Part shown: positions 1-64,000 of the stretch, piece after piece
Layout of the letters: each line of letters begins with the position of its first letter
Numbering within the stretch: the stretch's first letter is position 1
IMG/VR virus record: IMGVR_UViG_3300033148_003055
Span: 1 to 64,000 of that record
Strand: one strand, 5' to 3'
Source of the DNA: a virus
DNA: 64,000 bases
The notes under the pieces: model-generated
Told to the model about the DNA's origin: nothing
The model's database searches: none
The model's input: only the letters and a program-made list of their open reading frames with translations
Translations under genes and position numbers: made by a program

Positions 1-154
1 ACTTCGTGACGCCCTTGTCGTAGGAGTACGTCACACCCCCGGCGGTCTCGCCGAGGGCCTGACGCTTCTTGGTGATCATCGTGGAACCGGGGAAGGGGCC
101 GGGGAGAGTGATGTCTCCCCCGGCCCCGTCGTCGAAGGTTACGGTGACGGCCAT
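1..154 (-). CDS. Tail-region protein, 5' part only (runs off the window)
   Basis: ATG at 154 with GAGGAGG RBS; reads MAVTVTFDDGAGGDITLPGPFPGSTMITKKRQALGETAGG, open to the window edge; follows the tail tube gene. Confidence 0.6.
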   Translation of the reverse strand, partial: MAVTVTFDDGAGGDITLPGPFPGSTMITKKRQALGETAGGVTYSYDKGVTK

Positions 155-186
155 GTCGGCCTCCTCGCTGAACTAGGCCGCGCGGC

Positions 187-705
187 TTACGCGCCCGCTT
201 CCGGAGCGTAGAGCGCCCAGAGCATCGCGCCGTTGCCCTTGGTCGTGTCGAGCAGCCCCTCGAACGTCACAGCAACCAGGCGGTCGCCGTCGTTCGTGTA
301 GGAGATGTCCCCGACCTCGCGGACGTAGGCCTTCTTGATAACCGTGTCCTCGGTCGAGCCCGTCGCGCCGTATGGCCGCAGGATGAGCTCCTCGGACTCG
401 GTGGACATCAGCTGGCCGGGCTCGCCGCCCGCATGGATGTAGTCACCGGTCCCCTTGGTGGCCTCGGGGTACGCGATGAGCAGCGTGTCGTAAATCCACT
501 GCGCGATGTTCAGCGTCACCTCGACCTGCATTCCGACGAGGACCTGATCGACGAGGGAGTCGCCGTACTGGTCGACCTTCCTCTCCGCCAGGGTCTTCGT
601 CAGACGGGCCGTCTGCCCCTCTTCCGTGTGACCGAGCGTCACGGTGGCCCACAGGGCCTCCGCCGCACCGATCTTGATCTCGCTCGCAACCTTCGTGATA
701 GCCAT
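187..705 (-). CDS. Major tail (tube) protein
   Basis: 172 aa, beta-rich; IKIGAA...LGHTEEG and terminal VTFEGL pattern typical of siphophage tube proteins; RBS present; tail context. Confidence 0.7.
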   Translation of the reverse strand: MAITKVASEIKIGAAEALWATVTLGHTEEGQTARLTKTLAERKVDQYGDSLVDQVLVGMQVEVTLNIAQWIYDTLLIAYPEATKGTGDYIHAGGEPGQLMSTESEELILRPYGATGSTEDTVIKKAYVREVGDISYTNDGDRLVAVTFEGLLDTTKGNGAMLWALYAPEAGA

Positions 706-735
706 TATGGCCTTCCCCTTCTCTCCCCGCCGTCG

Positions 736-1134
736 TCAACCTTCGAGACGTCCGTCCGCGATCATGTCGAGCCTTCGTTCTTCGAGGGCGTCGAGCAAGT
801 CCTTCTTGTGTTCCTCGTCCAGCGCCGGGTTCCTGCGGAGCGAATCGGCGAACTGCGCCGTGACCGCCTTACCGGCCAGGAGAACCCCGGTCATTTTCCA
901 ACGCGCGGCCTTGAGAACGCTCGCCCGCGTGCGCTCCTTGACTTCGCGTTTCCAATCCTCATCCCCAGGCTTCTCACCCTTCTTATCGGTTTCCCGCGTG
1001 CCTCCTTCAAGACGTTTCAACGTCGGCAGAATCAGCACCTTCGACCCGCTCTGGGCGTCGGCGGTGTACAGTGCCGTCTCTATGAGTCGTTCTGTCTCGA
1101 CGTCCAGCCGGACCTTGATCTCATCCACCTGCAT
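736..1134 (-). CDS. Tail assembly chaperone C-terminal extension (gpT-like), probably reached by -1 frameshift
   Basis: Frame stays open upstream into the 1155-1520 gene in the -1 frame, up to a G GGG GGA heptamer at 1203-1209; weak own RBS. Confidence 0.5.
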   Translation of the reverse strand: MQVDEIKVRLDVETERLIETALYTADAQSGSKVLILPTLKRLEGGTRETDKKGEKPGDEDWKREVKERTRASVLKAARWKMTGVLLAGKAVTAQFADSLRRNPALDEEHKKDLLDALEERRLDMIADGRLEG

Positions 1135-1154
1135 CTCGTCGAGCTCGACCCCCG

Positions 1155-1520
1155 TTACTCGGAGTCGTTGGCAGGCTCGCCAGGCTCCGCGAGGGTCACC
1201 GCTCCCCCCAACGTCTGTACCACCTCGGACATAGAGGCCGTGTGCTTCACGAACCAGGCCATCGCCTCCTTGAATATCTCGAGGGCCTGGTCGAAGTCTA
1301 GCTCGTTCAACTCGTCGGCGTCTAGTCCCCGCAAACAGATGAGCGAAAGCTTCTCGAGGGCGTCAAAGACTGACACCGGGTTTTCGTCGTCCCCGTCCTT
1401 CATGCCCATGAAGGCGCCCATGCACGCCTTTGACTCACCATACGTCGGCTTGCTATCCCGAAGTTCAACCGTCCCATCAAACCCTTCGATGTCCAGTGCC
1501 CTATACCTCTTCTTTCCCAT
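1155..1520 (-). CDS. Tail assembly chaperone (gpG-like)
   Basis: 121 aa acidic protein starting MGKKRY with GGAGGAG RBS; lies between tape measure and tube genes; slippery heptamer near 3' end. Confidence 0.55.
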   Translation of the reverse strand: MGKKRYRALDIEGFDGTVELRDSKPTYGESKACMGAFMGMKDGDDENPVSVFDALEKLSLICLRGLDADELNELDFDQALEIFKEAMAWFVKHTASMSEVVQTLGGAVTLAEPGEPANDSE

Positions 1521-1530
1521 CTCTCCTCCT

Positions 1531-3534
1531 TTAAGGACTCTCGCCACCGGCGGGCTCAGAATGCCCTCGGCGCTCCGTCCTTTTGACCTTGGCGTTAAGA
1601 CCCTCGTCTGCGGTCACGATGATGTCCAGCTTCACCCGCGCGTCGCTCAATGTGTCGGTCGTATTCTTGTCCGCGGTGGCAGTTTCGAGAGCTAATGCCG
1701 GGAGACTGAATGGGTTCGCGGCCCCGAGAGCACCAACAGCAGTCTCCCCGATAAACTGCCCCGCCGCCGGAAGTCCCGGTATTGATCTTGAAGCATCTCC
1801 GATCGCTGCGGCTGTGTTGATTGCAGTACGGCCCGCGCCTACGATGCCTTGACCAACTTTCAGGAACGCCATGATGAGCGGGTTCTTTTTCAGCTCGGCG
1901 ACAATGTGGTCGATAACGAGCTTGAACCCCGATTGTATATCACCCACCATCGCGAGAATCTGGTTTGTCACGTACTCGGTCGCGGACTTCCACGCGACCC
2001 GCATTCCAGCCGTGACGATCGCCCATGTGATGTCCCACACCAGCTCGATTCTTTTCGCGAGGTTCCCAACTCCAACGAGCATCGAGGTCATTGCGTCGTT
2101 CCACATGTCCTTGATCTTCACGATGGCCGCGTCCCAGGCCTTGACGATCGCCTTGTAGGCCTCCGTCTCTTTCATAGCATCCATGAAGGCTTTCCAGCGC
2201 GACTTCCCCTTGATGATGCCCATCTCGTACCAGTGCATGAACGTCTCGAACTCGGCGACCGCTATCTGGAAGGCGATCCCAGCTTGCTTCTCGAATGATT
2301 TGAATCCGACGATCCAATCGTCGCGGAATTGCGTCATAGCCTCAGAGTTTTCGGACACGAAATCCGTTACCGCGTCGATTGCGCTACCGATCGCATCGGC
2401 TACCGCGATAACTGCAGGCTCCAGGAACTCACCAATGCTAAGGCCCATGTCCTTGATTCTAGCTGTGACCAGAGAGAAACGGAAACTAGCTGTCTTACTC
2501 ATCTTTTCAAAGGCGACGTTCGTGGCGTTCGTGGCGTTGCTCACGGATTCAAGAACACGAGCGAACTCGGCCGCCTGGGTCCCGGCGAGGGGGGCGATGG
2601 CGGTGAAAGCGCGGACGTTTCCGAACAGTTTGGTCAGAAGTTCTGCAGCGTTGCTCTTCCCCTTGATCGCTTTAGAGATACTTGCGATTGCCCCGGCCAG
2701 ACCCCCCTTCCCTTTGAGAGCACTTCCAGAGAGGTTGATCCCAAGCTCCTTCGCGGCCTCCTTCGCGTCGTCGGTCGGCTGGATGAATGCAGTGATGGCG
2801 GCTCTTAGTCCCGTCGCTGCTCTGGCCGCCGGAATCTCGCCCTTTGTGAGGGTTGCCATTGCGGCGGAGATTTCCTCGAAGCTGACACCGGCGAGAGCGG
2901 CCGAAGCGTTGACTACACCGAGGGTGTCCGCGAGAATTGGAAGCGTAACCGACCCCTCCTTCACGGTTTGGAAGAGAATGTCTGAGATGTTCTCGGCCTC
3001 GTCCATTTCAAAGTTGTAGGCGTTGAGTGTTCCGATGATTGCTTTCATGGCTGTGTTGACGTCCGTGACCCCAGCGACCGCCGCCTTGTTGGCGACCTCA
3101 AGCACAAACAACGCTTCGCCCGAAGCGTCGGCACCGGACGAAAGGGCAGTATAAAGAGCCACAGCTTCCGTAATTTGGTCCCCCCCAAACTGGAGAGACA
3201 GGTCCCGCACACCCCGAGTGAGCTTCCCCATATCCACGACCGCCGTGTTGACAAGAGTCGACACCTCGGCCATCGCCTTCCCGAAATTCGCAGAGAACTT
3301 CACAGAGAATGCCGCCGCGGCGGTCCCGGCGGCGATAAGGGCGGCAGCGATCTTAAGGGCGACCTTGGCAATCGCCTTGCCCATCCTCACCGCGGCCCTC
3401 GCAACGGCCAGGAATCTTCCAGCCGTTGCGGACGCGAAGGCCTTCAGCCCCTTCGTGACAACCTTGATCCCGGCCATCACGCTGGTCGTGTTCGCGGTGA
3501 ACTCTACCCTCAGCTCTTTGATCGTCTCGGCCAT
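1531..3534 (-). CDS. Tail tape measure protein (TP901 family)
   Basis: 667 aa Ala-rich helical protein; F.KAMAEVSTL, AGVSFEEISAAMATLT, AATGLRAAI, LFGNVRA motifs. Confidence 0.92.
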   Translation of the reverse strand: MAETIKELRVEFTANTTSVMAGIKVVTKGLKAFASATAGRFLAVARAAVRMGKAIAKVALKIAAALIAAGTAAAAFSVKFSANFGKAMAEVSTLVNTAVVDMGKLTRGVRDLSLQFGGDQITEAVALYTALSSGADASGEALFVLEVANKAAVAGVTDVNTAMKAIIGTLNAYNFEMDEAENISDILFQTVKEGSVTLPILADTLGVVNASAALAGVSFEEISAAMATLTKGEIPAARAATGLRAAITAFIQPTDDAKEAAKELGINLSGSALKGKGGLAGAIASISKAIKGKSNAAELLTKLFGNVRAFTAIAPLAGTQAAEFARVLESVSNATNATNVAFEKMSKTASFRFSLVTARIKDMGLSIGEFLEPAVIAVADAIGSAIDAVTDFVSENSEAMTQFRDDWIVGFKSFEKQAGIAFQIAVAEFETFMHWYEMGIIKGKSRWKAFMDAMKETEAYKAIVKAWDAAIVKIKDMWNDAMTSMLVGVGNLAKRIELVWDITWAIVTAGMRVAWKSATEYVTNQILAMVGDIQSGFKLVIDHIVAELKKNPLIMAFLKVGQGIVGAGRTAINTAAAIGDASRSIPGLPAAGQFIGETAVGALGAANPFSLPALALETATADKNTTDTLSDARVKLDIIVTADEGLNAKVKRTERRGHSEPAGGESP

Positions 3535-3535
3535 C

Positions 3536-5938
3536 TTACTTCTTCCTCGCCTTCATGACGAAGGTCATCTGGAGCTGCCACAGCTCCTTGCCGGTCGACG
3601 TGTTCTCGATGCCGGTGCGCTGGGGACCGAACGAGTCGGACCTGCGGGAGCTCTGCACGCGCCAGGCGGTCGTGTCCATGTCGCGGTTGTCGTAGAGAAC
3701 GGCGTCGACCTGCTCCTGAATCTGGGCGATGACGTCCGGGGAGTAGCCCCAGACGTTGACCTCAAGCGTGACGTTCCGCGAGTCCGCCGACGTGTCGAGG
3801 GCCGTGTCCGGGTCCTCGAGGATCGAGAGCGTGATCTGGGGGACGGCCCTGGAGTTCGGCTGGAACCCCCGGCGGATGTCCGCGCTGGAGTTGAGCAGGG
3901 CGACGAGGGTCGAGTTGGCCTGGAGTTCGTCGATGACGTAGGCGAGTATCTCGTTCGCCGTATCGTCCACCCCGAAGAAGAGCCACTTGATGTCCGCGAT
4001 GCCCCACGAGTCGCTCGACTTGTTCCGCACCTCGACGAGGCCGAATACCCCGAGCGCCGGGAGCGTGAGGGTCTCGTCGCCGTCGGCCACGAGCGGGTCG
4101 CCCGAGTTGTCGACGAGGGACGTGCCGTCCTTGTCCTTGATGTAGACGTAGCCTTCGGTGACGACGCCGGTGACCGGGATCGTGACGACGGTGCTGGCGT
4201 GAGTGATCGCGCCAATGGTCGGGGTGCCAGGCACCGAGACGGCGAAGGAGTCGAACGTCTGGTCCAGCGTGTATTCGTTCCCGTCCTCGTCCTCGACGGT
4301 CGCCCTGACGTAGTAACCGTTGCCTGCCGCCGGGGCGGTGAAGGTCGCGGCGCTGCCCTTAATCGTCGCCCACGTCTTCTGGGAGTCCTTGGTGTAGCTG
4401 ACGTTCGCCTGCGGAATGGGCGTGGACTGCAGCACGTCGGACGAGTTGAACAGCTCCACCTTCGTGGGGACCGTCGTCATGGCGTTCTTGCGGGACGTGA
4501 CGCCGCCGACTATCGTGATCGTCGCGCCTGGTGCCACTTTGCCAGCATCGGCGCCCGAGACCTGCAGGCGCAGGTCGATGTCCGGAGCGCCCTCGTCGAC
4601 GTAGGACGGGGCGAACTCCGTACCGTCTGCGCCGTAGGTGCCCGAGCCCGTTTTCGTGACCGCCTCTAGTGCGTCGGTGCGCGTGCCGAGCACGCCGTTG
4701 ATTGTGACACCAGCCTTGACATCGCCTGCCGTGACCGCCGACGCTGGAGCGACAGTGTCGGGATCGTTGTATCCCATGTAGACCTTGCCCGGCGTGCCGT
4801 CGCGCTTGCGGAGGGCTCCGGTGGCGTCAACGTAAGTTCGCGGCACGCCCTCAAAGACGCAGGCAACGCTTGTGTTGAGTAGCGTGAAGTCGTCTGTGCC
4901 GCGACTGGTGAAGACGGCATCCGTAAGGCCGGTGACCGGACCACCACCCGGCGCTGTTGCATCCTTGGAGCCGTTGTTGCGGCAGAAGAGCGCCTGCGAC
5001 TGGGTGTAATCTGTCGTGTTGTCGATGGCGAGACAGCCAATGCACACGCCGTCAGTCGTATTCCCGTGGAAGCCGGTAGTGCAATCAACGGCCGTGCAAT
5101 GAACGGCGCTGGCCGCATTGCCGCCCTGCCAGAAGCCGGTGGTGCAGTCGTAGGCGAGGCAATTCTCGGGCCCGGCGCCGTCGCTGCTAAACGTCATGCC
5201 GTGGCCATTGACATTAACAACGATGCACCGGAAGGCGCGGCAATGCTGGCTGTCCAACCCAACGCCAACCGTCGCCCCCGACAGGCCGTCAATCGTGAAG
5301 TTGTGTATCTCCCCAGCGCGGTCACTGAATGCAACAACGGACCCGGTGTTTTTAGATATAGTAATGCCTTGGTCGGCAACCATTCCGTAGACCATGAGCT
5401 GCTTGCCGATGCTCACGGCCTCGTTGTAGTTGTTGGATGCGCCCCCAGCGAACACCTGAATCGCGTCACCGTCACTGGCGGCAGAGACCGCAGCAGAGAT
5501 GGTCGCGTGCGTTTTTGAAGTGCCGACGGTCTCGGTGTCATTCATGCGCGTATTGTGAGCGTCCGAGTGGGCCTCAGCATCAGCCGTGCTTAGAAGTTCC
5601 GTGGCGGCCTTGTCGTGCTTCCGAACGTTCTGGCAGAGGCCGGAAGCCACCACCCGCTGTTTGGCCGCGCAGTCTGCGGCCACGAGCCGCGTGGTGGGCA
5701 CCCTCTTGGGGCAGTCGCCACTCTCATCCCAGCACCAGAAGTTATCCTCCTTCAACTCCGACAGCGGCCCCTCGCGTATTTCGAATATCTTGCCATTGCC
5801 CTCGCCGAAGGGGTGCATGTCGAAGTGACCCTTCGACTTCGTGATGACGTGGATATACGCCTTCTCGCCCGTAGTCGGGTCGATGCGCACGTCAAAGACG
5901 GCGTGGACGATAGGGTCTAGGACGACAGGGTCAAGCAT
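3536..5938 (-). CDS. Structural protein: pectin-lyase-like beta-helix fused to a C-terminal tail terminator/completion domain
   Basis: TISAAVSAASDGDAIQV...YNEAV and C-x-A-x-x-C-x-x-G-F coil repeats; last ~140 aa (LQANSTLVALL...PQITL...LEVNVWG...QVDAVL) resemble gp17/DUF3168 tail completion proteins. Confidence 0.65.
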   Translation of the reverse strand: MLDPVVLDPIVHAVFDVRIDPTTGEKAYIHVITKSKGHFDMHPFGEGNGKIFEIREGPLSELKEDNFWCWDESGDCPKRVPTTRLVAADCAAKQRVVASGLCQNVRKHDKAATELLSTADAEAHSDAHNTRMNDTETVGTSKTHATISAAVSAASDGDAIQVFAGGASNNYNEAVSIGKQLMVYGMVADQGITISKNTGSVVAFSDRAGEIHNFTIDGLSGATVGVGLDSQHCRAFRCIVVNVNGHGMTFSSDGAGPENCLAYDCTTGFWQGGNAASAVHCTAVDCTTGFHGNTTDGVCIGCLAIDNTTDYTQSQALFCRNNGSKDATAPGGGPVTGLTDAVFTSRGTDDFTLLNTSVACVFEGVPRTYVDATGALRKRDGTPGKVYMGYNDPDTVAPASAVTAGDVKAGVTINGVLGTRTDALEAVTKTGSGTYGADGTEFAPSYVDEGAPDIDLRLQVSGADAGKVAPGATITIVGGVTSRKNAMTTVPTKVELFNSSDVLQSTPIPQANVSYTKDSQKTWATIKGSAATFTAPAAGNGYYVRATVEDEDGNEYTLDQTFDSFAVSVPGTPTIGAITHASTVVTIPVTGVVTEGYVYIKDKDGTSLVDNSGDPLVADGDETLTLPALGVFGLVEVRNKSSDSWGIADIKWLFFGVDDTANEILAYVIDELQANSTLVALLNSSADIRRGFQPNSRAVPQITLSILEDPDTALDTSADSRNVTLEVNVWGYSPDVIAQIQEQVDAVLYDNRDMDTTAWRVQSSRRSDSFGPQRTGIENTSTGKELWQLQMTFVMKARKK

Positions 5939-5990
5939 ATCATCTCCAGCTCGCTATGGAAGGCCCCGCAAGGCAGGGCCGACCGTAGTC

Positions 5991-6743
5991 TCAGCCGTTG
6001 TCGTCCCTGGCGGCGACGCGGAGAATCTCCAGTTCGTCCTCGGACAGGGTCGAGCCTGCGAGGGCGACCTTGATCTTCGCCTTCACCTCGTCGCTCGCCT
6101 TCCCGTCGTCGTCGACGGCGGCACCTGCGGACGTGACCTTGAAGGCGGTCTTCCACTTCTTCACCTCGGCGACGAGACGGCCGATGGTGCCGATGATCTT
6201 GATGGCTCCACCTCCGGTCAGCAACGTGCCGATTGTGGCGATGACCACCGCGAGGACCCCAGGCTTATCCCCGCCTTCGGCCTCTACGCGGTCTTCCACC
6301 GCCTTCTCGAATGCCTTGGTTTCGGCCATGACCTCGTCGACAGCAGCCTTCGCCTCAACGGCGTCGGTAGCAGCCGCGTCGGCCATCTTCTTCAGCTCCG
6401 GTAGGGACTCCTCAAGGTCTTCCTTCATCCCGGTCAGCTTGCCCCAGAGGGCGAGACCGTCGTTGTAATCGACGCTCCCGTCCTGGACGGCTGCGGCGAG
6501 GGAGGCGATCTGACTGATCACGACCTTCGTCCGGTTGGCAAGCTCGGCGACTGCCCCCGCGAGCGCGCGGGAGTTCGCCGAGGCCTCGATGGATTCGGTT
6601 GCGGCGTTGTCGAGCTTGTCGGTCAGCTCGTCCATCCGCACCTTCTCCTCTGGGGTGAGCTTTACCTGGAAGAGGTCGCACCCCGGCGCGAAGACCCCGA
6701 GGGCCGCCGCCAGTACCACCAGTACCATACTCCTCGCTCTCAT
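5991..6743 (-). CDS. Lipoprotein with coiled coil and C-terminal hydrophobic segment (spanin candidate)
   Basis: Signal MRARSMVLVVLAAALGVFAPG-C lipobox-like; helical middle; hydrophobic VLAVVIATIGTLLTGGGAIKII; adjacent to holin. Confidence 0.55.
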   Translation of the reverse strand: MRARSMVLVVLAAALGVFAPGCDLFQVKLTPEEKVRMDELTDKLDNAATESIEASANSRALAGAVAELANRTKVVISQIASLAAAVQDGSVDYNDGLALWGKLTGMKEDLEESLPELKKMADAAATDAVEAKAAVDEVMAETKAFEKAVEDRVEAEGGDKPGVLAVVIATIGTLLTGGGAIKIIGTIGRLVAEVKKWKTAFKVTSAGAAVDDDGKASDEVKAKIKVALAGSTLSEDELEILRVAARDDNG

Positions 6744-6744
6744 C

Positions 6745-7020
6745 TCAGTTCCCTCCAACTTTCCCCTCGATCCTGCCGAGGGAGCCTACCATCTGGCTCT
6801 GCACATTGACCACACCCTTCAGGACGCGGGCCGTTTCTCCCTGCGTGTCCGCCAGGTGGGTCAGGTGGTTGTTGATCAACAGCTTCGCTTCGTCGATCTG
6901 GTCGTCGCTACGCTTGAGCGTTCGCCGGAGCATCCACCAGAACCCGGCCCCCAGGACCACGATGAGGACCGCGGGCAGCCCGAACCTTTCTACCAGCGTC
7001 AGTGTCGACTCCGGATTCAT
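6745..7020 (-). CDS. Holin (BhlA-like)
   Basis: 91 aa; single N-terminal TM (FGLPAVLIVVLGAGFWWML) followed by coiled coil with INNHLTH. Confidence 0.6.
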   Translation of the reverse strand: MNPESTLTLVERFGLPAVLIVVLGAGFWWMLRRTLKRSDDQIDEAKLLINNHLTHLADTQGETARVLKGVVNVQSQMVGSLGRIEGKVGGN

Positions 7021-7024
7021 GATG

Positions 7025-7519
7025 TTAGACCTTTCTCATTCGTCGGATGTGTCCCGGCTGCACGTCGAGCTTCCATGCCGGCTGGAGCCAGGGCATAGTC
7101 TGCTTCGCGAGGCCGCCCCCGCCGACCCCGGCTTCGCCACGGTCCTTCTTCGCGTCCCACATCGTAGTCGGGAACTCGGCCGTCCCGACGTTGATCCGCT
7201 TATTGGCACCCTGTATTTCCGTGAACTGAGCCTTCCACCCCTGCGGCGTCCCGACGAACCCGATGAGCTTGCGACCTCGGCGGAGCATCCCGGAGAATAT
7301 GCTGTTCTTCATGTGGCCGCCGCGGCCTTTGACCCCGGCACCAGTCCGCTTCTTCCCACGACCCTTTCTGATGTTCGCCGACACCGGCACGCGACGCTTC
7401 GCCGCAGCGTCGAGTTCCTGCACCGAGCGGAACATCTCCTGGGCAACGCGCTTCTCGAGCTTCGTCCCCTCCTTCTCGAGCCACTTGATGGTCTTGCGGG
7501 TCTCTGACGCCGTAGACAT
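7025..7519 (-). CDS. HK97 gp10-like neck/tail component
   Basis: Basic protein with AKRRVPV...GHMKNSI and PWLQPA motifs; follows head closure gene with TAATG overlap. Confidence 0.75.
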   Translation of the reverse strand: MSTASETRKTIKWLEKEGTKLEKRVAQEMFRSVQELDAAAKRRVPVSANIRKGRGKKRTGAGVKGRGGHMKNSIFSGMLRRGRKLIGFVGTPQGWKAQFTEIQGANKRINVGTAEFPTTMWDAKKDRGEAGVGGGGLAKQTMPWLQPAWKLDVQPGHIRRMRKV

Positions 7520-7878
7520 TACGCGCTCCTCCGGAGGCCGACGATGAGGAACTTGTGACGTTCGGCAGGGTCCACGACGTCGGTGACGCGGTAGTCCTTG
7601 GAGTTGATCGTGACCTTGTCCGCCATCCCGTTCGCTTCCTCCAGGTCTGGGCGGATGTCCGTCCCGTAGGGCACCTTGAGGACTGCGGTGGCGTCGAGGG
7701 TGAGGCCCTGCGCCTCCAGCGCCCACGAGGTCCCCGCCGGTTCCAGGAACCCGTACACGGTCGTCCCGGATGCGTCGAAGCCGACGGTCGTGAGCTCGCC
7801 CGTGGCCGAGACCACGTCGTTGTCGGTGTTGCGGTGCTTGATCACGACGGCCTTGTTCATGAGGGCGAAGAGGCTCAT
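7519..7878 (-). CDS. Head closure / head-tail adaptor protein
   Basis: 119 aa; DKVTINSKDYRVTDVVDPAERHKFL pattern; position between connector and gp10. Confidence 0.75.
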   Translation of the reverse strand: MSLFALMNKAVVIKHRNTDNDVVSATGELTTVGFDASGTTVYGFLEPAGTSWALEAQGLTLDATAVLKVPYGTDIRPDLEEANGMADKVTINSKDYRVTDVVDPAERHKFLIVGLRRSA

Positions 7879-7880
7879 CG

Positions 7881-8474
7881 TTACAGCTCCCAGTGCTTGT
7901 ACTGGGCGAGCCAGCCGATCGCGTCCTCTGGGATGTCGCCCATGAGATATTCGGCGGAGTACTGGGATACCTTCATCGATGCGAATCCCTCGGCGCCCTC
8001 CTGAGACTTGCGGTAGACATACGCGCACCAAATCTTCGCGGCCATCTTCAGGGCCGCCGGAATGTTCGCGACCAGAGCACCGAGGCCCCCGGTGTAGACG
8101 ACCTTGAGGGACCGGATGCCGTTTGGGAACTTCGACCCGTAACGCTCAAGGATTCCCTTCACGTCGTCAATCAGGTAGTCGGTCGTGGCGAGCGCCGTCG
8201 CCCCAGCGTGATCCCGCGGGACGGAAGTGGACTCGGTGATCGTGACGTCCTTGGTGAGGTCGACAGGCCAGCGGTTGAGGTTGACTTTACTGGCCCCCTC
8301 GGCATCGAAGTGCTCGGTGAGTTCCGCCTTCAGGAACGTCCGGTTGCAGTACAGCTCGATGGCCTCGGAGACGGCGGAGACGATCGGGGTCATGCGGCCG
8401 GTGTCGCTGTCAGCGACCACCCCCGTGTAGACCTCGAGTTCCGCGACGGTGATCAGCTCGACGGATGCAGCCAT
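7881..8474 (-). CDS. Head-tail connector (gp6/gp15-like)
   Basis: LITVAELEVY, IELYCNRTF, VVYTGG, IPAALKMA motifs. Confidence 0.85.
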   Translation of the reverse strand: MAASVELITVAELEVYTGVVADSDTGRMTPIVSAVSEAIELYCNRTFLKAELTEHFDAEGASKVNLNRWPVDLTKDVTITESTSVPRDHAGATALATTDYLIDDVKGILERYGSKFPNGIRSLKVVYTGGLGALVANIPAALKMAAKIWCAYVYRKSQEGAEGFASMKVSQYSAEYLMGDIPEDAIGWLAQYKHWEL

Positions 8475-9502
8475 GTCCGGTCAACCTCCTCGAGGATTTC
8501 GCGCAGGCGCTTCCCGGTGTGCTCCCACGTGAATCCCGACCTTATCCTAGCCGCCGCGAGCTGGCCCCTGGCGACTGCCTGCTTGTAGTGCTGGAAGACC
8601 CAGATAAGCCGGTCGCAGATGCTTCCGACGTCTGGGCTCGCTACCAACGCTTCACCGCAGAGGTCCTCGTAGTTGGGCCAATCTTCCGGCAGGTTCGGAC
8701 TTATATCGGTCCGGACGGCCTCGTATTTCAAGGGAAATGCTACCCGCCCGTCGCAGTAGTCCGTCATCGCCGACCACGGCGTGAACAGGCACGGCAGTCC
8801 CGCCGCCATCGCCTCGGCCAGCGTGAGGCCGAACCCCTCCCCACCGGACGGGAAGACGAAGGCGTGGGCGTCGTGGTAGACTTGCACAAGCTCGTCAAGT
8901 GGGAGCTTCCTGGAGTCGACGATGAGCCGGGCGTTGGAGCCGAGGCGCTTCGTCTCGACGCCCTTCTCTGCACCTCCGGGAAGCGTCGTCTTCAGGTAGA
9001 AGTCGAAGGGCCAGTCCTGCAGCATGTGGGCCGCCGCGAGGAAGGCTGGGTACCCCTTGCGCTGGTTCGGCGCCCCGAGCCAGAGCACCCGGAACCGCTC
9101 GTTCTTTGCGAGCTTCCGCTTCTTTTTCCTGGCGAACCGGTCGTAGTGAACGCCGAGAGGGCAGACGTAGATCGGCGTCGACTCCCCCACGATCTCACGG
9201 TACGTCGGGACGAGGTAGGAGGCGGTCGAGATGATGAAGTCGGCCTGCTTGAGGCACCGCATCGCTGGCATGGCCGTCGGAGAGTCCCAGGCCGTGTAGA
9301 TGCCGTGGACGGTCCCGGTGTCCTGGGGGAAGAAGGAAAGCGGCGACTGGACGGTCAAGGTCATCTCCGCCCGCGGGTCTATCACACCACCGGCCCGCTC
9401 AAGGGCGGCCTTGGACTCGCGGTTGTGGACGGCGAAGCCGAGGTGGTTCCCCTCGGCGTCCTCCGGCCGCTCGACCCAGTTCACTCGCATGGTGCGCTCC
9501 AC
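8453..9502 (-). CDS. Glycosyltransferase family 4 (GT-B)
   Basis: RKGY, FVFPSGGEGFGLTLAEAMAAGLP (E-x7-E), FTWEHT. Confidence 0.93.
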   Translation of the reverse strand: MERTMRVNWVERPEDAEGNHLGFAVHNRESKAALERAGGVIDPRAEMTLTVQSPLSFFPQDTGTVHGIYTAWDSPTAMPAMRCLKQADFIISTASYLVPTYREIVGESTPIYVCPLGVHYDRFARKKKRKLAKNERFRVLWLGAPNQRKGYPAFLAAAHMLQDWPFDFYLKTTLPGGAEKGVETKRLGSNARLIVDSRKLPLDELVQVYHDAHAFVFPSGGEGFGLTLAEAMAAGLPCLFTPWSAMTDYCDGRVAFPLKYEAVRTDISPNLPEDWPNYEDLCGEALVASPDVGSICDRLIWVFQHYKQAVARGQLAAARIRSGFTWEHTGKRLREILEEVDRTWLHPSS

Positions 9503-10065
9503 ATCCAGTACCCCCGACTGCTGGGGATGTAGACCCCCGGGACGTCCTGGGCAAGGCAGGCCTTAGTGACCCCCGGCTCCGTCCCCATGTCGTGGACGAG
9601 AACGATCTCCCGGGCAACTCGGCGTGCTTCACGAATGTCGGCGAGGGCGGACTCGTAACTGTGATTGGCGTCGACGATTACGAGGCCCCAGGTCTTGTCC
9701 TTCTGTGCCTTGAGGTATTCAAGCGAGTCGCACGTCTTGAAGGCCATGATCTCCGGGGAGGAACCGTCGCGGACGGTGTTCTCTCTCGGGACCTTCCGCC
9801 CGTCCGACCGTCCCCCGTACTCGTGACTCCAGTCGTCGACCCCGCAGTACTTCCCCCGGGCGTTCTCGGTCAACGCCCGACAGATCACGACAGCGCCGAT
9901 ACCGTCGGACACCCCGAGCTCGAGGACGGTGTAAGGCTTCATGGCCCGAACGAGAGCGTAAACGAACAGGCGCTCCACCGGCCAGTCGAGCGGGGACTTC
10001 CCAATGACGGACTCGATATCGTTCTGGCCGTCGCCCTTGCGACGTTCGGCGTTTTGACGGTCCAC
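9481..10065 (-). CDS. Class I SAM methyltransferase (Methyltransf_24-like)
   Basis: VLELGVSDG, IVDANHSYE, VHD motifs; GTG start inferred. Confidence 0.85.
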   Translation of the reverse strand: MDRQNAERRKGDGQNDIESVIGKSPLDWPVERLFVYALVRAMKPYTVLELGVSDGIGAVVICRALTENARGKYCGVDDWSHEYGGRSDGRKVPRENTVRDGSSPEIMAFKTCDSLEYLKAQKDKTWGLVIVDANHSYESALADIREARRVAREIVLVHDMGTEPGVTKACLAQDVPGVYIPSSRGYWMWSAPCE

Positions 10066-10066
10066 G

Positions 10067-10612
10067 TCAGGCCTCCGCTCTCCGTAGAACGGCAGTTGTG
10101 CGGAAGACTTCGACGAGCTCGAAGTCGGTCTCGGCGATGAACTCCTCGACGGCCTCCCCAACGCCCTTGAGGTGATCGAGTTCCCAACGGCCGTAGTCGT
10201 GGACGCACAGGGTCCCGTCTTCCTTGAGTAGCCAGGCGACCCGGCGACAGTCCGCCAGGCAGGCGTCGTGGCTGTGGTCCCCATCGACGAGGACGAAGTC
10301 GAAGAGCTCCCGCCGGACGTACCGGTCCAACTCTTTGAGAGTTCCGTGGAAGAGATTCATGTTCTGGCGCCCGTTTCCGTTTGCGTCCCAGAGCTCCGCG
10401 ACCCCGGCTCCCGTCCCCTCTCCCTTACGGAACGGGTCGACCGAGAGGAAGTTCGCCCCCGGTCGACGATCAGCCCAGTACGCACACGTCGCCCCGTCGA
10501 GGGTTCCGATTTCGAGGACGTTCCCCTGTTCTGGCAGGACGGTGAGCATGAACTCCCGCTCCGTCTTGTGCATCGCGCTCCGGCCCTGGTAGCCGTCCAT
10601 CTTGTCGCTCAT
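10067..10612 (-). CDS. Class I SAM methyltransferase (Methyltransf_24-like)
   Basis: VLEIGTLDG, SVDPF, VDGDHSHD, VHDY. Confidence 0.9.
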   Translation of the reverse strand: MSDKMDGYQGRSAMHKTEREFMLTVLPEQGNVLEIGTLDGATCAYWADRRPGANFLSVDPFRKGEGTGAGVAELWDANGNGRQNMNLFHGTLKELDRYVRRELFDFVLVDGDHSHDACLADCRRVAWLLKEDGTLCVHDYGRWELDHLKGVGEAVEEFIAETDFELVEVFRTTAVLRRAEA

Positions 10613-11328
10613 CTTGAACCCCTCTCTCCCTTGTCGATGCCGCACCGTTTACAGATCGGAATATCCCGCCGCCCGGACATGAGGTCGCGGTAGACCTTCT
10701 TTGCCCGAGGACTATCAACGAAGGCGCCCAGACCGTCCTTGAGGTTACCAAAGGTGATCGACGTCGCCCAATCGAAGCAGCACAGAGCGATGTCGCCCGT
10801 GCACCGGACCACGACCGCACCGAACGGAGAGTCACACTTCGAGTCCGGGCCGAGGTCGATGAGGTCGCGGCCGTACCAGTTGAGTCTGTCATCGAGTCCG
10901 TGCCTGGCCACTCGAAGGTCGACCCCTTCTGGCGCCGTCAGCCCCCGTAGTCGCGCCCCTTCAAGGTCTGTGTACGCGGTCACTTCGACCTGTTTCACAT
11001 TCGGGCGCCTACACAGGTCGTCGAGGAGTTGCTGACTCAGGTTCCAGCCGTTGGTCATGATGAAGACACGGGCGTCCGGGCACGCACAGTCCGCGAAGTC
11101 GATCAGGCTGAACAGACGCGGGTCGAGCATCGGCTCGCAGTAGTTGTGGAAGGCCAGACGCCCGTTGAAGTCGTGATCCCCAAGCTCGACCAGCGCGAGC
11201 TCGACCCAGAGTTCTGGGAGGTGCCTGACCCCGTCGGCGTGGTCGTGGAGTGGGCACTTCGCGTGCTGGTCGGCGAAGTTGCAAACGTTCGACAGCTCGA
11301 AGGTGACACGCTTGATTTTATCCCACAT
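10609..11328 (-). CDS. Radical SAM / twitch-SPASM protein with variant CX5HX2C motif
   Basis: ELSNVCNFADQHAKCP, EPMLDP, MTNG, C..PF...GDIALCCFD...GNL...CKRC. Confidence 0.85.
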   Translation of the reverse strand: MWDKIKRVTFELSNVCNFADQHAKCPLHDHADGVRHLPELWVELALVELGDHDFNGRLAFHNYCEPMLDPRLFSLIDFADCACPDARVFIMTNGWNLSQQLLDDLCRRPNVKQVEVTAYTDLEGARLRGLTAPEGVDLRVARHGLDDRLNWYGRDLIDLGPDSKCDSPFGAVVVRCTGDIALCCFDWATSITFGNLKDGLGAFVDSPRAKKVYRDLMSGRRDIPICKRCGIDKGERGSR

Positions 11329-12100
11329 GACCGCACCTCCGGAGGATGCTATCTCTAGACGCCTCGTCAAGAAGCGGTCCGATCTTCGCAGCGATCTTCG
11401 GGTTCTTCCACATGCTAGTCGTGTTCTTCTCGTGCACCACGACCACGAACTGACCACCAGGGAGGTCGACCCGGTTAGCGCATTCCCTGAACCGGTTGTG
11501 GGGCAGGCAGAAGTTCCACCGTTCCTCGTAACCGTCCGGGTCGTCGAGGTAGTCGCGCGCGTACGTCTTCGCGAAGAATGGCGGAGGGCACGAGCCCGGG
11601 GTGTAGGTGCACATCTCCCCCGTCGCCGAGTTGTATATGTACCCGGCTCGGAAGAGCTGGATGAGCCCGGGCGAGACGTCCTTGAGTTCGATATGCTTGC
11701 GGGCGGACTTGAGGTACATGTCGTCGGAGTCGACGCAAAGGAACGTGATCGCCTCGGCATCGTGTCTTTCAAGAAACTCGAACACAGCCTCCCGCGCCGG
11801 GCCCTTTCCATACTTCTCGGAGTCTCGGGCGGGGTGGAATATCGGGATCGCTTTGAAGTCCTTGAGGACGTCAAGTACCGGCTTGGCGATACCCTTGCTC
11901 TCCTCTGGGATGCCCGCCCAGATGCTCTTACCGTGGGCAAGGCGGCAAAGTGACGGCAGCGTAAACTTACGGAGGACCTCCGCGCGCTCCGCCCACCACT
12001 TCGGCTTCCCGGAACCGCGCCGCCAGTACCACCCGCCCACCTCGGTCTCGTGGTGGAGGAGCTCGCCGAACGGAACCCAGATTCGCAGCGCCGACTTCAT
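11318..12100 (-). CDS. Putative glycosyltransferase (rhamnosyltransferase-like GT-A)
   Basis: RAEVLRKFTLPSL, VDSDDMY DxD motif, VVVHEKN. Confidence 0.75.
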   Translation of the reverse strand: MKSALRIWVPFGELLHHETEVGGWYWRRGSGKPKWWAERAEVLRKFTLPSLCRLAHGKSIWAGIPEESKGIAKPVLDVLKDFKAIPIFHPARDSEKYGKGPAREAVFEFLERHDAEAITFLCVDSDDMYLKSARKHIELKDVSPGLIQLFRAGYIYNSATGEMCTYTPGSCPPPFFAKTYARDYLDDPDGYEERWNFCLPHNRFRECANRVDLPGGQFVVVVHEKNTTSMWKNPKIAAKIGPLLDEASRDSILRRCGHVG

Positions 12101-12741
12101 CGCACAGTCTCCTCGAAGAAGTCGAAGTTCCTGAGGAGCTCGTAGCCGCTCTTCTGAAGTTGGACCACGAGACTCTTCAGGAGGCCGTGCAGTCCGTTGA
12201 CCCGAACCTGCCAACCGTGAGAGACGACGTGGACTGGAAGCCCTTCCGTCATTGCCGTCATCGTGATCTCGCCGTCGCTCCTCCGTTGGATGATCTCCGT
12301 CACCGGGAGAAGGAGCGGGTTGTCCGGGGCTTCGACCTTTCGGTAGTCGCCTCGGATGCAGGTCCGGGCGTACTTCATCCCGCAGCCCTGAACGTACGCC
12401 GCGCTTCTTGGGCAGAACTTCCCGGCCGGGTAGGCGAAGCAGTTCACGTCGTGGATCGGGAAGAAGGTCTGGAGCTCCCTGCGGGCGCGGTGGATTTCGT
12501 CGCCGAGTTCCTCTGGTCCAAGGTCGGGCACCCAGCGATGGGTCCGGGTGTGGTTCCCGACTTCGTGACCGTCGTAGAGTCGGCAGATTTCCTCGCGGTG
12601 CATCCCATCGTAGACGGAGGGCAGCAGTAACGCGGGACAGAGGTAGAACGTCGCCGGGATCTCCATCTTGTCAAAGAGTCGGATGACATCGATGTCCCCC
12701 GCCCCTCCGTCGTCGAAGCTGAACGTGGCGATCTTCTTCAT
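12097..12741 (-). CDS. Polysaccharide deacetylase (CE4/NodB)
   Basis: FSFDDG, PATFY, HEVGNHTRTH, FAYPAG. Confidence 0.92.
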   Translation of the reverse strand: MKKIATFSFDDGGAGDIDVIRLFDKMEIPATFYLCPALLLPSVYDGMHREEICRLYDGHEVGNHTRTHRWVPDLGPEELGDEIHRARRELQTFFPIHDVNCFAYPAGKFCPRSAAYVQGCGMKYARTCIRGDYRKVEAPDNPLLLPVTEIIQRRSDGEITMTAMTEGLPVHVVSHGWQVRVNGLHGLLKSLVVQLQKSGYELLRNFDFFEETVR

Positions 12742-13523
12742 GACTGTGTCCAATCCTTCACCCCGAAGACGCCAAGCACCCGTGCGCGCTCCGCACTGTT
12801 GGTGATCTCCCGGCGGAGCTTCTTCTTGGTGTGGCTGTTCTCCCAACTCGACACAACGTTCTCGCCGTGGATGAGGTAGCAGAACTGGCCACCGGACATG
12901 ACTATGACCCTCGGGCAGTCCCGGACCTTGTGATGCGGACCCTGCAATCCCCACTTGTCTCGGTAGGCCCACCACGCCTCGTCCGATTCGAAGGCCTCCC
13001 CCGAGAACATCATCGCCAGGAACGGCGGGGTCGAGTCGGTGGAGTCGTACTCGAAGAGGCGACCGTCGACCCCAAGGATGTAGCCCTCCTCGAAGACGAG
13101 ACACAGGCCACCACCGGGGGCGATCGCGTCGAAAGATCGGAAGGCGTACCGCCCATACATATCATCGGAGTCGAGGTTGATCAGCACGAGATGGTCGCAC
13201 CACCCCCTGTAGTTCTCGCGGATCGCCTCCGCGCCGCCAAACATGCCCTCGCTCGGCTCGGTGTAGACGCACTGACCTCCTGCCGCCTCGATGGCCTGGC
13301 GGACCTCGGCGGAGTTCTCGTCGTCCTGACGCAGGAACAGACCGTACAGGTCGAAGTCCTGGAGCGACTGGTTCGCCAAGCTCGGGAGCGTAAACCGCTG
13401 GAGGATGTCCAGCCTGCTCACCCACCATTCGCGTCGTGCCATGTTCTTCCGGTAACGCCACGCATTCTTGACGCCGGAGTCGTCGCGGTTGAATCTCATG
13501 ATGACGGCTAGTCGCTTCTTCAC
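12738..13523 (-). CDS. Putative glycosyltransferase (rhamnosyltransferase-like), paralog of 11318-12100
   Basis: RLDILQRFTLPSLANQSLQDF, LDSDDMY, PPF, IHGEN. Confidence 0.78.
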   Translation of the reverse strand: MKKRLAVIMRFNRDDSGVKNAWRYRKNMARREWWVSRLDILQRFTLPSLANQSLQDFDLYGLFLRQDDENSAEVRQAIEAAGGQCVYTEPSEGMFGGAEAIRENYRGWCDHLVLINLDSDDMYGRYAFRSFDAIAPGGGLCLVFEEGYILGVDGRLFEYDSTDSTPPFLAMMFSGEAFESDEAWWAYRDKWGLQGPHHKVRDCPRVIVMSGGQFCYLIHGENVVSSWENSHTKKKLRREITNSAERARVLGVFGVKDWTQS

Positions 13524-14215
13524 TTCCAAACCCTCGCACACTTGCGGCAGACATCGTAGCACCGTTTCCCGTTTTCCAGGTTCTCCACTGCCTTGAGGCG
13601 CCGCTCGCTTTCGAGAATCTCGGCAAGCGATTGATCGTTCAGGTCCCCGAGTATGCACGTATGTTTCCAGTCCCGGCAGCAGAGCCCGACTTCCCCCGTG
13701 TGCCAGATCGTCAGGTTCTTCTTCGGCGCGTGACACGGCATCGACAGGTCGACCGGGTCTCGGTCGTACATTTGCAATCGCGAGTCGAGCCGCTCTTCCC
13801 TGACCGAGTACCTGGCGCCGCCCTTGAGAGTCCGGAGCCTGGCGGCCTCTTCTGGGGTGTACCCGTTCGTGATAACGCGGGCGCCGTAAATCTGCGTAAG
13901 CCTTGTGAGGAGGTACTGATCGAGGCAGCGCCCGTTCGTGATGACGTACGGTGTGGCTTTGATCCGCATGTTGACACGGAGAAACTCGAGGAACTCGAAC
14001 AGCCTTGGGTCTTCCAGAGGCTCGTTGTACACCGAGAAGATCACCTCGCCGGTGTATCCATGATCAGCGAAGTGGTCAAGAACCCGGTAGACGATCTTGT
14101 CGTCCAGGTACTTCGTCTCGGTGACGAGGCTCGCCGGGCACCTCGGGTGCATGTGCGCGTAGCTGCACCGGTTGTTGATTTCAAGCTGGACCTGATGGAT
14201 GCCTTCGATACTCAC
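13520..14215 (-). CDS. Radical SAM / twitch-SPASM protein with variant CX5HX2C motif
   Basis: EINNRCSYAHMHPRCP, NEPLEDP, ITNG, PCHAP...GEVGLCCRDW...CRKC. Confidence 0.85.
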   Translation of the reverse strand: MSIEGIHQVQLEINNRCSYAHMHPRCPASLVTETKYLDDKIVYRVLDHFADHGYTGEVIFSVYNEPLEDPRLFEFLEFLRVNMRIKATPYVITNGRCLDQYLLTRLTQIYGARVITNGYTPEEAARLRTLKGGARYSVREERLDSRLQMYDRDPVDLSMPCHAPKKNLTIWHTGEVGLCCRDWKHTCILGDLNDQSLAEILESERRLKAVENLENGKRCYDVCRKCARVWK

Positions 14216-14754
14216 GACGCCCTCCTCATCACGGCCATGTGATCGACTCTGGCCGTCATCTGCCAAACGCTATCCCCAACGAACTCGTCCACCGCCTTCG
14301 TCACGCGCTCCCCTGGGATGCGCCCGTAGTCGTGAGCGAGGAGGACCCCGCCCTTCTTGATGACGGCCGAGCAGACCCGAAGGTCGAGCAGGCAGTTCTC
14401 GTAGTTGTGGCACCCGTCCACGAGGACGACGTCGAAGAGGTTGTCGACGATCATCGCGAGGTCGACCGACGTCCCGACGTGAAGCCGCATGTTCGGTTGC
14501 GCGTTCCTGGACCAGATCACCTCATCGCCCTCTACCCCGTTGTCCGCGTCCCCGGTAATGAACGGATCGACGCAAAGGAGCCGAGCGTTCGGACGGGCCA
14601 TCGAGACCATCGCCGCGGTGACCCCGTGGTACGTTCCAATTTCGAGGAGGCGGCCGTCGTCCGGGAGGGCAGTGATGATCGTGGACAGCTCCCGCTGTGA
14701 CACGAGGGCCTTGCCCTGCAGGTCCGGGTGGGTGAGTCCGAGTGGCGTTCCCAT
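14212..14754 (-). CDS. Class I SAM methyltransferase (Methyltransf_24-like)
   Basis: LLEIGTYHG, CVDPF, VDGCHNYE, AHDY. Confidence 0.9.
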   Translation of the reverse strand: MGTPLGLTHPDLQGKALVSQRELSTIITALPDDGRLLEIGTYHGVTAAMVSMARPNARLLCVDPFITGDADNGVEGDEVIWSRNAQPNMRLHVGTSVDLAMIVDNLFDVVLVDGCHNYENCLLDLRVCSAVIKKGGVLLAHDYGRIPGERVTKAVDEFVGDSVWQMTARVDHMAVMRRAS

Positions 14755-15566
14755 TACTCGTACCCCCACTGTCTTAAGGCATTGATGAACCTATCGTCCA
14801 ATTTGCTTTCGAGGTCCGGCTGCTCCGCCTTCCACCGTCCGACGTGGATCGGGTTGTAGAACGTGACGAAGGACTCCTCGTCCCCGTCGTGGTCGTCGAG
14901 ACCGACGAAGGCGGCGATGTCCCGGAATACCTTCGCCCGATCCTTCACGGCTTCCTCAAGACGTACGGTCATGATCCGGTCACGGAGGGACGGAAGCATG
15001 AGAGCGGCTTCGAGACCCTCCATGCACTTGATCCACCAGTCCGCCGCGAACTGCGGCTCATGCTTGCGGGTCATCAGCGACGTCACTGCATCCCGCCCAT
15101 CCCGGATGCAGAAGATGACGCGGGCGTCCGGGTACTCGTCGAAGACCTCCGGCAGCTGGTCGCAGTACGTGAGCGGAGTCTTATCCCCGTAGAGGCGGAG
15201 GGAGCCCTTCGAGAGTTCGGCCATCTGGAAGAGGACGTACTGGAGGGTGCTGAGTTCGGCGTCCGGCCCGACCTTCTCGACGAGCTTGCGTATCTCGCTT
15301 ATCGGGATCGTCTGGGCAAGCGGGTTTCGCAGCAGGAACGGGCGCTCCAAAATCTCCTTCTTCGTGTACGGGCCGTCGCCGTGGTGCCGCTCGATCATAC
15401 GCTTCAGCCGATCCATCGAGGCCACGTACGCACGTCCTTGGGTTGAGTAGAGTTCCAGCTCGTACCAGATGCAGATGCCCGGCAGTGCCGACAGGGCCAT
15501 CTGCAGGCCGGTGGTCCCGGTCCTGGGGCAGCCGGTAATGATGAGGGGCTCGTTGTACTTCTTCAT
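14754..15566 (-). CDS. Sulfotransferase
   Basis: 5'-PSB IITGCPRTGTT, YGDKTP, 3'-PB IRDGRDAVTS, VRLEE. Confidence 0.92.
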   Translation of the reverse strand: MKKYNEPLIITGCPRTGTTGLQMALSALPGICIWYELELYSTQGRAYVASMDRLKRMIERHHGDGPYTKKEILERPFLLRNPLAQTIPISEIRKLVEKVGPDAELSTLQYVLFQMAELSKGSLRLYGDKTPLTYCDQLPEVFDEYPDARVIFCIRDGRDAVTSLMTRKHEPQFAADWWIKCMEGLEAALMLPSLRDRIMTVRLEEAVKDRAKVFRDIAAFVGLDDHDGDEESFVTFYNPIHVGRWKAEQPDLESKLDDRFINALRQWGYE

Positions 15567-16195
15567 CCGTTCCTCCGGATGCTGACAACGCCGTTGTCGT
15601 AGCGGGCGATGGTCACGCCGAGGTCGGACCTGAACTGCTTGAGCTTGTCGAGCCGCATCTTCGGAAGGGTCGGGGCCCTGAGCCCATTCTTCGGCCCCCA
15701 CCTGGATGCGAACTGCTTCTCGTTCGTCCAAATCGTTCCTTCCGGAGCGAGCATGTCAAGATAGAGCAGGAAGAGGTTGACCCCGTGCCACTTGCAACAC
15801 GCATAGCAGGTCAGGTCCGAGTCGACGATCCAGTCGTACTTCGGGTTGTTCCCGAACCGCTTGTACGTCGGCCAGAGGTGCTTGTCCCCTACGACGACCT
15901 TGTAGTTCTCGATGGCGAGCAGGTCCGCGCGGTCCTTCTCCTTCGGGTTGATCGTGACACCCTTGATGGACGCGACACTGGGCGCAAGCTCCCTCGCCAG
16001 CCGCGAGTTCCCGACGCCGACGTGGAGGACGCGGTGGTCGCCGATTCCGGCGCAGCCAACGAGGAAATCGATCGTCGTGCGCTCGCCTTCGCTGCACGCC
16101 GACCGAGCCGCCCAGTTCTCCTTATCCTCAGCGAGGTCGTAGAGCGGAGTCGGTGTCTGGGCGCAACGCTCGTGGTCCTGTAGTCTCCACCTCAT
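15563..16195 (-). CDS. Class I SAM methyltransferase-like protein
   Basis: VLHVGVGNS glycine loop, YDWIVD, LAPEG. Confidence 0.6.
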   Translation of the reverse strand: MRWRLQDHERCAQTPTPLYDLAEDKENWAARSACSEGERTTIDFLVGCAGIGDHRVLHVGVGNSRLARELAPSVASIKGVTINPKEKDRADLLAIENYKVVVGDKHLWPTYKRFGNNPKYDWIVDSDLTCYACCKWHGVNLFLLYLDMLAPEGTIWTNEKQFASRWGPKNGLRAPTLPKMRLDKLKQFRSDLGVTIARYDNGVVSIRRNG

Positions 16196-16713
16196 GACTT
16201 ACTCCTTTCGAGAACTGCAAGGTTGTCGCAGCGTTCCTTGATCGTGAACCCGGTCCGCATTGTGAAGTCGTAGACGGCCCGCTCGACCGGCTCACGGTCG
16301 TAGTCGTGAACGGCGATGAGACCCTTCGGCTTGACAAGGCTCTTGGCGTAGTGGAGGTCCGTCGTCGCCCCGTTGAAGGTGTGGTCGCCGTCGACGACTA
16401 TCAGGTCGAACGGGCTCCCGTCCCAGACCTTCGCGACGTACCCTTGGATGGTTCCCTTGAAGAGCATCATCCCGGTCACCGCGTTGTCGTGCCACGCCTT
16501 CTCGCACGCCGGTCCGGCCTCCCCGACGAACGGGTCGACGCAGGCGATGTAGATCGAGGGGTGATGGTCCTTGACCTGGCAGGCGGTCACGCCGCACCAC
16601 GTCCCGATCTCCAGCATCGAGCCGACGTCGGGTGTGCTCTGAACGAGGCACGCCAGCTCGGCGCACGACATTTGGGAGGAACCCTTGTAACCTTCGGGCC
16701 AGCGAGTGGTCAT
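16192..16713 (-). CDS. Class I SAM methyltransferase (Methyltransf_24-like)
   Basis: MLEIGTWCG, CVDPF, VDGDHTFNG, VHDY. Confidence 0.9.
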   Translation of the reverse strand: MTTRWPEGYKGSSQMSCAELACLVQSTPDVGSMLEIGTWCGVTACQVKDHHPSIYIACVDPFVGEAGPACEKAWHDNAVTGMMLFKGTIQGYVAKVWDGSPFDLIVVDGDHTFNGATTDLHYAKSLVKPKGLIAVHDYDREPVERAVYDFTMRTGFTIKERCDNLAVLERSKS

Positions 16714-16985
16714 TTCCTGAAGAACCCCCAGATGCGTTCGTGGGCGACGTAGAACCCGAGCTTCGTGATGAACTCGGTGATGGCGATACCGGCGCTGATC
16801 TTGAAGTCCTTGGTCGTGAGGTACGCGATCGTCAGAGTGGCCAGGCTCCCGAGCACCCGGTAGCTCAGGGCCTTCGCGACGCTGCGCGCCCACGAGCCCG
16901 TCTCGAGCATCCCGACCCACATCGGGCGGATCATCGAGTCGACCCACGCTTCCTGCGCCTTGGGATCAGTCGGAGGCCAGAGCAT
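16710..16985 (-). CDS. DUF2061-like small membrane protein
   Basis: RSVAKALSYRVLGSLAT...KLGFYVAHERIW signature. Confidence 0.85.
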   Translation of the reverse strand: MLWPPTDPKAQEAWVDSMIRPMWVGMLETGSWARSVAKALSYRVLGSLATLTIAYLTTKDFKISAGIAITEFITKLGFYVAHERIWGFFRK

Positions 16986-17184
16986 TACGTATCCTTCGTT
17001 TCATATTCACAAGGAAGACCATGACGCACGCCGGGCACACCTTGATGAAGTCCTTCCCGTCGGACCCGACAGAGATGAACGCGATCGACATGAACCGCGT
17101 TCGCGCCCCGTCCTTGTCAATCTCGTGCGTGACGAACTCATCCTTATTCTCGAACTTCTCGCCGCACAGTGTGCACGTCTTCAC
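16966..17184 (-). CDS. Small Cys-rich (zinc ribbon) protein
   Basis: CTLC...CPAC; GTG start coupled to the upstream stop. Confidence 0.55.
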   Translation of the reverse strand: MKTCTLCGEKFENKDEFVTHEIDKDGARTRFMSIAFISVGSDGKDFIKVCPACVMVFLVNMKRRIRNALASD

Positions 17185-20042
17185 TTCAACGCCTCCTTCA
17201 CGATCTTTGGCAGCTTCCAGTCGACCATCTCCACGACGCCGTCTTCGGTCTGCCCGGCCTTGCCGTTCCATTCCTTCCACGCCTTCTCTCGTGACGGGTT
17301 GGCGCGGTCGCGCTCGGCGTAGAACTTGTACTTGGCGTCGAGGACGTCTGACGGAAGGGCGTGGCCGAGGTGGTAGATGGTCGTGCCCGGGACGGCGAGG
17401 GCCGCGTCGGGCGTGACCTCCATGACCGGCCTGCCTGTCGCAGAGCCGGGGATGCAGTGGCGGAGCCACATGAACGAGTTCCGCCAGTACGACCAGCGAT
17501 AGTGAGGACAAAGCGACGCACCCCCCTCAAGTGGGTAGCCCCAGTGGAGCGACTCGCCCGGGCCGTCGTGGACCCAGTACTTCCCGCCGTGCCACAGGTT
17601 CACCCAGCGAGGGGAGCCTTGAGGGAGGCCCGCCGCGATCCATTCCTCGAGGCCAGTCCAGATTTCGTCGCCGTCGAGGAGGAGATGATAATTGCCTTGG
17701 AGCTTCGAGGTACCCCACGCCCGCATGGCCTTCTTGTTCGGCCAGACGTCGCGGACCTCGAGTGTGATCTTGTTGTCTGGGTCGGGGAAGGCGCGAAGCC
17801 GGTCGAGGCTCCCGTCGTCGATCTCCGGAGCGAGGCGCACGCGCCCGAATGCGATCTTGATCTCGTCGACGTGGGGGTAGATGGACTCGAGGCTCTGGGG
17901 GACGAAGCCCCAGTACGCGATCATGTGTGCTGAGACGTGACGCTCCCGGACGCCGAGGAACGGGATGGCCTCGAGCTCGGCTCGCATCGTCGCGTGCCCG
18001 AACTTGGCGACGTGGGGGGCCGGGTCGATTACCTTCTTAGGCCGGGTGGCGTACTCCCTGACCTTCTCGGTGAAGGCGTCTTCGTCCCCCCACGCCACGT
18101 ACTCGAGCACGTCGCCGTACTCTTCCCTCATGACCGGAAGGTCGTACACGAGCGCGGGCGTCCCACTGCACAACGCTTCCATTGGGACCATCCCGAACCC
18201 CTCGAACTTCGACGGCGCCAGCGCCATGTGCGCCGCGCGGAGCAGGGCGTACTTCTCGACATCCGGGCGGTTGGGGTAGGTGTAGAGCTTGTGGAGGGCG
18301 GTCTCGGGAAGCTTGCAGTTGGGGTGCCCGAAGGTGACGATGTCGAACGGAACGTCCAGAGCCCAGATCGCCTTCATCGCAATGTCGCCGCCCTTGTACT
18401 TCGACGGCCTCGCCGACCAGAGGGCGAACGGGCGGGTCGGCAGCTCCACGTCCGCCGTCTTCGACATCTCGAGGGCGTACGTGTTGACCTTCGGCGCGTT
18501 GACGTATACAGGCTTGTCGGTCTCGAGCCATTTCTGAAGGTACCTGCCGGACTCCCTGGAGTTGGCGATGAGAGCGTCCGCGTCGGCGAAGTTCTCCTTC
18601 TCCTGCCCGCCGAGGGCGACGGCGTAGTCGGGGAGGAACTCGTGGACCCAGTTCGGCGTCTCGAAGTTCACGCAAGCGAACGGCCGTCCGCGAGCCTCCG
18701 CCCACTCCTGGGCCTTCTGCCCGAAGCCAACCTTGGAGTCGGTGATGGCAACGTCGATGTCCTCAGGGATCGGGTCGACCCCACTGATGATGAGGTGGAT
18801 GCGTTCGGTGGCGGCGTAGTCCTTCGCCCAGCGCGGAGCCCCGCCGGTGATCAGGAATACTTCGGCCCCGAGGTCGGCCGCCCAGGTGATCGCGTCCTGG
18901 TACATGTGAATGCGCCCGCCCGAGTAGCTGCCCGAGTTGGCGAGCCAGATTCCGAATCGTTTCGTGAACGTCCCGGCGAGGTCGCTGAAGGTATCCTCGA
19001 GCGCGTTGTCGTCGTCGAGGAGGAGGCCCTTCCGGGCGCGGAGCTGGTAGCGGTAGGTGTTGGTGCCCTGCTTCGCGGCCATCTTCGTCGACATGGAACT
19101 CTGCGTCCGACGGCACCAGGCGAGCCTTTGTTCAAGGGCGACGATCTGCCTCCCCTCCGTGGCCATCTCGAACCGCAGGAACATCGCGCAGTCGCCCGCG
19201 GGGATTTCCTTCTCTCTCCAACCGCCGACGTAGTCGTACAGGCTCTTCCGGTACGCCCGCACGCCGCACACGTAGCAGCCGTCCGATAGGATCGACCCGG
19301 AGCGGTAGAGAGGTTTGTCGAAGCGACGGAAGGCGAGGCCCTCCCCGACGGATGCCTGGTCCTCCTCGACGAACCAGTCCTCCGGTTGGAAGTTGGGGTG
19401 GAGGTGGTCGGCCGCGGCAAACATCATCGCCCCGCCATACACGAAGCTGTTCCCGGCCCGCATCGCGTTACGCATGAGACGCAACGCTCCGGGGCAGAGC
19501 AGGTCGTGGTCGTCCAGCTCGACGACCATCGCCTCGTCGGGCACGTGCGCCATCCCCGTGGTCCTCGGGACGTTCGGTGCGCCGGTGTGTTCAGGCAGCC
19601 CTTCCACGATGACCTTCGTGGTGATCGTTGAGCACGCTTTCTTCACGATCTTTGTGACCTCGTCCAAACCCTCCGGCCCGTCGTTGATCACAACGATGCC
19701 GGCTGGCTCGAGGTCCTGGGCGACGAGAGACTTGAGGCACTGTCCAAGGTGGAGGCTACGGTCGAACGTCGGAATCACAACCCAGATCGGGCCGGGGTCG
19801 GCCTTCGCGATCTTGTACTGGCCCGACGGCCGGGACGAACGCTTGGGTGTCGGGGTTGGGGTCGGGGTGGCAGTCTCGAGTTGCTTGCGACGGTGTGGGT
19901 CGACGCCACATTCGACCGCCTGCTTATTCGCGAGCAGGAGGTTGGCGTCGTCGTCAGTAATTCTACCAGGGGACCGAAGGACCGCGCCGACGGCGTAGGA
20001 TTCGCCACCGACCTCGCAACTCTCGATGAGCTTGACTAGCAC
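17181..20042 (-). CDS. Multidomain glycosyltransferase (GT2 + GT4 + GT-A-like)
   Basis: VVIPTFDR..INDG..LDDHD (GT2); PSKFEGFGMVPMEA (GT4); LLLDGDEIW (third GT-A); N-terminal small domain plus TPTPTP linker. Confidence 0.9.
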   Translation of the reverse strand: MLVKLIESCEVGGESYAVGAVLRSPGRITDDDANLLLANKQAVECGVDPHRRKQLETATPTPTPTPKRSSRPSGQYKIAKADPGPIWVVIPTFDRSLHLGQCLKSLVAQDLEPAGIVVINDGPEGLDEVTKIVKKACSTITTKVIVEGLPEHTGAPNVPRTTGMAHVPDEAMVVELDDHDLLCPGALRLMRNAMRAGNSFVYGGAMMFAAADHLHPNFQPEDWFVEEDQASVGEGLAFRRFDKPLYRSGSILSDGCYVCGVRAYRKSLYDYVGGWREKEIPAGDCAMFLRFEMATEGRQIVALEQRLAWCRRTQSSMSTKMAAKQGTNTYRYQLRARKGLLLDDDNALEDTFSDLAGTFTKRFGIWLANSGSYSGGRIHMYQDAITWAADLGAEVFLITGGAPRWAKDYAATERIHLIISGVDPIPEDIDVAITDSKVGFGQKAQEWAEARGRPFACVNFETPNWVHEFLPDYAVALGGQEKENFADADALIANSRESGRYLQKWLETDKPVYVNAPKVNTYALEMSKTADVELPTRPFALWSARPSKYKGGDIAMKAIWALDVPFDIVTFGHPNCKLPETALHKLYTYPNRPDVEKYALLRAAHMALAPSKFEGFGMVPMEALCSGTPALVYDLPVMREEYGDVLEYVAWGDEDAFTEKVREYATRPKKVIDPAPHVAKFGHATMRAELEAIPFLGVRERHVSAHMIAYWGFVPQSLESIYPHVDEIKIAFGRVRLAPEIDDGSLDRLRAFPDPDNKITLEVRDVWPNKKAMRAWGTSKLQGNYHLLLDGDEIWTGLEEWIAAGLPQGSPRWVNLWHGGKYWVHDGPGESLHWGYPLEGGASLCPHYRWSYWRNSFMWLRHCIPGSATGRPVMEVTPDAALAVPGTTIYHLGHALPSDVLDAKYKFYAERDRANPSREKAWKEWNGKAGQTEDGVVEMVDWKLPKIVKEALK

Positions 20043-20069
20043 TAGACCCCTCCTCGCTTAGGGGTGGGC

Positions 20070-20091
20070 GGGGCGGCGAGATTGCCGCCCC
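20070..20091 (-). other. GC-rich hairpin downstream of major capsid gene
   Basis: GGGGCGGC / GCCGCCCC inverted repeat; no U-tract, so attenuator or stabiliser rather than a clear terminator. Confidence 0.4.
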
Positions 20092-20115
20092 AACCCAGGT
20101 TTGCTACATCACGGC

Positions 20116-21261
20116 TTAGACGCCCGTGATGTCCTTGCCGAGCGCGAAGGCGTCTTCGAGCGCGACCTTTCCGTCGAAGCGGCCGACCATCTTGACGCCG
20201 GTCGTGCCCTGCTCCCAGAAGCGTCCGCCGGACTCCGTGGAGAAGTCGAGCTTCATGCGGTCGAACCACATGTAGGACATCAGGTCACCGAGGTAGAGGA
20301 CGTCGGTGGCGAAGTCGTCCTGACGCGAGTAAGCGAATCCTGCGATCGTTGCGGGCTGACCCTCAACGATACCCCGCTCGAAGATCGGGCGGTTCTGAAG
20401 GTCGACGAGACCTGCGATCTCATCGATAACGCTCGTGTTTCCGATCCAGCGAGCATTCTTCCGGTACTTGGCCGGAAGCTTCTTCTTGATCTCGATCAGG
20501 CCAGCATACGTGATGCTGTTCGAGAGCGAGACGGACTGGGTGATCGTCGCCGAAGCGATACCGGTCGGCTGCGTGGTGCCAGCGCCGATTGCGACCATCT
20601 TGTCCTGTTCCTCGATCAGTCCCTGGGTGAAGAGACGCGTGACGTCGGCGATGACGTTGATCGGGGAATCCTGCAGGAGGTAGTAGGAAACCTCGGTGAA
20701 CAGATAGCACTCGTACGCGGTGAACGTGATCTGGCCGTAGGCCGGATCGCTCGCCGTGTAGGCAGCTGCCTCTGTGCGGTTCCAGCGCCGCGTTACCGCG
20801 GAGCCTTCCTTGGGGACCGTGCCCGTGTCGCTCGTCACCGGAACCCGGCGAACGTGCGGCATGAGCTCGGAGAAGTCTCCCGCCTTCTCGATCATCTGGG
20901 CGATGTACTCGACGGGCGTGAGGTCCGCTCCTTCGGTGCTCTCTGTGAGGGCCTTCTGGCGAATGTCCTCGACGTACGGCAGCGTGCTGTTGAGCCACGA
21001 CTGCTTGGCGAGCATCTGGGCCTTGGCGATGTGAACCGCCTGGTCCGGGCCCTGCTTGCCGGCGAGCACCTTGTAGAGGTACCACTGGCCGAGCAGCTGC
21101 TCGGGCGTCAGGTCATTGATGCCCTTCTTCTCGGCACCGAAGACCATCTCGACGCGCTTGTCCTTGTTCATCGCAGCTGCCTTCTTCTCGATCTCGCTCG
21201 CCACCATCTTGGGGATGGAGTCTGCGATCTCGCCGAGCGCTGCCTTCAGCTTCTCATTCAT
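20116..21261 (-). CDS. Major capsid protein (HK97 fold)
   Basis: GADLTPVEY, EVSYYLLQDS, GAGTTQPTGI, LVDLQNRPIF, GDLMSY, RFDGK. Confidence 0.95.
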   Translation of the reverse strand: MNEKLKAALGEIADSIPKMVASEIEKKAAAMNKDKRVEMVFGAEKKGINDLTPEQLLGQWYLYKVLAGKQGPDQAVHIAKAQMLAKQSWLNSTLPYVEDIRQKALTESTEGADLTPVEYIAQMIEKAGDFSELMPHVRRVPVTSDTGTVPKEGSAVTRRWNRTEAAAYTASDPAYGQITFTAYECYLFTEVSYYLLQDSPINVIADVTRLFTQGLIEEQDKMVAIGAGTTQPTGIASATITQSVSLSNSITYAGLIEIKKKLPAKYRKNARWIGNTSVIDEIAGLVDLQNRPIFERGIVEGQPATIAGFAYSRQDDFATDVLYLGDLMSYMWFDRMKLDFSTESGGRFWEQGTTGVKMVGRFDGKVALEDAFALGKDITGV

Positions 21262-21349
21262 GTCGGGTCCTTCCGTTCTCCTCGCAAGTTGTTGTCGTCG
21301 TCGGTGGCCTGCGACTTTCAGCCCGGAGGGCCTGCGCCTTTCAGCCTTC

Positions 21350-22894
21350 TTAGTCGAGCACGCGACCGAGGTGCTTGTCGATCTCGCGCTTTACCGTCTC
21401 CACGATCCGCTCCTTCAGGTCCGCGGCGAACTCCTTGGCCTCGTCGTCGGTGACCTCGTCGTCGTCTTCCGGTTCCTCGTGTCCGGCATCCTTATCGGTT
21501 GCTGGGGGTGCCTCCTTCAAGCCGATCTTGTCACGAAGTTCGACAAGCCTCTCGAGGGTCTCGGCCGTCTCCTTCATCTCGTCCCGCAGTTCGACGAGCG
21601 CGACCTTGGCCTGGGTGGTGTCGAGCTCGAGTTCGGCCTTGATGACTGCGACCCGTTCGTTGACCTGATCTTCGACGTAGTCAATGATCGCATCGGCAGC
21701 TTCGTCGCTTACACCGAAGGTGTCCTGGAGGCCCTGGCGAAGTGCTTCCTCGGCGTCGTCTTCAGCATCGCTCCCGTCGTCGGTCTCCTCGTCTTCGCCA
21801 TCGTCGTCGTCTGCTTCGGGCTCGTCGACCGTGTCGCCGTCGGCGGGCTTCCCTTCGTCCTCCGGGTCGGTCTCAACCGCACTGTCATCGGACGCGGGTT
21901 CCTCAGGCGCGGCTTCGCCTTCGTCGTCCCCCGCGTCCGTTTCCCCCTCGGAGTCCTCGACCGGTTCGGCGGACCCGTCGGCCTCGTCGCCTTCTGCGGG
22001 AGCTCCATCGCCACTGGGCGCGGGGGTCGCGTCGGGAGTCTCCTCGGGGGTGCCACCCTCATCGGGCTCCGGCGCATTGGTCTCTTCCGGTGTCTCTATG
22101 ACGTCGTCGGCATCCTTGCCGGTGCCGGGGCGCTTCGCCCTCCGCATCTCGCCACCGCACTCCGGGCACTCGATCTCGCGGCAGTGTTCGTCGGACGACA
22201 TCTTGTGCCCACAGTCCAGGCACTCGCATTCGTACTTCATCTCCTCGTCCTCCTCGCTCTTGATCCCCTTCTCTCTCATCTCGTGCGCCCAGTCAGCGAC
22301 GGACTTGACGACGTCCGCCGTTGTGCCGGTATGCATGGCGTTGGTCAAGGCGCTGGGGCAGGCGCCGACGGTGACGGCGGACAGCTCGAGGAGTTCCCAC
22401 GACTTGATGTCAACCGGACCCCACAACTCTCCGTCACTGTCCTTGTCGCCTTCGATGGCGTCCCACTTGAGCGGGATGAAGCCGATACTCCAGGCGCTCA
22501 TGAAGCCGTTCTTGTACAGGTAGAGGAGTTCCATTCCGAGAGCGGTCTCGGCGAACTTGACCTTGGCGGTCACAGAACCGGCACCCTTCTTGATGGAGCC
22601 CTTAACGACCTTCCCGACGGCGGGCAGATCGTTGCGGTGACCGAAGAGGACCACCGAGTTCTTCCGGTAGTTCTGGAGCTTGGCTCCGCTGGAGCGAACG
22701 ATGTCGCCGTGGCGGTCGGTCTCGGTCGCGGTCATGGTGACCTCGATCTCGTCCTCCGCCAGGCCCGCGCCCTTCGTTCGAATCGACGGGGTGATCGTCA
22801 TTGCGATCATGTCCGGACCGCGGTGCTCCGCCCCCTTGCACTCCCGCTGGAACCGGGCGACCAGCTCCTTGCGTTCCGTCATGTTAATGTCCAT
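21350..22894 (-). CDS. Prohead protease (HK97 family) with zinc ribbon and acidic scaffold-like C-terminus
   Basis: DRHGDIV, VLFGH, AWSIGF, LLELSAVTVGACPSA; CLDC..CPEC; long D/E tract. Confidence 0.93.
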   Translation of the reverse strand: MDINMTERKELVARFQRECKGAEHRGPDMIAMTITPSIRTKGAGLAEDEIEVTMTATETDRHGDIVRSSGAKLQNYRKNSVVLFGHRNDLPAVGKVVKGSIKKGAGSVTAKVKFAETALGMELLYLYKNGFMSAWSIGFIPLKWDAIEGDKDSDGELWGPVDIKSWELLELSAVTVGACPSALTNAMHTGTTADVVKSVADWAHEMREKGIKSEEDEEMKYECECLDCGHKMSSDEHCREIECPECGGEMRRAKRPGTGKDADDVIETPEETNAPEPDEGGTPEETPDATPAPSGDGAPAEGDEADGSAEPVEDSEGETDAGDDEGEAAPEEPASDDSAVETDPEDEGKPADGDTVDEPEADDDDGEDEETDDGSDAEDDAEEALRQGLQDTFGVSDEAADAIIDYVEDQVNERVAVIKAELELDTTQAKVALVELRDEMKETAETLERLVELRDKIGLKEAPPATDKDAGHEEPEDDDEVTDDEAKEFAADLKERIVETVKREIDKHLGRVLD

Positions 22895-22901
22895 CTTCCC
22901 C

Positions 22902-25064
22902 TCAACCTTCCTGCTCTTGGATGAGCTTATCGAACGCGGCGAGCTCCCGCTTGCCCTGATCCCGGAATGACTTCGACATGGTCGTCTTCATCGAGGCGTA
23001 GCCTCTGCTCTGCACGCCCTCCGCGATGACGGCGTGGGCGAACTTGACCTCGTACGAGGCGCCCTTGTTCTTGTAGACCCCGAGGGCGGTGCAGTTGCAG
23101 TTGACCGTCTCGGCGGGCGAGCCGCTGAAGTCGCCAGGCCTGAACAGCACTGAATCCCCTACGTTGAAATAGCCGTCGTTCTTCACGACCTGACCGTTCG
23201 CCGAGGCGTGCGTGTCTCGGGTGTTGACGAAGATCGCAGACCACTCCTTGTACGGCACCTTCATAGCCGTCCGCACGTCCTGGCTCGCGGCGTTCTGGGC
23301 GTCGGTGGCCTCGGTGCGCGCGATGCGGTCGGCCCGGTAGTCGGACTGGCCCTTGTAGACCTCCTTGACCCTGTCCCTCAACTGTTGCCACGTCTCGCCA
23401 GCCTCAAGGCCCTGGGCGAGCGTCGCGGACAGCTTGGCCCGCGTGGAGGCGAGCAGGTCGTCGAAGTACTCCAGGTCCTTGCCCTCGAGGTACTCCGTGA
23501 TGAACGGGTCGAAGTCGGGGATGTCCTCGGCCCCGGGGACGTTCGCCATCTCGAGGTCCCAGCCGCCCTTGAAGACGGTGCGGTACCGAGGCGTCATGAC
23601 CCCGGACATCGTCGCCGCCTCTTCGGACCAATCCAGCGAGCCCGCGACCCAGACGTCCGGGCGGAAGCCTCCGGCGGGATCGTCAAGGCCCTTCTGTTGC
23701 TCCGGAGCGTTGGTTGCTCCGGAGGGATTCGAACCCCCGTGACGCGGTCCAGGGCCGCGCATCTTGCCGCTAGATGACGGAGCAACCGTCGTCTCTGTCT
23801 CTTCCGGTATCCCGGTGTCTGCGATGGGGATGAGCCGGTTGTTGACCATGAGCGCGTCGGCGTTCTCATCCTGCGACGGCTCCACTCCGATCTGCTCACG
23901 GGCCTCGTTGCGGGAGATGATCCCGGCGTCCACATCCTCCTTGCGGCGGGTGTGCATAGCCTGCTCGTCAAGTGGGATGACCGAGTCGAACTCGCAGAAG
24001 AGGCGCTCGTCGAACGCCTGGCACACCTCGATGGTCAGGAGGTCCTGCCACTGACGGAGCAGGGGCGTGACCGTGTTCGACTTGAAGCCGTAGTCGGCGG
24101 ACGCAGACGACGCCCGGTTGGCGTCCTTCAGGATGCCGAGGATCGCCTCCGACACTCCGTACACCCCGAGCAGCTCTTCGCGGTTCGCCTGGCTCGACTC
24201 GAGGTAGTTCATTTCCTTCGGCGACATGCGCCACGGCGTAGCCGTCAGGCCACCACCCAGGAGCAGGGACTTGCCGGCGTTGGCCGAGCCCTCGTACTTC
24301 GCCCGGAGCTGGGTGCGGATACGCTCGATCTGCTCCTTGCCGAGCTCCTGTTCGGAGGTGATGAGGAGCGACGGGTCGGCGCCCTGGGAGAAGGTCTTGT
24401 CCTGAGACTCGTGGATGGCCCGGTGGACGTTGACGGCCTCGGTGGCGGCCTGCAACGGACTGACCCCGTACACCTCACTCTGCGGATCGGGGTAGAGCCC
24501 GTGTCCTACCTGATCGGCGTCGAAGGTCTTGCGGTTCCCGAAGCTGATGTTGTACTGGAACTGCGGCTCCCCGCCGACGCCGACGGAGATGTCGACCTTG
24601 TCGGGGAGGAGAATCCAGAGCTTGTCGATCCGCCCGAGCCCCTCGCGATCCTTGAGGAAGTAGCAGTCCCCGGTGAGGTCGAGGTAGACCTGCTGCTTGT
24701 ATATCCACTGCCACCACGTCTGGAGCGGGTTGGGCCGATTGAGAAGCTGAACGACGCGCCCGGCTCCGGCTTCGTTCGCCACAACCTCGCGCCGGTCCCC
24801 GTCCGGGAGGCGGACGTAGACCCGCAGCTTGGCCTGGGCGACGGCGGTGGCACGGGCGTTGACCGCGGCGTATATCCAGTGCTTGAAGTGCTTGAGTTGC
24901 TCGGCGGGGTCCTGGTTCTCTGATAGGCGCGTGCCAGAGTTCCCGCTGAACGCCTCGAGGAGCCCGGCCCCAGGACCGCCTCCCGTAATGCTGGTGACCG
25001 CCTTCCCCTTTGCGTCAACCCCCCGGAGGTAATCGAGCGCCCTGCGGATGATCGACCTCGGCAT
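22902..25064 (-). CDS. Portal protein fused to MuF/gp7-like minor head domain
   Basis: LLNRPNP, YGVSPLQA, AGKSLLLGGG, ISRNEARE (portal); RADRIARTE, RDTHASANGQ, PG...ETVNCNC (MuF). Confidence 0.92.
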   Translation of the reverse strand: MPRSIIRRALDYLRGVDAKGKAVTSITGGGPGAGLLEAFSGNSGTRLSENQDPAEQLKHFKHWIYAAVNARATAVAQAKLRVYVRLPDGDRREVVANEAGAGRVVQLLNRPNPLQTWWQWIYKQQVYLDLTGDCYFLKDREGLGRIDKLWILLPDKVDISVGVGGEPQFQYNISFGNRKTFDADQVGHGLYPDPQSEVYGVSPLQAATEAVNVHRAIHESQDKTFSQGADPSLLITSEQELGKEQIERIRTQLRAKYEGSANAGKSLLLGGGLTATPWRMSPKEMNYLESSQANREELLGVYGVSEAILGILKDANRASSASADYGFKSNTVTPLLRQWQDLLTIEVCQAFDERLFCEFDSVIPLDEQAMHTRRKEDVDAGIISRNEAREQIGVEPSQDENADALMVNNRLIPIADTGIPEETETTVAPSSSGKMRGPGPRHGGSNPSGATNAPEQQKGLDDPAGGFRPDVWVAGSLDWSEEAATMSGVMTPRYRTVFKGGWDLEMANVPGAEDIPDFDPFITEYLEGKDLEYFDDLLASTRAKLSATLAQGLEAGETWQQLRDRVKEVYKGQSDYRADRIARTEATDAQNAASQDVRTAMKVPYKEWSAIFVNTRDTHASANGQVVKNDGYFNVGDSVLFRPGDFSGSPAETVNCNCTALGVYKNKGASYEVKFAHAVIAEGVQSRGYASMKTTMSKSFRDQGKRELAAFDKLIQEQEG

Positions 25065-25330
25065 TACTTCTTCTCCTTGAGGTCGCGGATGGCCCTGTAG
25101 ATCAGCCACATCATCGCGACCTGGACGAACGGGATAAACGGCGAAACCGCCGCGACCATCATCTCGAATAGCGAGGGCTGGGGCATCACTTGAGCATCAC
25201 CCTTCGGGGCTCGCGATCGGGATCGGGGCGGACCTCGCCAGACCCTCGGTGGCAGACCGAGCACGTCAGGATGCTGGCAGTCTTCGTCGTGACCAGGGTC
25301 GTCTTCCCACCGCAGAAGCGACAGGTCCCG

Positions 25331-25657
25331 TTACGATGGATCGTTGCTACCTTCGGGTTCGTCATCCGGTTCTCCAATCACGTCTCGCTCGATGGCCTGG
25401 AACTGCTCGAACCCCTTCCGCGTCATCGACGGCTCCGCGCCTGTGACGATGTCGATGAGGTGGTTGGTCAGCAGCGTGTCGAATTCCTCCAGGTCTACGC
25501 ACTCGACCCACCCGTCGGTGAGCCCGAACACCCGGCCGCTGTAGCCGAGCATGTAGATACGCCGGGGTCTGTCTTCGTCTTCCATGCGCTCGTTCACGCG
25601 GAGGACTTCGACGGACTCTATGCTGGCGAGCTCTGCGATGAATTCGCGCTCGGTCAT
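25331..25657 (-). CDS. Hypothetical protein
   Basis: 108 aa ORF with AAGGGGTG RBS. Confidence 0.6.
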   Translation of the reverse strand: MTEREFIAELASIESVEVLRVNERMEDEDRPRRIYMLGYSGRVFGLTDGWVECVDLEEFDTLLTNHLIDIVTGAEPSMTRKGFEQFQAIERDVIGEPDDEPEGSNDPS

Positions 25658-25749
25658 ATCACCCCCTTATCGGTACGGGAGCGATTTGATTTCAAGGGGT
25701 TTTACGAAGCGCCCCCGACCAGGACGATCGGGGGAGTGGGGTGATTCTA

Positions 25750-25935
25750 CTATCGGTTCGAGATTGCCGCTTCGATAGCGGCCCGAACCTCCTCGTTCTT
25801 CTCTTGATCCAGGCTCATGTTAAAGCACTGCCCCCGTTCCTTGCCCTGGTCGTCCGTCCAGAACAGGGTATAGAAGTAGCGCCCGGTCCCGTCCGGCCCT
25901 CTATGAATTTCAGCGCGGATTGTTTTCTTACGCAT
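25750..25935 (-). CDS. Hypothetical protein
   Basis: 61 aa ORF with GAGG RBS in promoter-led cassette. Confidence 0.6.
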   Translation of the reverse strand: MRKKTIRAEIHRGPDGTGRYFYTLFWTDDQGKERGQCFNMSLDQEKNEEVRAAIEAAISNR

Positions 25936-25944
25936 TTGGTTTCC

Positions 25945-26205
25945 TCACATCATGACGGTGATGGTTTTCACGCAGTCGCCAAGGTCGCTAACGGCCTGCT
26001 TCGGCAGCTGGACGCCGAGTCTGCGCGCCGACTCTACGGCGTCCAACACTTCCTCGAAGGCCTTGGTCAGTCTGGTCTTGGCCGTCTCGCGCATAAAGGA
26101 GGAGTAGCACTTGCCGCAGATGCTATCGTGCATTCCTTTTTCGCAGGCAGCCAACTTGACGCCACACGTGCTGCAGGTCTCTTCGGTCTTCGTCTTGGTC
26201 GTCAT
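25945..26205 (-). CDS. Hypothetical Cys-rich protein
   Basis: 86 aa, CSTC..CGKC, GAGGAG RBS. Confidence 0.65.
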   Translation of the reverse strand: MTTKTKTEETCSTCGVKLAACEKGMHDSICGKCYSSFMRETAKTRLTKAFEEVLDAVESARRLGVQLPKQAVSDLGDCVKTITVMM

Positions 26206-26281
26206 GGTTTTGTTCTCCTCAGCGTCCCACCACGGGCCGCCACTCCCGACCCCCCCTTCCAGAGGGGGCGGGGTGGGGGTC

Positions 26282-26500
26282 CTAGATGGTGATGGACTCG
26301 ATGGCCTTCTCCACGGCCTTGGAGGCGCGGTGGCAGGTGCTGCGAGTGGCGGGGTCGAGCTCGGCAGCGTCGGCCTTCATCTCGGTGTAGTCGTTGACGA
26401 TGAACTTGAGAAGGAGGATGTCCTTGGCAGTGAGCGTCACGTTCTTCGTTACGTCGATCATGATTCCGGTCTCCTTGGTTGCGGTCGTTGTGTTGTTCAT
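26282..26500 (-). CDS. Hypothetical protein
   Basis: 72 aa, first ORF after the promoter at 26524-26551. Confidence 0.65.
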   Translation of the reverse strand: MNNTTTATKETGIMIDVTKNVTLTAKDILLLKFIVNDYTEMKADAAELDPATRSTCHRASKAVEKAIESITI

Positions 26501-26523
26501 TTCTCTGTCCCCTATCTACTAGT

Positions 26524-26551
26524 AATATACACCATCTATCGGCGGATGCAA
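26524..26551 (-). promoter_or_regulatory. Sigma70-like promoter
   Basis: TTGCAT-N16-TATATT with AT-rich upstream tract in an otherwise GC-rich genome. Confidence 0.55.
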
Positions 26552-26709
26552 GGACAAAATCCACGGATTCTGAAAATAATTTTAATGGCCCGTAGACCCC
26601 TGTACGAGGCATTCTACGGGGGTCACGGCCTGAGGCCCTGATGGGGAATCCGTGGACTCCTCACGATGGGGGCGTCTCGGGCGGTCATCCGGACGCCACG
26701 CCCGGGACC

Positions 26710-28068
26710 TCAGAGAAGGACGGCCTGCGGCTTCGGGGGAGGGGGCTTCGGCGGGACGAACGTGAGGGCGAGAGCGTCGGCGTGGTCGGGCGAGCGGCCG
26801 ACCCGGGCCTTGACCTTCTCCTTGGCCTCGAGCTGGATACGGCCCTTGCCGTCGAACTTCTTGGAGATGGCGGCGAGCTGCCCGCCGAGCGCGGACCCCG
26901 CTCCCTTCAGCGAGAACTCCTCGTCGCGGAGGGCGAGCATCAGGTTCCAGTACATCTCGGCCCGGACGTTCTTGAACTGGTCGGGGTCGGTGGCGGACTC
27001 GGAGAAGATCACGGGGTTGACGTGGATGTCCTGCTCTTTGAGGATGTCGACTGCGCCGCCACCGTACCCTCCAGTGTTGTCGACGTTGACGTTGGTCGGG
27101 TCGAGCTTCCAGTCCTTGATCAGGTTAATGATCGTGCCGGCGGTCTCGGTCTCCCGCATCGAGCGGTGCCCCTCGACGTGAAGGACGCCGCCGTTGTCCC
27201 GGACGATGAAGACGTTCTCGTCCCCGCCGAACCGGGCGGTGTCGACTCCCATCTTCCTGGCGCCACCCTTGGCGTGGTCCCTGGCCTCGGCCTCTTCGAT
27301 CAGCGACAGGGCGATGAGCGCGTCGACGGCAGCGTCGGGGAACTCGCCCAGGACTCGGCTCTGCCACGCCGGGCTGCCCTCGCCCCACTCCTTCCGTCGC
27401 AGTTCGATCCACGCTTTGTCAGTCAGACCAGGGACGCCATCGGGTAGGTCGAAGGCGCTGATGTGGAGGTGATCCCACTCGTCAGCGATCTTCCCACGGA
27501 ACGCTTCGTAGAACGGACCTGAGGGTCGAAGAGGGTTGCCGGAGTAAATGAGGACGCAGTTACCGGACGACATGTTCCCCTCGAAGGCCTCTGCCATTCC
27601 CGCAGTGAGGCCCGACGATTCATCGACGATCTGGAGTACGTGCGGAGCGTGAAGGCCCGACGCGCTGTCGGGTCGGGCTGGCGACAGAACGTGGGCGAAC
27701 CACTTGGGCCCGAGTTGCCATCCGGTCTTCTGCATATCCCCGCCTAACCGCTCCTTCGAGTTGGCGTGCAGTCGGCGGACCTCGGCCCAGACTGTGGTCA
27801 AGGCCTGCTCCCAGGTGTTGGCGGTGACGACGGCGATGGAATCTTCGTGGCAGGCAGTGAACCAGAGCAGGAGGACTGCTAGGCACCAGCTTTTCCCAGA
27901 ACCGTGTGAGGATCGCACCGCCAGCCGAACCGCTCCCTCTGGGTTGGAGGCAGCGAGCCGGAGGATACGCTGTTGCTTCCCCCACGGCTCGACCCCGAGG
28001 ATGTTGCGGGCGAACCAGACTGGGTCGGTGGTGGCTTCTTCGATTACGAACTCGTCGCCCTTGATCAT
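26710..28068 (-). CDS. terL: Terminase large subunit
   Basis: Walker A SSHGSGKS, Walker B IVDES, GNP, nuclease GVDTARFGGD, RSPDHADALAL. Confidence 0.96.
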   Translation of the reverse strand: MIKGDEFVIEEATTDPVWFARNILGVEPWGKQQRILRLAASNPEGAVRLAVRSSHGSGKSWCLAVLLLWFTACHEDSIAVVTANTWEQALTTVWAEVRRLHANSKERLGGDMQKTGWQLGPKWFAHVLSPARPDSASGLHAPHVLQIVDESSGLTAGMAEAFEGNMSSGNCVLIYSGNPLRPSGPFYEAFRGKIADEWDHLHISAFDLPDGVPGLTDKAWIELRRKEWGEGSPAWQSRVLGEFPDAAVDALIALSLIEEAEARDHAKGGARKMGVDTARFGGDENVFIVRDNGGVLHVEGHRSMRETETAGTIINLIKDWKLDPTNVNVDNTGGYGGGAVDILKEQDIHVNPVIFSESATDPDQFKNVRAEMYWNLMLALRDEEFSLKGAGSALGGQLAAISKKFDGKGRIQLEAKEKVKARVGRSPDHADALALTFVPPKPPPPKPQAVLL

Positions 28069-28388
28069 AGCTTCTCTACCTCGGACAGCCCGGGGACGGC
28101 CGCGTCCTGCAGGCGCTTGACCTCGGCTTCAAGCTCGGCGATGCGGAGGCGCTTCCGCTCGATCGTCCTGCACGCCTGGCTGTACGCCCAGGCAGTCGGG
28201 TACGGCTGCCAATCGTGTGCGACGGCCAGGTCACGCTCCTCCTTGACCCGAATGAGTTGAGCCTCGAGTTCCTGATACTTGGACATGGCACCCTTCGGTG
28301 GGTCGCCCAGCTTCCGGTCGGTCTCAGGCTGGTACGCCCGCGGCCACCCAAACTCTATTCGCCCGACCTTCATGTCGTCGCCGCTCAT
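28065..28388 (-). CDS. Hypothetical protein
   Basis: 107 aa, translationally coupled; AVAHDWQPYPTAWAY. Confidence 0.6.
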   Translation of the reverse strand: MSGDDMKVGRIEFGWPRAYQPETDRKLGDPPKGAMSKYQELEAQLIRVKEERDLAVAHDWQPYPTAWAYSQACRTIERKRLRIAELEAEVKRLQDAAVPGLSEVEKL

Positions 28389-28693
28389 AGTTTCACCTCG
28401 CTCTCGTTAAGGGCGGGGGCAGTGATAAGCGCCTTGAGCCGTTTCACTTCGGCGATCAACGCTGGCACGTCCTGACGAGATTGGGCGATGAAGTCGAGGT
28501 CGGCCTCGCACTGCTTATGATGCGCCATCCAACGCATGGCACACGCCGCCCACTTGAACGGATTGAGCCTCCCCACGATAGTCGTCGGCATGATCGGGTT
28601 GCCGGTCCACACGATGCCACAGTCGCCATGCCACGGCCCAGCAGTTGCCGCGTCGCACCTCTCCTTGATTGCTTTCAGATCGTCGTCGCTCAT
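28385..28693 (-). CDS. Ead/Ea22-like hypothetical protein
   Basis: ERCDAATAGPW...DFIAQSRQDVPALIAEVKRL motif common in phage accessory proteins. Confidence 0.65.
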   Translation of the reverse strand: MSDDDLKAIKERCDAATAGPWHGDCGIVWTGNPIMPTTIVGRLNPFKWAACAMRWMAHHKQCEADLDFIAQSRQDVPALIAEVKRLKALITAPALNESEVKL

Positions 28694-29040
28694 ATCCCAC
28701 TCCCCTCCTTCTGCTCATCGGGGTCGTCCTCCGGCCCCGGGCCCATCACACCGATCCGCAGACCATCCTCGAGGATGAGGACTTCGTGGTTCGGGAAGAC
28801 GTCCTTGAGGTGGTCGATGATCCGCTCGCTGTTGGCCTGACCGAGACGCTTCTCTGTGATGATCACCACCGTGTCACCGGGCTCGAGCCGGACGCGCTTC
28901 AGCTCCGTCACCTCGATCATGTCCTCCGGGGTCGGTGGGGTCTCGGCGACCTCGGCGCCGTCGTGACTGAAACTGCCCGGTGACGTGCAGCCGGTGCGCT
29001 TCACGCCGCCTGTCTTGAACGAGTCCTTGGTCATTGCCAT
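28690..29040 (-). CDS. Hypothetical protein
   Basis: 116 aa with GAGGAG RBS. Confidence 0.55.
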   Translation of the reverse strand: MAMTKDSFKTGGVKRTGCTSPGSFSHDGAEVAETPPTPEDMIEVTELKRVRLEPGDTVVIITEKRLGQANSERIIDHLKDVFPNHEVLILEDGLRIGVMGPGPEDDPDEQKEGSGI

Positions 29041-29055
29041 GTCGCTCTCCTCAGT

Positions 29056-29132
29056 TGGTAGCGGGAGCAGGATTCGAACCTGCGATCTCCGGCTTATGAA
29101 ACCGGTGTGCTAGACCACTGCACCATCCCGCC
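29056..29132 (-). tRNA. tRNA-Met(CAT) (Met/fMet/Ile2 not resolved)
   Basis: Cloverleaf; loop TTCATAA; GGTTCGAATCC; encoded CCA. Confidence 0.9.
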
Positions 29133-29145
29133 CGCTACTCTCCAA

Positions 29146-29219
29146 TGGGGTGACCGGTGGGGGACGATCCCACGTCTGCTGGTACACAGCCAGCTATTCT
29201 TCCGTTGAACTACGGCCAC
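29146..29219 (-). tRNA. tRNA-His(GTG)
   Basis: Stem GCTGG/CCAGC, loop CTGTGTA; C73; CCA; variant T-loop. Confidence 0.85.
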
Positions 29220-29225
29220 TATTAA

Positions 29226-29321
29226 GGGTCCTCGACCAGGATTCGAACCTGGATTACCGGCGGACCGGTGTTCCGACCTACCGCCGTCGCGCGCAGCACG
29301 GCTATTGGAAGACCGAGGACC
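29226..29321 (-). ncRNA. tRNA-like RNA with expanded D-loop and no anticodon
   Basis: Acceptor GGTCCTCG/CGAGGACC, perfect T-arm CCAGG-TTCGAAT-CCTGG, anticodon arm ACCGG-TCCG-CCGGT, hairpin inserted in the D-loop; no CCA. Confidence 0.6.
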
Positions 29322-29332
29322 ATTCTCTTCTC

Positions 29333-29407
29333 TGGCGCCCTGACGGGGTGTCGATCCCCGCTCTCCCGCTAGACAGGCGGGTGTTCTGGCCGATGAACTA
29401 CCAGGGC
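29333..29407 (-). tRNA. tRNA-Asp(GTC)
   Basis: CCCGC-CTGTCTA-GCGGG; G73; CCA. Confidence 0.87.
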
Positions 29408-29419
29408 GCGCTGTGTATC

Positions 29420-29495
29420 TGGCAGGGCAGGAGGGATTCGAACCCCCAATCGCCCGGTCCGTAGCCGGGTGCCTTATCCGTTGGGCCACTGCCCC
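29420..29495 (-). tRNA. tRNA-Arg(ACG)
   Basis: CCCGG-CTACGGA-CCGGG; GGTTCGAATCC; CCA. Confidence 0.92.
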
Positions 29496-29497
29496 GA

Positions 29498-29573
29498 TGG
29501 TCGGTGGGGGAGGATTTGAACCTCCGCCTTCACGCTTATCAGGCGCGTGCTCTGACCCCTGAACTACCCACCG
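29498..29573 (-). tRNA. tRNA-Ile(GAT)
   Basis: CGCGC-CTGATAA-GCGTG; GGTTCAAATCC; CCA. Confidence 0.92.
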
Positions 29574-29584
29574 ACTCGTCGTAC

Positions 29585-29672
29585 TGGAGGAAGGCGGAGG
29601 ACTTGCACCCCACCCCGTGAAGGGCGAACTGTTTTCTAAACAGGCCCGGCACGCTTGACCGGTTCGCCTTCC
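29585..29672 (-). tRNA. tRNA-Ser(AGA), long variable arm
   Basis: Acceptor GGAAGGC/GCCTTCC, loop TTAGAAA, variable arm CCC-TTCAC-GGG; CCA. Confidence 0.75.
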
Positions 29673-29680
29673 AGTTACTA

Positions 29681-29756
29681 TGGCGGGCCGCACAGGGGTC
29701 GAACCTGCACCCTCCTGATTTGGAATCAGGCGCTCTACCCTCTGAGCTTCCGACCC
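29681..29756 (-). tRNA. tRNA-Trp(CCA)
   Basis: CCTGA-TTCCAAA-TCAGG; GGTTCGACCC; CCA; one acceptor mismatch. Confidence 0.85.
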
Positions 29757-29764
29757 TCGGACGC

Positions 29765-29840
29765 TGGACCGGACGGAGGGACTTGAACCCTCACCTCCAG
29801 CATGGCGAGCTGGCGTGCAGCCGTTGAACACCACGCCCGG
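29765..29840 (-). tRNA. tRNA-Gly(GCC)
   Basis: CCAGC-TCGCCAT-GCTGG (C33); U73; CCA. Confidence 0.8.
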
Positions 29841-29851
29841 TCGAATACTTT

Positions 29852-29927
29852 TGGTGGAGACGGTCGGAATCGAACCGACCACACGGACCTTGCAAGGGTC
29901 TGTCGCCCCCTTGGAACATGCGCCCCC
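29852..29927 (-). tRNA. tRNA-Ala(TGC)
   Basis: Loop CTTGCAA; G3:U70 identity pair; CCA. Confidence 0.88.
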
Positions 29928-29938
29928 ACTCTCGACTA

Positions 29939-30014
29939 TGGTAGGACTGGTGGGCTTCGAACCCACAACCGTCAGATTAAGAATCTGCTGCTCGTCCACT
30001 TGAGCTTCAGTCCT
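29939..30014 (-). tRNA. tRNA-Lys(CTT)
   Basis: CAGA-TTCTTAA-TCTG; GGTTCGAAGCC; CCA. Confidence 0.88.
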
Positions 30015-30022
30015 CTCGTTCC

Positions 30023-30116
30023 TGGTTGGGCCGCCTGGACTTGAACCAGGAACCTCCCGATTTCGGGTGCTCTGCCTCGCGAACTGGTACCCCAGCCGCT
30101 CTGAACTACAGCGCCT
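30023..30116 (-). ncRNA. tRNA-like RNA with expanded D-loop and no anticodon
   Basis: TAGTTCAG...GAGC D-stem enclosing CTGG-GGTA-CCAG hairpin; anticodon arm CCCG-AAAT-CGGG; T-arm CCTGG-TTCAAGT-CCAGG; ACCA end. Confidence 0.65.
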
Positions 30117-30124
30117 TCGTATCT

Positions 30125-30199
30125 TGGTCGGCGTGGCAGGGATCGAACCTGCGACGTCCTGCTCCCAAAGCAGGCCCCCTACCGCTGGGTCACACGCCG
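30125..30199 (-). tRNA. tRNA-Pro(TGG)
   Basis: CCTGC-TTTGGGA-GCAGG; C1-G72, A73; CCA. Confidence 0.92.
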
Positions 30200-30420
30200 A
30201 CGATCATGTCCCCGGTCCTCCCGCACGCAGGGCAGACGACAGCGTAGAAGCTCGACGTCTGCCCAATCTGCAGGCGACCGTCCACGTAAAGCATCGGCGC
30301 ACCACATCCGGTCTTACTGCACAGCACCCCGGCCTCCCTCTTTGTGGCCTCCTCTTGGGCGTCCTTCGCCCGCCTCATCGCCGCTCGGTTGTGGTCCGCC
30401 AACGTTTCCATCTCACCCAT
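30190..30420 (-). CDS. Small zinc-ribbon protein inside the tRNA cluster
   Basis: MGEMETLAD...CSKTGC...CPAC; GGGGAAG RBS. Confidence 0.55.
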   Translation of the reverse strand: MGEMETLADHNRAAMRRAKDAQEEATKREAGVLCSKTGCGAPMLYVDGRLQIGQTSSFYAVVCPACGRTGDMIVGV

Positions 30421-30435
30421 GTCGCTTCCCCTATC

Positions 30436-30510
30436 TGGAGCCGGCGGAGGGTCTCGAACCCCCGTCTGCACTTTACGAGAGTGCTGCTAAGCCAACTCAG
30501 CTACGCCGGC
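30436..30510 (-). tRNA. tRNA-Thr(CGT)
   Basis: GCACT-CTCGTAA-AGTGC; GCCGGCG/CGCCGGC acceptor; CCA. Confidence 0.9.
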
Positions 30511-30520
30511 CCTTGTGAAC

Positions 30521-30590
30521 TGGTGGGCGGGGGCGCCCCATCGGCAAACAGCGGATTCGCCGTCGGAGTCTCGAACGCCTCCCCCGCCCC
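30521..30590 (-). ncRNA. ACCA-ended structured RNA (tRNA-like, rearranged arms)
   Basis: GGGCGGGGG/CCCCCGCCC closing stem + ACCA; GTTCGAGA loop on the 5' side; CGGCGAA/TTTGCCG hairpin. Confidence 0.45.
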
Positions 30591-30596
30591 TTCCTA

Positions 30597-30657
30597 TGGT
30601 GCCGGCCTCCCGTCAGTCCGGGGCCCCGCGTGCTACACGGGGGTGCTAGCGGCCGGC
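30597..30657 (-). ncRNA. ACCA-ended structured RNA (D-armless tRNA-like)
   Basis: Perfect 7-bp GCCGGCC/GGCCGGC stem + ACCA; two internal hairpins. Confidence 0.45.
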
Positions 30658-30973
30658 GTCGTTGCCTTATCGGTCCATCATCCCCAGACTTCAATGCCTT
30701 GTAGGGCGGCGTGTTGCCTGCATCCGAAGGCGGTGTGGATACTGCCCTTGAACTTCCCTTTCTGTACCGGGATCGAGGGGCTCCCCTCGAGCGGCCCGAA
30801 GCACGCCATGCACACCTTCCGGAAGTCCTGGGTCGGCTTGCGCTTGATCATCTCGTATCCACCCCCCTACAGCTTCGAGTCCAGGTAATAGATCGCCACC
30901 CCGACCGACACAGCGAAGCCCACCCACAGGGTCAGCACCCCGAGCGCGATCCCGAGGAGGAGCCAGAGGATGG

Positions 30974-31216
30974 TCATGACTTCCTCCCCCACCTGGCGAG
31001 CCGGACGCCAAGCGTAGCCACGGCTTGGAACGGCCAGGTCACTGCACACGCGATCGCCACGACCAGGATGACCGCGGCCATCACCGGCCAGAAGAACAGG
31101 GCGATGGCGACCAGCTTCCAGTCTTCGTCATCGATCTTCGAGGGAGCGTACCGGAGTAACCCCACCCCCGTCAGGAACCCGACCAGTAGGTACCCCACTA
31201 TCGCTAGGTATATCAC
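30974..31216 (-). CDS. Small membrane protein
   Basis: IVGYLLVG...FFWP two-TM pattern; paralog of the upstream gene. Confidence 0.6.
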   Translation of the reverse strand: MIYLAIVGYLLVGFLTGVGLLRYAPSKIDDEDWKLVAIALFFWPVMAAVILVVAIACAVTWPFQAVATLGVRLARWGRKS

Positions 31217-31437
31217 TCCCCACCCCCGTCTCTGGGCTTGCACACCGTCGCCAGCCACTGTACCGCCTTCGCCCACAACGCCAGTATCGTCAAGAGCAAA
31301 GCGATAGGCCAGCCGAAGACGAGGAACACGTTGAAGCCTTGGACCTCCAGCTCCGGCTGCGGGTCGAGCCAGCGCAGGTAAACAACCGCGAACACCGACC
31401 CGACCAACAGATACCCCACCACGTATACGGCGATCAC
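31213..31437 (-). CDS. Small membrane protein
   Basis: VVGYLLVG...FGWP two-TM pattern; GTGA-coupled. Confidence 0.6.
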   Translation of the reverse strand: MIAVYVVGYLLVGSVFAVVYLRWLDPQPELEVQGFNVFLVFGWPIALLLTILALWAKAVQWLATVCKPRDGGGE

Positions 31438-33089
31438 TCCCCACCCCCCGTCTTGCGGACCACGTCGCACTCCGTAGGCGCCAGCGGCATACGCTTGAGC
31501 GCAATCTCTGCGGCGACCCGGCTCTCATACCGACCCAGCGGCCTGAGGGCATTCATGCACCACACCTCCCAAGGCAGCGGCGCGGGGCGGGCCATCACCC
31601 GCTTGACCTCATCCACGAGCGTCGGCGTGCCGTGGAAGCCCTTCGAGCCGAGGACCTTGTGCGCTTCGTCGATCACGCTCATCCTGCGGTCGGCCCTAGC
31701 CCTCAGGTCCTCCACCCTGTGGACCAGACTGTCAGGACCCCACTCTAATACCCCATACACTCCGAGGGCCTTGGCGATCCGGTTCTGGTACTGCCTGTAG
31801 ACGTCGTTGAACTTGAGGTCGTACTTGAGCCGGTCGACCTCGTCCTGGGTCTTGGCGGCGATCACGACCATCTCGTCAAGCTCCCTCTCCAGCTGCCCGA
31901 TCATCATCTGGGTGCCGGCCTCGGACCTGCGCTTGAGCTCGATCCAGTCGTGCTGCGACTTGACCGCGTTCACGAGGTAGTCGACGTCCCACGGTTCCAC
32001 GCCGTACACGTCCAGGGCCTTGGCTACCCCGACCTTGAAGTCGTCGAGCTTCTCCTCGAAGGTGTCCCGCTCCGTCCTGGTTTGTGACGCCCGCTCGTTC
32101 GCCTCGGTCAGCTTCGTCTCGAGTTCGACCCGCTTTTCGCGGATGAGTCTGACCTCGTCGACGATGTGGTCATCCTTCCCCCCGCTCAGGCTCCAGCCGA
32201 GGATGTTAAGCAGCGAGCCCCGCAGGGCGTAGTACCGCTTGTCCAGAGCGGCGTAGTTCTTCTTGAGCTCGTCCCGCCCCCTGATCGTCCTGGCGAGGGT
32301 CTCGCCGGTCACGGCGACGCCAGCCTTGTAGGCCTTGGTGTCTCGCTCTGCAGAATCCCGGTCCTCCCTGGCCTTGTGCGCCTCCACCACCCAGGCGTTG
32401 GCCTTGCGTTCGAGCTGACCGATCTTCTCCTGGTACCCGCGTACCTTCTCAGCTACGTCGATGAGGCTGGGTTGGACATTCGCCCCGATGAACGACATCC
32501 ACACACTGTGAGCGCCGTCACGGATGCGAATGCCACCCATCTCAATGTCGACACTCCGGCCGAAGCCAACATCCTTCGTCGGCGGCTTCGGTGCGGTGAC
32601 GGTGTTGGCGTTCATCCCGGTACATGCGCCGCAGTTGACGGGCACGTGCCCTGGACTGGCTACCGGGAACCTCACCCCGCACTGCTTGCATAGACTCGTG
32701 GTCACCCTGCGCTCGATGCGGAGACCATCGAAGTCGTCGTCCTTGGCCTTCGGCTTCCCCCGCTCACCGTAGCAGTCGCGGCAGACCATGCCGTCGTTCG
32801 CCACGACCATCGCCGCCCTGTAGTACATGAAACCACAGTCCAGGCACGGGACCTCGGGCTTGTCGGGGAACTTCTCGCCGTCGAGGATACGTTCGACTGT
32901 GTCCACAAGCCTGGCGCCCGCGTTGTCGTCCGGCTCGCCGAACATGTCGATGGTCCCGAACGTCTTCCAGTCGTCGTCGACCTTCAGCACCTGAACCGCG
33001 TCGTACCCCAGGTACGTCATCGCGGACATGAAGGCCATTGCCCTCTGTTCAGTCCGATGGGTCACCTTCACCGTCTTGATCATCGCCAC
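31434..33089 (-). CDS. Coiled-coil protein with zinc ribbons and internal repeats
   Basis: CLDC/CRDC, CKQC/CGAC; repeats AKALDVYGVEPW / AKALGVYGVLEW and VDEVR / VDEVK. Confidence 0.7.
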   Translation of the reverse strand: MAMIKTVKVTHRTEQRAMAFMSAMTYLGYDAVQVLKVDDDWKTFGTIDMFGEPDDNAGARLVDTVERILDGEKFPDKPEVPCLDCGFMYYRAAMVVANDGMVCRDCYGERGKPKAKDDDFDGLRIERRVTTSLCKQCGVRFPVASPGHVPVNCGACTGMNANTVTAPKPPTKDVGFGRSVDIEMGGIRIRDGAHSVWMSFIGANVQPSLIDVAEKVRGYQEKIGQLERKANAWVVEAHKAREDRDSAERDTKAYKAGVAVTGETLARTIRGRDELKKNYAALDKRYYALRGSLLNILGWSLSGGKDDHIVDEVRLIREKRVELETKLTEANERASQTRTERDTFEEKLDDFKVGVAKALDVYGVEPWDVDYLVNAVKSQHDWIELKRRSEAGTQMMIGQLERELDEMVVIAAKTQDEVDRLKYDLKFNDVYRQYQNRIAKALGVYGVLEWGPDSLVHRVEDLRARADRRMSVIDEAHKVLGSKGFHGTPTLVDEVKRVMARPAPLPWEVWCMNALRPLGRYESRVAAEIALKRMPLAPTECDVVRKTGGGE

Positions 33090-33687
33090 TCTCCTCGCTT
33101 AGAGCTTCCGATCCGTTAGAACCCTCGGGGGGAATATACCCCACTTCCGAGGGGTCGTCAACCTTTTTCTTTGGAGAATCTGGATTCGTTGCCTTGACCT
33201 CAATCGTCTTCACCTTCGCGGCTTCGAGTTCCTTCCGTTTTTCTGCAGACAAGGCCTTGACCAGTTCCGTGAACGCCGGGACCTCAAGCCTCCCCTTGAC
33301 CTCCACGCTCCTGGTATCTTGCCAGCCGCCTTTGTTAATCAACACGAAGACTTGGGCGCCGAAGTGGCCCATCCCGTCCTTGTCACCGTAAAGCGCCTTC
33401 CGGTACAGAGCATGCTCGACCTTGACGATGAGGTCGTCCTTCGCTTTGCGGATCGCCTCGGCGAACTCGGGCTTCGATTCCATCCACCGGTAGAAGGTTT
33501 GCTTCGAAATCTTGGCGGACCTGCATGCCATCTCCACGGTAGAGGCATGGCCGATCGCGTCGATCAGAACCTCCTCCTTTTTACGCGTCGCTTTCGTCAC
33601 GTCTTTGCTGTTACTATTTGGTTTCTTTTTCGTAGCCTTTTCCGTAGACGTTTCAGTAGCCTTTTCCGTACCCTTTTTCTTACCCAC
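33049..33687 (-). CDS. terS: Terminase small subunit
   Basis: HTH ACRSAKISKQTFYRW...EFAEAI, VEHALYRKA, AQVFVLINKGGWQD pattern. Confidence 0.8.
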   Translation of the reverse strand: MGKKKGTEKATETSTEKATKKKPNSNSKDVTKATRKKEEVLIDAIGHASTVEMACRSAKISKQTFYRWMESKPEFAEAIRKAKDDLIVKVEHALYRKALYGDKDGMGHFGAQVFVLINKGGWQDTRSVEVKGRLEVPAFTELVKALSAEKRKELEAAKVKTIEVKATNPDSPKKKVDDPSEVGYIPPEGSNGSEALSEESGDDQDGEGDPSD

Positions 33688-33766
33688 TTACGTACCTGCT
33701 TCCGTGGTGAATTACATACACGATTACATACACGCTTACGTACCCTTATCGGTAGACACTACCGTC
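33623..33766. repeat. Degenerate 12-bp-period tandem repeat (about 12 units)
   Basis: GTA/ATA/TTA-type triplets recur every 12 bp (33632, 33644, 33656, 33668 ... 33752); includes exact ATTACATACACG x2 and GCCTTTTCCGTA x2. Confidence 0.65.
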
Positions 33767-34356
33767 TCCTTCAAGGCCTCCGCGTGCTCCTTCTTCAGCC
33801 GCGCGATCGTCGCGTCGTTCATCTTGCAGACCTTGTGCGCGGTGTCCCTCTCCTGCCGGGCAGCGTTGCGTTGGATCACGACCGCCGCGGTCTCCCGCTG
33901 GGCCTTCGCCACGTTATCCCGACAGGCGTCCCGTGAAACGGTCAACTCGTCGATTGCCAACGCCCGGTCCGCACACCCTGGACAAGCACCGACTTCATCA
34001 CCGATCGTTCCCTCGTGGTGCTTCAGGTCGTTCAGCAACCTGACGACTTCCGATTCTGCGGTCGCAAGCCGCTTCTTCAGCTTCACATCCATGCCGGCCT
34101 TCTTCTGTCTCTCGACGGTGAGCTTCCGCTCCATGTCCCGAGCGGAGTGCTCTGCCGCGGACGCCCGCGACTCTGCCGAGGCCACCTGGCGTATCTTCTC
34201 GAGGTCGGCCTTCCGCTCTGCCTGGAGCTCGGCAACCAGCTTCTCCGATTTCCCCAGGTCCTTCAGCACGGTCTCGACCTTCGCCTGCTGCGCTTTGAAA
34301 CCGGCCTGCGCGTTGTCCCGTTCCTTCCGTGCCTGTACCAACGCATCACTCATCAT
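33736..34356 (-). CDS. Coiled-coil hypothetical protein
   Basis: 206 aa heptad-rich ORF. Confidence 0.65.
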   Translation of the reverse strand: MMSDALVQARKERDNAQAGFKAQQAKVETVLKDLGKSEKLVAELQAERKADLEKIRQVASAESRASAAEHSARDMERKLTVERQKKAGMDVKLKKRLATAESEVVRLLNDLKHHEGTIGDEVGACPGCADRALAIDELTVSRDACRDNVAKAQRETAAVVIQRNAARQERDTAHKVCKMNDATIARLKKEHAEALKETVVSTDKGT

Positions 34357-34867
34357 CGACTCCTTCCAGGTCCAGTCGGACCCTCAGTTCCTTGATAGCC
34401 TCCTCAACGATCTGGCCCACCCGGGCCTTCGACACCCCCTCCACCTCCGCCACCTCCGCGAGGGTCCACCCCTCCCACATCCGCCACACCAACACCCGAC
34501 GCTGCCGCGGGGTCAGCATCTTCAGCAGCGACTCAGCCTCGCCTCGGTCGGACAGCAGCTCGGGCACCCCCACCCCAGGGGCCTCGATGGTACCCGGTAG
34601 CATGTCCAGCCGGATTACTGGCTCCTCCAGTAGTCCCCGCGCATAGTCCGTCATCGCTCCCCATGCTACGGTCCGGACGTAGGTGCCGCGAGTCGATGCT
34701 CCGTCCCGGAGCCTCGACCGGGCACGAAGCATGGCTTCGTACCCAGGCCACATCAACTCATCGACGTCGAACTCCACGCCCGACCACCTGGCCCGCACAC
34801 CCTTCGCAATTCGCTCCAGCATCCGCCAGTCAAGCGGGTCGATGTCGTCTCTCACTGCGCACTCCAA
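34346..34867 (-). CDS. Sigma-70-family RNA polymerase sigma factor
   Basis: Region 2-like DELMWPGYEAM...TYVRTVAWGAMTDYAR; region 4 LTPRQRRVL...TLAEVAEVEGVSKARVGQI. Confidence 0.85.
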   Translation of the reverse strand: MECAVRDDIDPLDWRMLERIAKGVRARWSGVEFDVDELMWPGYEAMLRARSRLRDGASTRGTYVRTVAWGAMTDYARGLLEEPVIRLDMLPGTIEAPGVGVPELLSDRGEAESLLKMLTPRQRRVLVWRMWEGWTLAEVAEVEGVSKARVGQIVEEAIKELRVRLDLEGVDDE

Positions 34868-34870
34868 AAG

Positions 34871-35016
34871 GTAAAACGTTCAAAATTACATTCTAACAAT
34901 AGGGGGGGGGTGGGGGTCTCTTTCTTTAAGAGTCATATATAACTTTTTAAATATTACCCTTAAGATGGGTACCACACCCCCCCCTGTTATTGAAGTGTAA
35001 TTTTGGGCGTTTTTAC
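34871..35016. repeat. AT-rich element flanked by ~45-bp imperfect inverted repeat (origin or terminus candidate)
   Basis: GTAAAACGTTCAAAATTACA...GGGGGGGGGTGGG versus CCACACCCCCCCC...TGTAATTTTGGGCGTTTTTAC, with an AT-rich core. Confidence 0.55.
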
Positions 35017-35085
35017 AATCTACCATGTAAGTCCTATCTCCTAGGGGACTTAGATTTTCAGTCCAAACTCATCAATTTCACCTTC

Positions 35086-35739
35086 TCACCTAATCGAAGC
35101 TATTCGGTAGTCGAAAACGACCGGAAGCCACCGATCTTCAGTCGCTTCCAGGTCTTCGGCGAGCTCGATTCCTGGTGACATTCCGTCTTCCTGGTACACC
35201 ATTCGGTTGGCGGAGATCATTTCGATGTCGTGATCGTCATAAATTTCACCGAGCGCCGCAACAAATGCTTTGCTCATCCCGGCCCAAAAGATGATATGTG
35301 GGTTCAGGTCCGTCGAGAATTTGTGGGTGCCATCCGAGTCGATGCCGGCGTCGTCTAACTCCCTCGCCATCTCAACGAACGAGACGCCAGTCCCCATTCT
35401 CCGGAAGAGTTTCAGTAGTACCTTCTTCGCCATCTGGGCAGCTGTCAATACTCGCATAAACAACGGCTGTGCAACGACGGCAACGCTACCATCGTACACA
35501 CTTTCCAACCACAACAAGTACTTCTTGTCATCATCGTCAAGCCTGAACCACTCCCCTCTTGCCCTCTTCTCTTTGAACCTCCAGTGGAGATCGGTCTCGA
35601 TATCGTACTCGAAGAGCATCCACAAGCGCAGTTCCTGGGGCTGTGCCCCCTGCAAGTTCCTAAGCCTGCGTGTGACGTTTGCCGTCTTCCCTATCTTACA
35701 AAACCCCGTCCCAACCTGCTCGATCACGTAGGTGAGCAT
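35086..35739 (-). CDS. T5orf172/MUG113 (GIY-YIG-like) domain protein
   Basis: YVIEQ..CKIGKT.NVTRRLRNLQ...E.DLH.RF...R.RGEWF. Confidence 0.85.
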   Translation of the reverse strand: MLTYVIEQVGTGFCKIGKTANVTRRLRNLQGAQPQELRLWMLFEYDIETDLHWRFKEKRARGEWFRLDDDDKKYLLWLESVYDGSVAVVAQPLFMRVLTAAQMAKKVLLKLFRRMGTGVSFVEMARELDDAGIDSDGTHKFSTDLNPHIIFWAGMSKAFVAALGEIYDDHDIEMISANRMVYQEDGMSPGIELAEDLEATEDRWLPVVFDYRIASIR

Positions 35740-35894
35740 GACGTCGTCCCCCATAACAAAAACGACTCCCCTAACGGTTGGACAGAACTTATCCCGGAAG
35801 CCGGGGTTCACCGCTAGGGGAGCCGTTATCGTTAACACCTTAGCAAGTCCTGTCCGCTTACTTATCGGTGCTCTGGAGGAAGTTTTCAAGCCAT

Positions 35895-36134
35895 TCACGA
35901 GCACGGTTTCTCCTCGCACCCCGGACACAGCACGTTGGGATCGGAGCAGGCATCCAGCCTCTTGGTCATCGAGCGCGACGGTACCGCATCCGGTTCGACC
36001 CACCCGTCCTCGCAGTCGGGGCAGGCCGCTAATGCCAGCTCGCCGTCATCGCAGAGGCGCTCGACCTTCTGGGTCCCCCCGCACGTCGGACACCTCCTGC
36101 GGCCACACTTGAAACAGCGATCGCCGATCATCAC
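35895..36134 (-). CDS. Small Cys-rich protein
   Basis: CFKC, CPTCGG, CPDC. Confidence 0.5.
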   Translation of the reverse strand: MMIGDRCFKCGRRRCPTCGGTQKVERLCDDGELALAACPDCEDGWVEPDAVPSRSMTKRLDACSDPNVLCPGCEEKPCS

Positions 36135-36607
36135 TCTAACCCTCCAGGAGTCCTCGATGGCAGATCGTACACGTAAACGTCAGCCTCCACGATCTCGTCC
36201 AGCACATCCTCCACCCTCGCCCACTTCCCCCCCGCGAGCCCGCATCCGATCCTGGGCATATGGATCGACGCGTCGAGGGCATCAGCCATCGCTTCGACCT
36301 TCAGCAGGCACGTGCGCAGTGCCTCGTACCGAATCGGCGCGCGCCCCTCACGACTTCGACGCGTGCCGTGCTGCGCAACCATGTTCGCGACCCACAACTC
36401 GTCTTCCACCCTGACCAGCTGGACCTTCCCGAGCTTGAGCTTGTACTTGCGCTTGAGCCTGAACACCTCCTCCGGCTCCGGCCACCTCCGTGACACCGCC
36501 AGCACGAACCCTTTACCCCACGCCCCGATGTCATTGCACACGTGCGCGATGATCGCCGGCCCTCGCCCTTCCGGTCTCGTTGCGTCTCCGCAAAGATACG
36601 TCGGCAT
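36131..36607 (-). CDS. Macrodomain ADP-ribosylhydrolase (Poa1p/TARG1/DarG-like)
   Basis: GDAT, IIAHVCNDIGAWGKGF, MPRIGCGLAGGKW. Confidence 0.92.
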   Translation of the reverse strand: MPTYLCGDATRPEGRGPAIIAHVCNDIGAWGKGFVLAVSRRWPEPEEVFRLKRKYKLKLGKVQLVRVEDELWVANMVAQHGTRRSREGRAPIRYEALRTCLLKVEAMADALDASIHMPRIGCGLAGGKWARVEDVLDEIVEADVYVYDLPSRTPGGLE

Positions 36608-36873
36608 CAGCTACCTCCCAACAGTTCCTTCGCCGCGGCCACCTGGGCGCGCAGCGTGCCCTTCGACTTCTTAACCTCGAGTTCGAGCTCCGCGATCCGG
36701 TCGTCCCGTTCGAGCAGGGCCGCGTCAATCTCTGCGGCGAGCGCCATGACCTCGGCCTCCCCGTCGTCGACTACAAGCATCCACGCCTTCGCGAACCTCC
36801 GCAGCTTCCCCTCCAGGCACCTCCGGTGATACGTCCAGCACTTCTCGTGATGCGTCTTCGCGTCTACACTCAT
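36607..36873 (-). CDS. Hypothetical protein
   Basis: 88 aa coupled ORF, coiled-coil end. Confidence 0.5.
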   Translation of the reverse strand: MSVDAKTHHEKCWTYHRRCLEGKLRRFAKAWMLVVDDGEAEVMALAAEIDAALLERDDRIAELELEVKKSKGTLRAQVAAAKELLGGS

Positions 36874-37042
36874 AGCAGGTACTCCACAACAGCGAGCCCT
36901 GCTGCAACGGCACCAGCGGCCAACGCGATGACGAGGGCGTATCCACCCGCACCCCACCCGTCGGGGTAGAACAGATTGTCGTAGAGTTCCAACCCATCCT
37001 CGCAACACCCCCGCTTCACCAGCTCCTCTCGCGTCACGGTTA

Positions 37043-38221
37043 TCATCGTTTCGCCTCCTCGTCGATAGCCGCCTTCAGCGTGTCGATCATGCGCCGCTGG
37101 ACATAGCCGACGTTCGGGGCGAGGTACAGGTCGGCAAGCACCTTCTCCGCCGCCGTCCGCAACCCCTTCGCGTCGTCCCGCGTCTCGAGGTTCACGTCCA
37201 TCACCGGTATCCTCGACCCCGGCAGGAGTGCCGGGAAGTCCGGCGACCGGACGACGAAGACGACCACGTCCGGCACCGTCGGGTCCTGGAAGCACCGCAT
37301 GATCTTCGGCTCGCTCACCGGGTCCAGGATTTCGGATGCGCCAGTCCCGCGTTCGAGGACCATCGCGAACACCTCGAACGACACCTTCACCAGCTTCAGA
37401 CGGTCGTCCAGCTCCGCCGGCAGATCGTTGGCGAAGCACCTCCGCCAGAGGTCCTTCAGGTACCCGTGCATCTCACGGGCCTTCTGGCGAAGCTCTTCCA
37501 TGTCCTCCTCGTCGGCGTCCCCGTCACACTCTTCCTCGATCCGATCCCGAACCGCTGACCAACGTCCGTAGACGGTGTCCTCGCCGCAACCCTGCCCGTC
37601 CCGCTTCAGCAGGCAGTTCTTGCAGCCTTCGTCGTCGGAGTCGACCGCATCGCACACGTCGCATAAGGGCTCGTCCATCATCGGGTCCTCGATCAGCTTT
37701 GCCCACTTGCTATGTATCGACTGGGAGATGGCATCCTTGACCGCCTTGGGACACCTGTGCGTCGGCTTGCCGTCGAGCACCGACGGGATCGGGTCCGCCG
37801 CCGGCATGATGTCCGGCGGGTCGACGGCGCAGTTGTAGACGTGCAGGTCCCCGAACTTGACCTCACCCGCCTTCAGCTTCGGGTTGAGCAAGACTGGCTT
37901 CCCGAACAGCATCTGCTCCGTCTCGATCACGCACCGGTCGCGAAGACCCCGGAAATAGTCGAGCACCTTCCCGATCGCCACACCGGTCCACTCCGCCTCC
38001 GGATACGAGACGGCCATGTCTCTGCAACCTCGCCTCCCGAGGTCCTTATGAACCGGGCAACGGTCGTCGCAGTCGCCGAGCATCTCGTGATACGCTATGC
38101 AGAGCGGAACGTCCTCGTTAGTTCGTGCCGGGTCCTCTACCCTCGTCGAGAACACTTCGATCGTCTTGACCAGAAGGTCGTACGCCTCCTGCGTCACGGT
38201 TATTCTGCTAAGGGCCATCAC
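37043..38221 (-). CDS. Hypothetical protein with two Cys-rich modules
   Basis: PLC..C..CP..C modules each followed by a Y(L/F)..L..RC helix. Confidence 0.65.
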   Translation of the reverse strand: MMALSRITVTQEAYDLLVKTIEVFSTRVEDPARTNEDVPLCIAYHEMLGDCDDRCPVHKDLGRRGCRDMAVSYPEAEWTGVAIGKVLDYFRGLRDRCVIETEQMLFGKPVLLNPKLKAGEVKFGDLHVYNCAVDPPDIMPAADPIPSVLDGKPTHRCPKAVKDAISQSIHSKWAKLIEDPMMDEPLCDVCDAVDSDDEGCKNCLLKRDGQGCGEDTVYGRWSAVRDRIEEECDGDADEEDMEELRQKAREMHGYLKDLWRRCFANDLPAELDDRLKLVKVSFEVFAMVLERGTGASEILDPVSEPKIMRCFQDPTVPDVVVFVVRSPDFPALLPGSRIPVMDVNLETRDDAKGLRTAAEKVLADLYLAPNVGYVQRRMIDTLKAAIDEEAKR

Positions 38222-38880
38222 AGCACCGCCTTCCAGTCGAAGCCGAGCTTGCCGGCCGCCTCAATGTCGAGCGGGTACGCGGTCGAGTGCTTACTAGCGT
38301 AACAGAGACCCCACCGACGATCACCGTCCGCGTTCACGGGGATGAGCGGTGTGTAGTTCGTGCTGTTCATCCCTTTCTCCCACACGGAATCCTTCTTCAC
38401 CCGGATGTAGACCACGTCATCGTCGATCCCCATCAGAGTGAACGGCTGACCGAGGGGCATCCCCCCGACCGTGATCCTCTCCTTCTTCAAGACCAGCCGC
38501 TTCCCGAGGGCCCGCAGGTAGTCGAGTTCCCGGCCCTTGTTCTCGGCGGTGGGGTTCGCACGTGCGTCGCGGAACGGGGTGCCGTAGCACTCGTACTTTC
38601 CGGTGTCCGCCATGATCGGGCAGTCCTTGCAGGTGTTGCCGCCGTCGCCGCTGGCGTACTTTTTCTTTCTCCCGAGAACGCAGTACGCACACTCCTTCAT
38701 ACTGTCCCACCCCTCTTCCTTCACCCGCTCCTCCCACATGGCCTCGCTCGCCTTATGCGCGTCCATCGTCTCCTGGTCCACTTCGATCTTCGTACTCATC
38801 TCGAACTCCCTCGCTTTCTTGATCGCCCGTTTCAATGCCGCACATAACCTATCCGTGCTGGCCGTGAATACACACGTCAC
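38218..38880 (-). CDS. Hypothetical protein with one Cys-rich module
   Basis: CAYC...CKDCP...C...ELDYLRALGKRL; start uncertain. Confidence 0.6.
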   Translation of the reverse strand: MTCVFTASTDRLCAALKRAIKKAREFEMSTKIEVDQETMDAHKASEAMWEERVKEEGWDSMKECAYCVLGRKKKYASGDGGNTCKDCPIMADTGKYECYGTPFRDARANPTAENKGRELDYLRALGKRLVLKKERITVGGMPLGQPFTLMGIDDDVVYIRVKKDSVWEKGMNSTNYTPLIPVNADGDRRWGLCYASKHSTAYPLDIEAAGKLGFDWKAVL

Positions 38881-39215
38881 CCCCGCACCGCCCTCTCCGC
38901 CTTCCGCCCGAGCCGGTCGGCTTCTCGCTCCTCCATCTCCACCCCAGGGAAGGTGAGGCCGTCCGCCTCGATCCTGAGGTGGCCGAGTTCGTGGGCGAGG
39001 TCTTTGGTGTGCGCCCTGGGGAGCCAGACCGTCGCCGCCTTGTCGTCCTCGTCCGCTACTACCGCCGCCTCCGCCCCCGGGAAATCCCTGGGGTAGACGT
39101 GAACCTCGACCGTCCAGTCCGTCAGCCCCAACGCCTCGAGCATCCGGTCGCACAGGCGCCGGAGCTTCGACGTCGGCATCTCGTCCAACCGTACCCGGTA
39201 GACGGTCGCGCTCAT
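38877..39215 (-). CDS. HExxH metallopeptidase-like protein
   Basis: LAHELGH and downstream EEREAD. Confidence 0.6.
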   Translation of the reverse strand: MSATVYRVRLDEMPTSKLRRLCDRMLEALGLTDWTVEVHVYPRDFPGAEAAVVADEDDKAATVWLPRAHTKDLAHELGHLRIEADGLTFPGVEMEEREADRLGRKAERAVRG

Positions 39216-39469
39216 TCCGTCGCCTCCTCTTCCACCGGAGGGTGGTAGTACGAATTCCGGGGGGTAACGGTAACTGCCAGGTAGCCCATCTCGACGGCTT
39301 TCCTCAGGCGACGACGCATGGTCGACTCGGAAATGTCCTCACCCTCCGCCTGCTTCTCCAACCGCGCCTCCGTGACCGTCACTGAATCGGGCGGACGATG
39401 CCCCGGCGACGCCGGGTTCGCTTTGTCAAGAGTATTGTCCAGGTCCCAGCTTCTTCCCTCACTCATCAT
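39212..39469 (-). CDS. Winged-helix DNA-binding protein
   Basis: ISESTMRRRLRKAVEMGYL. Confidence 0.55.
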   Translation of the reverse strand: MMSEGRSWDLDNTLDKANPASPGHRPPDSVTVTEARLEKQAEGEDISESTMRRRLRKAVEMGYLAVTVTPRNSYYHPPVEEEATE

Positions 39470-40607
39470 CGCCTCCGATCGGATCGACCACGGGTTCCCG
39501 CGTCGGGGTGTAGATGCCCGTCTCGGGGTCCGGTTTCAGGATGGGTACGTCGCCCAGGCGTATCTTGTACTCGGCAGTCAAGCCCTGCTCGTGGTGCATG
39601 AACCAGACCGTCTGGCTCGGGGTCATGGCAGCCTTGAGCACCTGCACGCTGAAGTTCGTCGGGCCCGGCCACGAGCCGTTGACCATGAGGGTCTGGTCCG
39701 GACCGATGGAGATGCCGGCGGTCTGGTGGTGGTGCGCCCGTAGGTGGAAGTGGATCGGGAAGCGGAAGATGCCGAGAGCCTTGAGCCCGTCGCGCTGCAG
39801 GCCGTAGTACGGCAGCCCCATCCAGCCCCGCGTCTCGTCACCGTGGCTGATGACGAAGCCCCACTTCTCCTGTATCTGTACGGCGGCGAAGCCGGGGTGG
39901 CAGTGGTGGATGCGTACACCCTCGACCCGGCAGAACGCCTGGGCCAGCCCAAGGATGAAGAAGTCGTCGAGGTTCGCCTTGATGACCCCGCGCTTGCCGA
40001 GGCGCCCGTGGTTGCCGGGTACGGCGATGAGGTCGATGCCCTCGTTGAACTCCCCCTCGATGTAGAGCCGGTAGATGGCCTTGGCGGTGACCGCGGTGCC
40101 CCATGCCACCTGATCGAAGCCGTCCATGTCGAGGTGCCACGCCTGCCCAGGGAAGATGTCCTCGCCCTCGACGTAATCACCGAGGCCCCAGATGACGAGC
40201 TTGTTCACCGGATGGTCCGCCCGCTGCACCTCGAGGATGCGAAGCTTCTTGTCCACCCACATGTCGAGGGCCTTGAGGTAGCTGTCGCGGTTCCACCCTC
40301 CCAGCCCCGACGTGTTCACGGCCTTGGCCTTCGTCCCGATCTGGGTGTCGCTGAATGCGCTGTGCATCTCCTCGGCGCTCGACTGCGGACGCTTGGACTT
40401 GCGGCGCTTCCTCGGCGTCCACGGGGGCAACGGAGTGTAGACCTCCCGGATCACCCGGTCGAAGGTGGCGTGGGCGGACTCCAACTTCCGGACGTTCGCC
40501 TTCAGTATCTCGTTTGCACGGATGAGGTCCTCAAAGCTCGGGGGCTCGTCCTTCTTCGCCGCCTTGTCCAGGGCGTCTTGCACGCCCTTCGGTATCTTCT
40601 TACCCAT
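39459..40607 (-). CDS. Calcineurin-like metallophosphoesterase
   Basis: SDTQIG, GDYVEG, PGNHG, HGD, AHHH motifs. Confidence 0.88.
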   Translation of the reverse strand: MGKKIPKGVQDALDKAAKKDEPPSFEDLIRANEILKANVRKLESAHATFDRVIREVYTPLPPWTPRKRRKSKRPQSSAEEMHSAFSDTQIGTKAKAVNTSGLGGWNRDSYLKALDMWVDKKLRILEVQRADHPVNKLVIWGLGDYVEGEDIFPGQAWHLDMDGFDQVAWGTAVTAKAIYRLYIEGEFNEGIDLIAVPGNHGRLGKRGVIKANLDDFFILGLAQAFCRVEGVRIHHCHPGFAAVQIQEKWGFVISHGDETRGWMGLPYYGLQRDGLKALGIFRFPIHFHLRAHHHQTAGISIGPDQTLMVNGSWPGPTNFSVQVLKAAMTPSQTVWFMHHEQGLTAEYKIRLGDVPILKPDPETGIYTPTREPVVDPIGGDDE

Positions 40608-40945
40608 TATTCAGGTCCTCCGCCAGTGACGATGTAGTCGCCTTTCCTTCGGTCTATCAAGTTTCCAAGGGCGCTACGGTTCCAGTTAGATATACTGCTG
40701 TAGTAACCAACTATTCTGGTCATGTGGTCGATCACCTTCACGGCCTCGCGACCCTCGAAGATCGCTTCGAGCGTCCGCCAGTCGTTCTTGGCGACCGCGT
40801 CCGGGGTGATCCGCCACTTTGCCCCGGTCTTCGGATGGTCGACGCGGATGTACCGCACACCCTCATCGAAGTCGGGTTCCGTGACACCGACGTACTCGAG
40901 TTCCTCGTGCTCATCTACAGCGTCCCAGAAGTCTTCGCCCTTCAT
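40607..40945 (-). CDS. Stand-alone NrdD C-terminal glycyl-radical-loop protein
   Basis: TRIVGYYSSISNWN...RR matches the class III RNR C-terminus; only 112 aa. Confidence 0.7.
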   Translation of the reverse strand: MKGEDFWDAVDEHEELEYVGVTEPDFDEGVRYIRVDHPKTGAKWRITPDAVAKNDWRTLEAIFEGREAVKVIDHMTRIVGYYSSISNWNRSALGNLIDRRKGDYIVTGGGPE

Positions 40946-41211
40946 ATCCACACCGTCCTCTCGTGGTTGTCTGGGTCGGGTGTCCCCAGTTTCTTGGTCT
41001 CCGAGTCGTACACCCAAGGCATCCGGTTCGGGTCCAGCCCCGCCGTCGCCCAAGAGGCCAACGCCTCCGCCGCCAACATCCGGTGCTCCGGCGGTACGAG
41101 CATGTCGTACACGACGACTAGCCGATCCCCGTACTCCTTCTGCAGGACGGGCAGCCAGGTCTGGCAGTACCCTCCGATCACGCAAGCCCCCGTCGTAAAC
41201 AGGTAGGCCAT
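40942..41211 (-). CDS. Hypothetical protein (possible thioredoxin-like)
   Basis: CVIGGYC...MPWV; coupled to the NrdD-like gene. Confidence 0.45.
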   Translation of the reverse strand: MAYLFTTGACVIGGYCQTWLPVLQKEYGDRLVVVYDMLVPPEHRMLAAEALASWATAGLDPNRMPWVYDSETKKLGTPDPDNHERTVWI

Positions 41212-41336
41212 GACGTCTCCGACTTCCCTCTCCTCGATGGTGTCAACTCGACCACGGCACCGCACGCGGTCCGCTTCCTTCCTCAGGTCCCCGTGCCGGT
41301 ACCCCGCCGGCGGTATCTTGGATCGCTTGCGCTGCA

Positions 41337-41858
41337 TCACCGAGCCTCCTGCTCGCACTCGCGTTCGTATATCTCAAAGTGCCGATCCCCCTTGTTGAGA
41401 TCATAGACGACCGCCTCGTCGGCATCCTCGTCCCATTCCTGCCACAGGTCTTCGCTAACCGAGGTTCCGTGAAAGCCGATAGCTTCGGCGCTGGACGCCT
41501 CTATTAGGTCGGCCCACGCCGGGACGTGATCGACGCTGCCCGATGGGGCTGGGTTCAGCGCCACGAACCCACGCAAGTCTGCCGCCACCTTGCCGAAGTT
41601 CTCGCGGCGGATGATCGCGTAGTCAAACGTAGCCAGCATCGTGATTCTCTCACATGGCTCCAGCTTCTCGCTGGTCGCCAGCGCCCACAGCTTCGTTTCG
41701 TAGTCCATCAGCCAGGAGTCGTACTCCTTGGCGGGGTCTTTCATGTACTTGTCATAGAGCGAGGTCCAGATTCGCGCAGCGCCTCCCCACGAGTTCGGGA
41801 ACTCCGCATATGTATCGGGCTTCCCGTCTTTGAACTCTATCACGTAGCACCTGCTCAC
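41337..41858 (-). CDS. Hypothetical protein
   Basis: 173 aa globular ORF, coupled. Confidence 0.65.
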   Translation of the reverse strand: MSRCYVIEFKDGKPDTYAEFPNSWGGAARIWTSLYDKYMKDPAKEYDSWLMDYETKLWALATSEKLEPCERITMLATFDYAIIRRENFGKVAADLRGFVALNPAPSGSVDHVPAWADLIEASSAEAIGFHGTSVSEDLWQEWDEDADEAVVYDLNKGDRHFEIYERECEQEAR

Positions 41859-42047
41859 GCCGTCACCCCCTCCTCGGCCGGCAGCGCCATCGGCTCTAGG
41901 CCCTTGAGCTTCTGGTTCTCGATCATGAAACGGCGGATGATCCGGTCCGCCTGCTTCGCCCCGGACTCGAGCTTCGCAACGCGGGTCTCCAGCCGGTTGA
42001 CCTCGCCCTTGAGTTCCCTGATCTTCGTGTCCTTCTCTGCGCTCGTT

Positions 42048-42419
42048 CTACCCACGGTCCACCTCCTGCTTCGACTCAAGTGCGTAGGCCATGCCCATCA
42101 TCGGCCACTGGTGATTCGCATGAGCGTCACCGAAAGCGAACACGGCCCGTTTCTCTGCACACCGGAACCGGTCCTCGCGGTCCTTCATGATCGCCGCCGG
42201 GAACATCAGGACCTTCCCGCTCTCGATGCAGCGTTCGCTGTGCAGACGACCCGCAGCGATCGCGCACCCGCGCTTGCGGTTGAAGTTGTCGAGCGGGGAG
42301 CAGACCGCGGTCGCCACCCCGTACTGCCCGTCCTCACGTTCCTCCACGGCCACCGTCACGCCTCCCCGGGCGATCCCCGAATCCAGCCTCAGCCTGAAGT
42401 GATAGAACCAGATCATCAC
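42048..42419 (-). CDS. Hypothetical phage protein
   Basis: GGVTVA...AVCSPLDNFNRKRG..IA.GRL motif. Confidence 0.65.
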   Translation of the reverse strand: MMIWFYHFRLRLDSGIARGGVTVAVEEREDGQYGVATAVCSPLDNFNRKRGCAIAAGRLHSERCIESGKVLMFPAAIMKDREDRFRCAEKRAVFAFGDAHANHQWPMMGMAYALESKQEVDRG

Positions 42420-42733
42420 CGTCTCCTCTTCTTCTTTGGCGCCGGCGCGGGAGTCATCGCGAGCTCCCTCACCACCTTGTCCAGCGCCTCACTCTCATCT
42501 TCCAACCAATCCCGTAGTTCCTCGATCGACCCGCCGAAGCAGACCACGACGCTGTGCCGCTTCCCTGGGGGGAAGACCCGAACGTCAACGTTGACCCCGT
42601 GGGCCACCCGCCTTCCTATGACGATCGCCTTGTGACCGAACCGCGCTGAGAAGTCCAGCATGTCGGTCCCAGAAACCTTCACCGGCTTGGCCTGAGCGAC
42701 AGGGCGGCGCTTGATCTTACGCTTCGTCGGCAT
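42416..42733 (-). CDS. Hypothetical protein with basic N- and C-terminal tags
   Basis: MPTKRKIKRRP ... PKKKRRR. Confidence 0.6.
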   Translation of the reverse strand: MPTKRKIKRRPVAQAKPVKVSGTDMLDFSARFGHKAIVIGRRVAHGVNVDVRVFPPGKRHSVVVCFGGSIEELRDWLEDESEALDKVVRELAMTPAPAPKKKRRR

Positions 42734-43424
42734 CCCGCCTCCTACGCTTCACCGAGCGCCGCATGACCTTCCGCTCCCAGGAGTTCATCTTCAACCACTC
42801 GTCCCCGGTGTCGAGGGGGAGCATGTACCCGATCGCCCGCTGGCCCGTCTCGACCCCGACGCTCCGGACCAGGAAGCCGTCGGTCTCCGACTCCCCGAAC
42901 TCGATGAAGGCCGAGTTGTCCGGGTTCGGGCAGGCCGACTCCATCGCCTGGAGCAACTTGATGAGGGCCTTGCGGTCGACGCAGACACGATGCTTGCACG
43001 CCTTCCGGGCACGTTGGAGGACGGGCCTCCATTCAGAGAACCGGCGGCGGGAGAGCTGCCCCTCCACCTTCAGGTTCTTGTTGAGGTCCGTCGCTGTCAA
43101 CTCGATCGTCCCATCTTCTTCATTATACCCCGTAACCGCCACGAATCCAAGCTCTAATCCGAGATTTCCTTTGGGGATATTCCGGAGGGCCTCGGTCACG
43201 ATCTCAGGGGGAATACCGGCCCCATCCTCCCCTACGTCGGTCTCGGTCTTGAAGTCGGGCATGGCCGCCGGGCGGTCGTCGATGGGCTCCACCGCCAGAA
43301 TCGCGGAGCCGTCAGAGGCGACGGTGGTCCCGTCAGCCTCAACCCGGAGTTGGTGCAGGACTTGGTCCCGCTTGTCCGCCCCGGCCACCTTGATCGGGGC
43401 CAGGTTCGCTTTACTCAGTAACAC
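42717..43424 (-). CDS. Sliding-clamp (DnaN)-like protein
   Basis: VASDGSAIL, ELTATDL, RFSEWRPVL, GYMLP resemble beta-clamp domains. Confidence 0.6.
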   Translation of the reverse strand: MLLSKANLAPIKVAGADKRDQVLHQLRVEADGTTVASDGSAILAVEPIDDRPAAMPDFKTETDVGEDGAGIPPEIVTEALRNIPKGNLGLELGFVAVTGYNEEDGTIELTATDLNKNLKVEGQLSRRRFSEWRPVLQRARKACKHRVCVDRKALIKLLQAMESACPNPDNSAFIEFGESETDGFLVRSVGVETGQRAIGYMLPLDTGDEWLKMNSWERKVMRRSVKRRRRDADEA

Positions 43425-43580
43425 GGCGCCTCCTGATCTTCCGCTTCTTCTTCCCGCGGAAGGGGCGGACCACGATGGAGTGGTGGTCCTCTTCGGTGTA
43501 GGTCCACAGCGGGATCACCTCGACGGCGAGGCCGCGCTTCTGGAGCGAGGCCACCGCTTCCCTCAGCTGGCGCTCCGACC

Positions 43581-43940
43581 TCACCACATCAGACTCCGGA
43601 ACCGCGTCACCTTCTTGACGCTCATGTTGCTGGTCTTGAGCAGCTTGACGGCGGCCTTCCACTCCCGGACGGCGACGTCCTTGATGACCCACCGGCTCTT
43701 CGTAGCATTCTCCCAGGACTTCTTGCTGCCGTGCCGGATGATCCGCCGGTCGGTGTCCCGGTCGGCGCAGCAGCTCTTGACGGCCTTGATGGCGGAGAGC
43801 ATGTCCCCCTGGAACCGGTCCGGCCCCCCGACCATGACCTCCCCCGGCCCTTTGTTCGGCTCCGGTGGTGTGAACACCAACCCGAAGACGAACGAGTCCT
43901 TGTCCCCATCCTGTGCACGTAGGATGTACTTCTCTCTCAT
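43581..43940 (-). CDS. Hypothetical protein
   Basis: 119 aa, GGAGAGGA RBS. Confidence 0.55.
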   Translation of the reverse strand: MREKYILRAQDGDKDSFVFGLVFTPPEPNKGPGEVMVGGPDRFQGDMLSAIKAVKSCCADRDTDRRIIRHGSKKSWENATKSRWVIKDVAVREWKAAVKLLKTSNMSVKKVTRFRSLMW

Positions 43941-44167
43941 GTCCTCTCCTTCGCTTTCCGAGACCACGTCACCCACCCGTAAATCGCAAGACCCGCGTAG
44001 ACGAGGAACAGGGCCGCCTGCGGGTAGGCCACCTTGTAGACGCTATACCCCGTGAACGCCAGGTTCGTCGTGATCCAGATCGGGAAGCACCATATCTTCT
44101 GCTTCGCGTTCGCGATCGTCCCGACGATCGCCGCCACGGTCACGCACCACATCACTGCCTCGATCAT
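43937..44167 (-). CDS. PnuC-like small membrane protein
   Basis: KIWCFPIWITTN...LAIYGWVTW. Confidence 0.7.
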   Translation of the reverse strand: MIEAVMWCVTVAAIVGTIANAKQKIWCFPIWITTNLAFTGYSVYKVAYPQAALFLVYAGLAIYGWVTWSRKAKERT

Positions 44168-44703
44168 CACTCCCCCTCCCATAACTGGTTGAACCTATCA
44201 AGGAAGTCCGTGGCGATCGTTGGCGGGTCCGCTCCGATCACGGCGACGTTGCTGTACGGCTCCGGCAGAGGTTGCCAGTCGAACGTCGCCGGCGCCATGA
44301 GCTGTTGCTTTTCCGTCGCACACATCCGTTGGTCAACCTCCTTCACCCGCGGGTCTGGTGGCCAAGGGAGATTGAACGCCGCGGCGACGGCGGTCTCGAT
44401 CGCAACGAATATCTCCCGGACGTCGTGCGAGGTCTCGAAGAGGAGCTTCTTGAAGTCTGCCTGCACATCCGGCGTGTAGGCCTCCGCCGCATCGTGCATG
44501 AGCCCCTGCAAAGCGAGCTCCGGCGGGACCACCCGGCTTACGAGGATGCTATGCTCGCCCACCGAGTAGAACCGGGTGCAGGCCCCGTTGAACCGGCACG
44601 TCTTCGAGAGGTGCATCGCGATGTCAAGGATGTTGATGGACTCCGGGTCGGTGTTGACGAACTCGAACTTCTTCCCCGTATACGTCTGCATCTTCGCGTT
44701 CAT
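44167..44703 (-). CDS. HD-domain deoxynucleotidase (YfbR/YfdR-like)
   Basis: DIAMHLSKTCRFNG, YSVGEHS, LMHDAAEAY. Confidence 0.9.
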   Translation of the reverse strand: MNAKMQTYTGKKFEFVNTDPESINILDIAMHLSKTCRFNGACTRFYSVGEHSILVSRVVPPELALQGLMHDAAEAYTPDVQADFKKLLFETSHDVREIFVAIETAVAAAFNLPWPPDPRVKEVDQRMCATEKQQLMAPATFDWQPLPEPYSNVAVIGADPPTIATDFLDRFNQLWEGE

Positions 44704-45245
44704 TCCCAGCCTCCTTCCATCCACGTCGTCACGCAACGACGGGTCTCCTGCTGAAGCCAGTCGATCGTGTTGACGTTTGACAGCTTCACGTCACACAGCT
44801 CCAACGTCTCGCCTATCGCCGTCTCGGTTGGGTCGTCGGCGAGGTCGCCTTCGAGCCCACCGCGATCGATGATGCCGATGAGGATGCCGCCCTTCGCCTT
44901 GACCCAGTGCGCCTCGACGGGGAATCGGATGTTCGGGATGTAGTACCCATCGGGGGGCGCAAGGATACCGTCGATCTCCAACTGGAGCATGCGGCCCCAC
45001 ATCTTGTCAAGCCAGAACGTCGGGCGCTTCGCTCTCCCGAGGTTGCCCGCCTCCTGAAAGCGTGCACGGGTCTCGGGGTCCGCGGTCCGCAGCTCATACG
45101 GCGCCTGCCCGAGCAGCATCCCAACGAGCACAGCGATCTCGTCCGCGACCCCGGCCCGGTAGAAGTTCCGGTCGAGCAGCGCCTTCCCCGCGGTGTCCTT
45201 CCCCGAGCGGGCCTTCCCCACGAATCCAATGATCGGCTTGTCCAT
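44700..45245 (-). CDS. Deoxynucleoside monophosphate kinase
   Basis: IIGFVGKARSGKDT, R..FQ..G, IRFPVE. Confidence 0.88.
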   Translation of the reverse strand: MDKPIIGFVGKARSGKDTAGKALLDRNFYRAGVADEIAVLVGMLLGQAPYELRTADPETRARFQEAGNLGRAKRPTFWLDKMWGRMLQLEIDGILAPPDGYYIPNIRFPVEAHWVKAKGGILIGIIDRGGLEGDLADDPTETAIGETLELCDVKLSNVNTIDWLQQETRRCVTTWMEGGWE

Positions 45246-45247
45246 GA

Positions 45248-45634
45248 CTACTCCTTCGTCTCGCGTAGATACGCGAAAGCACGGTCCAGAGCCGACTCGA
45301 TCTCTCCGATGTACCACGTCACGTCCTCGGACGGATACCCGAACATCGCCCCGCGGAAGGCCGCGTCCTCAGACTTCATGCAGGTCACGAAGGACTTCAC
45401 CATCCGCCGCCGGAGGCTGGCCGGGGTGTCCGGTGTGCAGGCGAGAACCTGCCAGTGGGGAAGGACGTCGAGGACTTCGAGCTCTTGCTCCCTGAAATAC
45501 GCAACGATCCCCTCGCGAGTCTCATCGTAGCCGATGCTGGTCCAGACGAACTTCCGAGCGTGCTCGGGGTCGACCGCCTCCGCGACCTCGCTCTGATAGT
45601 CGTCGTCGATGGTCCGCAGCTTATCGTTCATCAC
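45248..45634 (-). CDS. Hypothetical protein
   Basis: 128 aa with GAGGAAGG RBS. Confidence 0.55.
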   Translation of the reverse strand: MMNDKLRTIDDDYQSEVAEAVDPEHARKFVWTSIGYDETREGIVAYFREQELEVLDVLPHWQVLACTPDTPASLRRRMVKSFVTCMKSEDAAFRGAMFGYPSEDVTWYIGEIESALDRAFAYLRETKE

Positions 45635-46689
45635 ACCTTCCTCCTCTTGATTTTCTTACGCGGGCGATCAAGGGTTTCATGAATTGCTGACGCGACGGTC
45701 CGTATCATGAACGGCGGGACGGCGTTGCCCAGTTGTTTACCGGTACTCAATAAGCTGGAATCCGCCCACCCAAACTGATCCGGAAACCCCATCAACCGTG
45801 TTGCTTCCCGGAAATTGATGTATCTCGGATGTTCCCAGTGGAAAATTCCTGTGGTTCTTGCCCCACCTTTTCCGGGCAACCGCTGAATAGTCGGGGAAGG
45901 TTTCATTGGGTCCAGTTTTCGACATGAAAACCAATGGCCGTCCGGATGCACGGAGTCAAAACCTTTCCCGAGTTTGCATCGAATCCAAGTAGACATTATG
46001 GCATTACTGGTAATTCCTTTCCTTGTGTCTTCCGGCAACCCAGTGAAAGCTTCGGCTGCCGTAACGACCTTCCCGAACGGCCGTGGGAATTCGAAATCCA
46101 ACCGCAGACCTTTCCTCGTCCCCACGAAAATCAACCTCTGACGCGTTTGCGGAACCCCATAATTTGCGGCGTTCATGATCCTGCACCGGACGTGGTAACC
46201 GCACCGTTTCAATTCGGTCATGATGGCGGCGAACACGATCCGCATTCTGCCTTTCACCATCCCGACGACGTTCTCCATCACGAACGTCTGCGGTTTCACC
46301 CCGATCAACAGTCTACAAAATTCTTTGAACAACGTGTTGCGTTCGTCCCCGATCTTACGTTTCCCCGACGTGCTGAACCCCTGACATGGTGGGGAACCGT
46401 CGAGCACGGTCAGCTCACCCTTTGCCAAACCAATCCGCCGCAGTAACTTCTTCGCATCGATGTTGGTGATGTCGTCCTCGCACACGACCATGTCGTCGAA
46501 ATTCAACCGGAGGGTGTCACACGCGTCGGCATCCCATTCCACCGCCGCCAATTCACGGAACCCGGCCATTCGATACCCCAACCCGGAACCGCCGCAACCT
46601 GCGAATGTTGAGACCACGGTCGGTGCGTTTTTCCCTCGGGGTCGTATCGACGCTGACCATGCCTCATTCAGTTCTTCCGTGTACTTCAT
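45631..46689 (-). CDS. DNA (cytosine-5) methyltransferase
   Basis: FAGCGG, GSPPCQGFS, ENV, QTRQR, GFPD, GNAVPP. Confidence 0.96.
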   Translation of the reverse strand: MKYTEELNEAWSASIRPRGKNAPTVVSTFAGCGGSGLGYRMAGFRELAAVEWDADACDTLRLNFDDMVVCEDDITNIDAKKLLRRIGLAKGELTVLDGSPPCQGFSTSGKRKIGDERNTLFKEFCRLLIGVKPQTFVMENVVGMVKGRMRIVFAAIMTELKRCGYHVRCRIMNAANYGVPQTRQRLIFVGTRKGLRLDFEFPRPFGKVVTAAEAFTGLPEDTRKGITSNAIMSTWIRCKLGKGFDSVHPDGHWFSCRKLDPMKPSPTIQRLPGKGGARTTGIFHWEHPRYINFREATRLMGFPDQFGWADSSLLSTGKQLGNAVPPFMIRTVASAIHETLDRPRKKIKRRKV

Positions 46690-47288
46690 CACTTCCCCCA
46701 CTTCGGGATGAAGTGATTCCCACACTCCGGGCACTTCACTTCCGCCATGGATTCGTCAACGTCTTTTTCGTCGTACACCTTTTTGGGTCGGACGAACCCG
46801 TCTATTTCCAGTTGACTGAACCCTGTCACTTTCTCGAGCTCGGCCACCTCAATCTTGCGGCGGGACTTGAACATCTTCGCCAGCTTGGCGTGATCCCAGT
46901 CCGCGAACTCGCCCGCCTTGTTGTCGGACAGGGCGAACTCCTCGGCGGCCTTCCGAGTGTCGAAGGTCCTCCAGTGGACCCACACCGTCTCGGCCTGCTC
47001 CCACCCCTCCTTGCGGAGCTGGAGCAGGGCCTTGTATCGCGTGTTGCCGGCCCAGATCGTTCCGTCGGGTGTGGCGACGATCGTCCCGGCGAAGCCGTGT
47101 TCCTTGATGAGCTTGGCCACCTTCGGGACGGCGTCCTCGTTGAACCGCGGGTTGTCCGCCCACGGCGTCAGGTCGTCGAGCGACACCTCCTGATACTGGG
47201 CCTTTAACCGTGCCCGCTGGAGCTTGGTGTGCCCCCAGGGGGACGGCTCCGCCTTGATCGGGCGGCGTTTCACCGTTCGCTTCGCCAT
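46689..47288 (-). CDS. ParB/Srx-like domain protein
   Basis: LTPWADNPRFN, AGNTRYKA, SDNK, C-terminal CPEC. Confidence 0.88.
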   Translation of the reverse strand: MAKRTVKRRPIKAEPSPWGHTKLQRARLKAQYQEVSLDDLTPWADNPRFNEDAVPKVAKLIKEHGFAGTIVATPDGTIWAGNTRYKALLQLRKEGWEQAETVWVHWRTFDTRKAAEEFALSDNKAGEFADWDHAKLAKMFKSRRKIEVAELEKVTGFSQLEIDGFVRPKKVYDEKDVDESMAEVKCPECGNHFIPKWGK

Positions 47289-49543
47289 TACTTACTCCTC
47301 GCATTTTGGATACGATCGTTCGCTATATCACACGACTCTTGATCCTTCTCGAACCCCAAGAATGGTCTGTCTTCCAACACGCACGCCACCCCTGTCGACC
47401 CCGACCCTGCGAATGGGTCGAGCACGAGCCCACCGGTCGGCGAACTCAGGAGGGTGAGCAGGTACCGCATCAGCTTCAACGGTTTTACCGTAGGATGGCC
47501 ATTCTTAGTGCCAGCAGGCAGACCCGCGTTGCGTTCCGCCTTGCTGGCCTTGGCGCAGTAGAAGAATCGCGACGCGCCTCCCGTATCACCATAGCAAGAG
47601 TCACTATCATAGCGACCGCCTCCGAAAGCAGCATTACTGCTATGCGTCGGTACTTGCGGATGACTGCCGGGGCATTCACCGCTCTGCTCATCGAGCATCG
47701 CTCCGGCTTCCTCATCCAGAATCAGATTCGCGGGCCAGCGGCCAGCTTGGCACCTCGTGCTAATCGACGGTTTGGGAGTGCTGCCCTGGCTCCCCCAATT
47801 ACAACCATTAGATTGCCCGCGATCTTCCCTGAAATTACCGCCATCACCATCGGCAATCTTTATCCTCCCCCCATCCACGTTCAGCCCTGCCACGCCATGC
47901 TCTTGCGCATTCGCAGCGTATGTCCCATCGAGCGGCTTCATGGCAAGGATGATCGGCTCCCAGGCTGGCTTCAGCGCCGTCCCCCAGCCATCCCACAACT
48001 TGGCGGCGTCGGTGGCGGGGGCTGTGACAACAGCTTCGTGACTCGGACCTAACCTCTTATTGTTTGGGTCTGTCGTAGCACCAACTGGGAGATTGCCCTT
48101 TCTGCCCCGATCTGCATACTTGCCCTGACCTACCACTGCCCGCTCTGCCCCAGCCGCCTTGTCTATCGCCTTGCTGATATCATGTGACTTCGGGAAACCC
48201 GAATTGCCGGTGACAAACACTTTACCGTTACGGCGAGCGACGAATGCCCCCGTTGGAACTTTCACACACCAGACCTTTCCGACGTAATGAAAGGGACTGA
48301 TCCTCGCCAGATCGGTTCTGGTGTGCCGTGTGCCTCGAACAGTTTGTGGTCCCGGTTGCTTCTGAACAGTGCTAGGTTGCAAAGCCGGTTGTCCTGTGGC
48401 TTGTGATTCATGTGATGGACCGTCTCGACCCGTTGTAGACATCGCCCTAATGCTTGCGCTACAAGAAGTCTGTGCTCCATCACGTAACCGTCCTTGCGGG
48501 CCATCGCCCGGAATTCCTGCGGGCATCTGACATACTTGATCGCCGGATAATTCCCGTGCTTCCTGAAGTACGTCACCCCGCCCTTCCATGCAGGATTGTT
48601 TGGCCCCATCATCTTTTTCCTGTAAGACTCCATTGATGTTTCCGTCCACCCGGCACGTCCTTTGTGTCCGTGCTTGCCCCATTCTTCCCCGCGCAACTTC
48701 CCGTTGCACTTTCGGGAGCAAGTCGGTTTTGCTGCTCGCACAAGGTGGCTCGGCGCACGGTGAAACCGCTTTCCGCACACAGCGCAAGTCGCGTTCAGCT
48801 TCGCCGTTCGTCTCTCTGGCCGCGGACCCATTATCGCTTTTGCCGCACACGCTTTCCCGCATGTCTTGTTCCGTGCCGCCTGCTCCCTCGTGCGACAAGG
48901 GAAAGGCTTGGAGCAGACCTTGCACATCTTCCAGAACGGGTACACGCACTTGGCGTTTGCGTGCGGCTTCTTCAGCAAGCTGGAATACGAAAGCTCCGCC
49001 TTGTTCAACAAGGCAGCGATGATTTCTGGAGACGATCTGGTCTGTAGAATCCGATTGAATTCTGAACGCGGTATCGTCGTAGTCGTAAACATACAGGGCC
49101 TCAATTTCTTGCCATGAGTACTCATCTCTGACATTATTATAGCATAATGCGAGACGCCCTGTCAAGGCTTTATTGTAAGGCTCCCACCGCCCGTCTACAA
49201 GAATCTCTGTGTCCTCACTCAGACATCCGTACAACCACATCAGACAATCGCGTATCTCCCAGCCCGCGTCCTCGATAGCGCACATCAGCCGGTGATGGGT
49301 TCGCGTGCCGCCGAAGGCCAGCATCATGGCTCCGGGCTTGCAAACACGCAGGGCAGCTTCCCAGAACTCGACACCGGGTACGCCCTTATCCCAGCCCTTG
49401 CCCATGAACTCCAGACCGTATGGCGGATCGGTGACGATGAAGTCGACTGACTCGGCCTCCATCTCGGCCATGCCTTCACGACAGTCCATGCACTGAACCG
49501 GAAGCGGACGTCGTTTGATAATTCGACGACGCTTGACCATCAC
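47288..49543 (-). CDS. DNA amino-methyltransferase (N6A/N4C) interrupted by an intein
   Basis: TDPPY, WLYG|SGFPKS split by insert, HPTVKP, VLDPFAGSGST. Confidence 0.93.
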   Translation of the reverse strand: MMVKRRRIIKRRPLPVQCMDCREGMAEMEAESVDFIVTDPPYGLEFMGKGWDKGVPGVEFWEAALRVCKPGAMMLAFGGTRTHHRLMCAIEDAGWEIRDCLMWLYGCLSEDTEILVDGRWEPYNKALTGRLALCYNNVRDEYSWQEIEALYVYDYDDTAFRIQSDSTDQIVSRNHRCLVEQGGAFVFQLAEEAARKRQVRVPVLEDVQGLLQAFPLSHEGAGGTEQDMRESVCGKSDNGSAARETNGEAERDLRCVRKAVSPCAEPPCASSKTDLLPKVQREVARGRMGQARTQRTCRVDGNINGVLQEKDDGAKQSCMEGRGDVLQEARELSGDQVCQMPAGIPGDGPQGRLRDGAQTSCSASIRAMSTTGRDGPSHESQATGQPALQPSTVQKQPGPQTVRGTRHTRTDLARISPFHYVGKVWCVKVPTGAFVARRNGKVFVTGNSGFPKSHDISKAIDKAAGAERAVVGQGKYADRGRKGNLPVGATTDPNNKRLGPSHEAVVTAPATDAAKLWDGWGTALKPAWEPIILAMKPLDGTYAANAQEHGVAGLNVDGGRIKIADGDGGNFREDRGQSNGCNWGSQGSTPKPSISTRCQAGRWPANLILDEEAGAMLDEQSGECPGSHPQVPTHSSNAAFGGGRYDSDSCYGDTGGASRFFYCAKASKAERNAGLPAGTKNGHPTVKPLKLMRYLLTLLSSPTGGLVLDPFAGSGSTGVACVLEDRPFLGFEKDQESCDIANDRIQNARSK
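48262..49134 (-). CDS. HNH homing endonuclease with zinc fingers, nested out of frame within the intein
   Basis: CKVC/CGKAC/CAVC/CSRKC, NPAWKGG, GYVMEHRLLVAQALGR...VHHMNHKPQDNRLCNL; real start may be 49125. Confidence 0.88.
   Translation of the reverse strand: MSEMSTHGKKLRPCMFTTTTIPRSEFNRILQTRSSPEIIAALLNKAELSYSSLLKKPHANAKCVYPFWKMCKVCSKPFPCRTREQAARNKTCGKACAAKAIMGPRPERRTAKLNATCAVCGKRFHRAPSHLVRAAKPTCSRKCNGKLRGEEWGKHGHKGRAGWTETSMESYRKKMMGPNNPAWKGGVTYFRKHGNYPAIKYVRCPQEFRAMARKDGYVMEHRLLVAQALGRCLQRVETVHHMNHKPQDNRLCNLALFRSNRDHKLFEAHGTPEPIWRGSVPFITSERSGV
49136..49165 (-). promoter_or_regulatory. Consensus sigma70 promoter inside the intein coding sequence
   Basis: TTGACA-N18-TATAAT with TGn extended -10, directly upstream of the nested HNH ORF. 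Confidence 0.8.
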
Positions 49544-51633
49544 TCACTCCTCTTCTTGGAAGGCCTCTTACGTTTCACACTCGCCTTCGACTTGAGCCAG
49601 TTCTCGTCCTGGGAATACAGTCCCAACGGACGCATCATCCGAAGCAAAGTCCTGCTCAGGCGCCACCGCTCCCCGCCGTACCCGCGTGTCTTCTCCGGGT
49701 CCTTCTGGAGCGTCCGTAGGAGCTCGAGGTCCTGAAGCAGGGAGAGCACAGTGGGCCGTGGCAGGTTGCAGGCCTTCGCGATCTCCGACGTCTCCATGTA
49801 ATCGTCCCGGGCGTTGAGGTAGACCTGCTTGACGACCTCCTCGACCTTGTCCGGGATCGTACTGCGGGCGACGTCGACCACGACCCGGTAGGCGGTGTCG
49901 TTCACTGTCTTGGAGCCGTGGAACATCGCCACGCCCATCCCGAGACGGGCGAACTGCTTCGCCAGGCGGGTCGCCTTCTCCTGGGTCGGCTTGAACTCGA
50001 CCTCCCTGGTGTACCGCTCCCGGCGGACGATCCCCCGGAGCACTGCCACCCACTGGGCGAGCTGGAGAATCTTCAGCCGGACGTCCCGGGTCATCGTCGG
50101 GGGCTCTGTCGTCGAGACCGCCACGTTGAGCGCCTCCCGTGCGGTGTCCCGGAGGTCCTCCCGCATCTTGGTCTCCTTGCCGATGTTGGCAAGGGCTCGG
50201 TCGATCAACTCCCGGTCCGCCTTCAGGTGCCCGGACTGGGGGATGCGATACTTGAGGAACCGCTCGCCGAGCATCGAGCTCGACGCGCCGAACGATTCGA
50301 TCACGGGGGTGACCCCGCCGATGATCCCGAAGGTGGACTTGTAGAATCGCTCGAGGCCGTTCCCGTATATCTTCTTCGTCTCCCCATCGTAGGCGTCCCG
50401 CAGGATGCCGAAGATTTCGTCCCGCTGGATCGTGGGCAAGGCGAGGATCGTGGTGAAGTCCTTGATCGTGAGGACCTTGCCGTCCAGCTTCGGGATCAGG
50501 CTCGGGTCCTCGTTCCCCTGGTTGGGCATCCCTGAGATCAGGGCGTGCGGTGTGAGCGAGGTTGTGCTCACGATGAGCGGGGCGTCATTCAGGCTCATGA
50601 TGAGCTCGGACTTCATCCCGCCAGGCGGGGCCACGAGGAAGAGCCAGATCGGGTCGCCGTCCAGCCGGTTCGCCAGGACCGCCCCGAACATGACGGACAG
50701 CACCTCGGCGTTCGGCATGTACAGCCACTTCCGGTACCGCTCAACGACCTCGGCCACCGAGAGGCCGTCGCCGTCGAAGGAGGGGGAGTCCTCCCCTAAC
50801 TCCCCCTCCCCGCCGTCCACCCCATGAATGGTCCCCGGGGCGAGCGGCTGCATCAGCTTCTTCAGGACTACGATCGTCTTCTTGCCGCGCTTCCCGTAGA
50901 GGTCCCGCACGTCATAGCCGTCGGGGAACCGCTCGGGCCAGTGAACGAACTTGAGGTCCTTGGCGATCCCCTTCAGCATGTTCTGGATGCGGACGCTGCC
51001 GCGCTCGCCGCCGTCATCGTGGTCGAGGCAGCAGAACACCCGCTTCTTCTGGAAGTAGGGGAGGGCGTGCTTCGGGAATGTGTTCGCCCCCGGGACGACG
51101 ACGACCGACCCGTGGGCTCCGTTCTCCTGGAGGCATTCCCAGAGCGCCATGCCGTCCCATTCTCCTTCTGCGATGAAAACGACGTCGGTGTCCGGGTCGT
51201 CGATGCCAATCAGTGATACGTTCCCACCGGTAGACCCGAGCATCTTCCGGCCGATCCGGTACCGGCGGAGGTCGTACGTCTTCCCGCAGAAGTCGACGGG
51301 GATCGTGTAAGACTCACCGTCCCACCCGACCCGCCAGGCCCGCAGCGTCTTGACCTTGAGCCCACGGCTCTTCGCCAACTTCTTCGCGATGGTCCCCTGG
51401 AGGTTCTCGGCGTTGATGATGGCGCGCTTCTCGAAGAAGGTCTTGACGTTTCCTGACTCGCCACACTTCTTGCAGTCCCACTGACCGGTCTTCGTGTTCA
51501 GGTAGAATTTGTCGGCCTTCCCGCAGAACGGGCAGTCGCCCCTCGCGTGTCCGGACCCCGCCGGTTCGAGGTAGACGTTGTGCTGCCGGAAGGTGTCGAT
51601 CGGCCCCTTGGCCTTACTTTTGCTCGACGCCAT
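49540..51633 (-). CDS. Primase-helicase (Zn finger + TOPRIM + AAA+ ATPase + wHTH)
   Basis: CPFC..CKKC, IAEGEWDG, LDHDDGG, GYDVRD, APPGGMKS, LRDAYDG, ERF. Confidence 0.9.
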   Translation of the reverse strand: MASSKSKAKGPIDTFRQHNVYLEPAGSGHARGDCPFCGKADKFYLNTKTGQWDCKKCGESGNVKTFFEKRAIINAENLQGTIAKKLAKSRGLKVKTLRAWRVGWDGESYTIPVDFCGKTYDLRRYRIGRKMLGSTGGNVSLIGIDDPDTDVVFIAEGEWDGMALWECLQENGAHGSVVVVPGANTFPKHALPYFQKKRVFCCLDHDDGGERGSVRIQNMLKGIAKDLKFVHWPERFPDGYDVRDLYGKRGKKTIVVLKKLMQPLAPGTIHGVDGGEGELGEDSPSFDGDGLSVAEVVERYRKWLYMPNAEVLSVMFGAVLANRLDGDPIWLFLVAPPGGMKSELIMSLNDAPLIVSTTSLTPHALISGMPNQGNEDPSLIPKLDGKVLTIKDFTTILALPTIQRDEIFGILRDAYDGETKKIYGNGLERFYKSTFGIIGGVTPVIESFGASSSMLGERFLKYRIPQSGHLKADRELIDRALANIGKETKMREDLRDTAREALNVAVSTTEPPTMTRDVRLKILQLAQWVAVLRGIVRRERYTREVEFKPTQEKATRLAKQFARLGMGVAMFHGSKTVNDTAYRVVVDVARSTIPDKVEEVVKQVYLNARDDYMETSEIAKACNLPRPTVLSLLQDLELLRTLQKDPEKTRGYGGERWRLSRTLLRMMRPLGLYSQDENWLKSKASVKRKRPSKKRSE

Positions 51634-52658
51634 TATATTCCTTTCCTTATCCGCTCCCGTGCCAGTGCGCAGTAATCAGCATTCAATTCTATCCCGATGA
51701 ATCTCCTGCCTTCCACCAGAGCCACAGAACCCGTAGTTCCAGAGCCCATGAATGGATCGAGAACGATTCCACCTTCTGGGCATCCTGCTAGAATGCACGG
51801 CTCGACCAGCTTCGGAGGGAACGTAGCGAAGTGTGCACCCGTATACGATCGCGTCGCAATCGCCCATACGTCACGACGATTGCGTTTGAGTGCGACCTCT
51901 TTGTCCGTTCGCTTCCGGTTCCCTGCTTGATCCGTCTGCCCCGGTGATGAGTTTCCACAACCCGTGGTGTCGTGATGATTCCTGCCTACGGTCGGTTCCT
52001 TCACTGCTTCATGATCATAGTAGTACCGCTTGCTCTTGGCCATCAGGAATAGGTACTCATGAGCCTTGGTGGGGCGGTCTGTAACCGACTCCGGCATGGG
52101 GTTCGGCTTGTGCCAGATGATATCCGACCTCAACCACCAGCCGTCGGCCTGGAGGGCGAAGGCGACACGCCAAGGCATCCCGACGAGGTCCTTGGGCTTC
52201 AAACCTTTCTGCGGCATTCGGTTAGGCTGGGTCCTCGGTCCCATCGCCTTGAGCGACGGACCATGCTTCCCAGAATTCTCCGCAGTGTGCGTACCGCGGT
52301 TTCCCTTCCACTTAGCTCCTTGCCTTCCACCCCCCGGGTGATCGCCGACCTTGCCGGCTCCGGTAGCATAGCAGTCGCCGTAATTGAGCCAGAGCGTCCC
52401 GTCCTTCCGAAGCACCCGACGGACCTCGGTGAAGACCTCCACCATCCTCTTGATATGTTCTTCATACGTAACCTCGATGCCGAGTTGCCCCTCCACGCCA
52501 TAGTCCCGAAGTCCCCAATAGGGTGGGCTTGTCACCACGCAATGGACCGAATCGTCATCGATCTGCCCGAGGCCGGTTAGAACATCGGCGTTGATGATCC
52601 TACATTCCTCAGGATCAATAATTCGTCGCCGTTCAATCTTACGACGTTTCGCGGCCAC
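51633..52658 (-). CDS. DNA N4-cytosine/N6-adenine methyltransferase
   Basis: [39 protein letters not shown]. Confidence 0.95.
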
Positions 52659-52796
52659 GTCGGCCCCCCTTCCCGGCGACCATCGCCGCGAGCACCCGCT
52701 CGAGTTCCTGCTTGTCGAGGTACGTGTAACTCGGCCGCCTCCGTTCCGGAATCCCTGCTTCCTTGCAGATCGCCTTGATGAGGTCAAGTCTGTAAA

Positions 52797-53438
52797 TCAT
52801 TTGCGTGCCTCCTTAACCGCAGGCAGCATTGTCTCGAACACTGCCTGTGCAAATCCACGAGGGGTGATAGACCCTAGCTCTGGTCTGTCTTTCCCAGACA
52901 AATAGTGAATGAAGTTCGGGTCCGTGATCTCTGTTTCCTTCTGAGGGGGTTGCTGGAAACCTGCCCCGCACCATATACAAGTCCTCTTCGGGTACCCATC
53001 CACCGGTGGGTCGAAGTATCCCCCGTACTCCCAAGGATGGAAGGTCCAGTCGGGCTTCCTCCATGCTCGCGTCAAGCGCCCTACGGGGTTCTCCAACATC
53101 CACGGGGCTCCGGCGGCTGTAAGCAAGTCACGGCAGCGGAAGGCGAGATGGGTCGCCTCGTGGTAGACTGGGGCGCCCTTACCTTCCCACCACCTAGCCC
53201 CGGACCCGGCTAAGTCGGTACACGGCGGGAACGCGAATCCGATCGCGACGCGTGACAACGGGAACGGGGGCGCCCAAGTTAGAACATTGGCTGCCACCCG
53301 CATTATACCGTCGGCCCCAAAACCTCGGCTGGTCAGGGCCGAGTCAACTATCCAGCAGTCGAAGCCTTCCTCAACCCACGGCCTTACCATGATCCCGGAT
53401 TTATCACAGAGACTCAGTACGATCCGGCGCCCTTTCAC
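52797..53438 (-). CDS. Dcm-like minimal C5 methyltransferase
   Basis: LSLCDKSG, FPPCTDLAGSGARWW, ENPVG, KRTCIW, TPRGFA. Confidence 0.8.
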   Translation of the reverse strand: MKGRRIVLSLCDKSGIMVRPWVEEGFDCWIVDSALTSRGFGADGIMRVAANVLTWAPPFPLSRVAIGFAFPPCTDLAGSGARWWEGKGAPVYHEATHLAFRCRDLLTAAGAPWMLENPVGRLTRAWRKPDWTFHPWEYGGYFDPPVDGYPKRTCIWCGAGFQQPPQKETEITDPNFIHYLSGKDRPELGSITPRGFAQAVFETMLPAVKEARK

Positions 53439-55201
53439 TTCGGCACCTCCACTTCGCGTTTGCGTTCCCAGCTGATGGTCGACAGCTCCGCCTCGATCTC
53501 GAGGGGAACGTCGAACATCGGGAAATCAATCATCAGCACACGGATGTCCTTCAGATACCCCGGCAGGTCGCGGAGCCGGGCCCGTGGGTACTCGATCACG
53601 ATCTCGTCGTGGATCGGGAGCAGGATACGGACCTCACCGCCGGTCGCCTGCTCGTTGTAGCGGTGGACCCGGTTCTGCGCCCGCTTCAGGATACCGGCCG
53701 CCGTCCCCTGGACGTAGTAGTTCGTGCCCATGTAGGCCTTGTCCCTGGGGACGTAGAGCCGGCGGCCGAAGGCGGTCGTTACGTAACCCTGCGCCTTGAC
53801 GATCTCTGAGATCGTATCGCAGAGCCCGGTATACTTCGGGAACCGGGCCCGGTACGCCTGGATGCCGACCCGTGCCGCCTTGCCGGACAGGCCCAGGGTC
53901 ACCGCCAGCTTCCGGTCGGTGGCTCCGTAGGGCGCGGCGAAGTTCGCGTTCTTGGCGGCGGTCCTGAGGGTCTTCCGCATGGCCTTCTTGGCGTCCTTCC
54001 ATCGTCCACCGTAGACGTAGAACTCGGACCCGGCGAGGGAGTGCATGTCCCCGTCGCCGAAGTTGATGCACTTCAGCATCTCGTCGTCCCTCGACTCGTG
54101 GACGAGGATGCGAGCCTCGATGCCGGCGTAGTCGACGTGGATGTTGACGTACCCGGGGCGCGGCATGAATGCCTCGCGGGCCGGGACCGTGAACGGGTTC
54201 AGGAGCACAGAGGACTTCGCCACGTTCTGGAGGTTGGGGTTCTCACAGCTCTGCCGCGAGGTAACCGCCGCGCAGGTGTTGATCGTCGGATGGATGATCG
54301 CGTCGTCCCCAGCGAGCTCGAGGTACTTCTCCAAGGTCGTGGCCCCCTTCGAGAAGGTCCGTATCTTCATAATGAGGTCCAGGGCCGGGTGCGCCGTCTG
54401 CTCCCGGAGTTCCATGAGGACGAACTTGTTCGTCGACGCCTTTCGGTCCTTCTTGGTCAAGGCCAAGACCGGCATCCCCAGGTCCCGGTAGAGGAATTGG
54501 CGTAGCTGCGGTGGGCTGTCGATGTTGAACCGGCGTCCGGCGATGTCGAAGAGATCGTCGCGGAGCGTCTCCGTGTCTGCGCTGAGTACGCGTATCATCT
54601 TCTCGGTCCGCTTGCGGTTGACCATCAGGCCACGCTCTTCCATTCGCATCGTCGCCCAGATGAGTTCGATCTCGGTGTTGTAGCATTCCACCCACCGCGG
54701 GTCGGCCTGAATCTTTGGCCAGAAGAACAGGTACAGGAGCATCCCCCGCTCGGCATCTGCGTGCTGGTACTCGGTCATGATATGCTCGGGGACCTTGTGG
54801 TAACCTCCGCACTTGTTCGCCATCTTCTTGACCGGGGAGTCCACCTTCGGATACTCCGCCAGTTCCCAAGCGAGGTTGTCGAGCGAGTGACCGTAGTGAT
54901 GGTTCTGGAGCAATTTCGACATCATGAGGGTGTCGTGAACGGTGTGCTCGTCGAGCCTGCGCCCTAGCCATTTCTCCGTCATCTGCGCGTCGAACTTGAG
55001 ATTGTGGCAACACTTCGCCACCGACGTGTCGGACCAGAACTTCGCCAGCCTCTTCTTCCCCTGAAGCTGGCGGAGCGGTCGCCCGTCGAGCCGCTGGACG
55101 AATGTTTTCCCATCCTCATCGCACGTGCTGTACGAGAACATCCCGGCGCCATGATGGGCCCGGAGTCCCGTCGTCTCTGTGTCGTAAGCGATGGTCTTCA
55201 T
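53435..55201 (-). CDS. polA: DNA polymerase family A (3'-5' exo + polymerase)
   Basis: DTETTG, HNLKFD, NPNLQN, DYAGIEAR, R..AKNANF..YG, NYYVQGTAA, IHDE. Confidence 0.96.
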   Translation of the reverse strand: MKTIAYDTETTGLRAHHGAGMFSYSTCDEDGKTFVQRLDGRPLRQLQGKKRLAKFWSDTSVAKCCHNLKFDAQMTEKWLGRRLDEHTVHDTLMMSKLLQNHHYGHSLDNLAWELAEYPKVDSPVKKMANKCGGYHKVPEHIMTEYQHADAERGMLLYLFFWPKIQADPRWVECYNTEIELIWATMRMEERGLMVNRKRTEKMIRVLSADTETLRDDLFDIAGRRFNIDSPPQLRQFLYRDLGMPVLALTKKDRKASTNKFVLMELREQTAHPALDLIMKIRTFSKGATTLEKYLELAGDDAIIHPTINTCAAVTSRQSCENPNLQNVAKSSVLLNPFTVPAREAFMPRPGYVNIHVDYAGIEARILVHESRDDEMLKCINFGDGDMHSLAGSEFYVYGGRWKDAKKAMRKTLRTAAKNANFAAPYGATDRKLAVTLGLSGKAARVGIQAYRARFPKYTGLCDTISEIVKAQGYVTTAFGRRLYVPRDKAYMGTNYYVQGTAAGILKRAQNRVHRYNEQATGGEVRILLPIHDEIVIEYPRARLRDLPGYLKDIRVLMIDFPMFDVPLEIEAELSTISWERKREVEVPK

Positions 55202-55224
55202 GTCCTGACTACGCCCCTAATGGT

Positions 55225-55246
55225 GGGGGCGGGGTGTCCCGCCCCC
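55225..55246 (-). terminator. Hairpin closing the TIGR array
   Basis: GGGGGCGGG-N4-CCCGCCCCC 9-bp perfect stem abutting the last repeat; no clear U-tract. Confidence 0.55.
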
Positions 55247-55614
55247 GGTCGCTCTGCAAGTTTGATTCTCTCAGCCCGGATGGCTCGCTCATGAAAGATG
55301 GTTCTCTCTCCGTCCGTGGCTCGCTCGTACGTTATGGTTCTCTCGTAACGTTTGGCTCGCTCTGCGTCGCTGGTTCTCTCCGGCACTTTGGCTCGCTCGA
55401 ACCGCTTGGTTCTCTCACAAAGAATGGCTCGCTCGCGGACTGTGGTTCTCTCGAGGGCGGTGGCTCGCTCTGGCAACGTGGTTCGCTCATGAGCAATGGC
55501 TCGCTCCGGCAACGTGGTTCTCTCCGAAGGTCTGGCTCGCTCTTCAATTCTGGTTCCCTCGACGGTAGTGGCTCGCTCCTTTGCATTGGTTCTCTCAAGA
55601 CAAATGGCTCGATC
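55245..55614 (-). ncRNA. TIGR-like array: ten 36-nt units with alternating repeats and two short spacers
   Basis: GAGCGAGCCA-N8-GAGAGAACCA-N8 repeated with exact 18/36-nt period, immediately downstream of the Nop/IS110-like gene. Confidence 0.9.
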
Positions 55615-55619
55615 TCTCA

Positions 55620-56516
55620 TTACTTTGGCTCGATCACATGCACGTGGTCACCGTGGGCGATCGGGTACGGCAGCGGAACCGGAAGGCCCAACTGCTCTCG
55701 CCCCACCTGCCAGTAGTGCGAGATGAAGAGCTTGACGGCGTACCGCTTCGCCCTCGACTGGATGTGACCCGGGGGCAGCATCGGTGTACCCTCCCCCACC
55801 TCCAGCTTGGTCAGCTTCTTCGCCCAGTCGGAGGGGGCAAGCCCTTCCATCCTGAGGGCCTTCACATCGTCACCGTTGAATCTGGCGGCGTACCACGGGT
55901 GGGCGTCGGTACTCTTGCCAACGCGGTCCGCCCCCGCGGCGGCCTGCTCGGAGTAATCGCCGACCTCGTTCTTGGCCGCCTCGTAAGCCTTCCGCTCCTG
56001 GTAGTACCGGGCGTAGGTGGCCTTGTCATTGTTCGAGACTTTGACGAAGCTCTCCCCGATCTTCCAGCAGAGCACCTTCAGCTTGGCATTCCACGGACGC
56101 TTCTGCCCCTTCGCCCACACGGACGAGGGGTCCAACCCCGCGAACCGCCAGACCGCGCCCGCCGTCTGCGCCTTGTGGATGTCGATATGGGCCAGCAAAC
56201 CGGCGGCGATCACGGGTCCGATCCCGAGCTGCGACCGCGCCCACTCGCCCAGAGGGTTCGATTTGCTGTACTTGTCGAGGGCCTTCTTCACCTCGTTCTC
56301 CAGCAGCCGGGCGTTCTCGCCGAGCCACCCCACGACCGTATGCGGCTCTTCACTCTTGGTGAGAGCCCTGACCTGATTCTCGGCCCGCTTTCGGTTGTCC
56401 TGCATCTGGTAGTAGGAATCGACCAGATACCGAACCTCCTGGGGCGACAGGGTCGTGGCTGCGTTCCGTATGTCCTTGGTCATCTTCTGGGCCGCTTCGA
56501 GTTCTACACTCATCAC
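55620..56516 (-). CDS. tasA: Tas-like Nop-domain RNA-binding protein lacking a nuclease domain (TasA-type)
   Basis: Coiled coil + GIGPVIAAGLLAHID...WRFAGL...WNAKLK...HIQSRAKRYAVKLF (IS110 C-terminal/Nop-like); no DEDD RuvC or HNH; adjacent dual-spacer array. Confidence 0.85.
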   Translation of the reverse strand: MMSVELEAAQKMTKDIRNAATTLSPQEVRYLVDSYYQMQDNRKRAENQVRALTKSEEPHTVVGWLGENARLLENEVKKALDKYSKSNPLGEWARSQLGIGPVIAAGLLAHIDIHKAQTAGAVWRFAGLDPSSVWAKGQKRPWNAKLKVLCWKIGESFVKVSNNDKATYARYYQERKAYEAAKNEVGDYSEQAAAGADRVGKSTDAHPWYAARFNGDDVKALRMEGLAPSDWAKKLTKLEVGEGTPMLPPGHIQSRAKRYAVKLFISHYWQVGREQLGLPVPLPYPIAHGDHVHVIEPK

Positions 56517-56590
56517 ACTCTCCTTTCGAAGCTACGGCTTCGGGGTGGGCGGTGTCCTTAGTCCTGCCCACCCGTCAGCCGCTCCCCTCG

Positions 56591-56899
56591 CTACGTTGAT
56601 GCCCTCACGGCCCTCGACACGGGGCCGTACCATATCGTCGCGATCACCAGCAGGATGATAGCGGGCTCCGCTACGCGGACCCAGTTCTCCATCTGCCGGT
56701 ACGCCTGAATGCGGGCGTACCCGTCCCAGTCGTCCACGAGCTGGGAGACGGCTTCGGTCTGTATCTCGTCAACCTCAGCCCGCAGGATGTGCTGGCCGAG
56801 CGCCGCGACCACGGCCACGAGCGCCGTCGTCAGTAACACCCGAACCCCCAGGCCGAACGGCGAGTCCGTCTTCGGTCTCTCCAGCTCCCCGTAGATCAC
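56591..56899 (-). CDS. Two-TM membrane protein
   Basis: Two hydrophobic segments; GGAGGTG RBS. Confidence 0.6.
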   Translation of the reverse strand: MIYGELERPKTDSPFGLGVRVLLTTALVAVVAALGQHILRAEVDEIQTEAVSQLVDDWDGYARIQAYRQMENWVRVAEPAIILLVIATIWYGPVSRAVRAST

Positions 56900-56956
56900 T
56901 CGTCACCTCCTTCCGACCGGGGGCGTTAGACCTCGCCCCCGGCCTAGCCGCCGTGG

Positions 56957-57847
56957 CTACTTCTTCGTCTTCTTCTTCTTCTTGGACTTCTTCTTCTTCT
57001 TGTCCTTGGCCTTGGGCTTGTCCTTGGACTTCTTCTTCGCCTTGGCCTTCTTCTTGGACTTCGGCTCGGGCTCCGGCTCCGACAGCTTGATGCCGTGCTT
57101 CTCACAGAGCTCGACCTCTTCCTCGACCAGCTCGCTCGAGTCGTACTCGAACTTCTTGAGGCGCTTGACGAGGGACTCGACGTCGTCGTCCTCCTTGACC
57201 TTGGCCTCGAGGGTCTGGGCCAGGGCGATCAGCTCGTCCAGGTCCTCTTCCTCGTCGTCCCCGCCTTCGTCCTCGTCCTCGCCGTCCTCGTCTCCGTCGG
57301 AGTCGTCGCCGTCCTCATCGGCGTCTTCCTCTCCGTCCTCGTCCCCATCGTCGTCGTCCGCGTCCCCGTCCTCTTCGGCATCCTCATCCTCGGGCTCGCC
57401 ATCGTCCTCGCCACCGACCACGGCAGCGTCCCCGTCGAGCAGGCGGGTGATGGTGATGTTGGTGAACCCGTCCTTGCTGGTCTTGACCTTGACCATGACG
57501 ATCGGGTTCGCGTCGGCGATCTCTTCGATGACTTCCTCGAGGTCTGCCATCTGGTCGGGGACCTCGCGGCCGAGCTTCTCGATCCGCTGCATCGCGAACT
57601 TCCTAGCCCAGTCGCTCTCGCTCTCGAGCTGCGAGTAGTCGCGGATGTTCTCCCCGGCCATGTCGCCCTCGAGGCAAACCCATCCCCACTTGATCATGAG
57701 CTTGCTGGTGTTCTGGGACTCGACGAGCTCCGCGTCCTCAAGCTGGAGCTTGTAGATTCCGTCCTCGAACTCGGTGCCGCCCAGCGACTTGCTGGACTCC
57801 CAGTTGCCCTGCATCTTGCCAAGGCGTTTCCCGAAACTGCTACCCAT
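56957..57847 (-). CDS. ssDNA-binding protein-like (DUF669-type OB fold) with acidic tract and Lys-rich tail
   Basis: EDGIYKLQL..AELVES...MIKW.W...EGDMAG; follows AAA ATPase. Confidence 0.7.
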   Translation of the reverse strand: MGSSFGKRLGKMQGNWESSKSLGGTEFEDGIYKLQLEDAELVESQNTSKLMIKWGWVCLEGDMAGENIRDYSQLESESDWARKFAMQRIEKLGREVPDQMADLEEVIEEIADANPIVMVKVKTSKDGFTNITITRLLDGDAAVVGGEDDGEPEDEDAEEDGDADDDDGDEDGEEDADEDGDDSDGDEDGEDEDEGGDDEEEDLDELIALAQTLEAKVKEDDDVESLVKRLKKFEYDSSELVEEEVELCEKHGIKLSEPEPEPKSKKKAKAKKKSKDKPKAKDKKKKKSKKKKKTKK

Positions 57848-57873
57848 TCCCGTATCCTCCTTCTGGTAAATGA

Positions 57874-58860
57874 TTAGAGAGCACGTCGCCCGACCTTCCG
57901 CTTCCCTCCCTCCTTGGATTTCTTCTTGGACTTCCTCCTGGGCCGACGCGCTTCTTCCTTGCCCGCCTTCCTGAAGAACTTCTTCACCACAGAGCTGGCC
58001 GTCGCCGTCGGCACCAGAGTCTTCGGGTCGAGCCCGACGTCCTCCCCGTTGAAGGCGGCCTGCAGAATCTCGAACCCTCCCTCCTTGGTGAGCGGTATGA
58101 ACCGCGGCAGAGGGGCTCCGATCTCCCGGGCGCCCGCCCAGATGACCTCGTCCCCTTCGGTGATGATGACACGCTCCGTCGTCCCTGCGGACGAACGGAT
58201 GTACTCGACGTAGAAGAACAGGTCGACCAGAGCCTCGACGACCCCGCGTGCCTGTCCGCTCATCGTCGGCGTGATCCGGGTGTACTCCTCGCCGCCCTGG
58301 GGTTTGATACTGACCTCCTTGGCGTGCGAGGTGAAGCAGAGACCCCGGCCCGTCTGGAGGATGCGGTGGACCGTCGTCATGAACTCGGACCTGACCGCCG
58401 CCCACCCCTTGCCGTACGCCTCTTCTGACGGGTGGTCGATGCCGAGCTTCTCCCGGCAGATGTACTCCATGCACATGTCGTACGCCCGGTCGACCGTATC
58501 GATGACGACGGTCTTGAACCGGTCCGTCTTCTCCAGGAGATCGACCGCCGCCTTGAGCAGCTTCCAGTTCTTGCACCCACCACTCTCGTGGTTGTACTCG
58601 AATATCTCAAGGCCTTTCGTCCCCGGCTCCGTCGTCAGGAACAGGGTGTCCGGGTACGACGACAGGAACGTCGACTTCCCGATCTTCTCCCGCCCGTAGA
58701 GCAGGAGCGTGTACTGGAGCAGGTCCGTGATCGCCTCCTTCTTCTCGTCCGGCAGCTCCGGGGGCGGTGCCGGCTTCGCGAATTTACGCTTTCCTCCTTT
58801 TGACTTTGCGCTTTTGCTTGGCCGCTTTTTCTCCACCTTCTCCACTGCCATCGTCATCAT
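57874..58860 (-). CDS. AAA_24 / Sak4-like ATPase
   Basis: LLYGREKIGKST, TEPG, VVIDTVD, YGKGW, TSH. Confidence 0.9.
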   Translation of the reverse strand: MMTMAVEKVEKKRPSKSAKSKGGKRKFAKPAPPPELPDEKKEAITDLLQYTLLLYGREKIGKSTFLSSYPDTLFLTTEPGTKGLEIFEYNHESGGCKNWKLLKAAVDLLEKTDRFKTVVIDTVDRAYDMCMEYICREKLGIDHPSEEAYGKGWAAVRSEFMTTVHRILQTGRGLCFTSHAKEVSIKPQGGEEYTRITPTMSGQARGVVEALVDLFFYVEYIRSSAGTTERVIITEGDEVIWAGAREIGAPLPRFIPLTKEGGFEILQAAFNGEDVGLDPKTLVPTATASSVVKKFFRKAGKEEARRPRRKSKKKSKEGGKRKVGRRAL

Positions 58861-59788
58861 CCTCCAATTCGCGGAACAGTTTGCGCGTCTGCGCGAAGCC
58901 TACGTTGTCACCCGATGCACACATGTCCAGGAACTCGCACGACCACATCCCGACGCACGCCTGTCGGCGACGGTAGGTCGGAAGGTCGCCCGCCACCCAG
59001 GCGGCGAAGTCCTTCAGGATCGCCTCGAGCTCGTCCTCGAAGGTCTTCACAACCACCTTCGGGAATGTCAGCTCGAACCGCTTGAAGTAATGGTCGGGAC
59101 GCTCGTAGGCGTCCTTCCGAATACGGGCGATGAACCCGGTCTCGTCCTCCCCCTTCTTCTGCTTGAGCTGCGGGTTGCGGATGATGTTGTACAGCGCCCC
59201 CTTCACCGGGTCGTCCATCATCGCCTTCAGGGCCGTCAAGTAGAAGAGAGTCTGCCAGTCAAACGACAGGGACGACGTGAGGGCGTCCTCGGAGATTCTG
59301 CCCTTGGTCTTCGTCTCCAGCATCCAGACTGACTTCGCCTTCCTGAAAACCCCGTCGATCCTGCCGCGGAGGCGGAACCCACGGAACATCACGTCGAACA
59401 CCGGCTCGACCGCGATCCACTCCCGCTTGATGTCGGAGGTGTGCTCGTTCAGGTACTCCCCCAGGACGGCCCGGGCCCGGTTCGCCTCGAGCTCCATCTC
59501 CTGGGCTTGGTAGGCGTCCGAGCTGCCGACGATGTTCTTCCTCAGGGATTTGGTGATGCTCCGCTCGATCACCCGCTCCAGATTCCCGACGGCTCCCCTC
59601 CCCATCGCCTTGTATAGTTCCTCAAGTGCGGAGTGGACCATCGACCCAAACCGCATCGCCGACTTCGAGCTTGTCTTCTTCTCCCAGCCGGAGAGGGTCA
59701 AGCCCATCCTCTCCCGGCAGTCGAGGAACGCCGCCAGCATAGATTGCGTGGCGCCGTCTTCGATAGTGTACCCGGTCTTCCAAGTCAT
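58784..59788 (-). CDS. PD-(D/E)XK (Cas4/RecB-like) exonuclease
   Basis: C..R, FGSMVHSALE, GRIDG, ETKT, Q..FY, C....CEF..MC. Confidence 0.9.
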   Translation of the reverse strand: MTWKTGYTIEDGATQSMLAAFLDCRERMGLTLSGWEKKTSSKSAMRFGSMVHSALEELYKAMGRGAVGNLERVIERSITKSLRKNIVGSSDAYQAQEMELEANRARAVLGEYLNEHTSDIKREWIAVEPVFDVMFRGFRLRGRIDGVFRKAKSVWMLETKTKGRISEDALTSSLSFDWQTLFYLTALKAMMDDPVKGALYNIIRNPQLKQKKGEDETGFIARIRKDAYERPDHYFKRFELTFPKVVVKTFEDELEAILKDFAAWVAGDLPTYRRRQACVGMWSCEFLDMCASGDNVGFAQTRKLFRELEDDDDGSGEGGEKAAKQKRKVKRRKA

Positions 59789-59805
59789 TCCGTCACCTCC
59801 TTCTC

Positions 59806-60210
59806 TCACCCTACCACATTTCTGGTCCGCCATCCAGCCTGAAAATATCTCGACCCCGCGCAGATGCGGACGCCCTCGCTGCCCTTATCGTACGGAACGT
59901 CCCCCTTGTTGTCTGGCCAAGGCTTGTACGGCATCAGCTTGTCTGGGTCGAACCGACCGCCGAAGTACGACGGGCGCTTCTCCCTGCCGGTCATGGCCGG
60001 GAACACGAACCGCGTCGGGAGCTGGAACGGAAGCTCGAGTTCCCACCGCTCCTCGCACCGGGAGCAGAGGCACTTCGCGATCCCGACTGCCAGCTTGCTC
60101 TGGGAAGAGTACCCGGTCATCGTCACCTCGTAAGACCCGCACTTCGGGCACTTAGCCCGCCAGTCCAGCAGGTGGGCGACCACTATGTCCTTCGGCAGGA
60201 AACTCATCAC
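59806..60210 (-). CDS. Hypothetical zinc-ribbon protein
   Basis: CPKC..CSRC. Confidence 0.55.
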   Translation of the reverse strand: MMSFLPKDIVVAHLLDWRAKCPKCGSYEVTMTGYSSQSKLAVGIAKCLCSRCEERWELELPFQLPTRFVFPAMTGREKRPSYFGGRFDPDKLMPYKPWPDNKGDVPYDKGSEGVRICAGSRYFQAGWRTRNVVG

Positions 60211-60455
60211 CGTGCTCTCATTTCTCGAAGGTTAGCCACCATGTGCCTTCTCTTCACCAAACACGTCATCGACTCCCCGCACCACCAGCCTATCAACGAT
60301 GGCACGCAAAACCCCCTCCCGCTCAGCTGTAACGTCGGCGTGCGGGCGAAGGTCGTGGCGTCGGCATAACTCCCGGTGGATATGGTCTCGCAAGACCTCT
60401 AGCATCGTCTGCACTTCCACGCCGCACCTCCTTCACTTGGTAGCCAACCATGTGC

Positions 60456-60752
60456 CTATTCGTCCTCGACATAGCCGCCGCACTCGGAACACCGCTTCGT
60501 GGACATGTACTCCATGCACCACAGGAACATCGCTAGATTGGCAGTGTCTACGGCCTGGTCTGGGCAGCCGCGCGCAGTGTCCGCAGAATGGTCGAGCAAT
60601 GCCTGTTCGAGAACCTGCTTCCGGGAGGGGTCGTCCCATCCTGACCACCCATCACGCCCCTTTCTCAGCAGCTTGCGCTCCATCTCGCTCCAAAACGCCT
60701 CCATCGCGCGCGTCAGCTTCACTCTCTCGTCCTCTAGTGGTCTTGCCATCAT
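60456..60752 (-). CDS. Hypothetical phage protein
   Basis: MERKL.RKGRDGWSGW...VDTANLAMF motif. Confidence 0.6.
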   Translation of the reverse strand: MMARPLEDERVKLTRAMEAFWSEMERKLLRKGRDGWSGWDDPSRKQVLEQALLDHSADTARGCPDQAVDTANLAMFLWCMEYMSTKRCSECGGYVEDE

Positions 60753-61262
60753 GCCCCCTTGGCGCCATTGCGCCTAAACGATCTGCACTGGTCGCAGTCC
60801 ATGCACCATCCTGCGGATCTTATTTCGCGCCGAGGCCCCGGGCCGCAAGACTTGGGCCTTGTGGCACTAGCCACCCGCGCGGGCGCGGTGCACCGGTATA
60901 TGCCCAGCTTGGTCCTGCGCCGCTTCCTGAACCGGCAGTCGAAACAGCAGCTATTCCGCGACATCACTCCCCCTCGTCTCTCGAAGGTTGCATACCTTAT
61001 GCCTCGCTGTCTATGATCTTGAAGTCGTCTTCCTTGAGCCACCAGCAGAGCGCCCACCGTTTGGCTGCGGACGCCTCAGAGAAGCGGCCCCAGGCCTCGC
61101 CGCTCTCCACGTCCACCACCTCCCACCTCAACGCGGCGGTCCTGTGTTCACGGCAGTAATTCATCGCCCCGCGCCCCTCAGCGAACTCAAACCAGCAGCC
61201 GCAGGGCAGCTTATGACGAACAGCGTTGCCCTCGTGGGCTCCACAACAGTTACAGCGTTCCA

Positions 61263-62195
61263 TCACTCCCCTCCGTTCTGCACGTTTCTGCATGGCTGCA
61301 TGCCTTGTGCCTTTTCACCAAACGGCATATCCATGAACTCCAGCACCTCGCGCAGCCCCAGCTTGTCCATGCAGTACGTCCAGAGCCTGGGGTGCGTCTC
61401 CTTCATGCGCTCAAAGCGGTTAGGACGCCCCTCCATGTGGAGCCCGAAGCAGCAGAACACGCAGCCGGTCCGGCCGTAACCCATGTCGTAGATGTCCGAA
61501 TACGGCACGTTGTTGTCATTGAGGTACTGCCAGACATCATCTTCGAGCCAGAACGACAGCGGCCTAGACAGTGGCGTTTTGGTATCGAAGGCGTTACACC
61601 CAGTAGCGAGGTAGCGTTGCCGACGGTTATTGGAGTCAGACGCCATTTCCCCGGTGATCCCGTGCAGCCCCGACTCCTTCTCGAACTTGTGGAACGGTCG
61701 CTTCTTCATCACCGCACAGCATCCCTCGCCAATCTTGAACGGGGCGTCCAAGAGCCACTTCCACTTCTCGCTTATCTTGCCCTTCGGGCCATTCGGGAAA
61801 CCCCAGAGGCGATAGAACTTCTGCACCTCCGACTTCGTGTTGTTGTACCGGCTGATTGCCATGGCCTGCTCCTTGGACACCACCGGCCACCCGTACTTGT
61901 CTATAACCTCACGGAACCGCATCTTCGGCTTGAGCCAGACGACGTTCTCTGTAGCCCGAACAAACCGCACAACCTCGGGGAACTCCAGCCCGGTGTTGCA
62001 GAACACGGCCGGGACGCGTGGGTAGATACTCCTTACGAGATGGAGTAGCGCAGTAGAGTCCTTCCCGCCAGAGAACGACACGTACACGTCACCCCGCCAA
62101 TGGTCGTGCCATTCGCGGATACGCCGATCCGACATGATAACCTTGCCGTCAAGCGGTTGGCCTTGCCGTTGAGCTAGTGTGGCCCTGCTGATCAT
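61263..62195 (-). CDS. PAPS reductase family protein
   Basis: VSFSGGKDS, NTGLEFPE, CCAVMKK.P, RTGCVFC. Confidence 0.9.
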   Translation of the reverse strand: MISRATLAQRQGQPLDGKVIMSDRRIREWHDHWRGDVYVSFSGGKDSTALLHLVRSIYPRVPAVFCNTGLEFPEVVRFVRATENVVWLKPKMRFREVIDKYGWPVVSKEQAMAISRYNNTKSEVQKFYRLWGFPNGPKGKISEKWKWLLDAPFKIGEGCCAVMKKRPFHKFEKESGLHGITGEMASDSNNRRQRYLATGCNAFDTKTPLSRPLSFWLEDDVWQYLNDNNVPYSDIYDMGYGRTGCVFCCFGLHMEGRPNRFERMKETHPRLWTYCMDKLGLREVLEFMDMPFGEKAQGMQPCRNVQNGGE

Positions 62196-62503
62196 TCACC
62201 CCTCCGTCACATGGTACTTAACCATGTGACTATTCGATCCGCTCCACGGTGATCTTAACGTTGCACTTGTCGCCGCCCTTAAGACCGCACGCTTCCTCAA
62301 GTGCTTGTCCTAGAGGCCCAAGCGCGTCAACGTGAATGCACCACGGCGACGTGAACCCGTGCCATAGACCTACTTGGTTGCACTTGATGCCCAGCCCAAG
62401 CACGAGCCGCCTCTCTCCGCAACTGGCCGCCATTGCGTCCTTGCCAACCTCGGCCTCGAAACTGGTCGCCATCATTCCTCCTTGCCGCTCGATGGTTGCG
62501 TCC

Positions 62504-62719
62504 TCATGCCTTTGGCCCGATATGGAAGTCGCATGTGCCGTCAGCCTCACACGCTTCCGGGTTGCACGGCACCTTAACCCCGGCATGGCAATTGCCGCAA
62601 TCCTCGCAGCACGTCATGATGTCATTGAGTCCACAGCCGCAGTCCTCGCCGTAAAGCCCGTCGTAGCCGTTCGCCTTCAGGTACTCATAGACGATCTCGT
62701 ATACCGTAGGGTTCTTCAT
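62504..62719 (-). CDS. Small Cys-rich protein
   Basis: YLKANGYDGL...CGC...C. Confidence 0.5.
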   Translation of the reverse strand: MKNPTVYEIVYEYLKANGYDGLYGEDCGCGLNDIMTCCEDCGNCHAGVKVPCNPEACEADGTCDFHIGPKA

Positions 62720-62750
62720 CTCGCCTCCCGTTCTGCACACTTCTGCATGG

Positions 62751-64000
62751 CTAGTTACCAAGTGCCTCCACCAATCGGAATACGTCCATCAACCCCCGCA
62801 CGAACATCCGGTATTCGGTGCTCTGCTCCCGGCCACGCCGCAGGATGTATGCGGGGTGGACGAGGTGAATCGTATCGGGCCAGTGGGTCTTGCAGACCCG
62901 TTCGGCCTCCCGGCCCAGGGCGATGATGTAGACGGGTTTGACCGCCCGCTCGATCCGGTGGAGCCTCGGCCAACAGGCCATCTGCTCCTCCTGGGTCGGG
63001 GGGCGGTTGTCGCCGCGCTTGCGATCTGTGGGCCGGCAGTTGTGAACCACCGCACCAGCCGTGACGAAGTTGTGCGCCTCTTCAACGTCGATACAATACA
63101 CCAAATCTGGCGTCGCGTCGTACGGTACCACGATCGCCGGTTTGAAATAACTGGTGGCCGGCTCTGGAGCGTAATACTCTTCGCAGAATTTCACATCCCG
63201 GAGGTTGGGCGGAAGCTTGTACTTCAAAGTCGGTGGTACGAGGTGGGCGATCTCAGTCAAGAAACGCCTCGCGTCTACGGAGCGAAAGTACAACCTCCAT
63301 GTTGCGAACTTCTTGATCCTAGGGCTGTACCCGCGTCGTTCGAACTCAGCCTTCGCGATTTCTGCATTGGCCTCTTCGAGGGGCAGTGCGAACTCAAGAC
63401 CCTTCGACTGTCCTCCCTTGTTAGCCCGCTGGTGGCCATCGTCCAAGAACCAAACAGCCAATCCCAACGGACCTAGCTTGCGGAGAGACTCAGGGTGGAA
63501 CACCTTCCCATGAGGATACCAGGTCTTCCAAAGGTCGCGCATGAACGGGCACAGTTTGGTCTCGGTACGCAGTATCACGTGACACGGCTCCAGGGTTTGG
63601 TGCCGGGCAGAAACCCTTGAATCAAACCCGTCTAAGACTGCGGCCTTTAGACGAAGATACTCAGCTTGTCGTTCGGAATGGGATATTGCAAATTGCCCAA
63701 ATGAGCTAACGGTTCCATCCCCAAGCATAGAGCCTATGATAATCTGCTCTGCTCGAGGTCCAGGTGCTGGGGTCCCTGTCGATACCAAATCCCCGTCCCT
63801 GATTTCGGCGGCAGGTATCCACCCCCGTGAAGTTGAGACGAGATGATCCTCCGTCAATCGAACCCCGGTGAACCCCTTGGGGTTACCTCTTATCCCTTCA
63901 AAACTCAAGTGCAGCAACTTCCTACCATCTCTACGAGTTCGGTGCCAGCCTACGATTTCTCTTAGAGCGAGTTCGCCGTTTGGAAGTACACAATGAACGC
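62751..64000 (-). CDS. Family-4 uracil-DNA glycosylase with LAGLIDADG intein (5' end outside window)
   Basis: C-extein CRP..NRPP..E..AC...P..IIALG..A...HPAYILR; frame open to the window edge. Confidence 0.85.
   Translation of the reverse strand, partial: VHCVLPNGELALREIVGWHRTRRDGRKLLHLSFEGIRGNPKGFTGVRLTEDHLVSTSRGWIPAAEIRDGDLVSTGTPAPGPRAEQIIIGSMLGDGTVSSFGQFAISHSERQAEYLRLKAAVLDGFDSRVSARHQTLEPCHVILRTETKLCPFMRDLWKTWYPHGKVFHPESLRKLGPLGLAVWFLDDGHQRANKGGQSKGLEFALPLEEANAEIAKAEFERRGYSPRIKKFATWRLYFRSVDARRFLTEIAHLVPPTLKYKLPPNLRDVKFCEEYYAPEPATSYFKPAIVVPYDATPDLVYCIDVEEAHNFVTAGAVVHNCRPTDRKRGDNRPPTQEEQMACWPRLHRIERAVKPVYIIALGREAERVCKTHWPDTIHLVHPAYILRRGREQSTEYRMFVRGLMDVFRLVEALGN
63039..64000 (-). mobile_element. 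Intein with LAGLIDADG endonuclease (partial)
   Basis: LTEDH block B, GSMLGDG and AVWFLDDG, ends YCIDVEEAHNF...VHN followed by Cys+1. Confidence 0.9.

Follow-up and report, generated by a model that had tools for sequence, protein, structure and literature searches.

Putative Cys-His-Cys variants of the radical SAM motif in a large BtrN-like protein family with two members encoded in a phage glycan module

Two genes (A and B) in a 64,000-nt window of viral DNA, the whole stretch analyzed here, encode proteins that their sequences place in a large and as yet unnamed subfamily of BtrN-like twitch-domain proteins, in which the middle cysteine of the radical SAM motif appears to be replaced family-wide by histidine (C-x3/5-H-x2-C-P). 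Such a family either breaks the three-cysteine rule for radical SAM enzymes or does different chemistry. Our best explanation, on which our judgment is evenly balanced, is that A and B are enzymes with a SAM-binding [4Fe-4S] cluster held by two cysteines and one histidine, with a sugar of a glycan as their target; we infer that the His is a ligand and that SAM is bound and cleaved, and likewise the substrate and reaction. The first-pass annotation had read C-x5-H-x2-C-P in both genes, as the translations bear out (Table 1), and had proposed a His-ligated radical SAM subfamily. A subfamily with a conserved His does exist: the family profile matches 320 representative proteins (clusters) at E<=1e-30. 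A His not conserved in homologs had been named as what would count against the proposal; the check was run, and all but one of 170 homologs (169) have the His. The earlier argument that conservation speaks against decay, made from two copies, thus holds for the family as a whole.

The N-terminal motif residues are C16, H22, C25, and P26 in A and C34, H40, C43, and P44 in B. Residue numbers for B are those of a longer alternative ORF, with a TTG start, that extends to 14266 (248 aa); 17 is to be subtracted for the 231-aa form, which is the database form (P0003) and starts at 14215, the end coordinate of the first-pass annotation. This start is a GTG with AGGAGG ahead of it, and in a GTGA it overlaps the stop of the methyltransferase gene that lies upstream; the start of A is an ATG with GGAGG ahead of it. 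Both proteins retain E-P, T-N-G, and the C-terminal cysteines, the first two as previously claimed, and both match the Pfam SPASM model PF13186 (E 2.2e-9 for A, 2.6e-11 for B). The cysteine set, described earlier as twitch/SPASM, is of the twitch type but not a full seven-cysteine SPASM set: there are five cysteines (C165, C183, C184, C226, and C229 in A; C178, C196, C197, C240, and C243 in B), four of them BtrN-like and predicted to hold one auxiliary cluster, with no second CX2CX5CX3C run, and the chains end 5-10 residues past the CxxC. The two paralogs are homologous (33% identity over 228 residues, E 1e-36) but do not pair with each other in the family tree, where A adjoins P0080 (47% identity) and B adjoins P0004 (67%). 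Their family profile scores are 282.5 bits (A) and 324.6 bits (B).

Table 1. Genes and motifs of the region, by position in the window.
Feature	Position	Strand	Basis or remark
Head-tail adaptor gene, flanking the module	7881-8474		
Glycan module around A and B	8453..20042	(-)	Pfam and ORFs; ~11.6 kb
Methyltransf_24 gene	9481-	(-)	Pfam; one of four in module
Methyltransf_24 gene directly downstream of A	10067..10645	(-)	PF13578, E 1.9e-11; ORFs overlap; one of four
Gene A, 239-aa His-type BtrN-like twitch-domain protein	10609..11328	(-)	ORF and translation
Twitch cysteines C165-C229, gene A	10642..10836	(-)	Converted from residue numbers
Motif CNFADQHAKCP (C-x5-H-x2-C-P), gene A	11251..11283	(-)	Translation
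Second GT-A-like gene, start codon uncertain	11318..12214	(-)	Paralog of 12738-13523, E 1e-23
Polysaccharide deacetylase	within 12097-13104	(-)	Glycan module
GT-A-like glycosyltransferase	12738..13523	(-)	Weak PF11316, E 0.0014, below Pfam cut-off
Gene B, 231-aa His-type BtrN-like twitch-domain protein	13520..14215	(-)	ORF and translation
Twitch cysteines C178-C243, gene B	13538..13735	(-)	Converted from residue numbers
Motif CSYAHMHPRCP (C-x5-H-x2-C-P), gene B	14135..14167	(-)	Translation
Methyltransf_24 gene directly upstream of B	14212..14769	(-)	PF13578, E 9.9e-17; stop overlaps B start; one of four
Sulfotransferase	within 14754-15731	(-)	Glycan module
Methyltransf_24 gene	16192-	(-)	Pfam; one of four
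GT4 gene		(-)	Further module gene
Gene for 210-aa protein, function not assigned		(-)	Further module gene
Gene for 953-aa GT2+GT4 protein		(-)	Further module gene
Major head protein gene, flanking the module	20116-21261		

Residue conservation was counted over 170 aligned full-length family domains. The three ligand positions are all but invariant (C34 170/170, H40 169/170, C43 170/170), P44 is kept in 164/170, and on this alignment the His is conserved far above chance. By motif type there are 161 C-x5-H-x2-C, six C-x3-H-x2-C, two C-x5-H-x3-C, and a single canonical CX3CX2C (P0130, CNLHCRKC), so that some natural members have the His at the canonical x3 spacing and one has a Cys in its place. 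At the position of the SAM-binding GGE motif, E82 (164/170) and P83 (165/170) are nearly invariant, as are N111 (161/170) and G112 (162/170) at that of the ribose motif (T/S-N-G). The SAM pocket nonetheless looks altered: the GGE motif reads Y-N-E, with Asn for the second Gly in 140 of 170, and the residue before the last Cys is Lys or Arg in 112 of the 161 members counted, with an aromatic in just three. This replacement, a feature additional to those of the first-pass annotation, weighs against a fully canonical SAM site. The aromatic is missing independently of the His, since the lone Cys-type member also has Lys in this position. C197, the extra cysteine of a C-C pair, is kept in 163/170, and there are several conserved basic residues (R88, 168/169; R143; R163; R235). 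The His-type homologs come from viruses, bacteria, and archaea, including one cultured organism, Butyrivibrio hungatei NK4A153 (L093); some relatives are fused to methyltransferases or TPR repeats.

That the His stands at the middle-Cys position of CX3CX2C, as originally suggested, agrees with an hhalign comparison of the family to 11 canonical phage relatives (probability 99.9%, E 8.8e-34), which places C on C, His on the middle C after a two-residue gap, and C-P on C-P; the Lys/Arg falls where the adenine-stacking aromatic normally sits. In the HMMER alignment to BtrN there is no gap at the loop, and the His faces Tyr22 rather than Cys20; the His-on-Cys placement comes only from the comparison with canonical relatives. 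In the description of RadicalSAM.org (PMC9477430), members of the superfamily have three cysteines "by definition," and in the spacing variants it lists (CX7CX2C, CX8CX2C, CX11CX2C) the first spacer varies while CX2C is fixed. The x3 and x5 forms here likewise keep the last x2-C, but those variants have three cysteines, whereas the second ligand position in this family is His, and A and B lack the three-Cys motif. Neither has a match to Pfam Radical_SAM (PF04055) at E<=0.1; at E<=1e-5 the model matches 13 of 34 long relatives, and P0130 scores exactly at its 29.5-bit cut-off. The proteins are nevertheless homologous over the whole chain to BtrN, a radical SAM enzyme (partial TIM barrel) of solved structure, and in the ESM Atlas B has a confident model (pTM 0.88) with radical SAM/SPASM clusters as structural neighbors (TM 0.85-0.92). 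A and B do not have the marks of cluster-less or pseudo radical SAM proteins: all three ligand positions are kept, E-P and T-N-G are conserved, and no NCBIfam pseudo-rSAM model was matched.

BtrN, the 2-deoxy-scyllo-inosamine dehydrogenase of butirosin biosynthesis and a twitch-domain radical SAM enzyme, is the only PDB match (B alone, E 2.1e-9, 40.5 bits; A alone, E 5.4e-7, 32.5 bits; both full-length), and the kinship to sugar dehydrogenases supposed by the first-pass annotation is borne out to the extent that this closest solved protein is a sugar (aminocyclitol) dehydrogenase. With the family profile the match to it (4M7T/4M7S) has E 1.5e-30 and spans positions 10-230 of the 237 in the profile. 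BtrN resembles A and B in size (~230-250 aa), in having all four auxiliary-cluster cysteines (C169, C187, C232, and C235, aligning to family C178, C196, C240, and C243 as counted on the profile alignment), in Y-x-E-P (YGEP, against YNEP) and T-N-G, and its substrate is of the small-sugar type. It differs in its CNRTCWYCP, with three cysteines (cluster ligands C16/C20/C23, in addition to the four-Cys auxiliary cluster; PMC9012708) and an aromatic before the last where A and B have C-x5-H-x2-C-P with Lys/Arg; in having C-F at the C-C pair; and in its context, an aminoglycoside pathway rather than a glycan and methyltransferase cluster. Orthology to BtrN (DOIA dehydrogenase) was rejected, the similarity being remote and butirosin context absent.

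There are also 47 canonical relatives with CX3CX2C, 11 of which made up the hhalign set (A3). The phage examples (L047, L020, L022; CNRTCxFCP) have three cysteines, with Phe before the last in 39/47, but share Y136, the C-C pair, D199, R235, E-P, and N-G with the family. The consensus of the A3 set, like L047 itself, reads N-E-P-x-l-D-P-R; D86 and R88 are each retained in eight of the 40, among the 47, that can be aligned at those sites. The family profile separates the two groups, with canonical relatives at no more than 118 bits and His-type genes of the same collection at 141 bits or above. Two further twitch-type sugar-modifying enzymes, both with canonical CxxxCxxC, can be likened by other means than sequence: NeoN by its description, and the sugar epimerase HygY by its title. 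In NeoN, Cys249 is the hydrogen donor in epimerization (PMC10991966), and by analogy C197 could serve the family in the same way.

The surroundings of A and B are those of glycan synthesis, as claimed earlier, both here and at 43 other loci. From its gene content and position, between capsid and head-tail adaptor genes, the module is recognizable as a predicted virion glycosylation module. The methyltransferases downstream of A and upstream of B are 37% identical to each other. The better-recognized GT-A-like gene has a GTG start overlapping the B stop as GTGA, and the stop of its paralog, which has no Pfam match, overlaps the A start. The 43 other loci have 65 immediate same-strand neighbors, and no Pfam family is more frequent among these than Methyltransf_24 (11), with GT2 next (7); other class I methyltransferases, polysaccharide deacetylase, Wzt/ABC, DegT, and FdtA also occur. 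In mycobacteriophages, according to the abstract of PMC11256854, capsid glycosylation was inferred from two glycosyltransferase genes near the capsid gene. Those modules and the present one are glycosyltransferase-rich and lie inside the structural gene block; what sets this one apart is its size (~11.6 kb) and its further genes, for four methyltransferases, a sulfotransferase, a deacetylase, and the two His-type enzymes. Cultured phages are no more than distant relatives of this one, with at most 27.5% identity in the portal protein. The same genome also encodes a canonical radical SAM/SPASM enzyme (CPLRCSYC), and the His motif is thus no peculiarity of this genome.

In the mechanism that we consider most likely, Cys34, His40, and Cys43 (B) would hold three irons of a site-differentiated [4Fe-4S] cluster, and the fourth iron would bind SAM; its cleavage would yield a 5'-deoxyadenosyl radical, which would abstract hydrogen from a sugar carbon in the glycan or a nucleotide-sugar precursor. 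The fully Cys-ligated twitch cluster might then take up the second electron, an oxidation like that by BtrN that leaves a keto sugar, or the extra conserved cysteine of the C-C pair might return hydrogen in an epimerization, as in NeoN. The enzyme would act together with the adjoining SAM-dependent methyltransferase and glycosyltransferase, and here the virion of the phage would be decorated with the product. By general Fe-S chemistry, a His ligand should make the potential of the cluster higher, working against SAM reduction.

The Cys2His N-terminal cluster and the fold may instead have been kept and reductive SAM cleavage lost, leaving a Lewis acid or redox center or an electron-transfer partner. 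The open iron, beside the Lys/Arg, would bind an anionic ligand such as a nucleotide-sugar diphosphate or carboxylate in dehydratase- or isomerase-like action, or the protein would pass electrons to the neighboring methyltransferase. We consider this unlikely, if worth serious thought. The aromatic that it would dispense with orients the SAM adenine in the CX3CX(phi)C motif (PMC6231123), and its replacement by Lys/Arg (112/161), the change from GGE to Y-N-E, the conserved basic residues (R88 above all), and the failure of PF04055 to match A or B all favor it, as does a literature search in which no precedent for a non-Cys protein ligand, His included, on a SAM-cleaving cluster was found (nor was the family found described in print). 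Against it, E-P and T-N-G, whose canonical counterparts contact the methionine and ribose of SAM, are nearly invariant, and Cys-type P0130 has the same Lys; that the catalytic-looking Y136, C-C pair, D199, and R235 are common to the 47 canonical relatives argues for the same chemistry.

Less probable again is that there is no N-terminal Fe-S cluster at all, with Cys-His-Cys binding zinc or a single iron, or serving structurally, in a twitch-only redox or scaffold subunit that would accompany methyltransferases and glycosyltransferases. Only three candidate ligands are present, one of them His, and the tight translational coupling to genes for both kinds of enzyme and the methyltransferase fusions of some relatives would suit such a subunit; but the H-x2-C spacing and following Pro are exactly those of cluster-binding loops, six members have His at the canonical x3 spacing and one has Cys at the same site, and conserved SAM-motif positions are not expected of a scaffold. 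It is scarcely credible that A and B are canonical radical SAM genes in copies that have decayed or become inactive. The defining third Cys is indeed absent, but the ORFs are intact, with Shine-Dalgarno sites and translational coupling to their neighbors, and the idea is refuted by the same substitution in 169 of 170 homologs, from viruses, bacteria, and archaea alike, in a family with 320 representative clusters at E<=1e-30.

Returning to the Cys2His radical SAM reading, we would tentatively go further, at somewhat short of even confidence: these may be the first natural radical SAM enzymes with a SAM-activating [4Fe-4S] cluster on two Cys and one His, in which the His and Lys/Arg retune the cluster for glycan C-H chemistry, and which are spread through phage virion-glycosylation modules and bacterial and archaeal surface-glycan clusters. 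What they retune would be the oxygen tolerance, the proton coupling, or the potential of the cluster. The family, given its conserved His in the place of the second ligand, amounts to a natural experiment on ligand tuning of SAM activation, with Cys-type and x3-spaced His-type members available as natural controls, and the question is directly testable because the proteins are small (~230 aa), a homolog (BtrN) has been crystallized, and a cultured source of another exists. Sequence clusters of the family number in the hundreds and come from phages, bacteria, and archaea; resources built on the three-Cys rule, by which PMC9477430 defines the superfamily, would miss such a family. If active, its members would also point to a so far unknown radical chemistry that acts on the glycans of virions and cell surfaces and is coupled to methylation.

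The C-x5-H-x2-C-P motif that the first-pass annotation described in two genes is present in both, as CNFADQHAKCP in the product of gene A (239 amino acids) and CSYAHMHPRCP in that of gene B (231 amino acids). B starts with a GTG six bases past AGGAGG, overlapping the stop codon of an upstream methyltransferase gene as GTGA, and its own stop overlaps the start of a downstream GT-A-like gene, also as GTGA. A starts with an ATG seven bases past GGAGG, and likewise overlaps the ORFs of both its neighbors. As read from the sequence, A, B, and their neighbors are tightly packed and evidently translationally coupled genes. Each is part of a similar trio (methyltransferase / gene B / GT-A-like; GT-A-like / gene A / methyltransferase), and a related locus, L015, also combines the same three kinds of gene. 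The two proteins are 33% identical (E 1e-36). A recent tandem duplication was considered and rejected, because they belong to different subclades of the family tree. Pfam recognizes only the C-terminal SPASM/twitch region of each; the Radical_SAM model PF04055 has no match to either at E ≤ 0.1, NCBIfam gave sub-threshold matches only, and PHROGs gave none for A and only a weak one, below threshold, for B (E 0.0016).

A and B are confirmed as members of a large family without a name, and not isolated cases. Searching with B by word index gave 15 relatives, each with the His. Searched against 1.84 billion representative proteins, a profile made from them had 19,000 matches at E ≤ 0.001, of which 6,388 reach E ≤ 1e-10 and 320 reach E ≤ 1e-30; among these 320, the best 150 are all below 1e-56. 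On the bit scale of IMG/VR, all 18 loci scoring at least 141 bits are His-type (His at the middle ligand position), while those at 118 bits or less with a readable motif are all canonical CX3CX2C, except for the divergent His-type L070; by this scale, and with the best 150 listed, the 320 matches should be nearly all His-type. C-x5-H-x2-C was found in 149 of the 162 family proteins collected, the other 13 being five C-x3-H-x2-C, two C-x5-H-x3-C, one canonical (protein P0130, CNLHCRKCP), and five N-terminally truncated. Addition of viral ORFs and restriction to full-length domains (incomplete domain coverage excluded 62 of 232 profile hits) gave a set of 170: 161 x5-His, six x3-His, two with x3 after the His, and one Cys-type. 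The proposal of a real subfamily that keeps its His is borne out by this set, in which H40 is found in 169 of the 170 domains, C34 and C43 in all, and P44 in 164 (residues are numbered on a 248-amino-acid longer form of B; subtract 17 for the 231-amino-acid form). That A and B are decayed copies is very improbable beside such retention. One family member, P0043 (636 amino acids), is a fusion, with a canonical radical SAM domain at its N-terminus (CNLNCWGC; PF04055 E 1.5e-14) and a His-type domain at its C-terminus (CNYTHLHKKC). No description of a His-containing radical SAM cluster motif was found in the literature covered, which excludes most subscription journals.

Against the PDB, the family profile has one strong match, BtrN (4M7T/4M7S; E 1.5e-30, profile positions 10-230 of 237), which is also matched by the single sequences (B, E 2.1e-9; A, E 5.4e-7); PDB searches with B alone and A alone gave nothing besides it below 0.01. 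BtrN is described as a twitch-domain radical SAM enzyme that oxidizes 2-deoxy-scyllo-inosamine by removal of two electrons, with C16, C20, and C23 as ligands to the radical SAM cluster and four Cys holding an auxiliary [4Fe-4S] cluster (PMC9012708, PMC10337720). Counting along the profile alignment, with the C16/C20/C23 reported in PMC9012708 as a check, BtrN C169, C187, C232, and C235 align with family C178, C196, C240, and C243 (169, 170, 170, and 170 of 170 domains), Y62-G-E-P with Y-N-E-P, and T91-N-G with T-N-G. This makes the C-terminal part a twitch domain with its full ligand set. Of the twitch/SPASM Cys set initially reported, the twitch half stands; a two-cluster SPASM domain does not, since A and B stop just past the CxxC.

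HMMER alignment to BtrN is ungapped across the cluster loop and does not settle the placement of the His. When the family was aligned by hhalign to 11 canonical phage relatives (consensus A3, CNRTCxFCP; probability 99.9%, E 8.8e-34, 221 columns), the first Cys residues were paired and, beyond a two-residue gap, the His was placed on the middle Cys, Lys on the Phe that precedes the last Cys, and C-P on C-P. The x3-spaced His of six members, and the Cys at this site in one, agree with the His occupying the middle Cys position. It also agrees with this that the part of the motif that varies is the first spacer, as in the radical SAM spacing variants CX7/8/11CX2C (PMC9477430). In a tree built with FastTree only, from 170 of the 232 profile hits and rooted on six hand-chosen members of 47 canonical phage relatives, all 170 domains of the family are grouped on a single side (support 94). 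Cys-type P0130 belongs to a basal group (support 83) whose other members are one x5-His and two x3-His forms. This is compatible with, but no proof of, a route in which Cys was first replaced by His at x3 spacing and x5 spacing followed; at a support of 83 for the basal position of P0130, the direction of change is tentative.

Several observations argue for radical SAM chemistry. The GGE- and ribose-motif positions are near-invariant in the family (Y80 in 156 of 170 domains, N81 140, E82 164, P83 165, T/S110 168, N111 161, G112 162); outside the loop, Y136 (169), the C-C pair, D199 (164), and R235 are common to the family and the 47 canonical relatives; N-E-P-x-x-D-P-R is found in the A3 consensus and in the related gene L047; the ESM Atlas model of B is confident, with radical SAM/SPASM proteins as its structural neighbors; and the same phage carries an ordinary radical SAM/SPASM gene. 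D86 (169/169) and R88 (168/169), both near-invariant, were considered as His-specific partners and rejected, as N-E-P-x-x-D-P-R is present in the closest canonical relatives too.

Other observations argue against such chemistry. The residue before the last Cys is normally aromatic and orients the SAM adenine (PMC6231123); it is Lys or Arg in 112 of 161 His-type members and aromatic in three, while 39 of the 47 canonical relatives have Phe there. GGE has Asn (N81) in place of its second Gly, and PF04055 fails to match A or B. The literature covered, which lacks most subscription journals, yielded no precedent for a SAM-cleaving cluster with a ligand other than Cys. An enzyme that bears the cluster without cleaving SAM is, with these points set beside the near-invariant motif positions, a possible but rather doubtful alternative; proteins with no N-terminal cluster at all are less likely still. 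Aromatic loss is not tied to the His: Cys-type P0130 also has Lys there, and the two changes are therefore separable. The best-supported reading, at about an even chance, is the one first proposed, a putative His-ligated cluster that would cleave SAM.

The source record (81,558 bp, with direct terminal repeats; completeness rated 100%), whose first 64 kb make up the window, has minus-strand PHROG matches to terminase, portal, a protease-like protein, major head protein, head-tail adaptor, and tape measure. Its portal is at most 27.5% identical to that of any phage in a collection of 50,697 records, and the phage is therefore distant from cultured phages; searches of these records by megablast with 10000-15000 and by tblastn with B both gave zero matches. 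The adaptor and major head genes are separated by an 11.6-kb sugar-modifying block, containing a GT4, four Methyltransf_24, a polysaccharide deacetylase, a sulfotransferase, two paralogous GT-A-like genes, a 953-amino-acid GT2+GT4 protein, and A and B. Elsewhere there is an array of 10 tRNA genes; a tRNA-Gln called by ARAGORN inside the portal ORF is probably a false positive. The canonical radical SAM/SPASM enzyme of this phage is a 522-amino-acid ORF (CPLRCSYC, FFGGEPLV, TTNG; PF04055 E 3e-12). Directly upstream of it, an ORF without a Pfam match ends in a tail of ~150 amino acids with an extremely high content of Cys, Thr, and Glu (C-E-T and C-Q-C-Q runs); it might serve as a protein substrate in cross-linking of the thioether type.

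Locations of genes and features discussed in the text (window coordinates unless another source is named)
Feature	Location	Strand	Evidence or remark
Head-tail adaptor	7881-8474	-	PHROG match
Four Methyltransf_24 paralogs	9481-16947		Within phage structural module
Gene A	10609-11328	-	
Gene B	13520-14215	-	
Sulfotransferase	14754-15731		PF13469 E 1.2e-18
953-aa protein	17181-20042		GT2 (residues 88-207) + GT4/GT1 (residues 577-665); directly downstream of major head gene
Major head protein	20116-21261	-	PHROG match
Portal ORF	22902-25109		
tRNA-Gln call	23711-23784		ARAGORN
Array of 10 tRNA genes	29056-30510	-	Met, His, Asp, Arg, Ile, Trp, Gly, Lys, Pro, Thr
Canonical radical SAM/SPASM enzyme and upstream ORF, genome position	genome G000:C1 ~72.2-75.7 kb		Outside window
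The same two ORFs, locus coordinates	L103 814-2382 and 2207-3412	-	
GIY-YIG/NUMOD3 homing-endonuclease-like ORF	L003 4987-5919		89.8-kb viral contig

Cellular members account for 26 of 32 genome loci, and include Lachnospiraceae (with the isolate Butyrivibrio hungatei NK4A153), Selenomonadaceae, Planctomycetota, Methanoregula, candidate-phyla bacteria, Chlamydiales, and Dependentiae. Neighbors were tallied as stop-to-stop ORFs chosen by position; L001 and L002, which are the window itself, were dropped, as was L021, nearly a copy of L008 but truncated. Among 65 immediate same-strand neighbors at 43 loci, Methyltransf_24 is commonest (11), followed by GT2 (7), Methyltransf_11/25/31 (four each), Methyltransf_23 and FkbM (three each), and then GT1/4, polysaccharide deacetylase, Wzt/ABC transporter, DegT aminotransferase, and FdtA; some are giant multi-domain methyltransferase-glycosyltransferase-deacetylase-TPR proteins. 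By BLAST, a Methyltransf_24 relative is present at nine of the 16 loci L003-L018, and at five it abuts the gene. Fusions to methyltransferases are a minority: the 34 members longer than 320 amino acids include four with class I methyltransferase domains (Methyltransf_11/23), two with FkbM, about four with TPR, and one with an epimerase-like domain. At viral locus L003, a homing-endonuclease-like ORF is immediately upstream of the His-type gene.

The reaction catalyzed could be a dehydrogenation, as in BtrN, or an epimerization, for which the extra conserved C197 (163 of 170 domains) would be the hydrogen donor; Cys249 is described in this role in NeoN (PMC10991966). Because of their glycan and methyltransferase gene context, A and B may be sugar-tailoring enzymes for a glycan placed on the phage virion, for which the glycosyltransferase genes reported beside capsid genes in mycobacteriophages provide a precedent (PMC11256854). 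The sulfotransferase and four Methyltransf_24 genes within the structural module suggest that this virion glycan would be sulfated and heavily methylated.

Follow-up and report, generated by a model that had tools for sequence, protein, structure and literature searches.

A zinc-finger HNH endonuclease gene nested in the +1 frame of a phage DNA methyltransferase intein

The stretch of viral DNA analysed here (64,000 nt of IMG/VR record IMGVR_UViG_3300033148_003055, hereafter the window) contains a gene for a DNA methyltransferase that is interrupted by an intein, and the middle of this intein encodes, in the +1 frame of the same strand, a second protein, an HNH endonuclease with two zinc fingers. 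Comparison with related loci establishes dual coding: both frames are kept open and each is under selection. Very probably the intein-bearing methylase and the separate HNH gene form together a composite selfish element.

The methylase precursor and its intein

The host gene is a phage N6/N4 DNA methyltransferase (Pfam N6_N4_Mtase on the long open reading frame, E 3.2e-25). Its open reading frame (ORF) is composed of N-extein, intein and C-extein, and the likely start of the precursor is ATG 49540, preceded by AGGAG. The ORF list and three-frame translation bear out the coordinates that the first-pass annotation had given and place all the elements that it named on the minus strand. The precursor and its parts are as follows.

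47288-49543, minus strand: DNA methyltransferase precursor ORF (N6_N4_Mtase), 751 aa if read from GTG 49543
49226-49540, minus strand: N-extein, with DPPY motif; last residues ...LMWLYG
48203-49225, minus strand: intein, 341 aa, from C1 (49225) to N341 (48203); CLSEDTEILV...VFVTGN, then SGFPKS
48929-49225, minus strand: N-terminal splicing domain, intein aa 1-99, with block A (CLSEDTEILV) and block B (SRNH)
48314-48928, minus strand: intein-frame filler, aa 100-304 (205 codons), without stops
48203-48313, minus strand: C-terminal splicing domain, aa 305-341, ending in ...VWCVKVPTGAFVARRNGKVFVTGN
47291-48202, minus strand: C-extein, 304 aa, SAM-binding region near its end; stop codon at 47288-47290

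The intein is inserted in frame between ...WLYG and SGFPKS..., the first extein residue after it being serine (+1). The same site is uninterrupted (...YGSGFPKS...) in intein-less methylases of related loci (e.g. L060 and L083). The splicing ends, CLSED...VTGN/S, had been called intact, and the alignment of 43 sequences agrees: C1, H69 and N341 are invariant, and Ser +1 is present in every listed intein locus. The penultimate residue is glycine; in most inteins this position is taken by histidine. A profile made from the intein frame of 43 relatives matches, in the N-domain only, the PDB inteins 6zgq_A (E 6.4e-8, positions 6-90) and 9hth_A (E 0.0022). Family models detect the intein unevenly: NCBIfam rSAM_Rv_intein is matched by 20 of the 43 relatives (window E 5.8e-4) and Pfam Intein_splicing by only three, and the window's own intein frame has no Pfam intein match. 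Because the frame is kept open by selection and the catalytic residues are invariant, we infer that the precursor undergoes protein splicing and regard the element as an intein with putative splicing activity.

Between the two splicing domains, the region previously described as motif-less turned out to be a hydrophilic filler (24% hydrophobic residues, 44% S/T/N/Q/G/P). Selection against stop codons is the only kind seen on it in the intein frame. The second codon base of the filler is set by the HNH protein.

The nested HNH gene

The other frame of the same strand had been proposed to encode a zinc-finger HNH endonuclease. The analysis gave it the following features.

48262-49134, minus strand: nested ORF in the +1 frame, at most 290 aa, two-zinc-finger HNH endonuclease; stop TGA at 48262-48264
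48706-48924, minus strand: two Cys4 zinc fingers, C57/C60/C78/C82 and C103/C106/C125/C129
48334-48474, minus strand: HNH catalytic motif, H207 ... H226 ... N239 ... H249

Domain matches and residue conservation support this assignment. The window's protein matches HNH_3 with E 1.9e-4 and 21.4-21.5 bits, under the curated cut-off of 24.8 bits, and the same model is matched by 41 of the 43 aligned relatives, with a best E of 1.6e-11. All eight zinc-finger cysteines and the four residues H207, H226, N239 and H249 are invariant in the 43 sequences, and the identity of the relatives to the window's HNH protein is 46-66%. A search of solved structures with the HNH profile returned zinc-finger noise only (best E 0.14). 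One relative of the gene (locus L035) is free-standing, with its own TATAAT and Shine-Dalgarno sequence; it is 59% identical over 200 aa and lacks the 55-residue N-terminal extension of the nested HNH.

A promoter-like element and the starts of the HNH gene

The first-pass annotation had also pointed to a promoter, TTGACA-N18-TATAAT with an extended -10, inside the N-terminal coding region of the intein. Such an element is present at 49165..49136, and it is followed by two candidate start regions.

49136-49165, minus strand: sigma-70-type promoter-like element in intein codons 21-30 (A-L-T-G ... L-C-Y-N)
Its parts, minus strand: -35 TTGACA at 49160-49165, 18-nt spacer, TG at 49143-49144, -10 TATAAT at 49136-49141
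49123-49125, minus strand: near-leaderless alternative ATG, beginning 11 nt after the last base of the -10
49090-49102, minus strand: GAGG (49099-49102), 6-nt spacer and ATG 49092, giving a 276-aa product

The sequence TTGACA-N18-TGcTATAAT, with TG at -15/-14, matches 12 of 12 positions of the sigma-70 consensus, which may not be that of the host. This perfect match is unique in the 64-kb window, and any match was obtained in 0 of 100 shuffles. Among 50 non-redundant loci, the extended -10 stands at the identical position (C1+84) in 30 and is absent from 20, against a background of 17 matches per 92,913 positions; the full -35/-10 is found in 15 and absent from 35. Synonymous resampling, in which the amino acids were held fixed, gave 15.6-16.1 loci expected to carry the extended -10 vs the 30 seen (0 of 2000 simulations reach 30) and 7.0-7.3 expected to carry the full promoter vs the 15 seen (0-1 of 2000 reach 15), the loci being kin, so that these statistics overstate independence. 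The -10 is partly accounted for by the conserved residues Cys-Tyr-Asn/Asp.

Regarding the start codon, the earlier account calls for minor amendment. ATG 49125 does lie 11 nt downstream of the -10, but it is not the first ATG of the nested ORF: ATG 49134 comes earlier, only 1 nt past the -10 hexamer, and would therefore precede any transcript start. Better supported than either is the third in-frame ATG, 49092, which occupies the same position as the commonest start among relatives and, on this comparative ground, appears the more likely HNH start when set against ATG 49125. An ATG in the HNH frame is present at C1+127..145 in 32 of the 50 loci (17 with a Shine-Dalgarno sequence), and most loci without it have an ATG 7-10 nt past the -10; an open in-frame ATG at the latter distance occurs in 16 of the 50. 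Across loci, start codons are placed 7-10 or 43-49 nt downstream of the extended -10.

Hairpins that mask the ribosome binding site are known for some endonuclease genes of phage T4. In the window, 131 nt of the read-through mRNA are predicted to fold with -40.5 kcal/mol (z -2.95; equalled by 1 of 200 shuffles), with GAGG and ATG 49092 pairing to bases ahead of the putative transcript start, and the promoter-derived leader of 60 nt is predicted to be unstructured (-4.8 kcal/mol, z +1.46). Only 11 of 31 loci have at least 8 of the 17 bases from Shine-Dalgarno to AUG paired with what lies upstream, and RNAalifold gave 0 consensus pairs for 31 sequences. Because it does not recur across relatives, a masking hairpin is ruled out as a conserved feature and is kept as a lead specific to the window.

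The HNH protein might be produced without any promoter of its own, through ribosomes that initiate internally on the methylase mRNA or through a programmed +1 frameshift yielding an N-extein/intein-N/HNH fusion, the promoter-like sequence being then a by-product of the conserved Cys-Tyr-Asn codons. This would explain the 20 loci lacking the extended -10, and it fits with a Shine-Dalgarno sequence and ATG at C1+133..139 that are usable on any mRNA, with the fact that the amino-acid sequence alone predicts about half of the -10 matches, and, for the fusion product, with the constrained overlap in codons 50-99 described below. On the other hand, codon choice raises the promoter matches to twice the expected number, the element of the window is perfect, and the open ATG shortly after the -10 recurs in 16 loci. 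Frameshifting in particular is opposed by stops in the HNH frame, found ahead of the conserved ATG in all loci though at varying places, and by the lack of conserved RNA structure just mentioned; this frame is moreover out of reach of a -1 shift. We consider production without an own promoter unlikely, and on balance favour a separate promoter that would drive HNH expression on its own. The conserved extended -10, the excess over synonymous resampling and the in-frame starts after the -10 provide comparative support for uncoupling of HNH expression from the host gene, which we infer.

Selection on the two frames

Three-frame translation confirmed that both frames are stop-free across the claimed region: the methylase/intein frame is open throughout and the +1 frame from 49164 down to the TGA at 48262-48264, while the third frame is full of stops. 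When the codons of the window's HNH were shuffled, 7.1 stops were expected in the intein frame, and 0.05% of shuffles had zero; the third, unselected frame over the same HNH contains 9. Not one of the 50 non-redundant loci has a stop over the HNH region in the intein frame (shuffle-expected median 10.7) or in the HNH frame, and in the third frame the observed median is 11.5 stops.

Entropy of codon positions reveals which frame is selected where. Third positions are most variable in the exteins and in blocks A, F and G, and in codons 100-299 it is the first positions of the intein frame, the wobble positions of the HNH, that vary most; the most variable codon position shifts along the element from intein frame to HNH frame and back to intein frame. 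By this measure, the HNH frame is under purifying selection across the intein middle and the intein frame at the intein ends. In one segment the two proteins share their bases.

48929-49092, minus strand: dual-coding stretch, intein block B and the first ~55 HNH residues (+1 frame)

Here the intein frame is constrained at its synonymous sites: entropy at third bases of conserved 4-fold codons is 0.89 vs 1.88 elsewhere (P 2.7e-5).

These patterns bear on the possibility of decay, in which an ancestral in-frame HNH was frameshifted twice, leaving the HNH as a relic that is no longer translated and the intein as, in effect, a mini-intein carrying a long loop. The window's HNH_3 score under the Pfam cut-off and the missing extended -10 in 20 of 50 relatives would fit such a history. 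A relic, however, does not agree with wobble positions that are the most variable across 200 codons, which means purifying selection, nor with invariant zinc-finger and HNH residues in sequences only 46-66% identical to that of the window, nor with the freedom from HNH-frame stops in 50 of 50 loci. Start codons are retained as well, and in several pairs of loci the inteins are closer than the exteins, as detailed below. We judge decay to be very improbable.

Related loci and signs of mobility

A search of IMG/VR with the single HNH protein as query found no relatives; with a two-sequence alignment as query, the search for related loci gave 99. The claim of dual coding is upheld in relatives. 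Of 80 related IMG/VR loci, with GC contents of 0.30-0.70, 79 have both frames open, a stop-free host ORF containing the HNH in its +1 frame; both are likewise open in 16 of 18 relatives from a genome collection, where a long ORF covers the HNH. Both intein ends are present at the ...YG/C...GN/SGFPK site in 56 of those IMG/VR loci and in 10 of the genome-collection loci; 23 of the 80 IMG/VR loci are ShiLan-like and intein-free. The sequence LR756508.1 has the same +1 layout. Indels between relatives are all multiples of three, and no relative with an HNH in frame with the intein was found among the 80 IMG/VR loci, LR756508.1 and the 18 genome-collection loci. Indel errors do occur in metagenome assemblies, and the first-pass annotation had named compensating frameshift errors as the finding that would undo its reading, but an in-frame HNH intein disguised by two such errors at the domain borders is excluded for practical purposes because the layout is conserved through many samples, over this whole range of GC content and at 46-66% HNH identity to the window.

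In six pairs of loci, the DNA of the intein is closer than the flanking exteins. Intein identity is 97% vs 84% and 84% for the exteins in L010/L011, 95% vs 78% and 67% in L070/L073, and 89% vs 64% and 55% in L009/L011, which suggests recent transfer of inteins among loci. The genome collection includes cultured carriers (e.g. L089, Plastorhodobacter daqingensis CGMCC 1.12750), so that the questions raised here are accessible to ordinary experiments. When sequencing runs were searched with the window sequence, none from RNA contained it, and a single DNA run matched, at 9% of the words sampled.

Discussion

We propose the following course of events. The ribosome would translate the methylase gene straight through the 341-aa intein, and splicing would join ...WLYG to SGFPKS..., giving an active methylase of 409 aa. 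The +1 frame would act as a separate gene for the 276-aa endonuclease with its two zinc fingers, kin of free-standing phage HNH genes, which presumably cuts intein-less methylase alleles and so causes the whole element to be copied in (homing). Its expression would probably come from the sigma-70-type promoter in intein codons 21-30, with translation starting at the near-leaderless ATG 49125 or, more likely, at GAGG-N6-ATG 49092, and its first ~55 residues are co-encoded with intein block B, with purifying selection on both readings. The most likely origin is invasion of an intein by a free-standing HNH gene, at a site occupied in mycobacteriophages by an intein with an in-frame LAGLIDADG domain; only insertions that kept the intein frame open would have survived.

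A bolder reading, which we offer tentatively, assigns three layers to the N-domain: the Hint fold, a complete expression signal (-35, extended -10 and a start that is leaderless or led by a Shine-Dalgarno sequence) and a functional HNH extension of ~55 residues, missing from free-standing relatives. Transcription for the nuclease would in that case not depend on the methylase gene, and the arrangement would be an old and successful module spread across phages of many bacterial phyla, not a passing accident on the path to an in-frame intein.

Many independent sequences show how a gene for a free-standing homing endonuclease can reside in an intein without fusion to it. The host frame need only stay open, and the nuclease keeps its own frame, its start codon and probably its own promoter. 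Such layout supports the view of intein origins in which the splicing domain came first and the endonuclease invaded later. There is also a warning for annotation: gene calling yields the long ORF alone, so that the nuclease is missed and 200 filler residues appear in protein databases in the guise of a domain. The stretch shared by block B and the HNH N-terminus is a compact natural case of one DNA encoding two selected proteins.

Comparison with known systems

Inteins with out-of-frame endonucleases were published in 2025, as was an HNH concealed in methylases of this family, and the guess that similar nested designs had been noted in phages was right (PMC11855218; bioRxiv 10.1101/2025.01.02.630785). 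Actinobacteriophage inteins with the endonuclease in a separate frame were described by Gosselin, Arsenault and Gogarten (bioRxiv 10.1101/2025.01.02.630785). Common to both cases are splicing domains in the host frame and an endonuclease nested in another frame or strand, and according to the authors' account, a free-standing endonuclease gene invades the intein, with signs of continuing transfer. The out-of-frame type in that preprint, however, is endonuclease VII-like and in 'frame 3', and its HNH inteins are in frame; the hosts it describes are DNA polymerase, minor capsid protein, TerL and thymidylate synthase instead of a methylase, and the word 'promoter' is absent from its main text.

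The ShiLan domain of mycobacteriophage DNA methylases conceals an HNH that is out of frame (Arsenault, Gosselin, Gogarten 2025, PMC11855218; Gosselin et al. 2023, PMC9957025). It belongs to the same methylase family, the host frame being likewise open across an HNH written in another frame (PMC11855218), and ShiLan gp65 has the same WLYG/.../SGFPKS intein site. Its HNH is 29% identical to that of the window over 164 aa (E 1e-16). As described in PMC11855218, the ShiLan domain is devoid of splicing domains and is retained when the protein matures, its site is a different one, further downstream than the intein site, and its HNH is in the third frame with a proposed leaderless GTG start; the HNH of the window lies inside a bona fide intein and in the +1 frame. 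The window's element is not a ShiLan domain, as splicing blocks flank the insertion.

The mycobacteriophage methylase inteins of Lilac gp101 and ShiLan gp65 are of LAGLIDADG type (PMC9957025). The Lilac gp101 intein shares with ours the insertion site and homologous splicing domains: identity is 63% over 40 aa for the C-terminal domain (E 2e-13) and 25% for the N-terminal 71 aa of the intein (E 5e-7). In the published description of these two inteins, the endonuclease is a LAGLIDADG-like domain in frame, and the second frame is unused (PMC9957025). In fractured genes, as presented by Dassa et al. (2009, PMC2677866), the intein is split and a free-standing endonuclease gene sits between its two parts. 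These genes resemble the window in having a free-standing homing endonuclease gene inside the intein-coding region, but there the host gene and intein form two ORFs joined by trans splicing, whereas the intein frame of the window is continuous.

Our literature search found no paper on a methylase intein with an out-of-frame HNH and none on an internal promoter in an intein. A 2026 bioRxiv preprint reportedly deals with a cyanobacterial dnaX intein that has an out-of-frame endonuclease. What is new here, and not among the published types, is an HNH endonuclease in the +1 frame of a methylase intein, carried by uncultured phages of very varied GC content.

Layout of the nested genes

The window derives from the genome of an uncultured phage, complete at 81.6 kb and with terminal repeats. 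Its minus strand carries, in order, a primase-helicase gene, an ORF of 751 amino acids, a ParB-like gene and a C5 methylase gene. The 751-aa ORF codes for a methylase interrupted by an insertion between ...LMWLYG and SGFPKS... The relevant features are:

47288-49543, minus strand: N6/N4 DNA methyltransferase ORF, 751 aa (Pfam N6_N4_Mtase, E 3.2e-25)
49225 (C1) to 48203 (N341), minus strand: intein insertion, 341 aa, starting with CLSEDTEILV and ending with VFVTGN
48262-49134, minus strand: nested HNH ORF, 290 codons, +1 frame, encoding a protein with two Cys4 zinc fingers and an HNH motif
49165-49136, minus strand: promoter-like TTGACA-N18-TATAAT with TG at -15/-14 (12/12 match)

Across the nested region, both the methylase/intein frame and the +1 frame are free of stops and the third frame is rich in them; ORF and three-frame translation thus confirm the intein and nested ORF of the first-pass annotation in coordinates and description. 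GC content drops to 0.47-0.52 at 48900-49300, in the N-terminal coding region of the intein, versus about 0.58-0.65 around it; this dip is also where the promoter-like element and the leader lie.

Conservation of the out-of-frame arrangement

When the codons of the window's HNH region are shuffled, 7.1 stops are expected in the intein frame, and 0.05% of shuffles have none. A tblastn search of GenBank phages revealed the same layout in LR756508.1, an AT-rich 484-kb phage, whose HNH is 43.5% identical to that of the window and lies in the +1 frame of a methylase and intein sharing one frame. An alignment of these two HNH proteins was used to scan IMG/VR, yielding 99 relatives, the best 80 of which were kept. 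In 79 of these best 80 (locus GC 0.30 to 0.70), a +1 HNH sits within a long ORF free of stops. The 80 comprise 56 inteins at the same ...YG|C...TGN|SGFPK site, 23 intein-free insertions slightly downstream, resembling the published ShiLan domain, and one free-standing HNH gene. In a genome collection, a long covering ORF is present at 16 of 18 loci and both intein ends at 10 of 18; the bins or genomes concerned bear the labels of many phyla.

Removal of near-duplicates from the intein loci, and addition of the window and LR756508.1, gave a set of 50 loci. Across the HNH region, the intein frame is free of stops in all 50 (shuffles' median expectation 10.7), and the unselected third frame has a median of 11.5. 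Since the +1 layout is shared by GenBank, IMG/VR and genome-collection loci, two compensating sequencing errors cannot explain it; the possibility, raised at first pass, that such frameshifts conceal an in-frame HNH is thereby excluded.

Selection on the overlapping frames

The 50 loci were aligned by codon in the methylase frame and variability was taken per codon position. Variability peaks at the third position (1.5-1.9 bits) in the exteins and in intein blocks A, F and G, as is normal for coding in the methylase frame. In intein codons 100-299 the first position is the most variable (1.3-1.8 bits), and the second and third less so. Because the +1 frame has its wobble base at this first position, the HNH protein is what selection acts on there. 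Read in the intein frame, these codons are filler, constrained solely by absence of stops; in the window this filler contains 24% hydrophobic residues and 44% S/T/N/Q/G/P, compared with 43% hydrophobic residues in the splicing domains.

Intein codons 50-99 (block B, ...TDQIVSRNHRC.VE.GG...), which co-encode the N-terminal ~55 residues of the HNH protein, show constraint on both readings. Third-base entropy of conserved four-fold-degenerate codons is 0.89 bits there (n=8) versus 1.88 bits in non-overlapping parts (n=30; Mann-Whitney P 2.7e-5). Dual coding, as originally proposed, is supported by both frames being open in relatives and by selection that switches frame along the intein.

The intein and the nested HNH protein

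In 43 aligned inteins, C1, the block-B histidine (H69) and the terminal asparagine are invariant, and the residue directly after the intein is always serine in the loci. The intein-frame profile matches the solved AceL NrdHF intein (6zgq_A, E 6.4e-8) over the N-terminal domain. Single sequences score weakly against curated intein models: of the 43 inteins, Pfam Intein_splicing matches 3, the window's not among them, and NCBIfam rSAM_Rv_intein matches 20 (window E 5.8e-4). From these sequences we infer a Hint fold for the splicing domains and disorder for the filler. Trp-Cys in block F (intein residues 319-320, window 48266-48271) and Thr in block G (residue 339, window 48209-48211) are also invariant in the 43 sequences; the penultimate residue is Gly. 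Trp-Cys-Thr is the signature of class 3 inteins, which this pattern resembles, although Cys1 is invariant as well.

Of 43 relatives, 41 give a match of the nested protein to HNH_3 (best E 1.6e-11); the window itself, at 21.4 bits, falls under the family cut-off. The eight cysteines of the zinc fingers are invariant in the 43 aligned sequences, as are the HNH residues. The free-standing relative (L035:2483-3199, 239 aa), 59% identical to the window's HNH over 200 aa, has a TATAAT and a Shine-Dalgarno of its own, and no other ORF overlaps it. Its alignment begins at the first zinc finger, the 55-residue N-terminal extension of nested versions being absent. Beyond the window, the same phage has another HNH-like match, a distant one (G000:C1:72439-72654, minus strand; 43% identity over 81 aa, E 8.3e-8), within a 226-aa open frame.

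In the intein-free methylases (IMG/VR loci L055, L056, L058-L064, L066, L068, L069, L071, L072, L074-L077 and L079-L083; genome-collection loci L096-L100) the ...YGSGFPKS... site is uninterrupted, and the open filler that separates SGFPKS... from ...GWGTALKPA.EPI holds, in its +1 frame, a shorter homologue of the same HNH. In two intein loci, L043 and L048, the zinc finger begins about 500-660 nt after C1 versus about 274 nt elsewhere; the extra open sequence between N-terminal splicing domain and HNH may be a second insertion. Two cultured strains carry the element and are possible experimental systems: Plastorhodobacter daqingensis CGMCC 1.12750 (L089, NZ_JBHTFQ010000006.1), with intein and +1 HNH inside a 990-aa ORF, and Cupriavidus sp. 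UYPR2.512 (L096), of the intein-free kind.

Probable expression route of the HNH gene

The perfect promoter reported at first pass is real as sequence: its 12/12 match is the sole one in the window and none occurs in 100 shuffles. It spans intein codons 21-30, the -10 plus TG forming the codons Cys-Tyr-Asn. An extended -10 (TG plus at least 5/6) is found at C1+84 in 30 of 50 loci, against a background, elsewhere in these ORFs, of 17 matches in 92,913 positions; 15 of 50 have the full -35/-10 there, nearly all with the 17-nt spacer, which is the optimal length. Because Cys-Tyr-Asn/Asp is conserved as protein, amino acids were held fixed in codon resampling. The expected numbers of extended -10 elements and full promoters were 15.6 and 7.0 with each locus's extein codon usage, and 16.1 and 7.3 with the intein's own GC3; codon choice therefore roughly doubles promoter matches. 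The observed 30 and 15 were reached in 0-1 of 2000 simulations, statistics which ignore kinship among loci and so overstate independence.

In 16 of 50 loci an ATG open to the HNH follows the -10 at a distance of exactly 7-10 nt and would be a leaderless start. An HNH-frame ATG occurs at C1+127..145 in 32 of 50, 17 of them with Shine-Dalgarno. The window has both kinds, ATG 49125 and GAGG-N6-ATG at 49092; the first ATG of the nested ORF (49134) is too close to the -10 for transcription from that promoter.

A separate promoter for the HNH gene is plausible but unproven, and with moderate confidence we regard an independent transcript as the most likely route to its expression. Its chief rival is initiation of translation at an internal site of the methylase mRNA. 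In such read-through mRNA of the window, a long-range hairpin is predicted at 49070-49200 (minus strand; -40.5 kcal/mol, z -2.95), pairing GAGG and ATG 49092 with bases 5' of the point where the putative internal transcript would begin. Such pairing would hide the ribosome-binding site. This hairpin is specific to the window and not conserved among relatives, 11 of 31 loci showing it with no consensus structure. A programmed +1 frameshift is unlikely, since HNH-frame stops precede the conserved ATG in every locus and no RNA structure is conserved.

Signs of mobility

Intein DNA identity was compared in pairs of loci with 240 nt of extein on each side. The intein is far more alike than its flanks in L010/L011 (97%; exteins 84% and 84%), L070/L073 (95%; 78% and 67%), L009/L011 (89%; 64% and 55%) and L025/L031 (87%; 73% and 70%), a pattern that would be expected of recent transfer between divergent alleles. 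L011 and L012 are 100% identical over the intein and 240 nt of N-extein, and only 65% over 240 nt of C-extein, pointing to a recombination breakpoint at the intein 3' end or shortly beyond it.

Relation to known elements

A LAGLIDADG intein of these methylases has been described (Gosselin et al. 2023, PMC9957025). That of mycobacteriophage Lilac methylase gp101 occupies the same site and has homologous splicing domains (C-terminal 40 aa 63% identical, E 2e-13), but its LAGLIDADG-like domain is in frame, whereas the window's HNH is not. The ShiLan domain (Arsenault et al. 2025, PMC11855218) is described as an out-of-frame HNH in the same methylase family without splicing domains; its HNH is homologous to that of the window (E 1e-16). 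Our intein-free insertions resemble it, but their HNH is in the +1 frame and the published one in the third.

Actinophage inteins in which the endonuclease occupies a different frame ('frame 3', endonuclease VII-like) or the opposite strand are reported by Gosselin, Arsenault and Gogarten (bioRxiv 10.1101/2025.01.02.630785), who propose that free-standing endonuclease genes invaded. As presented in that preprint's text, HNH endonucleases are in frame and no hosts are methylases, unlike the +1 HNH and methylase host of the window; its main text does not mention promoters. The first-pass guess that similar nested designs exist in phages is thus borne out by the ShiLan article and this preprint. 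The published types compared here include no HNH in the +1 frame of a methylase intein, no wide spread of such inteins outside actinophages, no conserved promoter-like element and no co-encoded N-terminal HNH extension. Judged by this comparison, inteins with an out-of-frame endonuclease are an already published general kind, of which the +1 HNH in a methylase intein is a variant beyond the types compared.

Follow-up and report, generated by a model that had tools for sequence, protein, structure and literature searches.

A nuclease-less TasA gene and its dual-repeat TIGR array, very probably a functional system, in a complete 81.6-kb phage genome

TIGR-Tas systems of the dual-repeat type have been defined by an array lying beside a tas gene, in which two alternating repeats of 8-12 nt are separated by spacers of ~8-9 nt to make up a 36-nt unit that recurs several times (as described in PMC12045711). 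In the arrays described there the first edge repeat is as a rule degenerate, the last edge repeat is truncated and a rho-independent terminator stands after the array, and the end motifs of the repeats can diverge, yet co-vary between edge and loop. The same report gives TasA as the commonest Tas form, binding 36-nt RNAs, and describes the FpTasA systems of Flavonifractor plautii, where a solo Nop-domain Tas protein accompanies a dual-repeat array (Faure et al. 2025, PMC12045711). Guide-dependent DNA binding and transcriptional repression by TasA proteins have been reported in a preprint (10.64898/2026.09.09.750476), and guide-dependent, reversible DNA binding with gene silencing is ascribed to MbTasA, CsTasR and PlTasA in the preprints of Xu et al. 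(2026) and Guan et al. (2026). For guide maturation, residues Y289 and H296 of SpTasH are reported as catalytic in the processing of pre-tigRNA (PMC13421893, NAR 2026), and TaTasR is reported to require help for processing (preprint 10.64898/2026.08.11.744272). The published tas loci number 20,096, and the published set of dual-repeat arrays (TIGRSafari) 4,126. An NCBI family model for Tas exists already.

The locus analysed here lies in a phage genome that is complete (81,558 bp, with direct terminal repeats) and uncultured, and of which the window, the whole stretch of DNA under analysis, covers 64,000 nucleotides. On the minus strand of this window tasA (55620..56516), a gene encoding a nuclease-less TIGR-associated Nop-domain protein by NCBIfam, PDB and fold matches, is followed by a dual-repeat TIGR array (55255..55614, minus strand). 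The gene can be read as 298 aa from a GTG at 56516 or as 297 aa from an ATG at 56513, and the ATG is the more likely start because an identical database protein (P0001) is 297 aa long; residue numbers in this text follow the 298-aa version.

That this gene encodes a Nop-domain Tas protein had been proposed in a first-pass annotation made from the sequence alone, and the proposal was borne out by family, structure and fold comparisons. The NCBIfam model NF052498.1 (TIGR_Tas_endo) scored 203.3 bits on TasA, where 100 is the cut-off, with E 4.4e-60 and an alignment spanning model positions 1-213 of 215, and a phmmer search of the PDB returned only two matches, TaTasR (9mty_A, E 5.1e-19) and SpTasH (21kl_A, E 4.1e-16). 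The AlphaFold2 model of the protein (pLDDT 92.9) consists of helices only, and when it was submitted to Foldseek, ranks 1-10 were all TasH or TasR chains, followed by IS110-family recombinases. With VIA-align the model was superposed on SpTasH (9w04_B) with Z 19.0 (rmsd 3.1, 224 aa) and on TaTasR (9mty_B) with Z 17.1 (rmsd 2.7, 190 aa). IS110-family recombinases came after these at Z 12.1-12.7 (IS621 12.7), and unrelated helical proteins scored 7.6 or less. The SpTasH residues Y289 and H296, which belong to the C-terminal loop of the Nop domain, have Y284 and H291 as their counterparts in the alignment; across 45 homologues H291 was invariant and Y284 was present in at least 90%, and all 39 positions that are invariant in the family are kept in this TasA.

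The alignments place residues 21-298 of the model on TasH 64-303 and residues 26-298 on TasR 112-319, with the long helices predicted at 25-54 and 60-85 aligning with the TasH/TasR region ahead of the Nop core. The common core is thus preceded by ~20 residues in TasA, versus 63 in TasH and 111 in TasR. No nuclease domain was found in TasA by Pfam (E up to 1), the model is without strands and the open frame allows at most 303 codons. Because only ~20 residues precede the core, where TasH and TasR hold their nucleases, the protein is of the TasA subtype, with neither HNH nor RuvC fused to the Nop domain, as the first-pass annotation had also read it. The labels that annotation tools attach to this gene are misleading: PHROG gives 'transposase', and NCBIfam gives 'RNA-guided endonuclease' although the nuclease is absent.

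The array is made up of ten 36-nt units, each with an edge repeat GAGCGAGCCA, an 8-nt spacer A, a loop repeat GAGAGAACCA and an 8-nt spacer B, and unit n runs on the minus strand from 55614-36(n-1) down to 55579-36(n-1). Its 20 repeats of 10 nt follow one another at an exact spacing of 18 nt from 55614 to 55255, and direct reading upheld the unit number, strand and exact period first reported, together with all 20 of the spacers then listed. The motif GAGMGARCCA-N8-GAG, allowing at most one mismatch, was found 20 times in the 64-kb window, always within the array, where 100 dinucleotide shuffles averaged 0.67 matches and never exceeded 3; Tandem Repeats Finder reported periods of 18, 36 and 72. 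The repeat consensus first given holds overall, with the exception of the first edge, which is GATCGAGCCA rather than GAGCGAGCCA (one mismatch), and of three deviating loops, GAGGGAACCA in unit 2, GAGCGAACCA in unit 4 and GAGAGAATCA in unit 10. CCA forms the 3' end of 19 of the 20 repeats (the loop of unit 10 ends in TCA), GA begins all 20, and the start motif GAG is common to edge and loop, between which the repeat middles differ, being A-rich (AGAA) in the loop and CGAG in the edge. TaTasR has UG in place of this GAG, and the AAG that begins the Salicola repeats is similar to it.

The array adjoins the gene but, contrary to what had been stated, does not follow directly on its stop: it begins 5 nt further on (TAA at 55622-55620, then TGAGA). 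The last tasA codons (V-I-E-P) hold an exact copy of the first array repeat, GATCGAGCCA, which direct reading places at 55626..55635 on the minus strand, 21 nt upstream of that first repeat. With the AAGTAAT and GAGA that come next, this copy looks like a decayed 'unit 0' containing the tasA stop codon. At the far end a 3'-truncated terminal edge repeat, GAGCGAcc (a '21st repeat'; 55247..55254, minus strand), runs into a closing GC hairpin, GGGGGCGGG-ACAC-CCCGCCCCC (55225..55246, minus strand). This is the 9-bp hairpin that had been noted at first reading, its two arms (55246-55238 and 55233-55225) being 100% complementary around a 4-nt loop; the hairpin region folds over 58 nt with -27.1 kcal/mol (z -2.5). 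The ten units, each of 10+8+10+8 nt and all exactly in step, lie 5 nt from tasA and fit the dual-repeat TIGR definition. The degenerate first edge and the truncated last edge conform to the published rule, in which the hairpin that follows may stand where a terminator is described, so that the array's first identification as a TIGR array agrees with the anatomy described in PMC12045711. Guides elsewhere in the phage genome were not found, the motif having no match with at most one mismatch outside the array and five isolated matches with two mismatches.

The closing hairpin is without a T-run, and an intrinsic terminator scan made no call at the array. It is possibly a terminator or a 3'-end protector, and the missing T-run makes termination ahead of polA uncertain. 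A second, imperfect GC-rich hairpin lies upstream of tasA (56535..56581, minus strand; 16-nt arms, 81% complementary, with 15 nt between them), and the tasA-array cassette is thus bracketed by two hairpins. A scan for sigma-70 promoters gave no sites, and Rfam over 54800-57000 gave nothing relevant (a single chance lncRNA match, E 0.15). The gene for a family A DNA polymerase (53435..55201, minus strand; Pfam DNA_pol_A E 3.4e-66 with a 3'-5' exonuclease domain, PHROG 17 E 1.9e-109) starts on the same strand 24 nt after the closing hairpin. By Pfam and PHROG the polymerase belongs to a surrounding replication/recombination module with a PD-(D/E)XK nuclease (E 2.2e-20) and an AAA_24/Sak4-like protein (E 8.3e-40). 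The label 'SSB' that the upstream gene had been given found no family support in Pfam, PHROG or NCBIfam.

Among relatives of the cassette, 61 of the 80 viral loci carried at least four strict array units on the strand of tas, as did 18 of the 37 loci from cellular genomes, and that many on the strand opposite tas were found in none of the 80 viral and 37 cellular-genome loci. The repeats of the relatives are conserved and their 604 unique spacer pairs differ, with none in common with this phage. Their arrays stand upstream or downstream of tas, range in size between a few repeats and over 80, and include steps of 16, 17, 19 and 20 nt. At most 5 nt past the tas stop, 26 of 78 relatives show a truncated edge by its CA end, followed by spacer-repeat-spacer-repeat, a pattern that a random-position control matched in 330 of 20,000 trials. 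No conserved neighbour genes were seen around tas, and a polA homologue lay within 4 kb in 2 of the 80 relatives, so the replication-operon position claimed at first reading is true of this phage but is not a conserved feature. The 37 relatives from cellular assemblies span Acidobacteriota, Proteobacteria, Firmicutes-like groups, CPR and archaea and give no clue to the host.

Targets of the guides were sought in the phage's own genome by scanning all 81,558 bp on both strands, with the array masked, for the 10 spacer pairs in both half-site arrangements and with gaps of 0-2 bp. This gave no perfect composite site, one site with one mismatch and two with two mismatches, where uniform base frequencies would yield by chance ~0.11 sites with at most one mismatch and ~2.6 with at most two; with three sites at up to two mismatches against ~2.6 by chance, and none perfect, self-targeting was rejected. 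Nor did the spacer words appear to be purged from the phage genome, the 20 words occurring 65 times versus ~70 expected (Markov order 3 and 5). The 604 spacer pairs of the relatives had no exact match in this phage genome (20 shuffled-pair controls gave 0 or 1), the spacer pairs of this phage had none in the 80 viral loci, and all 604 pairs searched against 608 kb of loci, covering ~8 kb per relative, gave one match (controls 0-2). Mutual targeting among phages therefore left no signal in the searched loci, at ~8 kb per relative. A 16-nt site is expected many times by chance in large sequence collections.

We conclude that the locus is very probably a functional dual-repeat TIGR-TasA system, a two-part cassette of tasA and array in a complete phage. 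Since tasA and the array are on one strand and 5 nt apart, they would be cotranscribed, as published systems suggest. In those systems the Tas protein dimerises by way of a central coiled coil, and end motifs common to edge and loop are needed for a symmetric dimer to bind. By analogy, a TasA dimer may grip each unit where its edge and loop end, at CCA (box C) and GAG (box D-like), and Y284 and H291 may cleave the precursor inside the edge repeats to release ten 36-nt tigRNAs, whose two spacers would direct binding to opposite strands of DNA. Guided binding by a protein that carries no nuclease would then block transcription, or perhaps replication, without cutting, on DNA of the host or of a rival mobile element. 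The first-pass annotation had offered two roles for such a DNA binder, of which repression is in line with what has been published for other TasAs, and recruitment of a separate nuclease found no support. Repression by this particular TasA is an extrapolation, because the repressors that have been tested, MbTasA and CsTasR, are not close relatives of it.

It seems improbable that TasA instead brings to its targets a different activity, such as that of the polymerase, the Sak4-like annealing protein or the neighbouring PD-(D/E)XK exonuclease, or that it acts by opening DNA at guided sites to allow replication or recombination. The cassette does sit within a module that supplies the nuclease, the Sak4-like protein and the polymerase, and non-cleaving roles and a strong DNA bend are discussed by Faure et al. 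(PMC12045711); however, the polA homologue near tas in 2 of 80 relatives is joined by homologues of the Sak4-like or exonuclease genes within 4 kb of tas in none of the 80, and there is no origin-like guide match in the phage's own genome, where no site is perfect and the single one-mismatch site compares with ~0.11 expected. Very improbable, in our judgement, is an inactive remnant, in which array and gene no longer yield working guides. The empty target searches and the 4 of 20 repeats that are off consensus would suit such decay, but the 18-nt register is exact across 360 nt, the gene is intact (pLDDT 92.9) with its catalytic pair and 39 invariant positions kept, and deviant repeats at array ends are described as normal in TIGR arrays (PMC12045711).

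We give hardly any credence to a protein-coding origin of the repeats, in which a 140-aa ORF (55198-55620) would encode a 12-residue repeat peptide (ERA.....ERT.....). Although an ATG overlapping the stop of tasA opens this ORF, and the 36-nt period divides by three, stops are missing altogether from two of the six reading frames through the array and a third contains a single one; with several frames open or nearly so, the openness reflects repeat composition and not coding. The ORF has no Pfam family, the steps of 16, 17, 19 and 20 nt in the relatives would break any frame, the position and length of the array vary, and the spacers are unrelated between loci. The first-pass annotation had named conservation of the repeat peptide rather than of the nucleotide repeats as evidence against its own reading. 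Across the relatives the nucleotide repeats are what is conserved, and the repeat-peptide reading was rejected. Just as little can be said for an IS110-family transposase beside unrelated repeats, a reading to which PHROG 4285 ('transposase', E 7.5e-49) and a weak match to PF02371 (E 0.0011) point. The PF02371 match reaches 19.7 bits where the cut-off is 21.3 and covers 36 residues only, and NF033542 gives 23.6 bits but would require 140, so that the family cut-offs reject this reading. An N-terminal catalytic DEDD domain is absent by Pfam, in the model and in the fold alignment, by fold IS621 and ISCro4 (Z 12.1-12.7) stand clearly further off than TasH and TasR (17.1-19.0), and the 'transposase' labels are older than TIGR-Tas.

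For the TIGR-TasA system itself, the spacers give a hint of how guides might change. It is possible, though on balance we would not assume it, that arrays of this TasA clade renew by half-guide exchange, a spacer A or B gaining a new partner through recombination at the short repeats. The spacers B of units 3 and 4 are CGTTGCCG and CGTTGCCA, next to unrelated spacers A, and unit 4 also carries a hybrid edge/loop repeat (GAGCGAACCA); these two units would be a fresh example of such an exchange. In 50 non-redundant arrays, near-identical spacers of the same type were found in 47 of 9,108 comparisons within arrays versus 217 of 347,898 between arrays (~eightfold), and A-to-B similarity in the same 50 arrays was up only ~twofold within arrays compared with between them. 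Among the matching comparisons were 25 whose partner spacers disagree at no fewer than 4 positions out of 8. Alternatively, near-identical spacers could arise if natural targets come in families with one half-site in common. Half-guide reuse is apparently not addressed in what the literature on tigRNA spacer duplication, as far as it was accessible, reports; if true, half-guide exchange would be a first handle on how TIGR arrays gain guide combinations without adaptation genes.

This kind of system is already published (Faure 2025, PMC12045711; TasA repressors, Xu 2026), and the locus is a clean new example and no new class. It adds a complete and well-preserved dual-repeat TIGR-TasA system in a finished 81.6-kb phage genome. 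Unlike most metagenomic TIGR loci, it comes with the whole genome of its phage and so permits a self-target test, the outcome of which was that the guides spare the phage itself. Because its repeats are almost those of the Salicola system, which has been tested biochemically, and the self-processing Tyr/His pair is kept, TasA is also a candidate compact (297-aa) nuclease-free programmable DNA binder.

Set against described systems, the more remote likenesses lie outside TIGR-Tas. The IS110-family bridge-RNA recombinases IS621 and ISCro4 share with TasA an RNA-binding Nop-type domain (Z 12.1-12.7) and the logic of an RNA with two guides, and differ in that they recombine DNA, work with a single bridge RNA and carry a DEDD catalytic domain. 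Nop5 of the box C/D snoRNP has an RNA-binding Nop-type domain and two-guide RNA logic in common with TIGR-Tas and was absent among the fold matches listed for the TasA model. TaTasR, from a Thermoproteota archaeon (9mty), shares the Nop core and the coiled-coil helices (Z 17.1), and its array is likewise of the dual-repeat, 36-nt type with repeats ending in CCA. It differs in its N-terminal RuvC, its 9-nt spacers and its UG start motif, and it has a Trp at the site where SpTasH and the TasA described here have the catalytic Tyr.

Closer in lacking a nuclease are the TasA and dead-TasR repressors MbTasA and CsTasR (Xu et al. 2026) and PlTasA (Guan et al. 2026), as these preprints describe them. 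Stem-loop tigRNAs are given for PlTasA, CsTasR and PateTasR, in contrast to the dual-repeat type found here, and the Tyr/His processing loop that this TasA keeps is reported in a 2026 preprint as missing from the stem-loop clades. FpTIGR, compared here by its published description, has 18 variable nt per guide against 16 in this phage. SpTIGR-TasH of Salicola phage CGphi29 (PDB 9w02-9w04, 9vzx, 21kl) is likewise phage-borne, its array lying downstream of the tas gene and sharing its strand. SpTasH carries an N-terminal HNH (residues 1 to ~63, with no counterpart here) and cuts DNA, whereas TasA is without a nuclease; the two proteins are 28% identical over their common part, and TasA has an extra helical insertion of ~60 residues (~185-247) where TasH has ~22. 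SpTasH is nevertheless the best structural match (Z 19.0), and the Tyr/His processing pair is common to both. The Salicola array also has a 36-nt period, 8-nt spacers and a truncated final edge with a hairpin, and its repeats agree with those of this phage at 9 of 10 positions in the edge (AAGCGAGCCA versus GAGCGAGCCA) and at 8 of 10 in the loop (AAGACAACCA versus GAGAGAACCA).

The minus strand from 55614 to 55255, read directly from the sequence, consists of ten exact 36-nt units, each running from a 10-nt edge repeat GAGCGAGCCA through the 8-nt spacer A and a 10-nt loop repeat GAGAGAACCA to the 8-nt spacer B. The motif GAGMGARCCA-N8-GAG, at up to one mismatch, was found 20 times in the window and 20/20 matches fell within the array, while the shuffled window gave a mean of 0.67 and a maximum of 3. 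The first-pass annotation had listed all 20 spacers correctly (20/20) and its ten 36-nt units stand, but not its uniform first edge and loops or an array start flush with the stop codon: the first edge repeat is GATCGAGCCA, the loop repeats are off consensus in units 2, 4 and 10, and 5 nt separate the tasA stop codon from the array. At its 3' end a truncated 21st repeat (GAGCGAcc, minus strand) runs into a 9-bp hairpin with perfect arms (55246-55225, minus strand; fold -27.1 kcal/mol, z -2.5), after which a terminator scan found no T-run. An extra exact copy of GATCGAGCCA lies at 55635-55626 (minus strand) inside the last tasA codons (I-E-P), 21 nt upstream of the first array repeat, and the AAGTAAT (with the stop codon inside) and GAGA between the two copies look like a decayed first unit. 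Both copies carry T where the remaining edge repeats have G (55605-55635).

In the account given by Faure et al. (PMC12045711), arrays alternate two repeats of 8-12 nt, set apart by short spacers, and most often have 5 to 15 units; their first and last edge repeats are both truncated, and a terminator follows; repeats end 3' in CCA (box C), edge and loop share a start motif, and the loop middle is A-rich. The phage array fits all of these rules but two, its start motif being GAG (not UG) and its hairpin being without a T-run.

The product of 55620-56516 (minus strand) is 298 aa long and the identical database entry 297 aa, so tasA is more likely 297 aa from the ATG at 56513; residue numbers here follow the 298-aa version. 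The sole Pfam match was IS110, below threshold, but the protein scored 203.3 bits (cut-off 100) against the NCBIfam model NF052498.1, 'TIGR-Tas system RNA-guided endonuclease'. Only two proteins matched in a PDB sequence search, the RuvC-bearing TaTasR of a Thermoproteota archaeon (9mty, E 5.1e-19) and the HNH-bearing SpTasH of Salicola phage CGphi29 (E 4.1e-16; 21kl and seven further entries). An AlphaFold2 model built from 45 homologues was all-helical (pLDDT 92.9), and Foldseek placed ten TasH/TasR chains on top, followed by IS110-family recombinases. VIA-align ordered the folds likewise, with SpTasH (Z 19.0, rmsd 3.1 Å, 224 aligned residues) and TaTasR (Z 17.1, 2.7 Å, 190 residues) ahead of IS621 and ISCro4 (Z 12.1-12.7, 3.2-3.6 Å, 176-178 residues) and unrelated helical proteins at Z 7.6 or below. 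The locus is thus a genuine TIGR-TasA system, as proposed from sequence in the first-pass annotation and borne out by the family model, the PDB matches, the fold scores and the array anatomy.

In the same alignments model residues 21-298 pair with TasH 64-303 and residues 26-298 with TasR 112-319, and therefore the HNH and RuvC domains are without counterpart in TasA. This agrees with the earlier reading that no RuvC or HNH is present, as does the tasA open frame of only 303 codons, and the architecture is that of TasA as Faure et al. define it (PMC12045711). Two labels on 55620-56516 are misleading, the 'transposase' of its family PHROG 4285 and the 'RNA-guided endonuclease' of NF052498 for a nuclease-less member. 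At about residues 185-247 (window 55770-55962, minus strand) TasA is lengthened by a helical insertion of some 60 residues, against about 4 residues at this place in TaTasR and about 22 in SpTasH; many homologues have the insertion and others, such as database homologues P0003 and P0051, lack it.

Homologues of TasA numbered 5,225 at E <=0.001 among 7,238 scored candidates, the closest at about 60% identity. In IMG/VR, 96 of 107 pattern matches encode a relative, and among the best 80 of these 96 a loose chain rule gave repeat chains in 68/80 loci, a few of them spurious; a strict rule gave at least four units on the tas strand in 61/80 and on the opposite strand in 0/80, with 776 units overall and, among these, 604 unique spacer pairs. 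Bacterial and archaeal assemblies from many phyla carried such arrays on the tas strand at 18/37 loci and on the opposite strand at 0/37. Both repeats are identical to those of the phage in five viral loci (L030, L042, L054, L059 and L074) at merely 43-50% protein identity, and no spacers are common to the phage and the best 80 viral relatives. In 26/78 viral relatives (L004, L005, L014, L020, L022, L044, L048, L049, L059, L068, L074 and others) an edge repeat truncated at its 5' side, of which the CA end is left, follows the tas stop within 5 nt, which puts the start of the first guide unit at the stop codon; this pattern was matched in 330/20,000 trials with random positions.

Relatives' arrays are found on the upstream or the downstream side of tas, hold from a few to more than 80 repeats and contain 16-20-nt steps, and this variability in position, length and step size is that of a non-coding guide array. 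Among them, 82 repeats precede tas in L016 (2489-3956), all in exact 18-nt register, and 57 follow it in L059 (5037-6055). The alternative, that the array encodes a 140-aa repeat peptide, meets the objection that this ORF stays open simply because no stop codon occurs in the repeats: of the six frames across the array, two hold no stop and a third only one. It was rejected, as relatives' arrays shift place, size and step: the test set out in the first-pass annotation, peptide against nucleotide repeats, came out for the nucleotide repeats, which the relatives keep.

Among 50 non-redundant arrays, same-type spacers were near-identical (no more than one base apart) about 8 times as often within an array as between arrays (A-A and B-B combined, 47/9,108 against 217/347,898); A-B comparisons gave 10/9,706 within and 183/347,898 between. 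The partner spacer was unrelated in 25 of the near-identical same-type comparisons. Units 3 and 4 of the phage (55471-55542, minus strand) are such a case, sharing spacers B (CGTTGCCG and CGTTGCCA) with unrelated spacers A, and the loop repeat of unit 4, GAGCGAACCA, is a hybrid of edge and loop. The within-array similarity may be a hint of half-guide exchange, or of targets that come in families with a common half-site.

SpTasH residues Y289 and H296, described as catalytic in metal-independent pre-tigRNA maturation (PMC13421893, citing Yang et al., Mol Cell 2026), fall on TasA Y284 and H291 in two independent alignments; across the 45 homologues H291 does not vary and Y284 is conserved in at least 90%. 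TaTasR, described in the preprint of Guan et al. as not cutting its own precursor, carries Trp at the aligned position of Y284. We infer that TasA probably matures its own guides.

By homology to SpTasH, tasA and the array would be co-transcribed, a TasA dimer would sit on the CCA and GAG repeat ends, and Y284/H291 would cut inside the edge repeats to give ten 36-nt tigRNAs. TasR/TasH structures and TasA repression suggest that each complex would occupy a 16-18-bp site, with spacers A and B on opposite strands, and that bound TasA would stop transcription or replication without cutting, repression having been described for other TasA proteins (preprint 10.64898/2026.09.09.750476). For none of the ten guides did the phage's own genome contain a perfect composite site, whichever way the half-sites were arranged; the three sites found at 1-2 mismatches match chance, as expected by simple arithmetic, spacer words are not depleted, and no guide units occur outside the array. 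Relatives' guides did not match the phage genome, nor the phage's guides the stretches of relatives that were searched. The targets would therefore probably lie elsewhere, in the host or in other mobile elements.

The virus genome in this record is complete, measuring 81,558 bp and carrying direct terminal repeats. On the same strand as tasA, polA, coding for a family A DNA polymerase, starts 24 nt downstream of the array hairpin; upstream of tasA lie, directly next to it, a 102-aa ORF containing two stretches of hydrophobic residues (56591-56899, minus strand; no PHROG or NCBIfam match), a protein (56957-57829, minus strand) that combines a long acidic stretch with a poly-lysine tail and whose 'SSB' label found no family support at the thresholds used (Pfam, PHROG, NCBIfam), and a Sak4-like AAA_24 protein with a PD-(D/E)XK exonuclease (57874-59833, minus strand). 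The replication-operon setting proposed earlier holds in the phage but not as a conserved feature: in the best 80 of 96 viral relatives a polA homologue lay within 4 kb of tas in 2/80, and no other phage neighbour genes were found near tas. The neighbourhood varies among relatives, and therefore tasA and array move as a unit. GC-rich hairpins without a T-run bracket this cassette (55225-55246 and 56535-56581), and if transcription reads through to polA, guide processing might cut polA off from the message upstream of it. K/R-rich tags (GKRKVGRR, KRKVKRRKA) close the Sak4-like protein and the exonuclease, and TasA has none at either end; a tagless TasA would fit a cassette foreign to the module.

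Systems of the TIGR-Tas kind were already published in 2025-2026, with an existing NCBI family model, and this locus is a further member. The experimentally tested array of Salicola phage CGphi29, read from its record, has edge AAGCGAGCCA, loop AAGACAACCA and 8-nt spacers, its last edge truncated and fused to a hairpin. The phage array agrees with it at 9/10 edge and 8/10 loop positions, and these near-equal repeats accompany TasA and SpTasH proteins that are only 28% identical.
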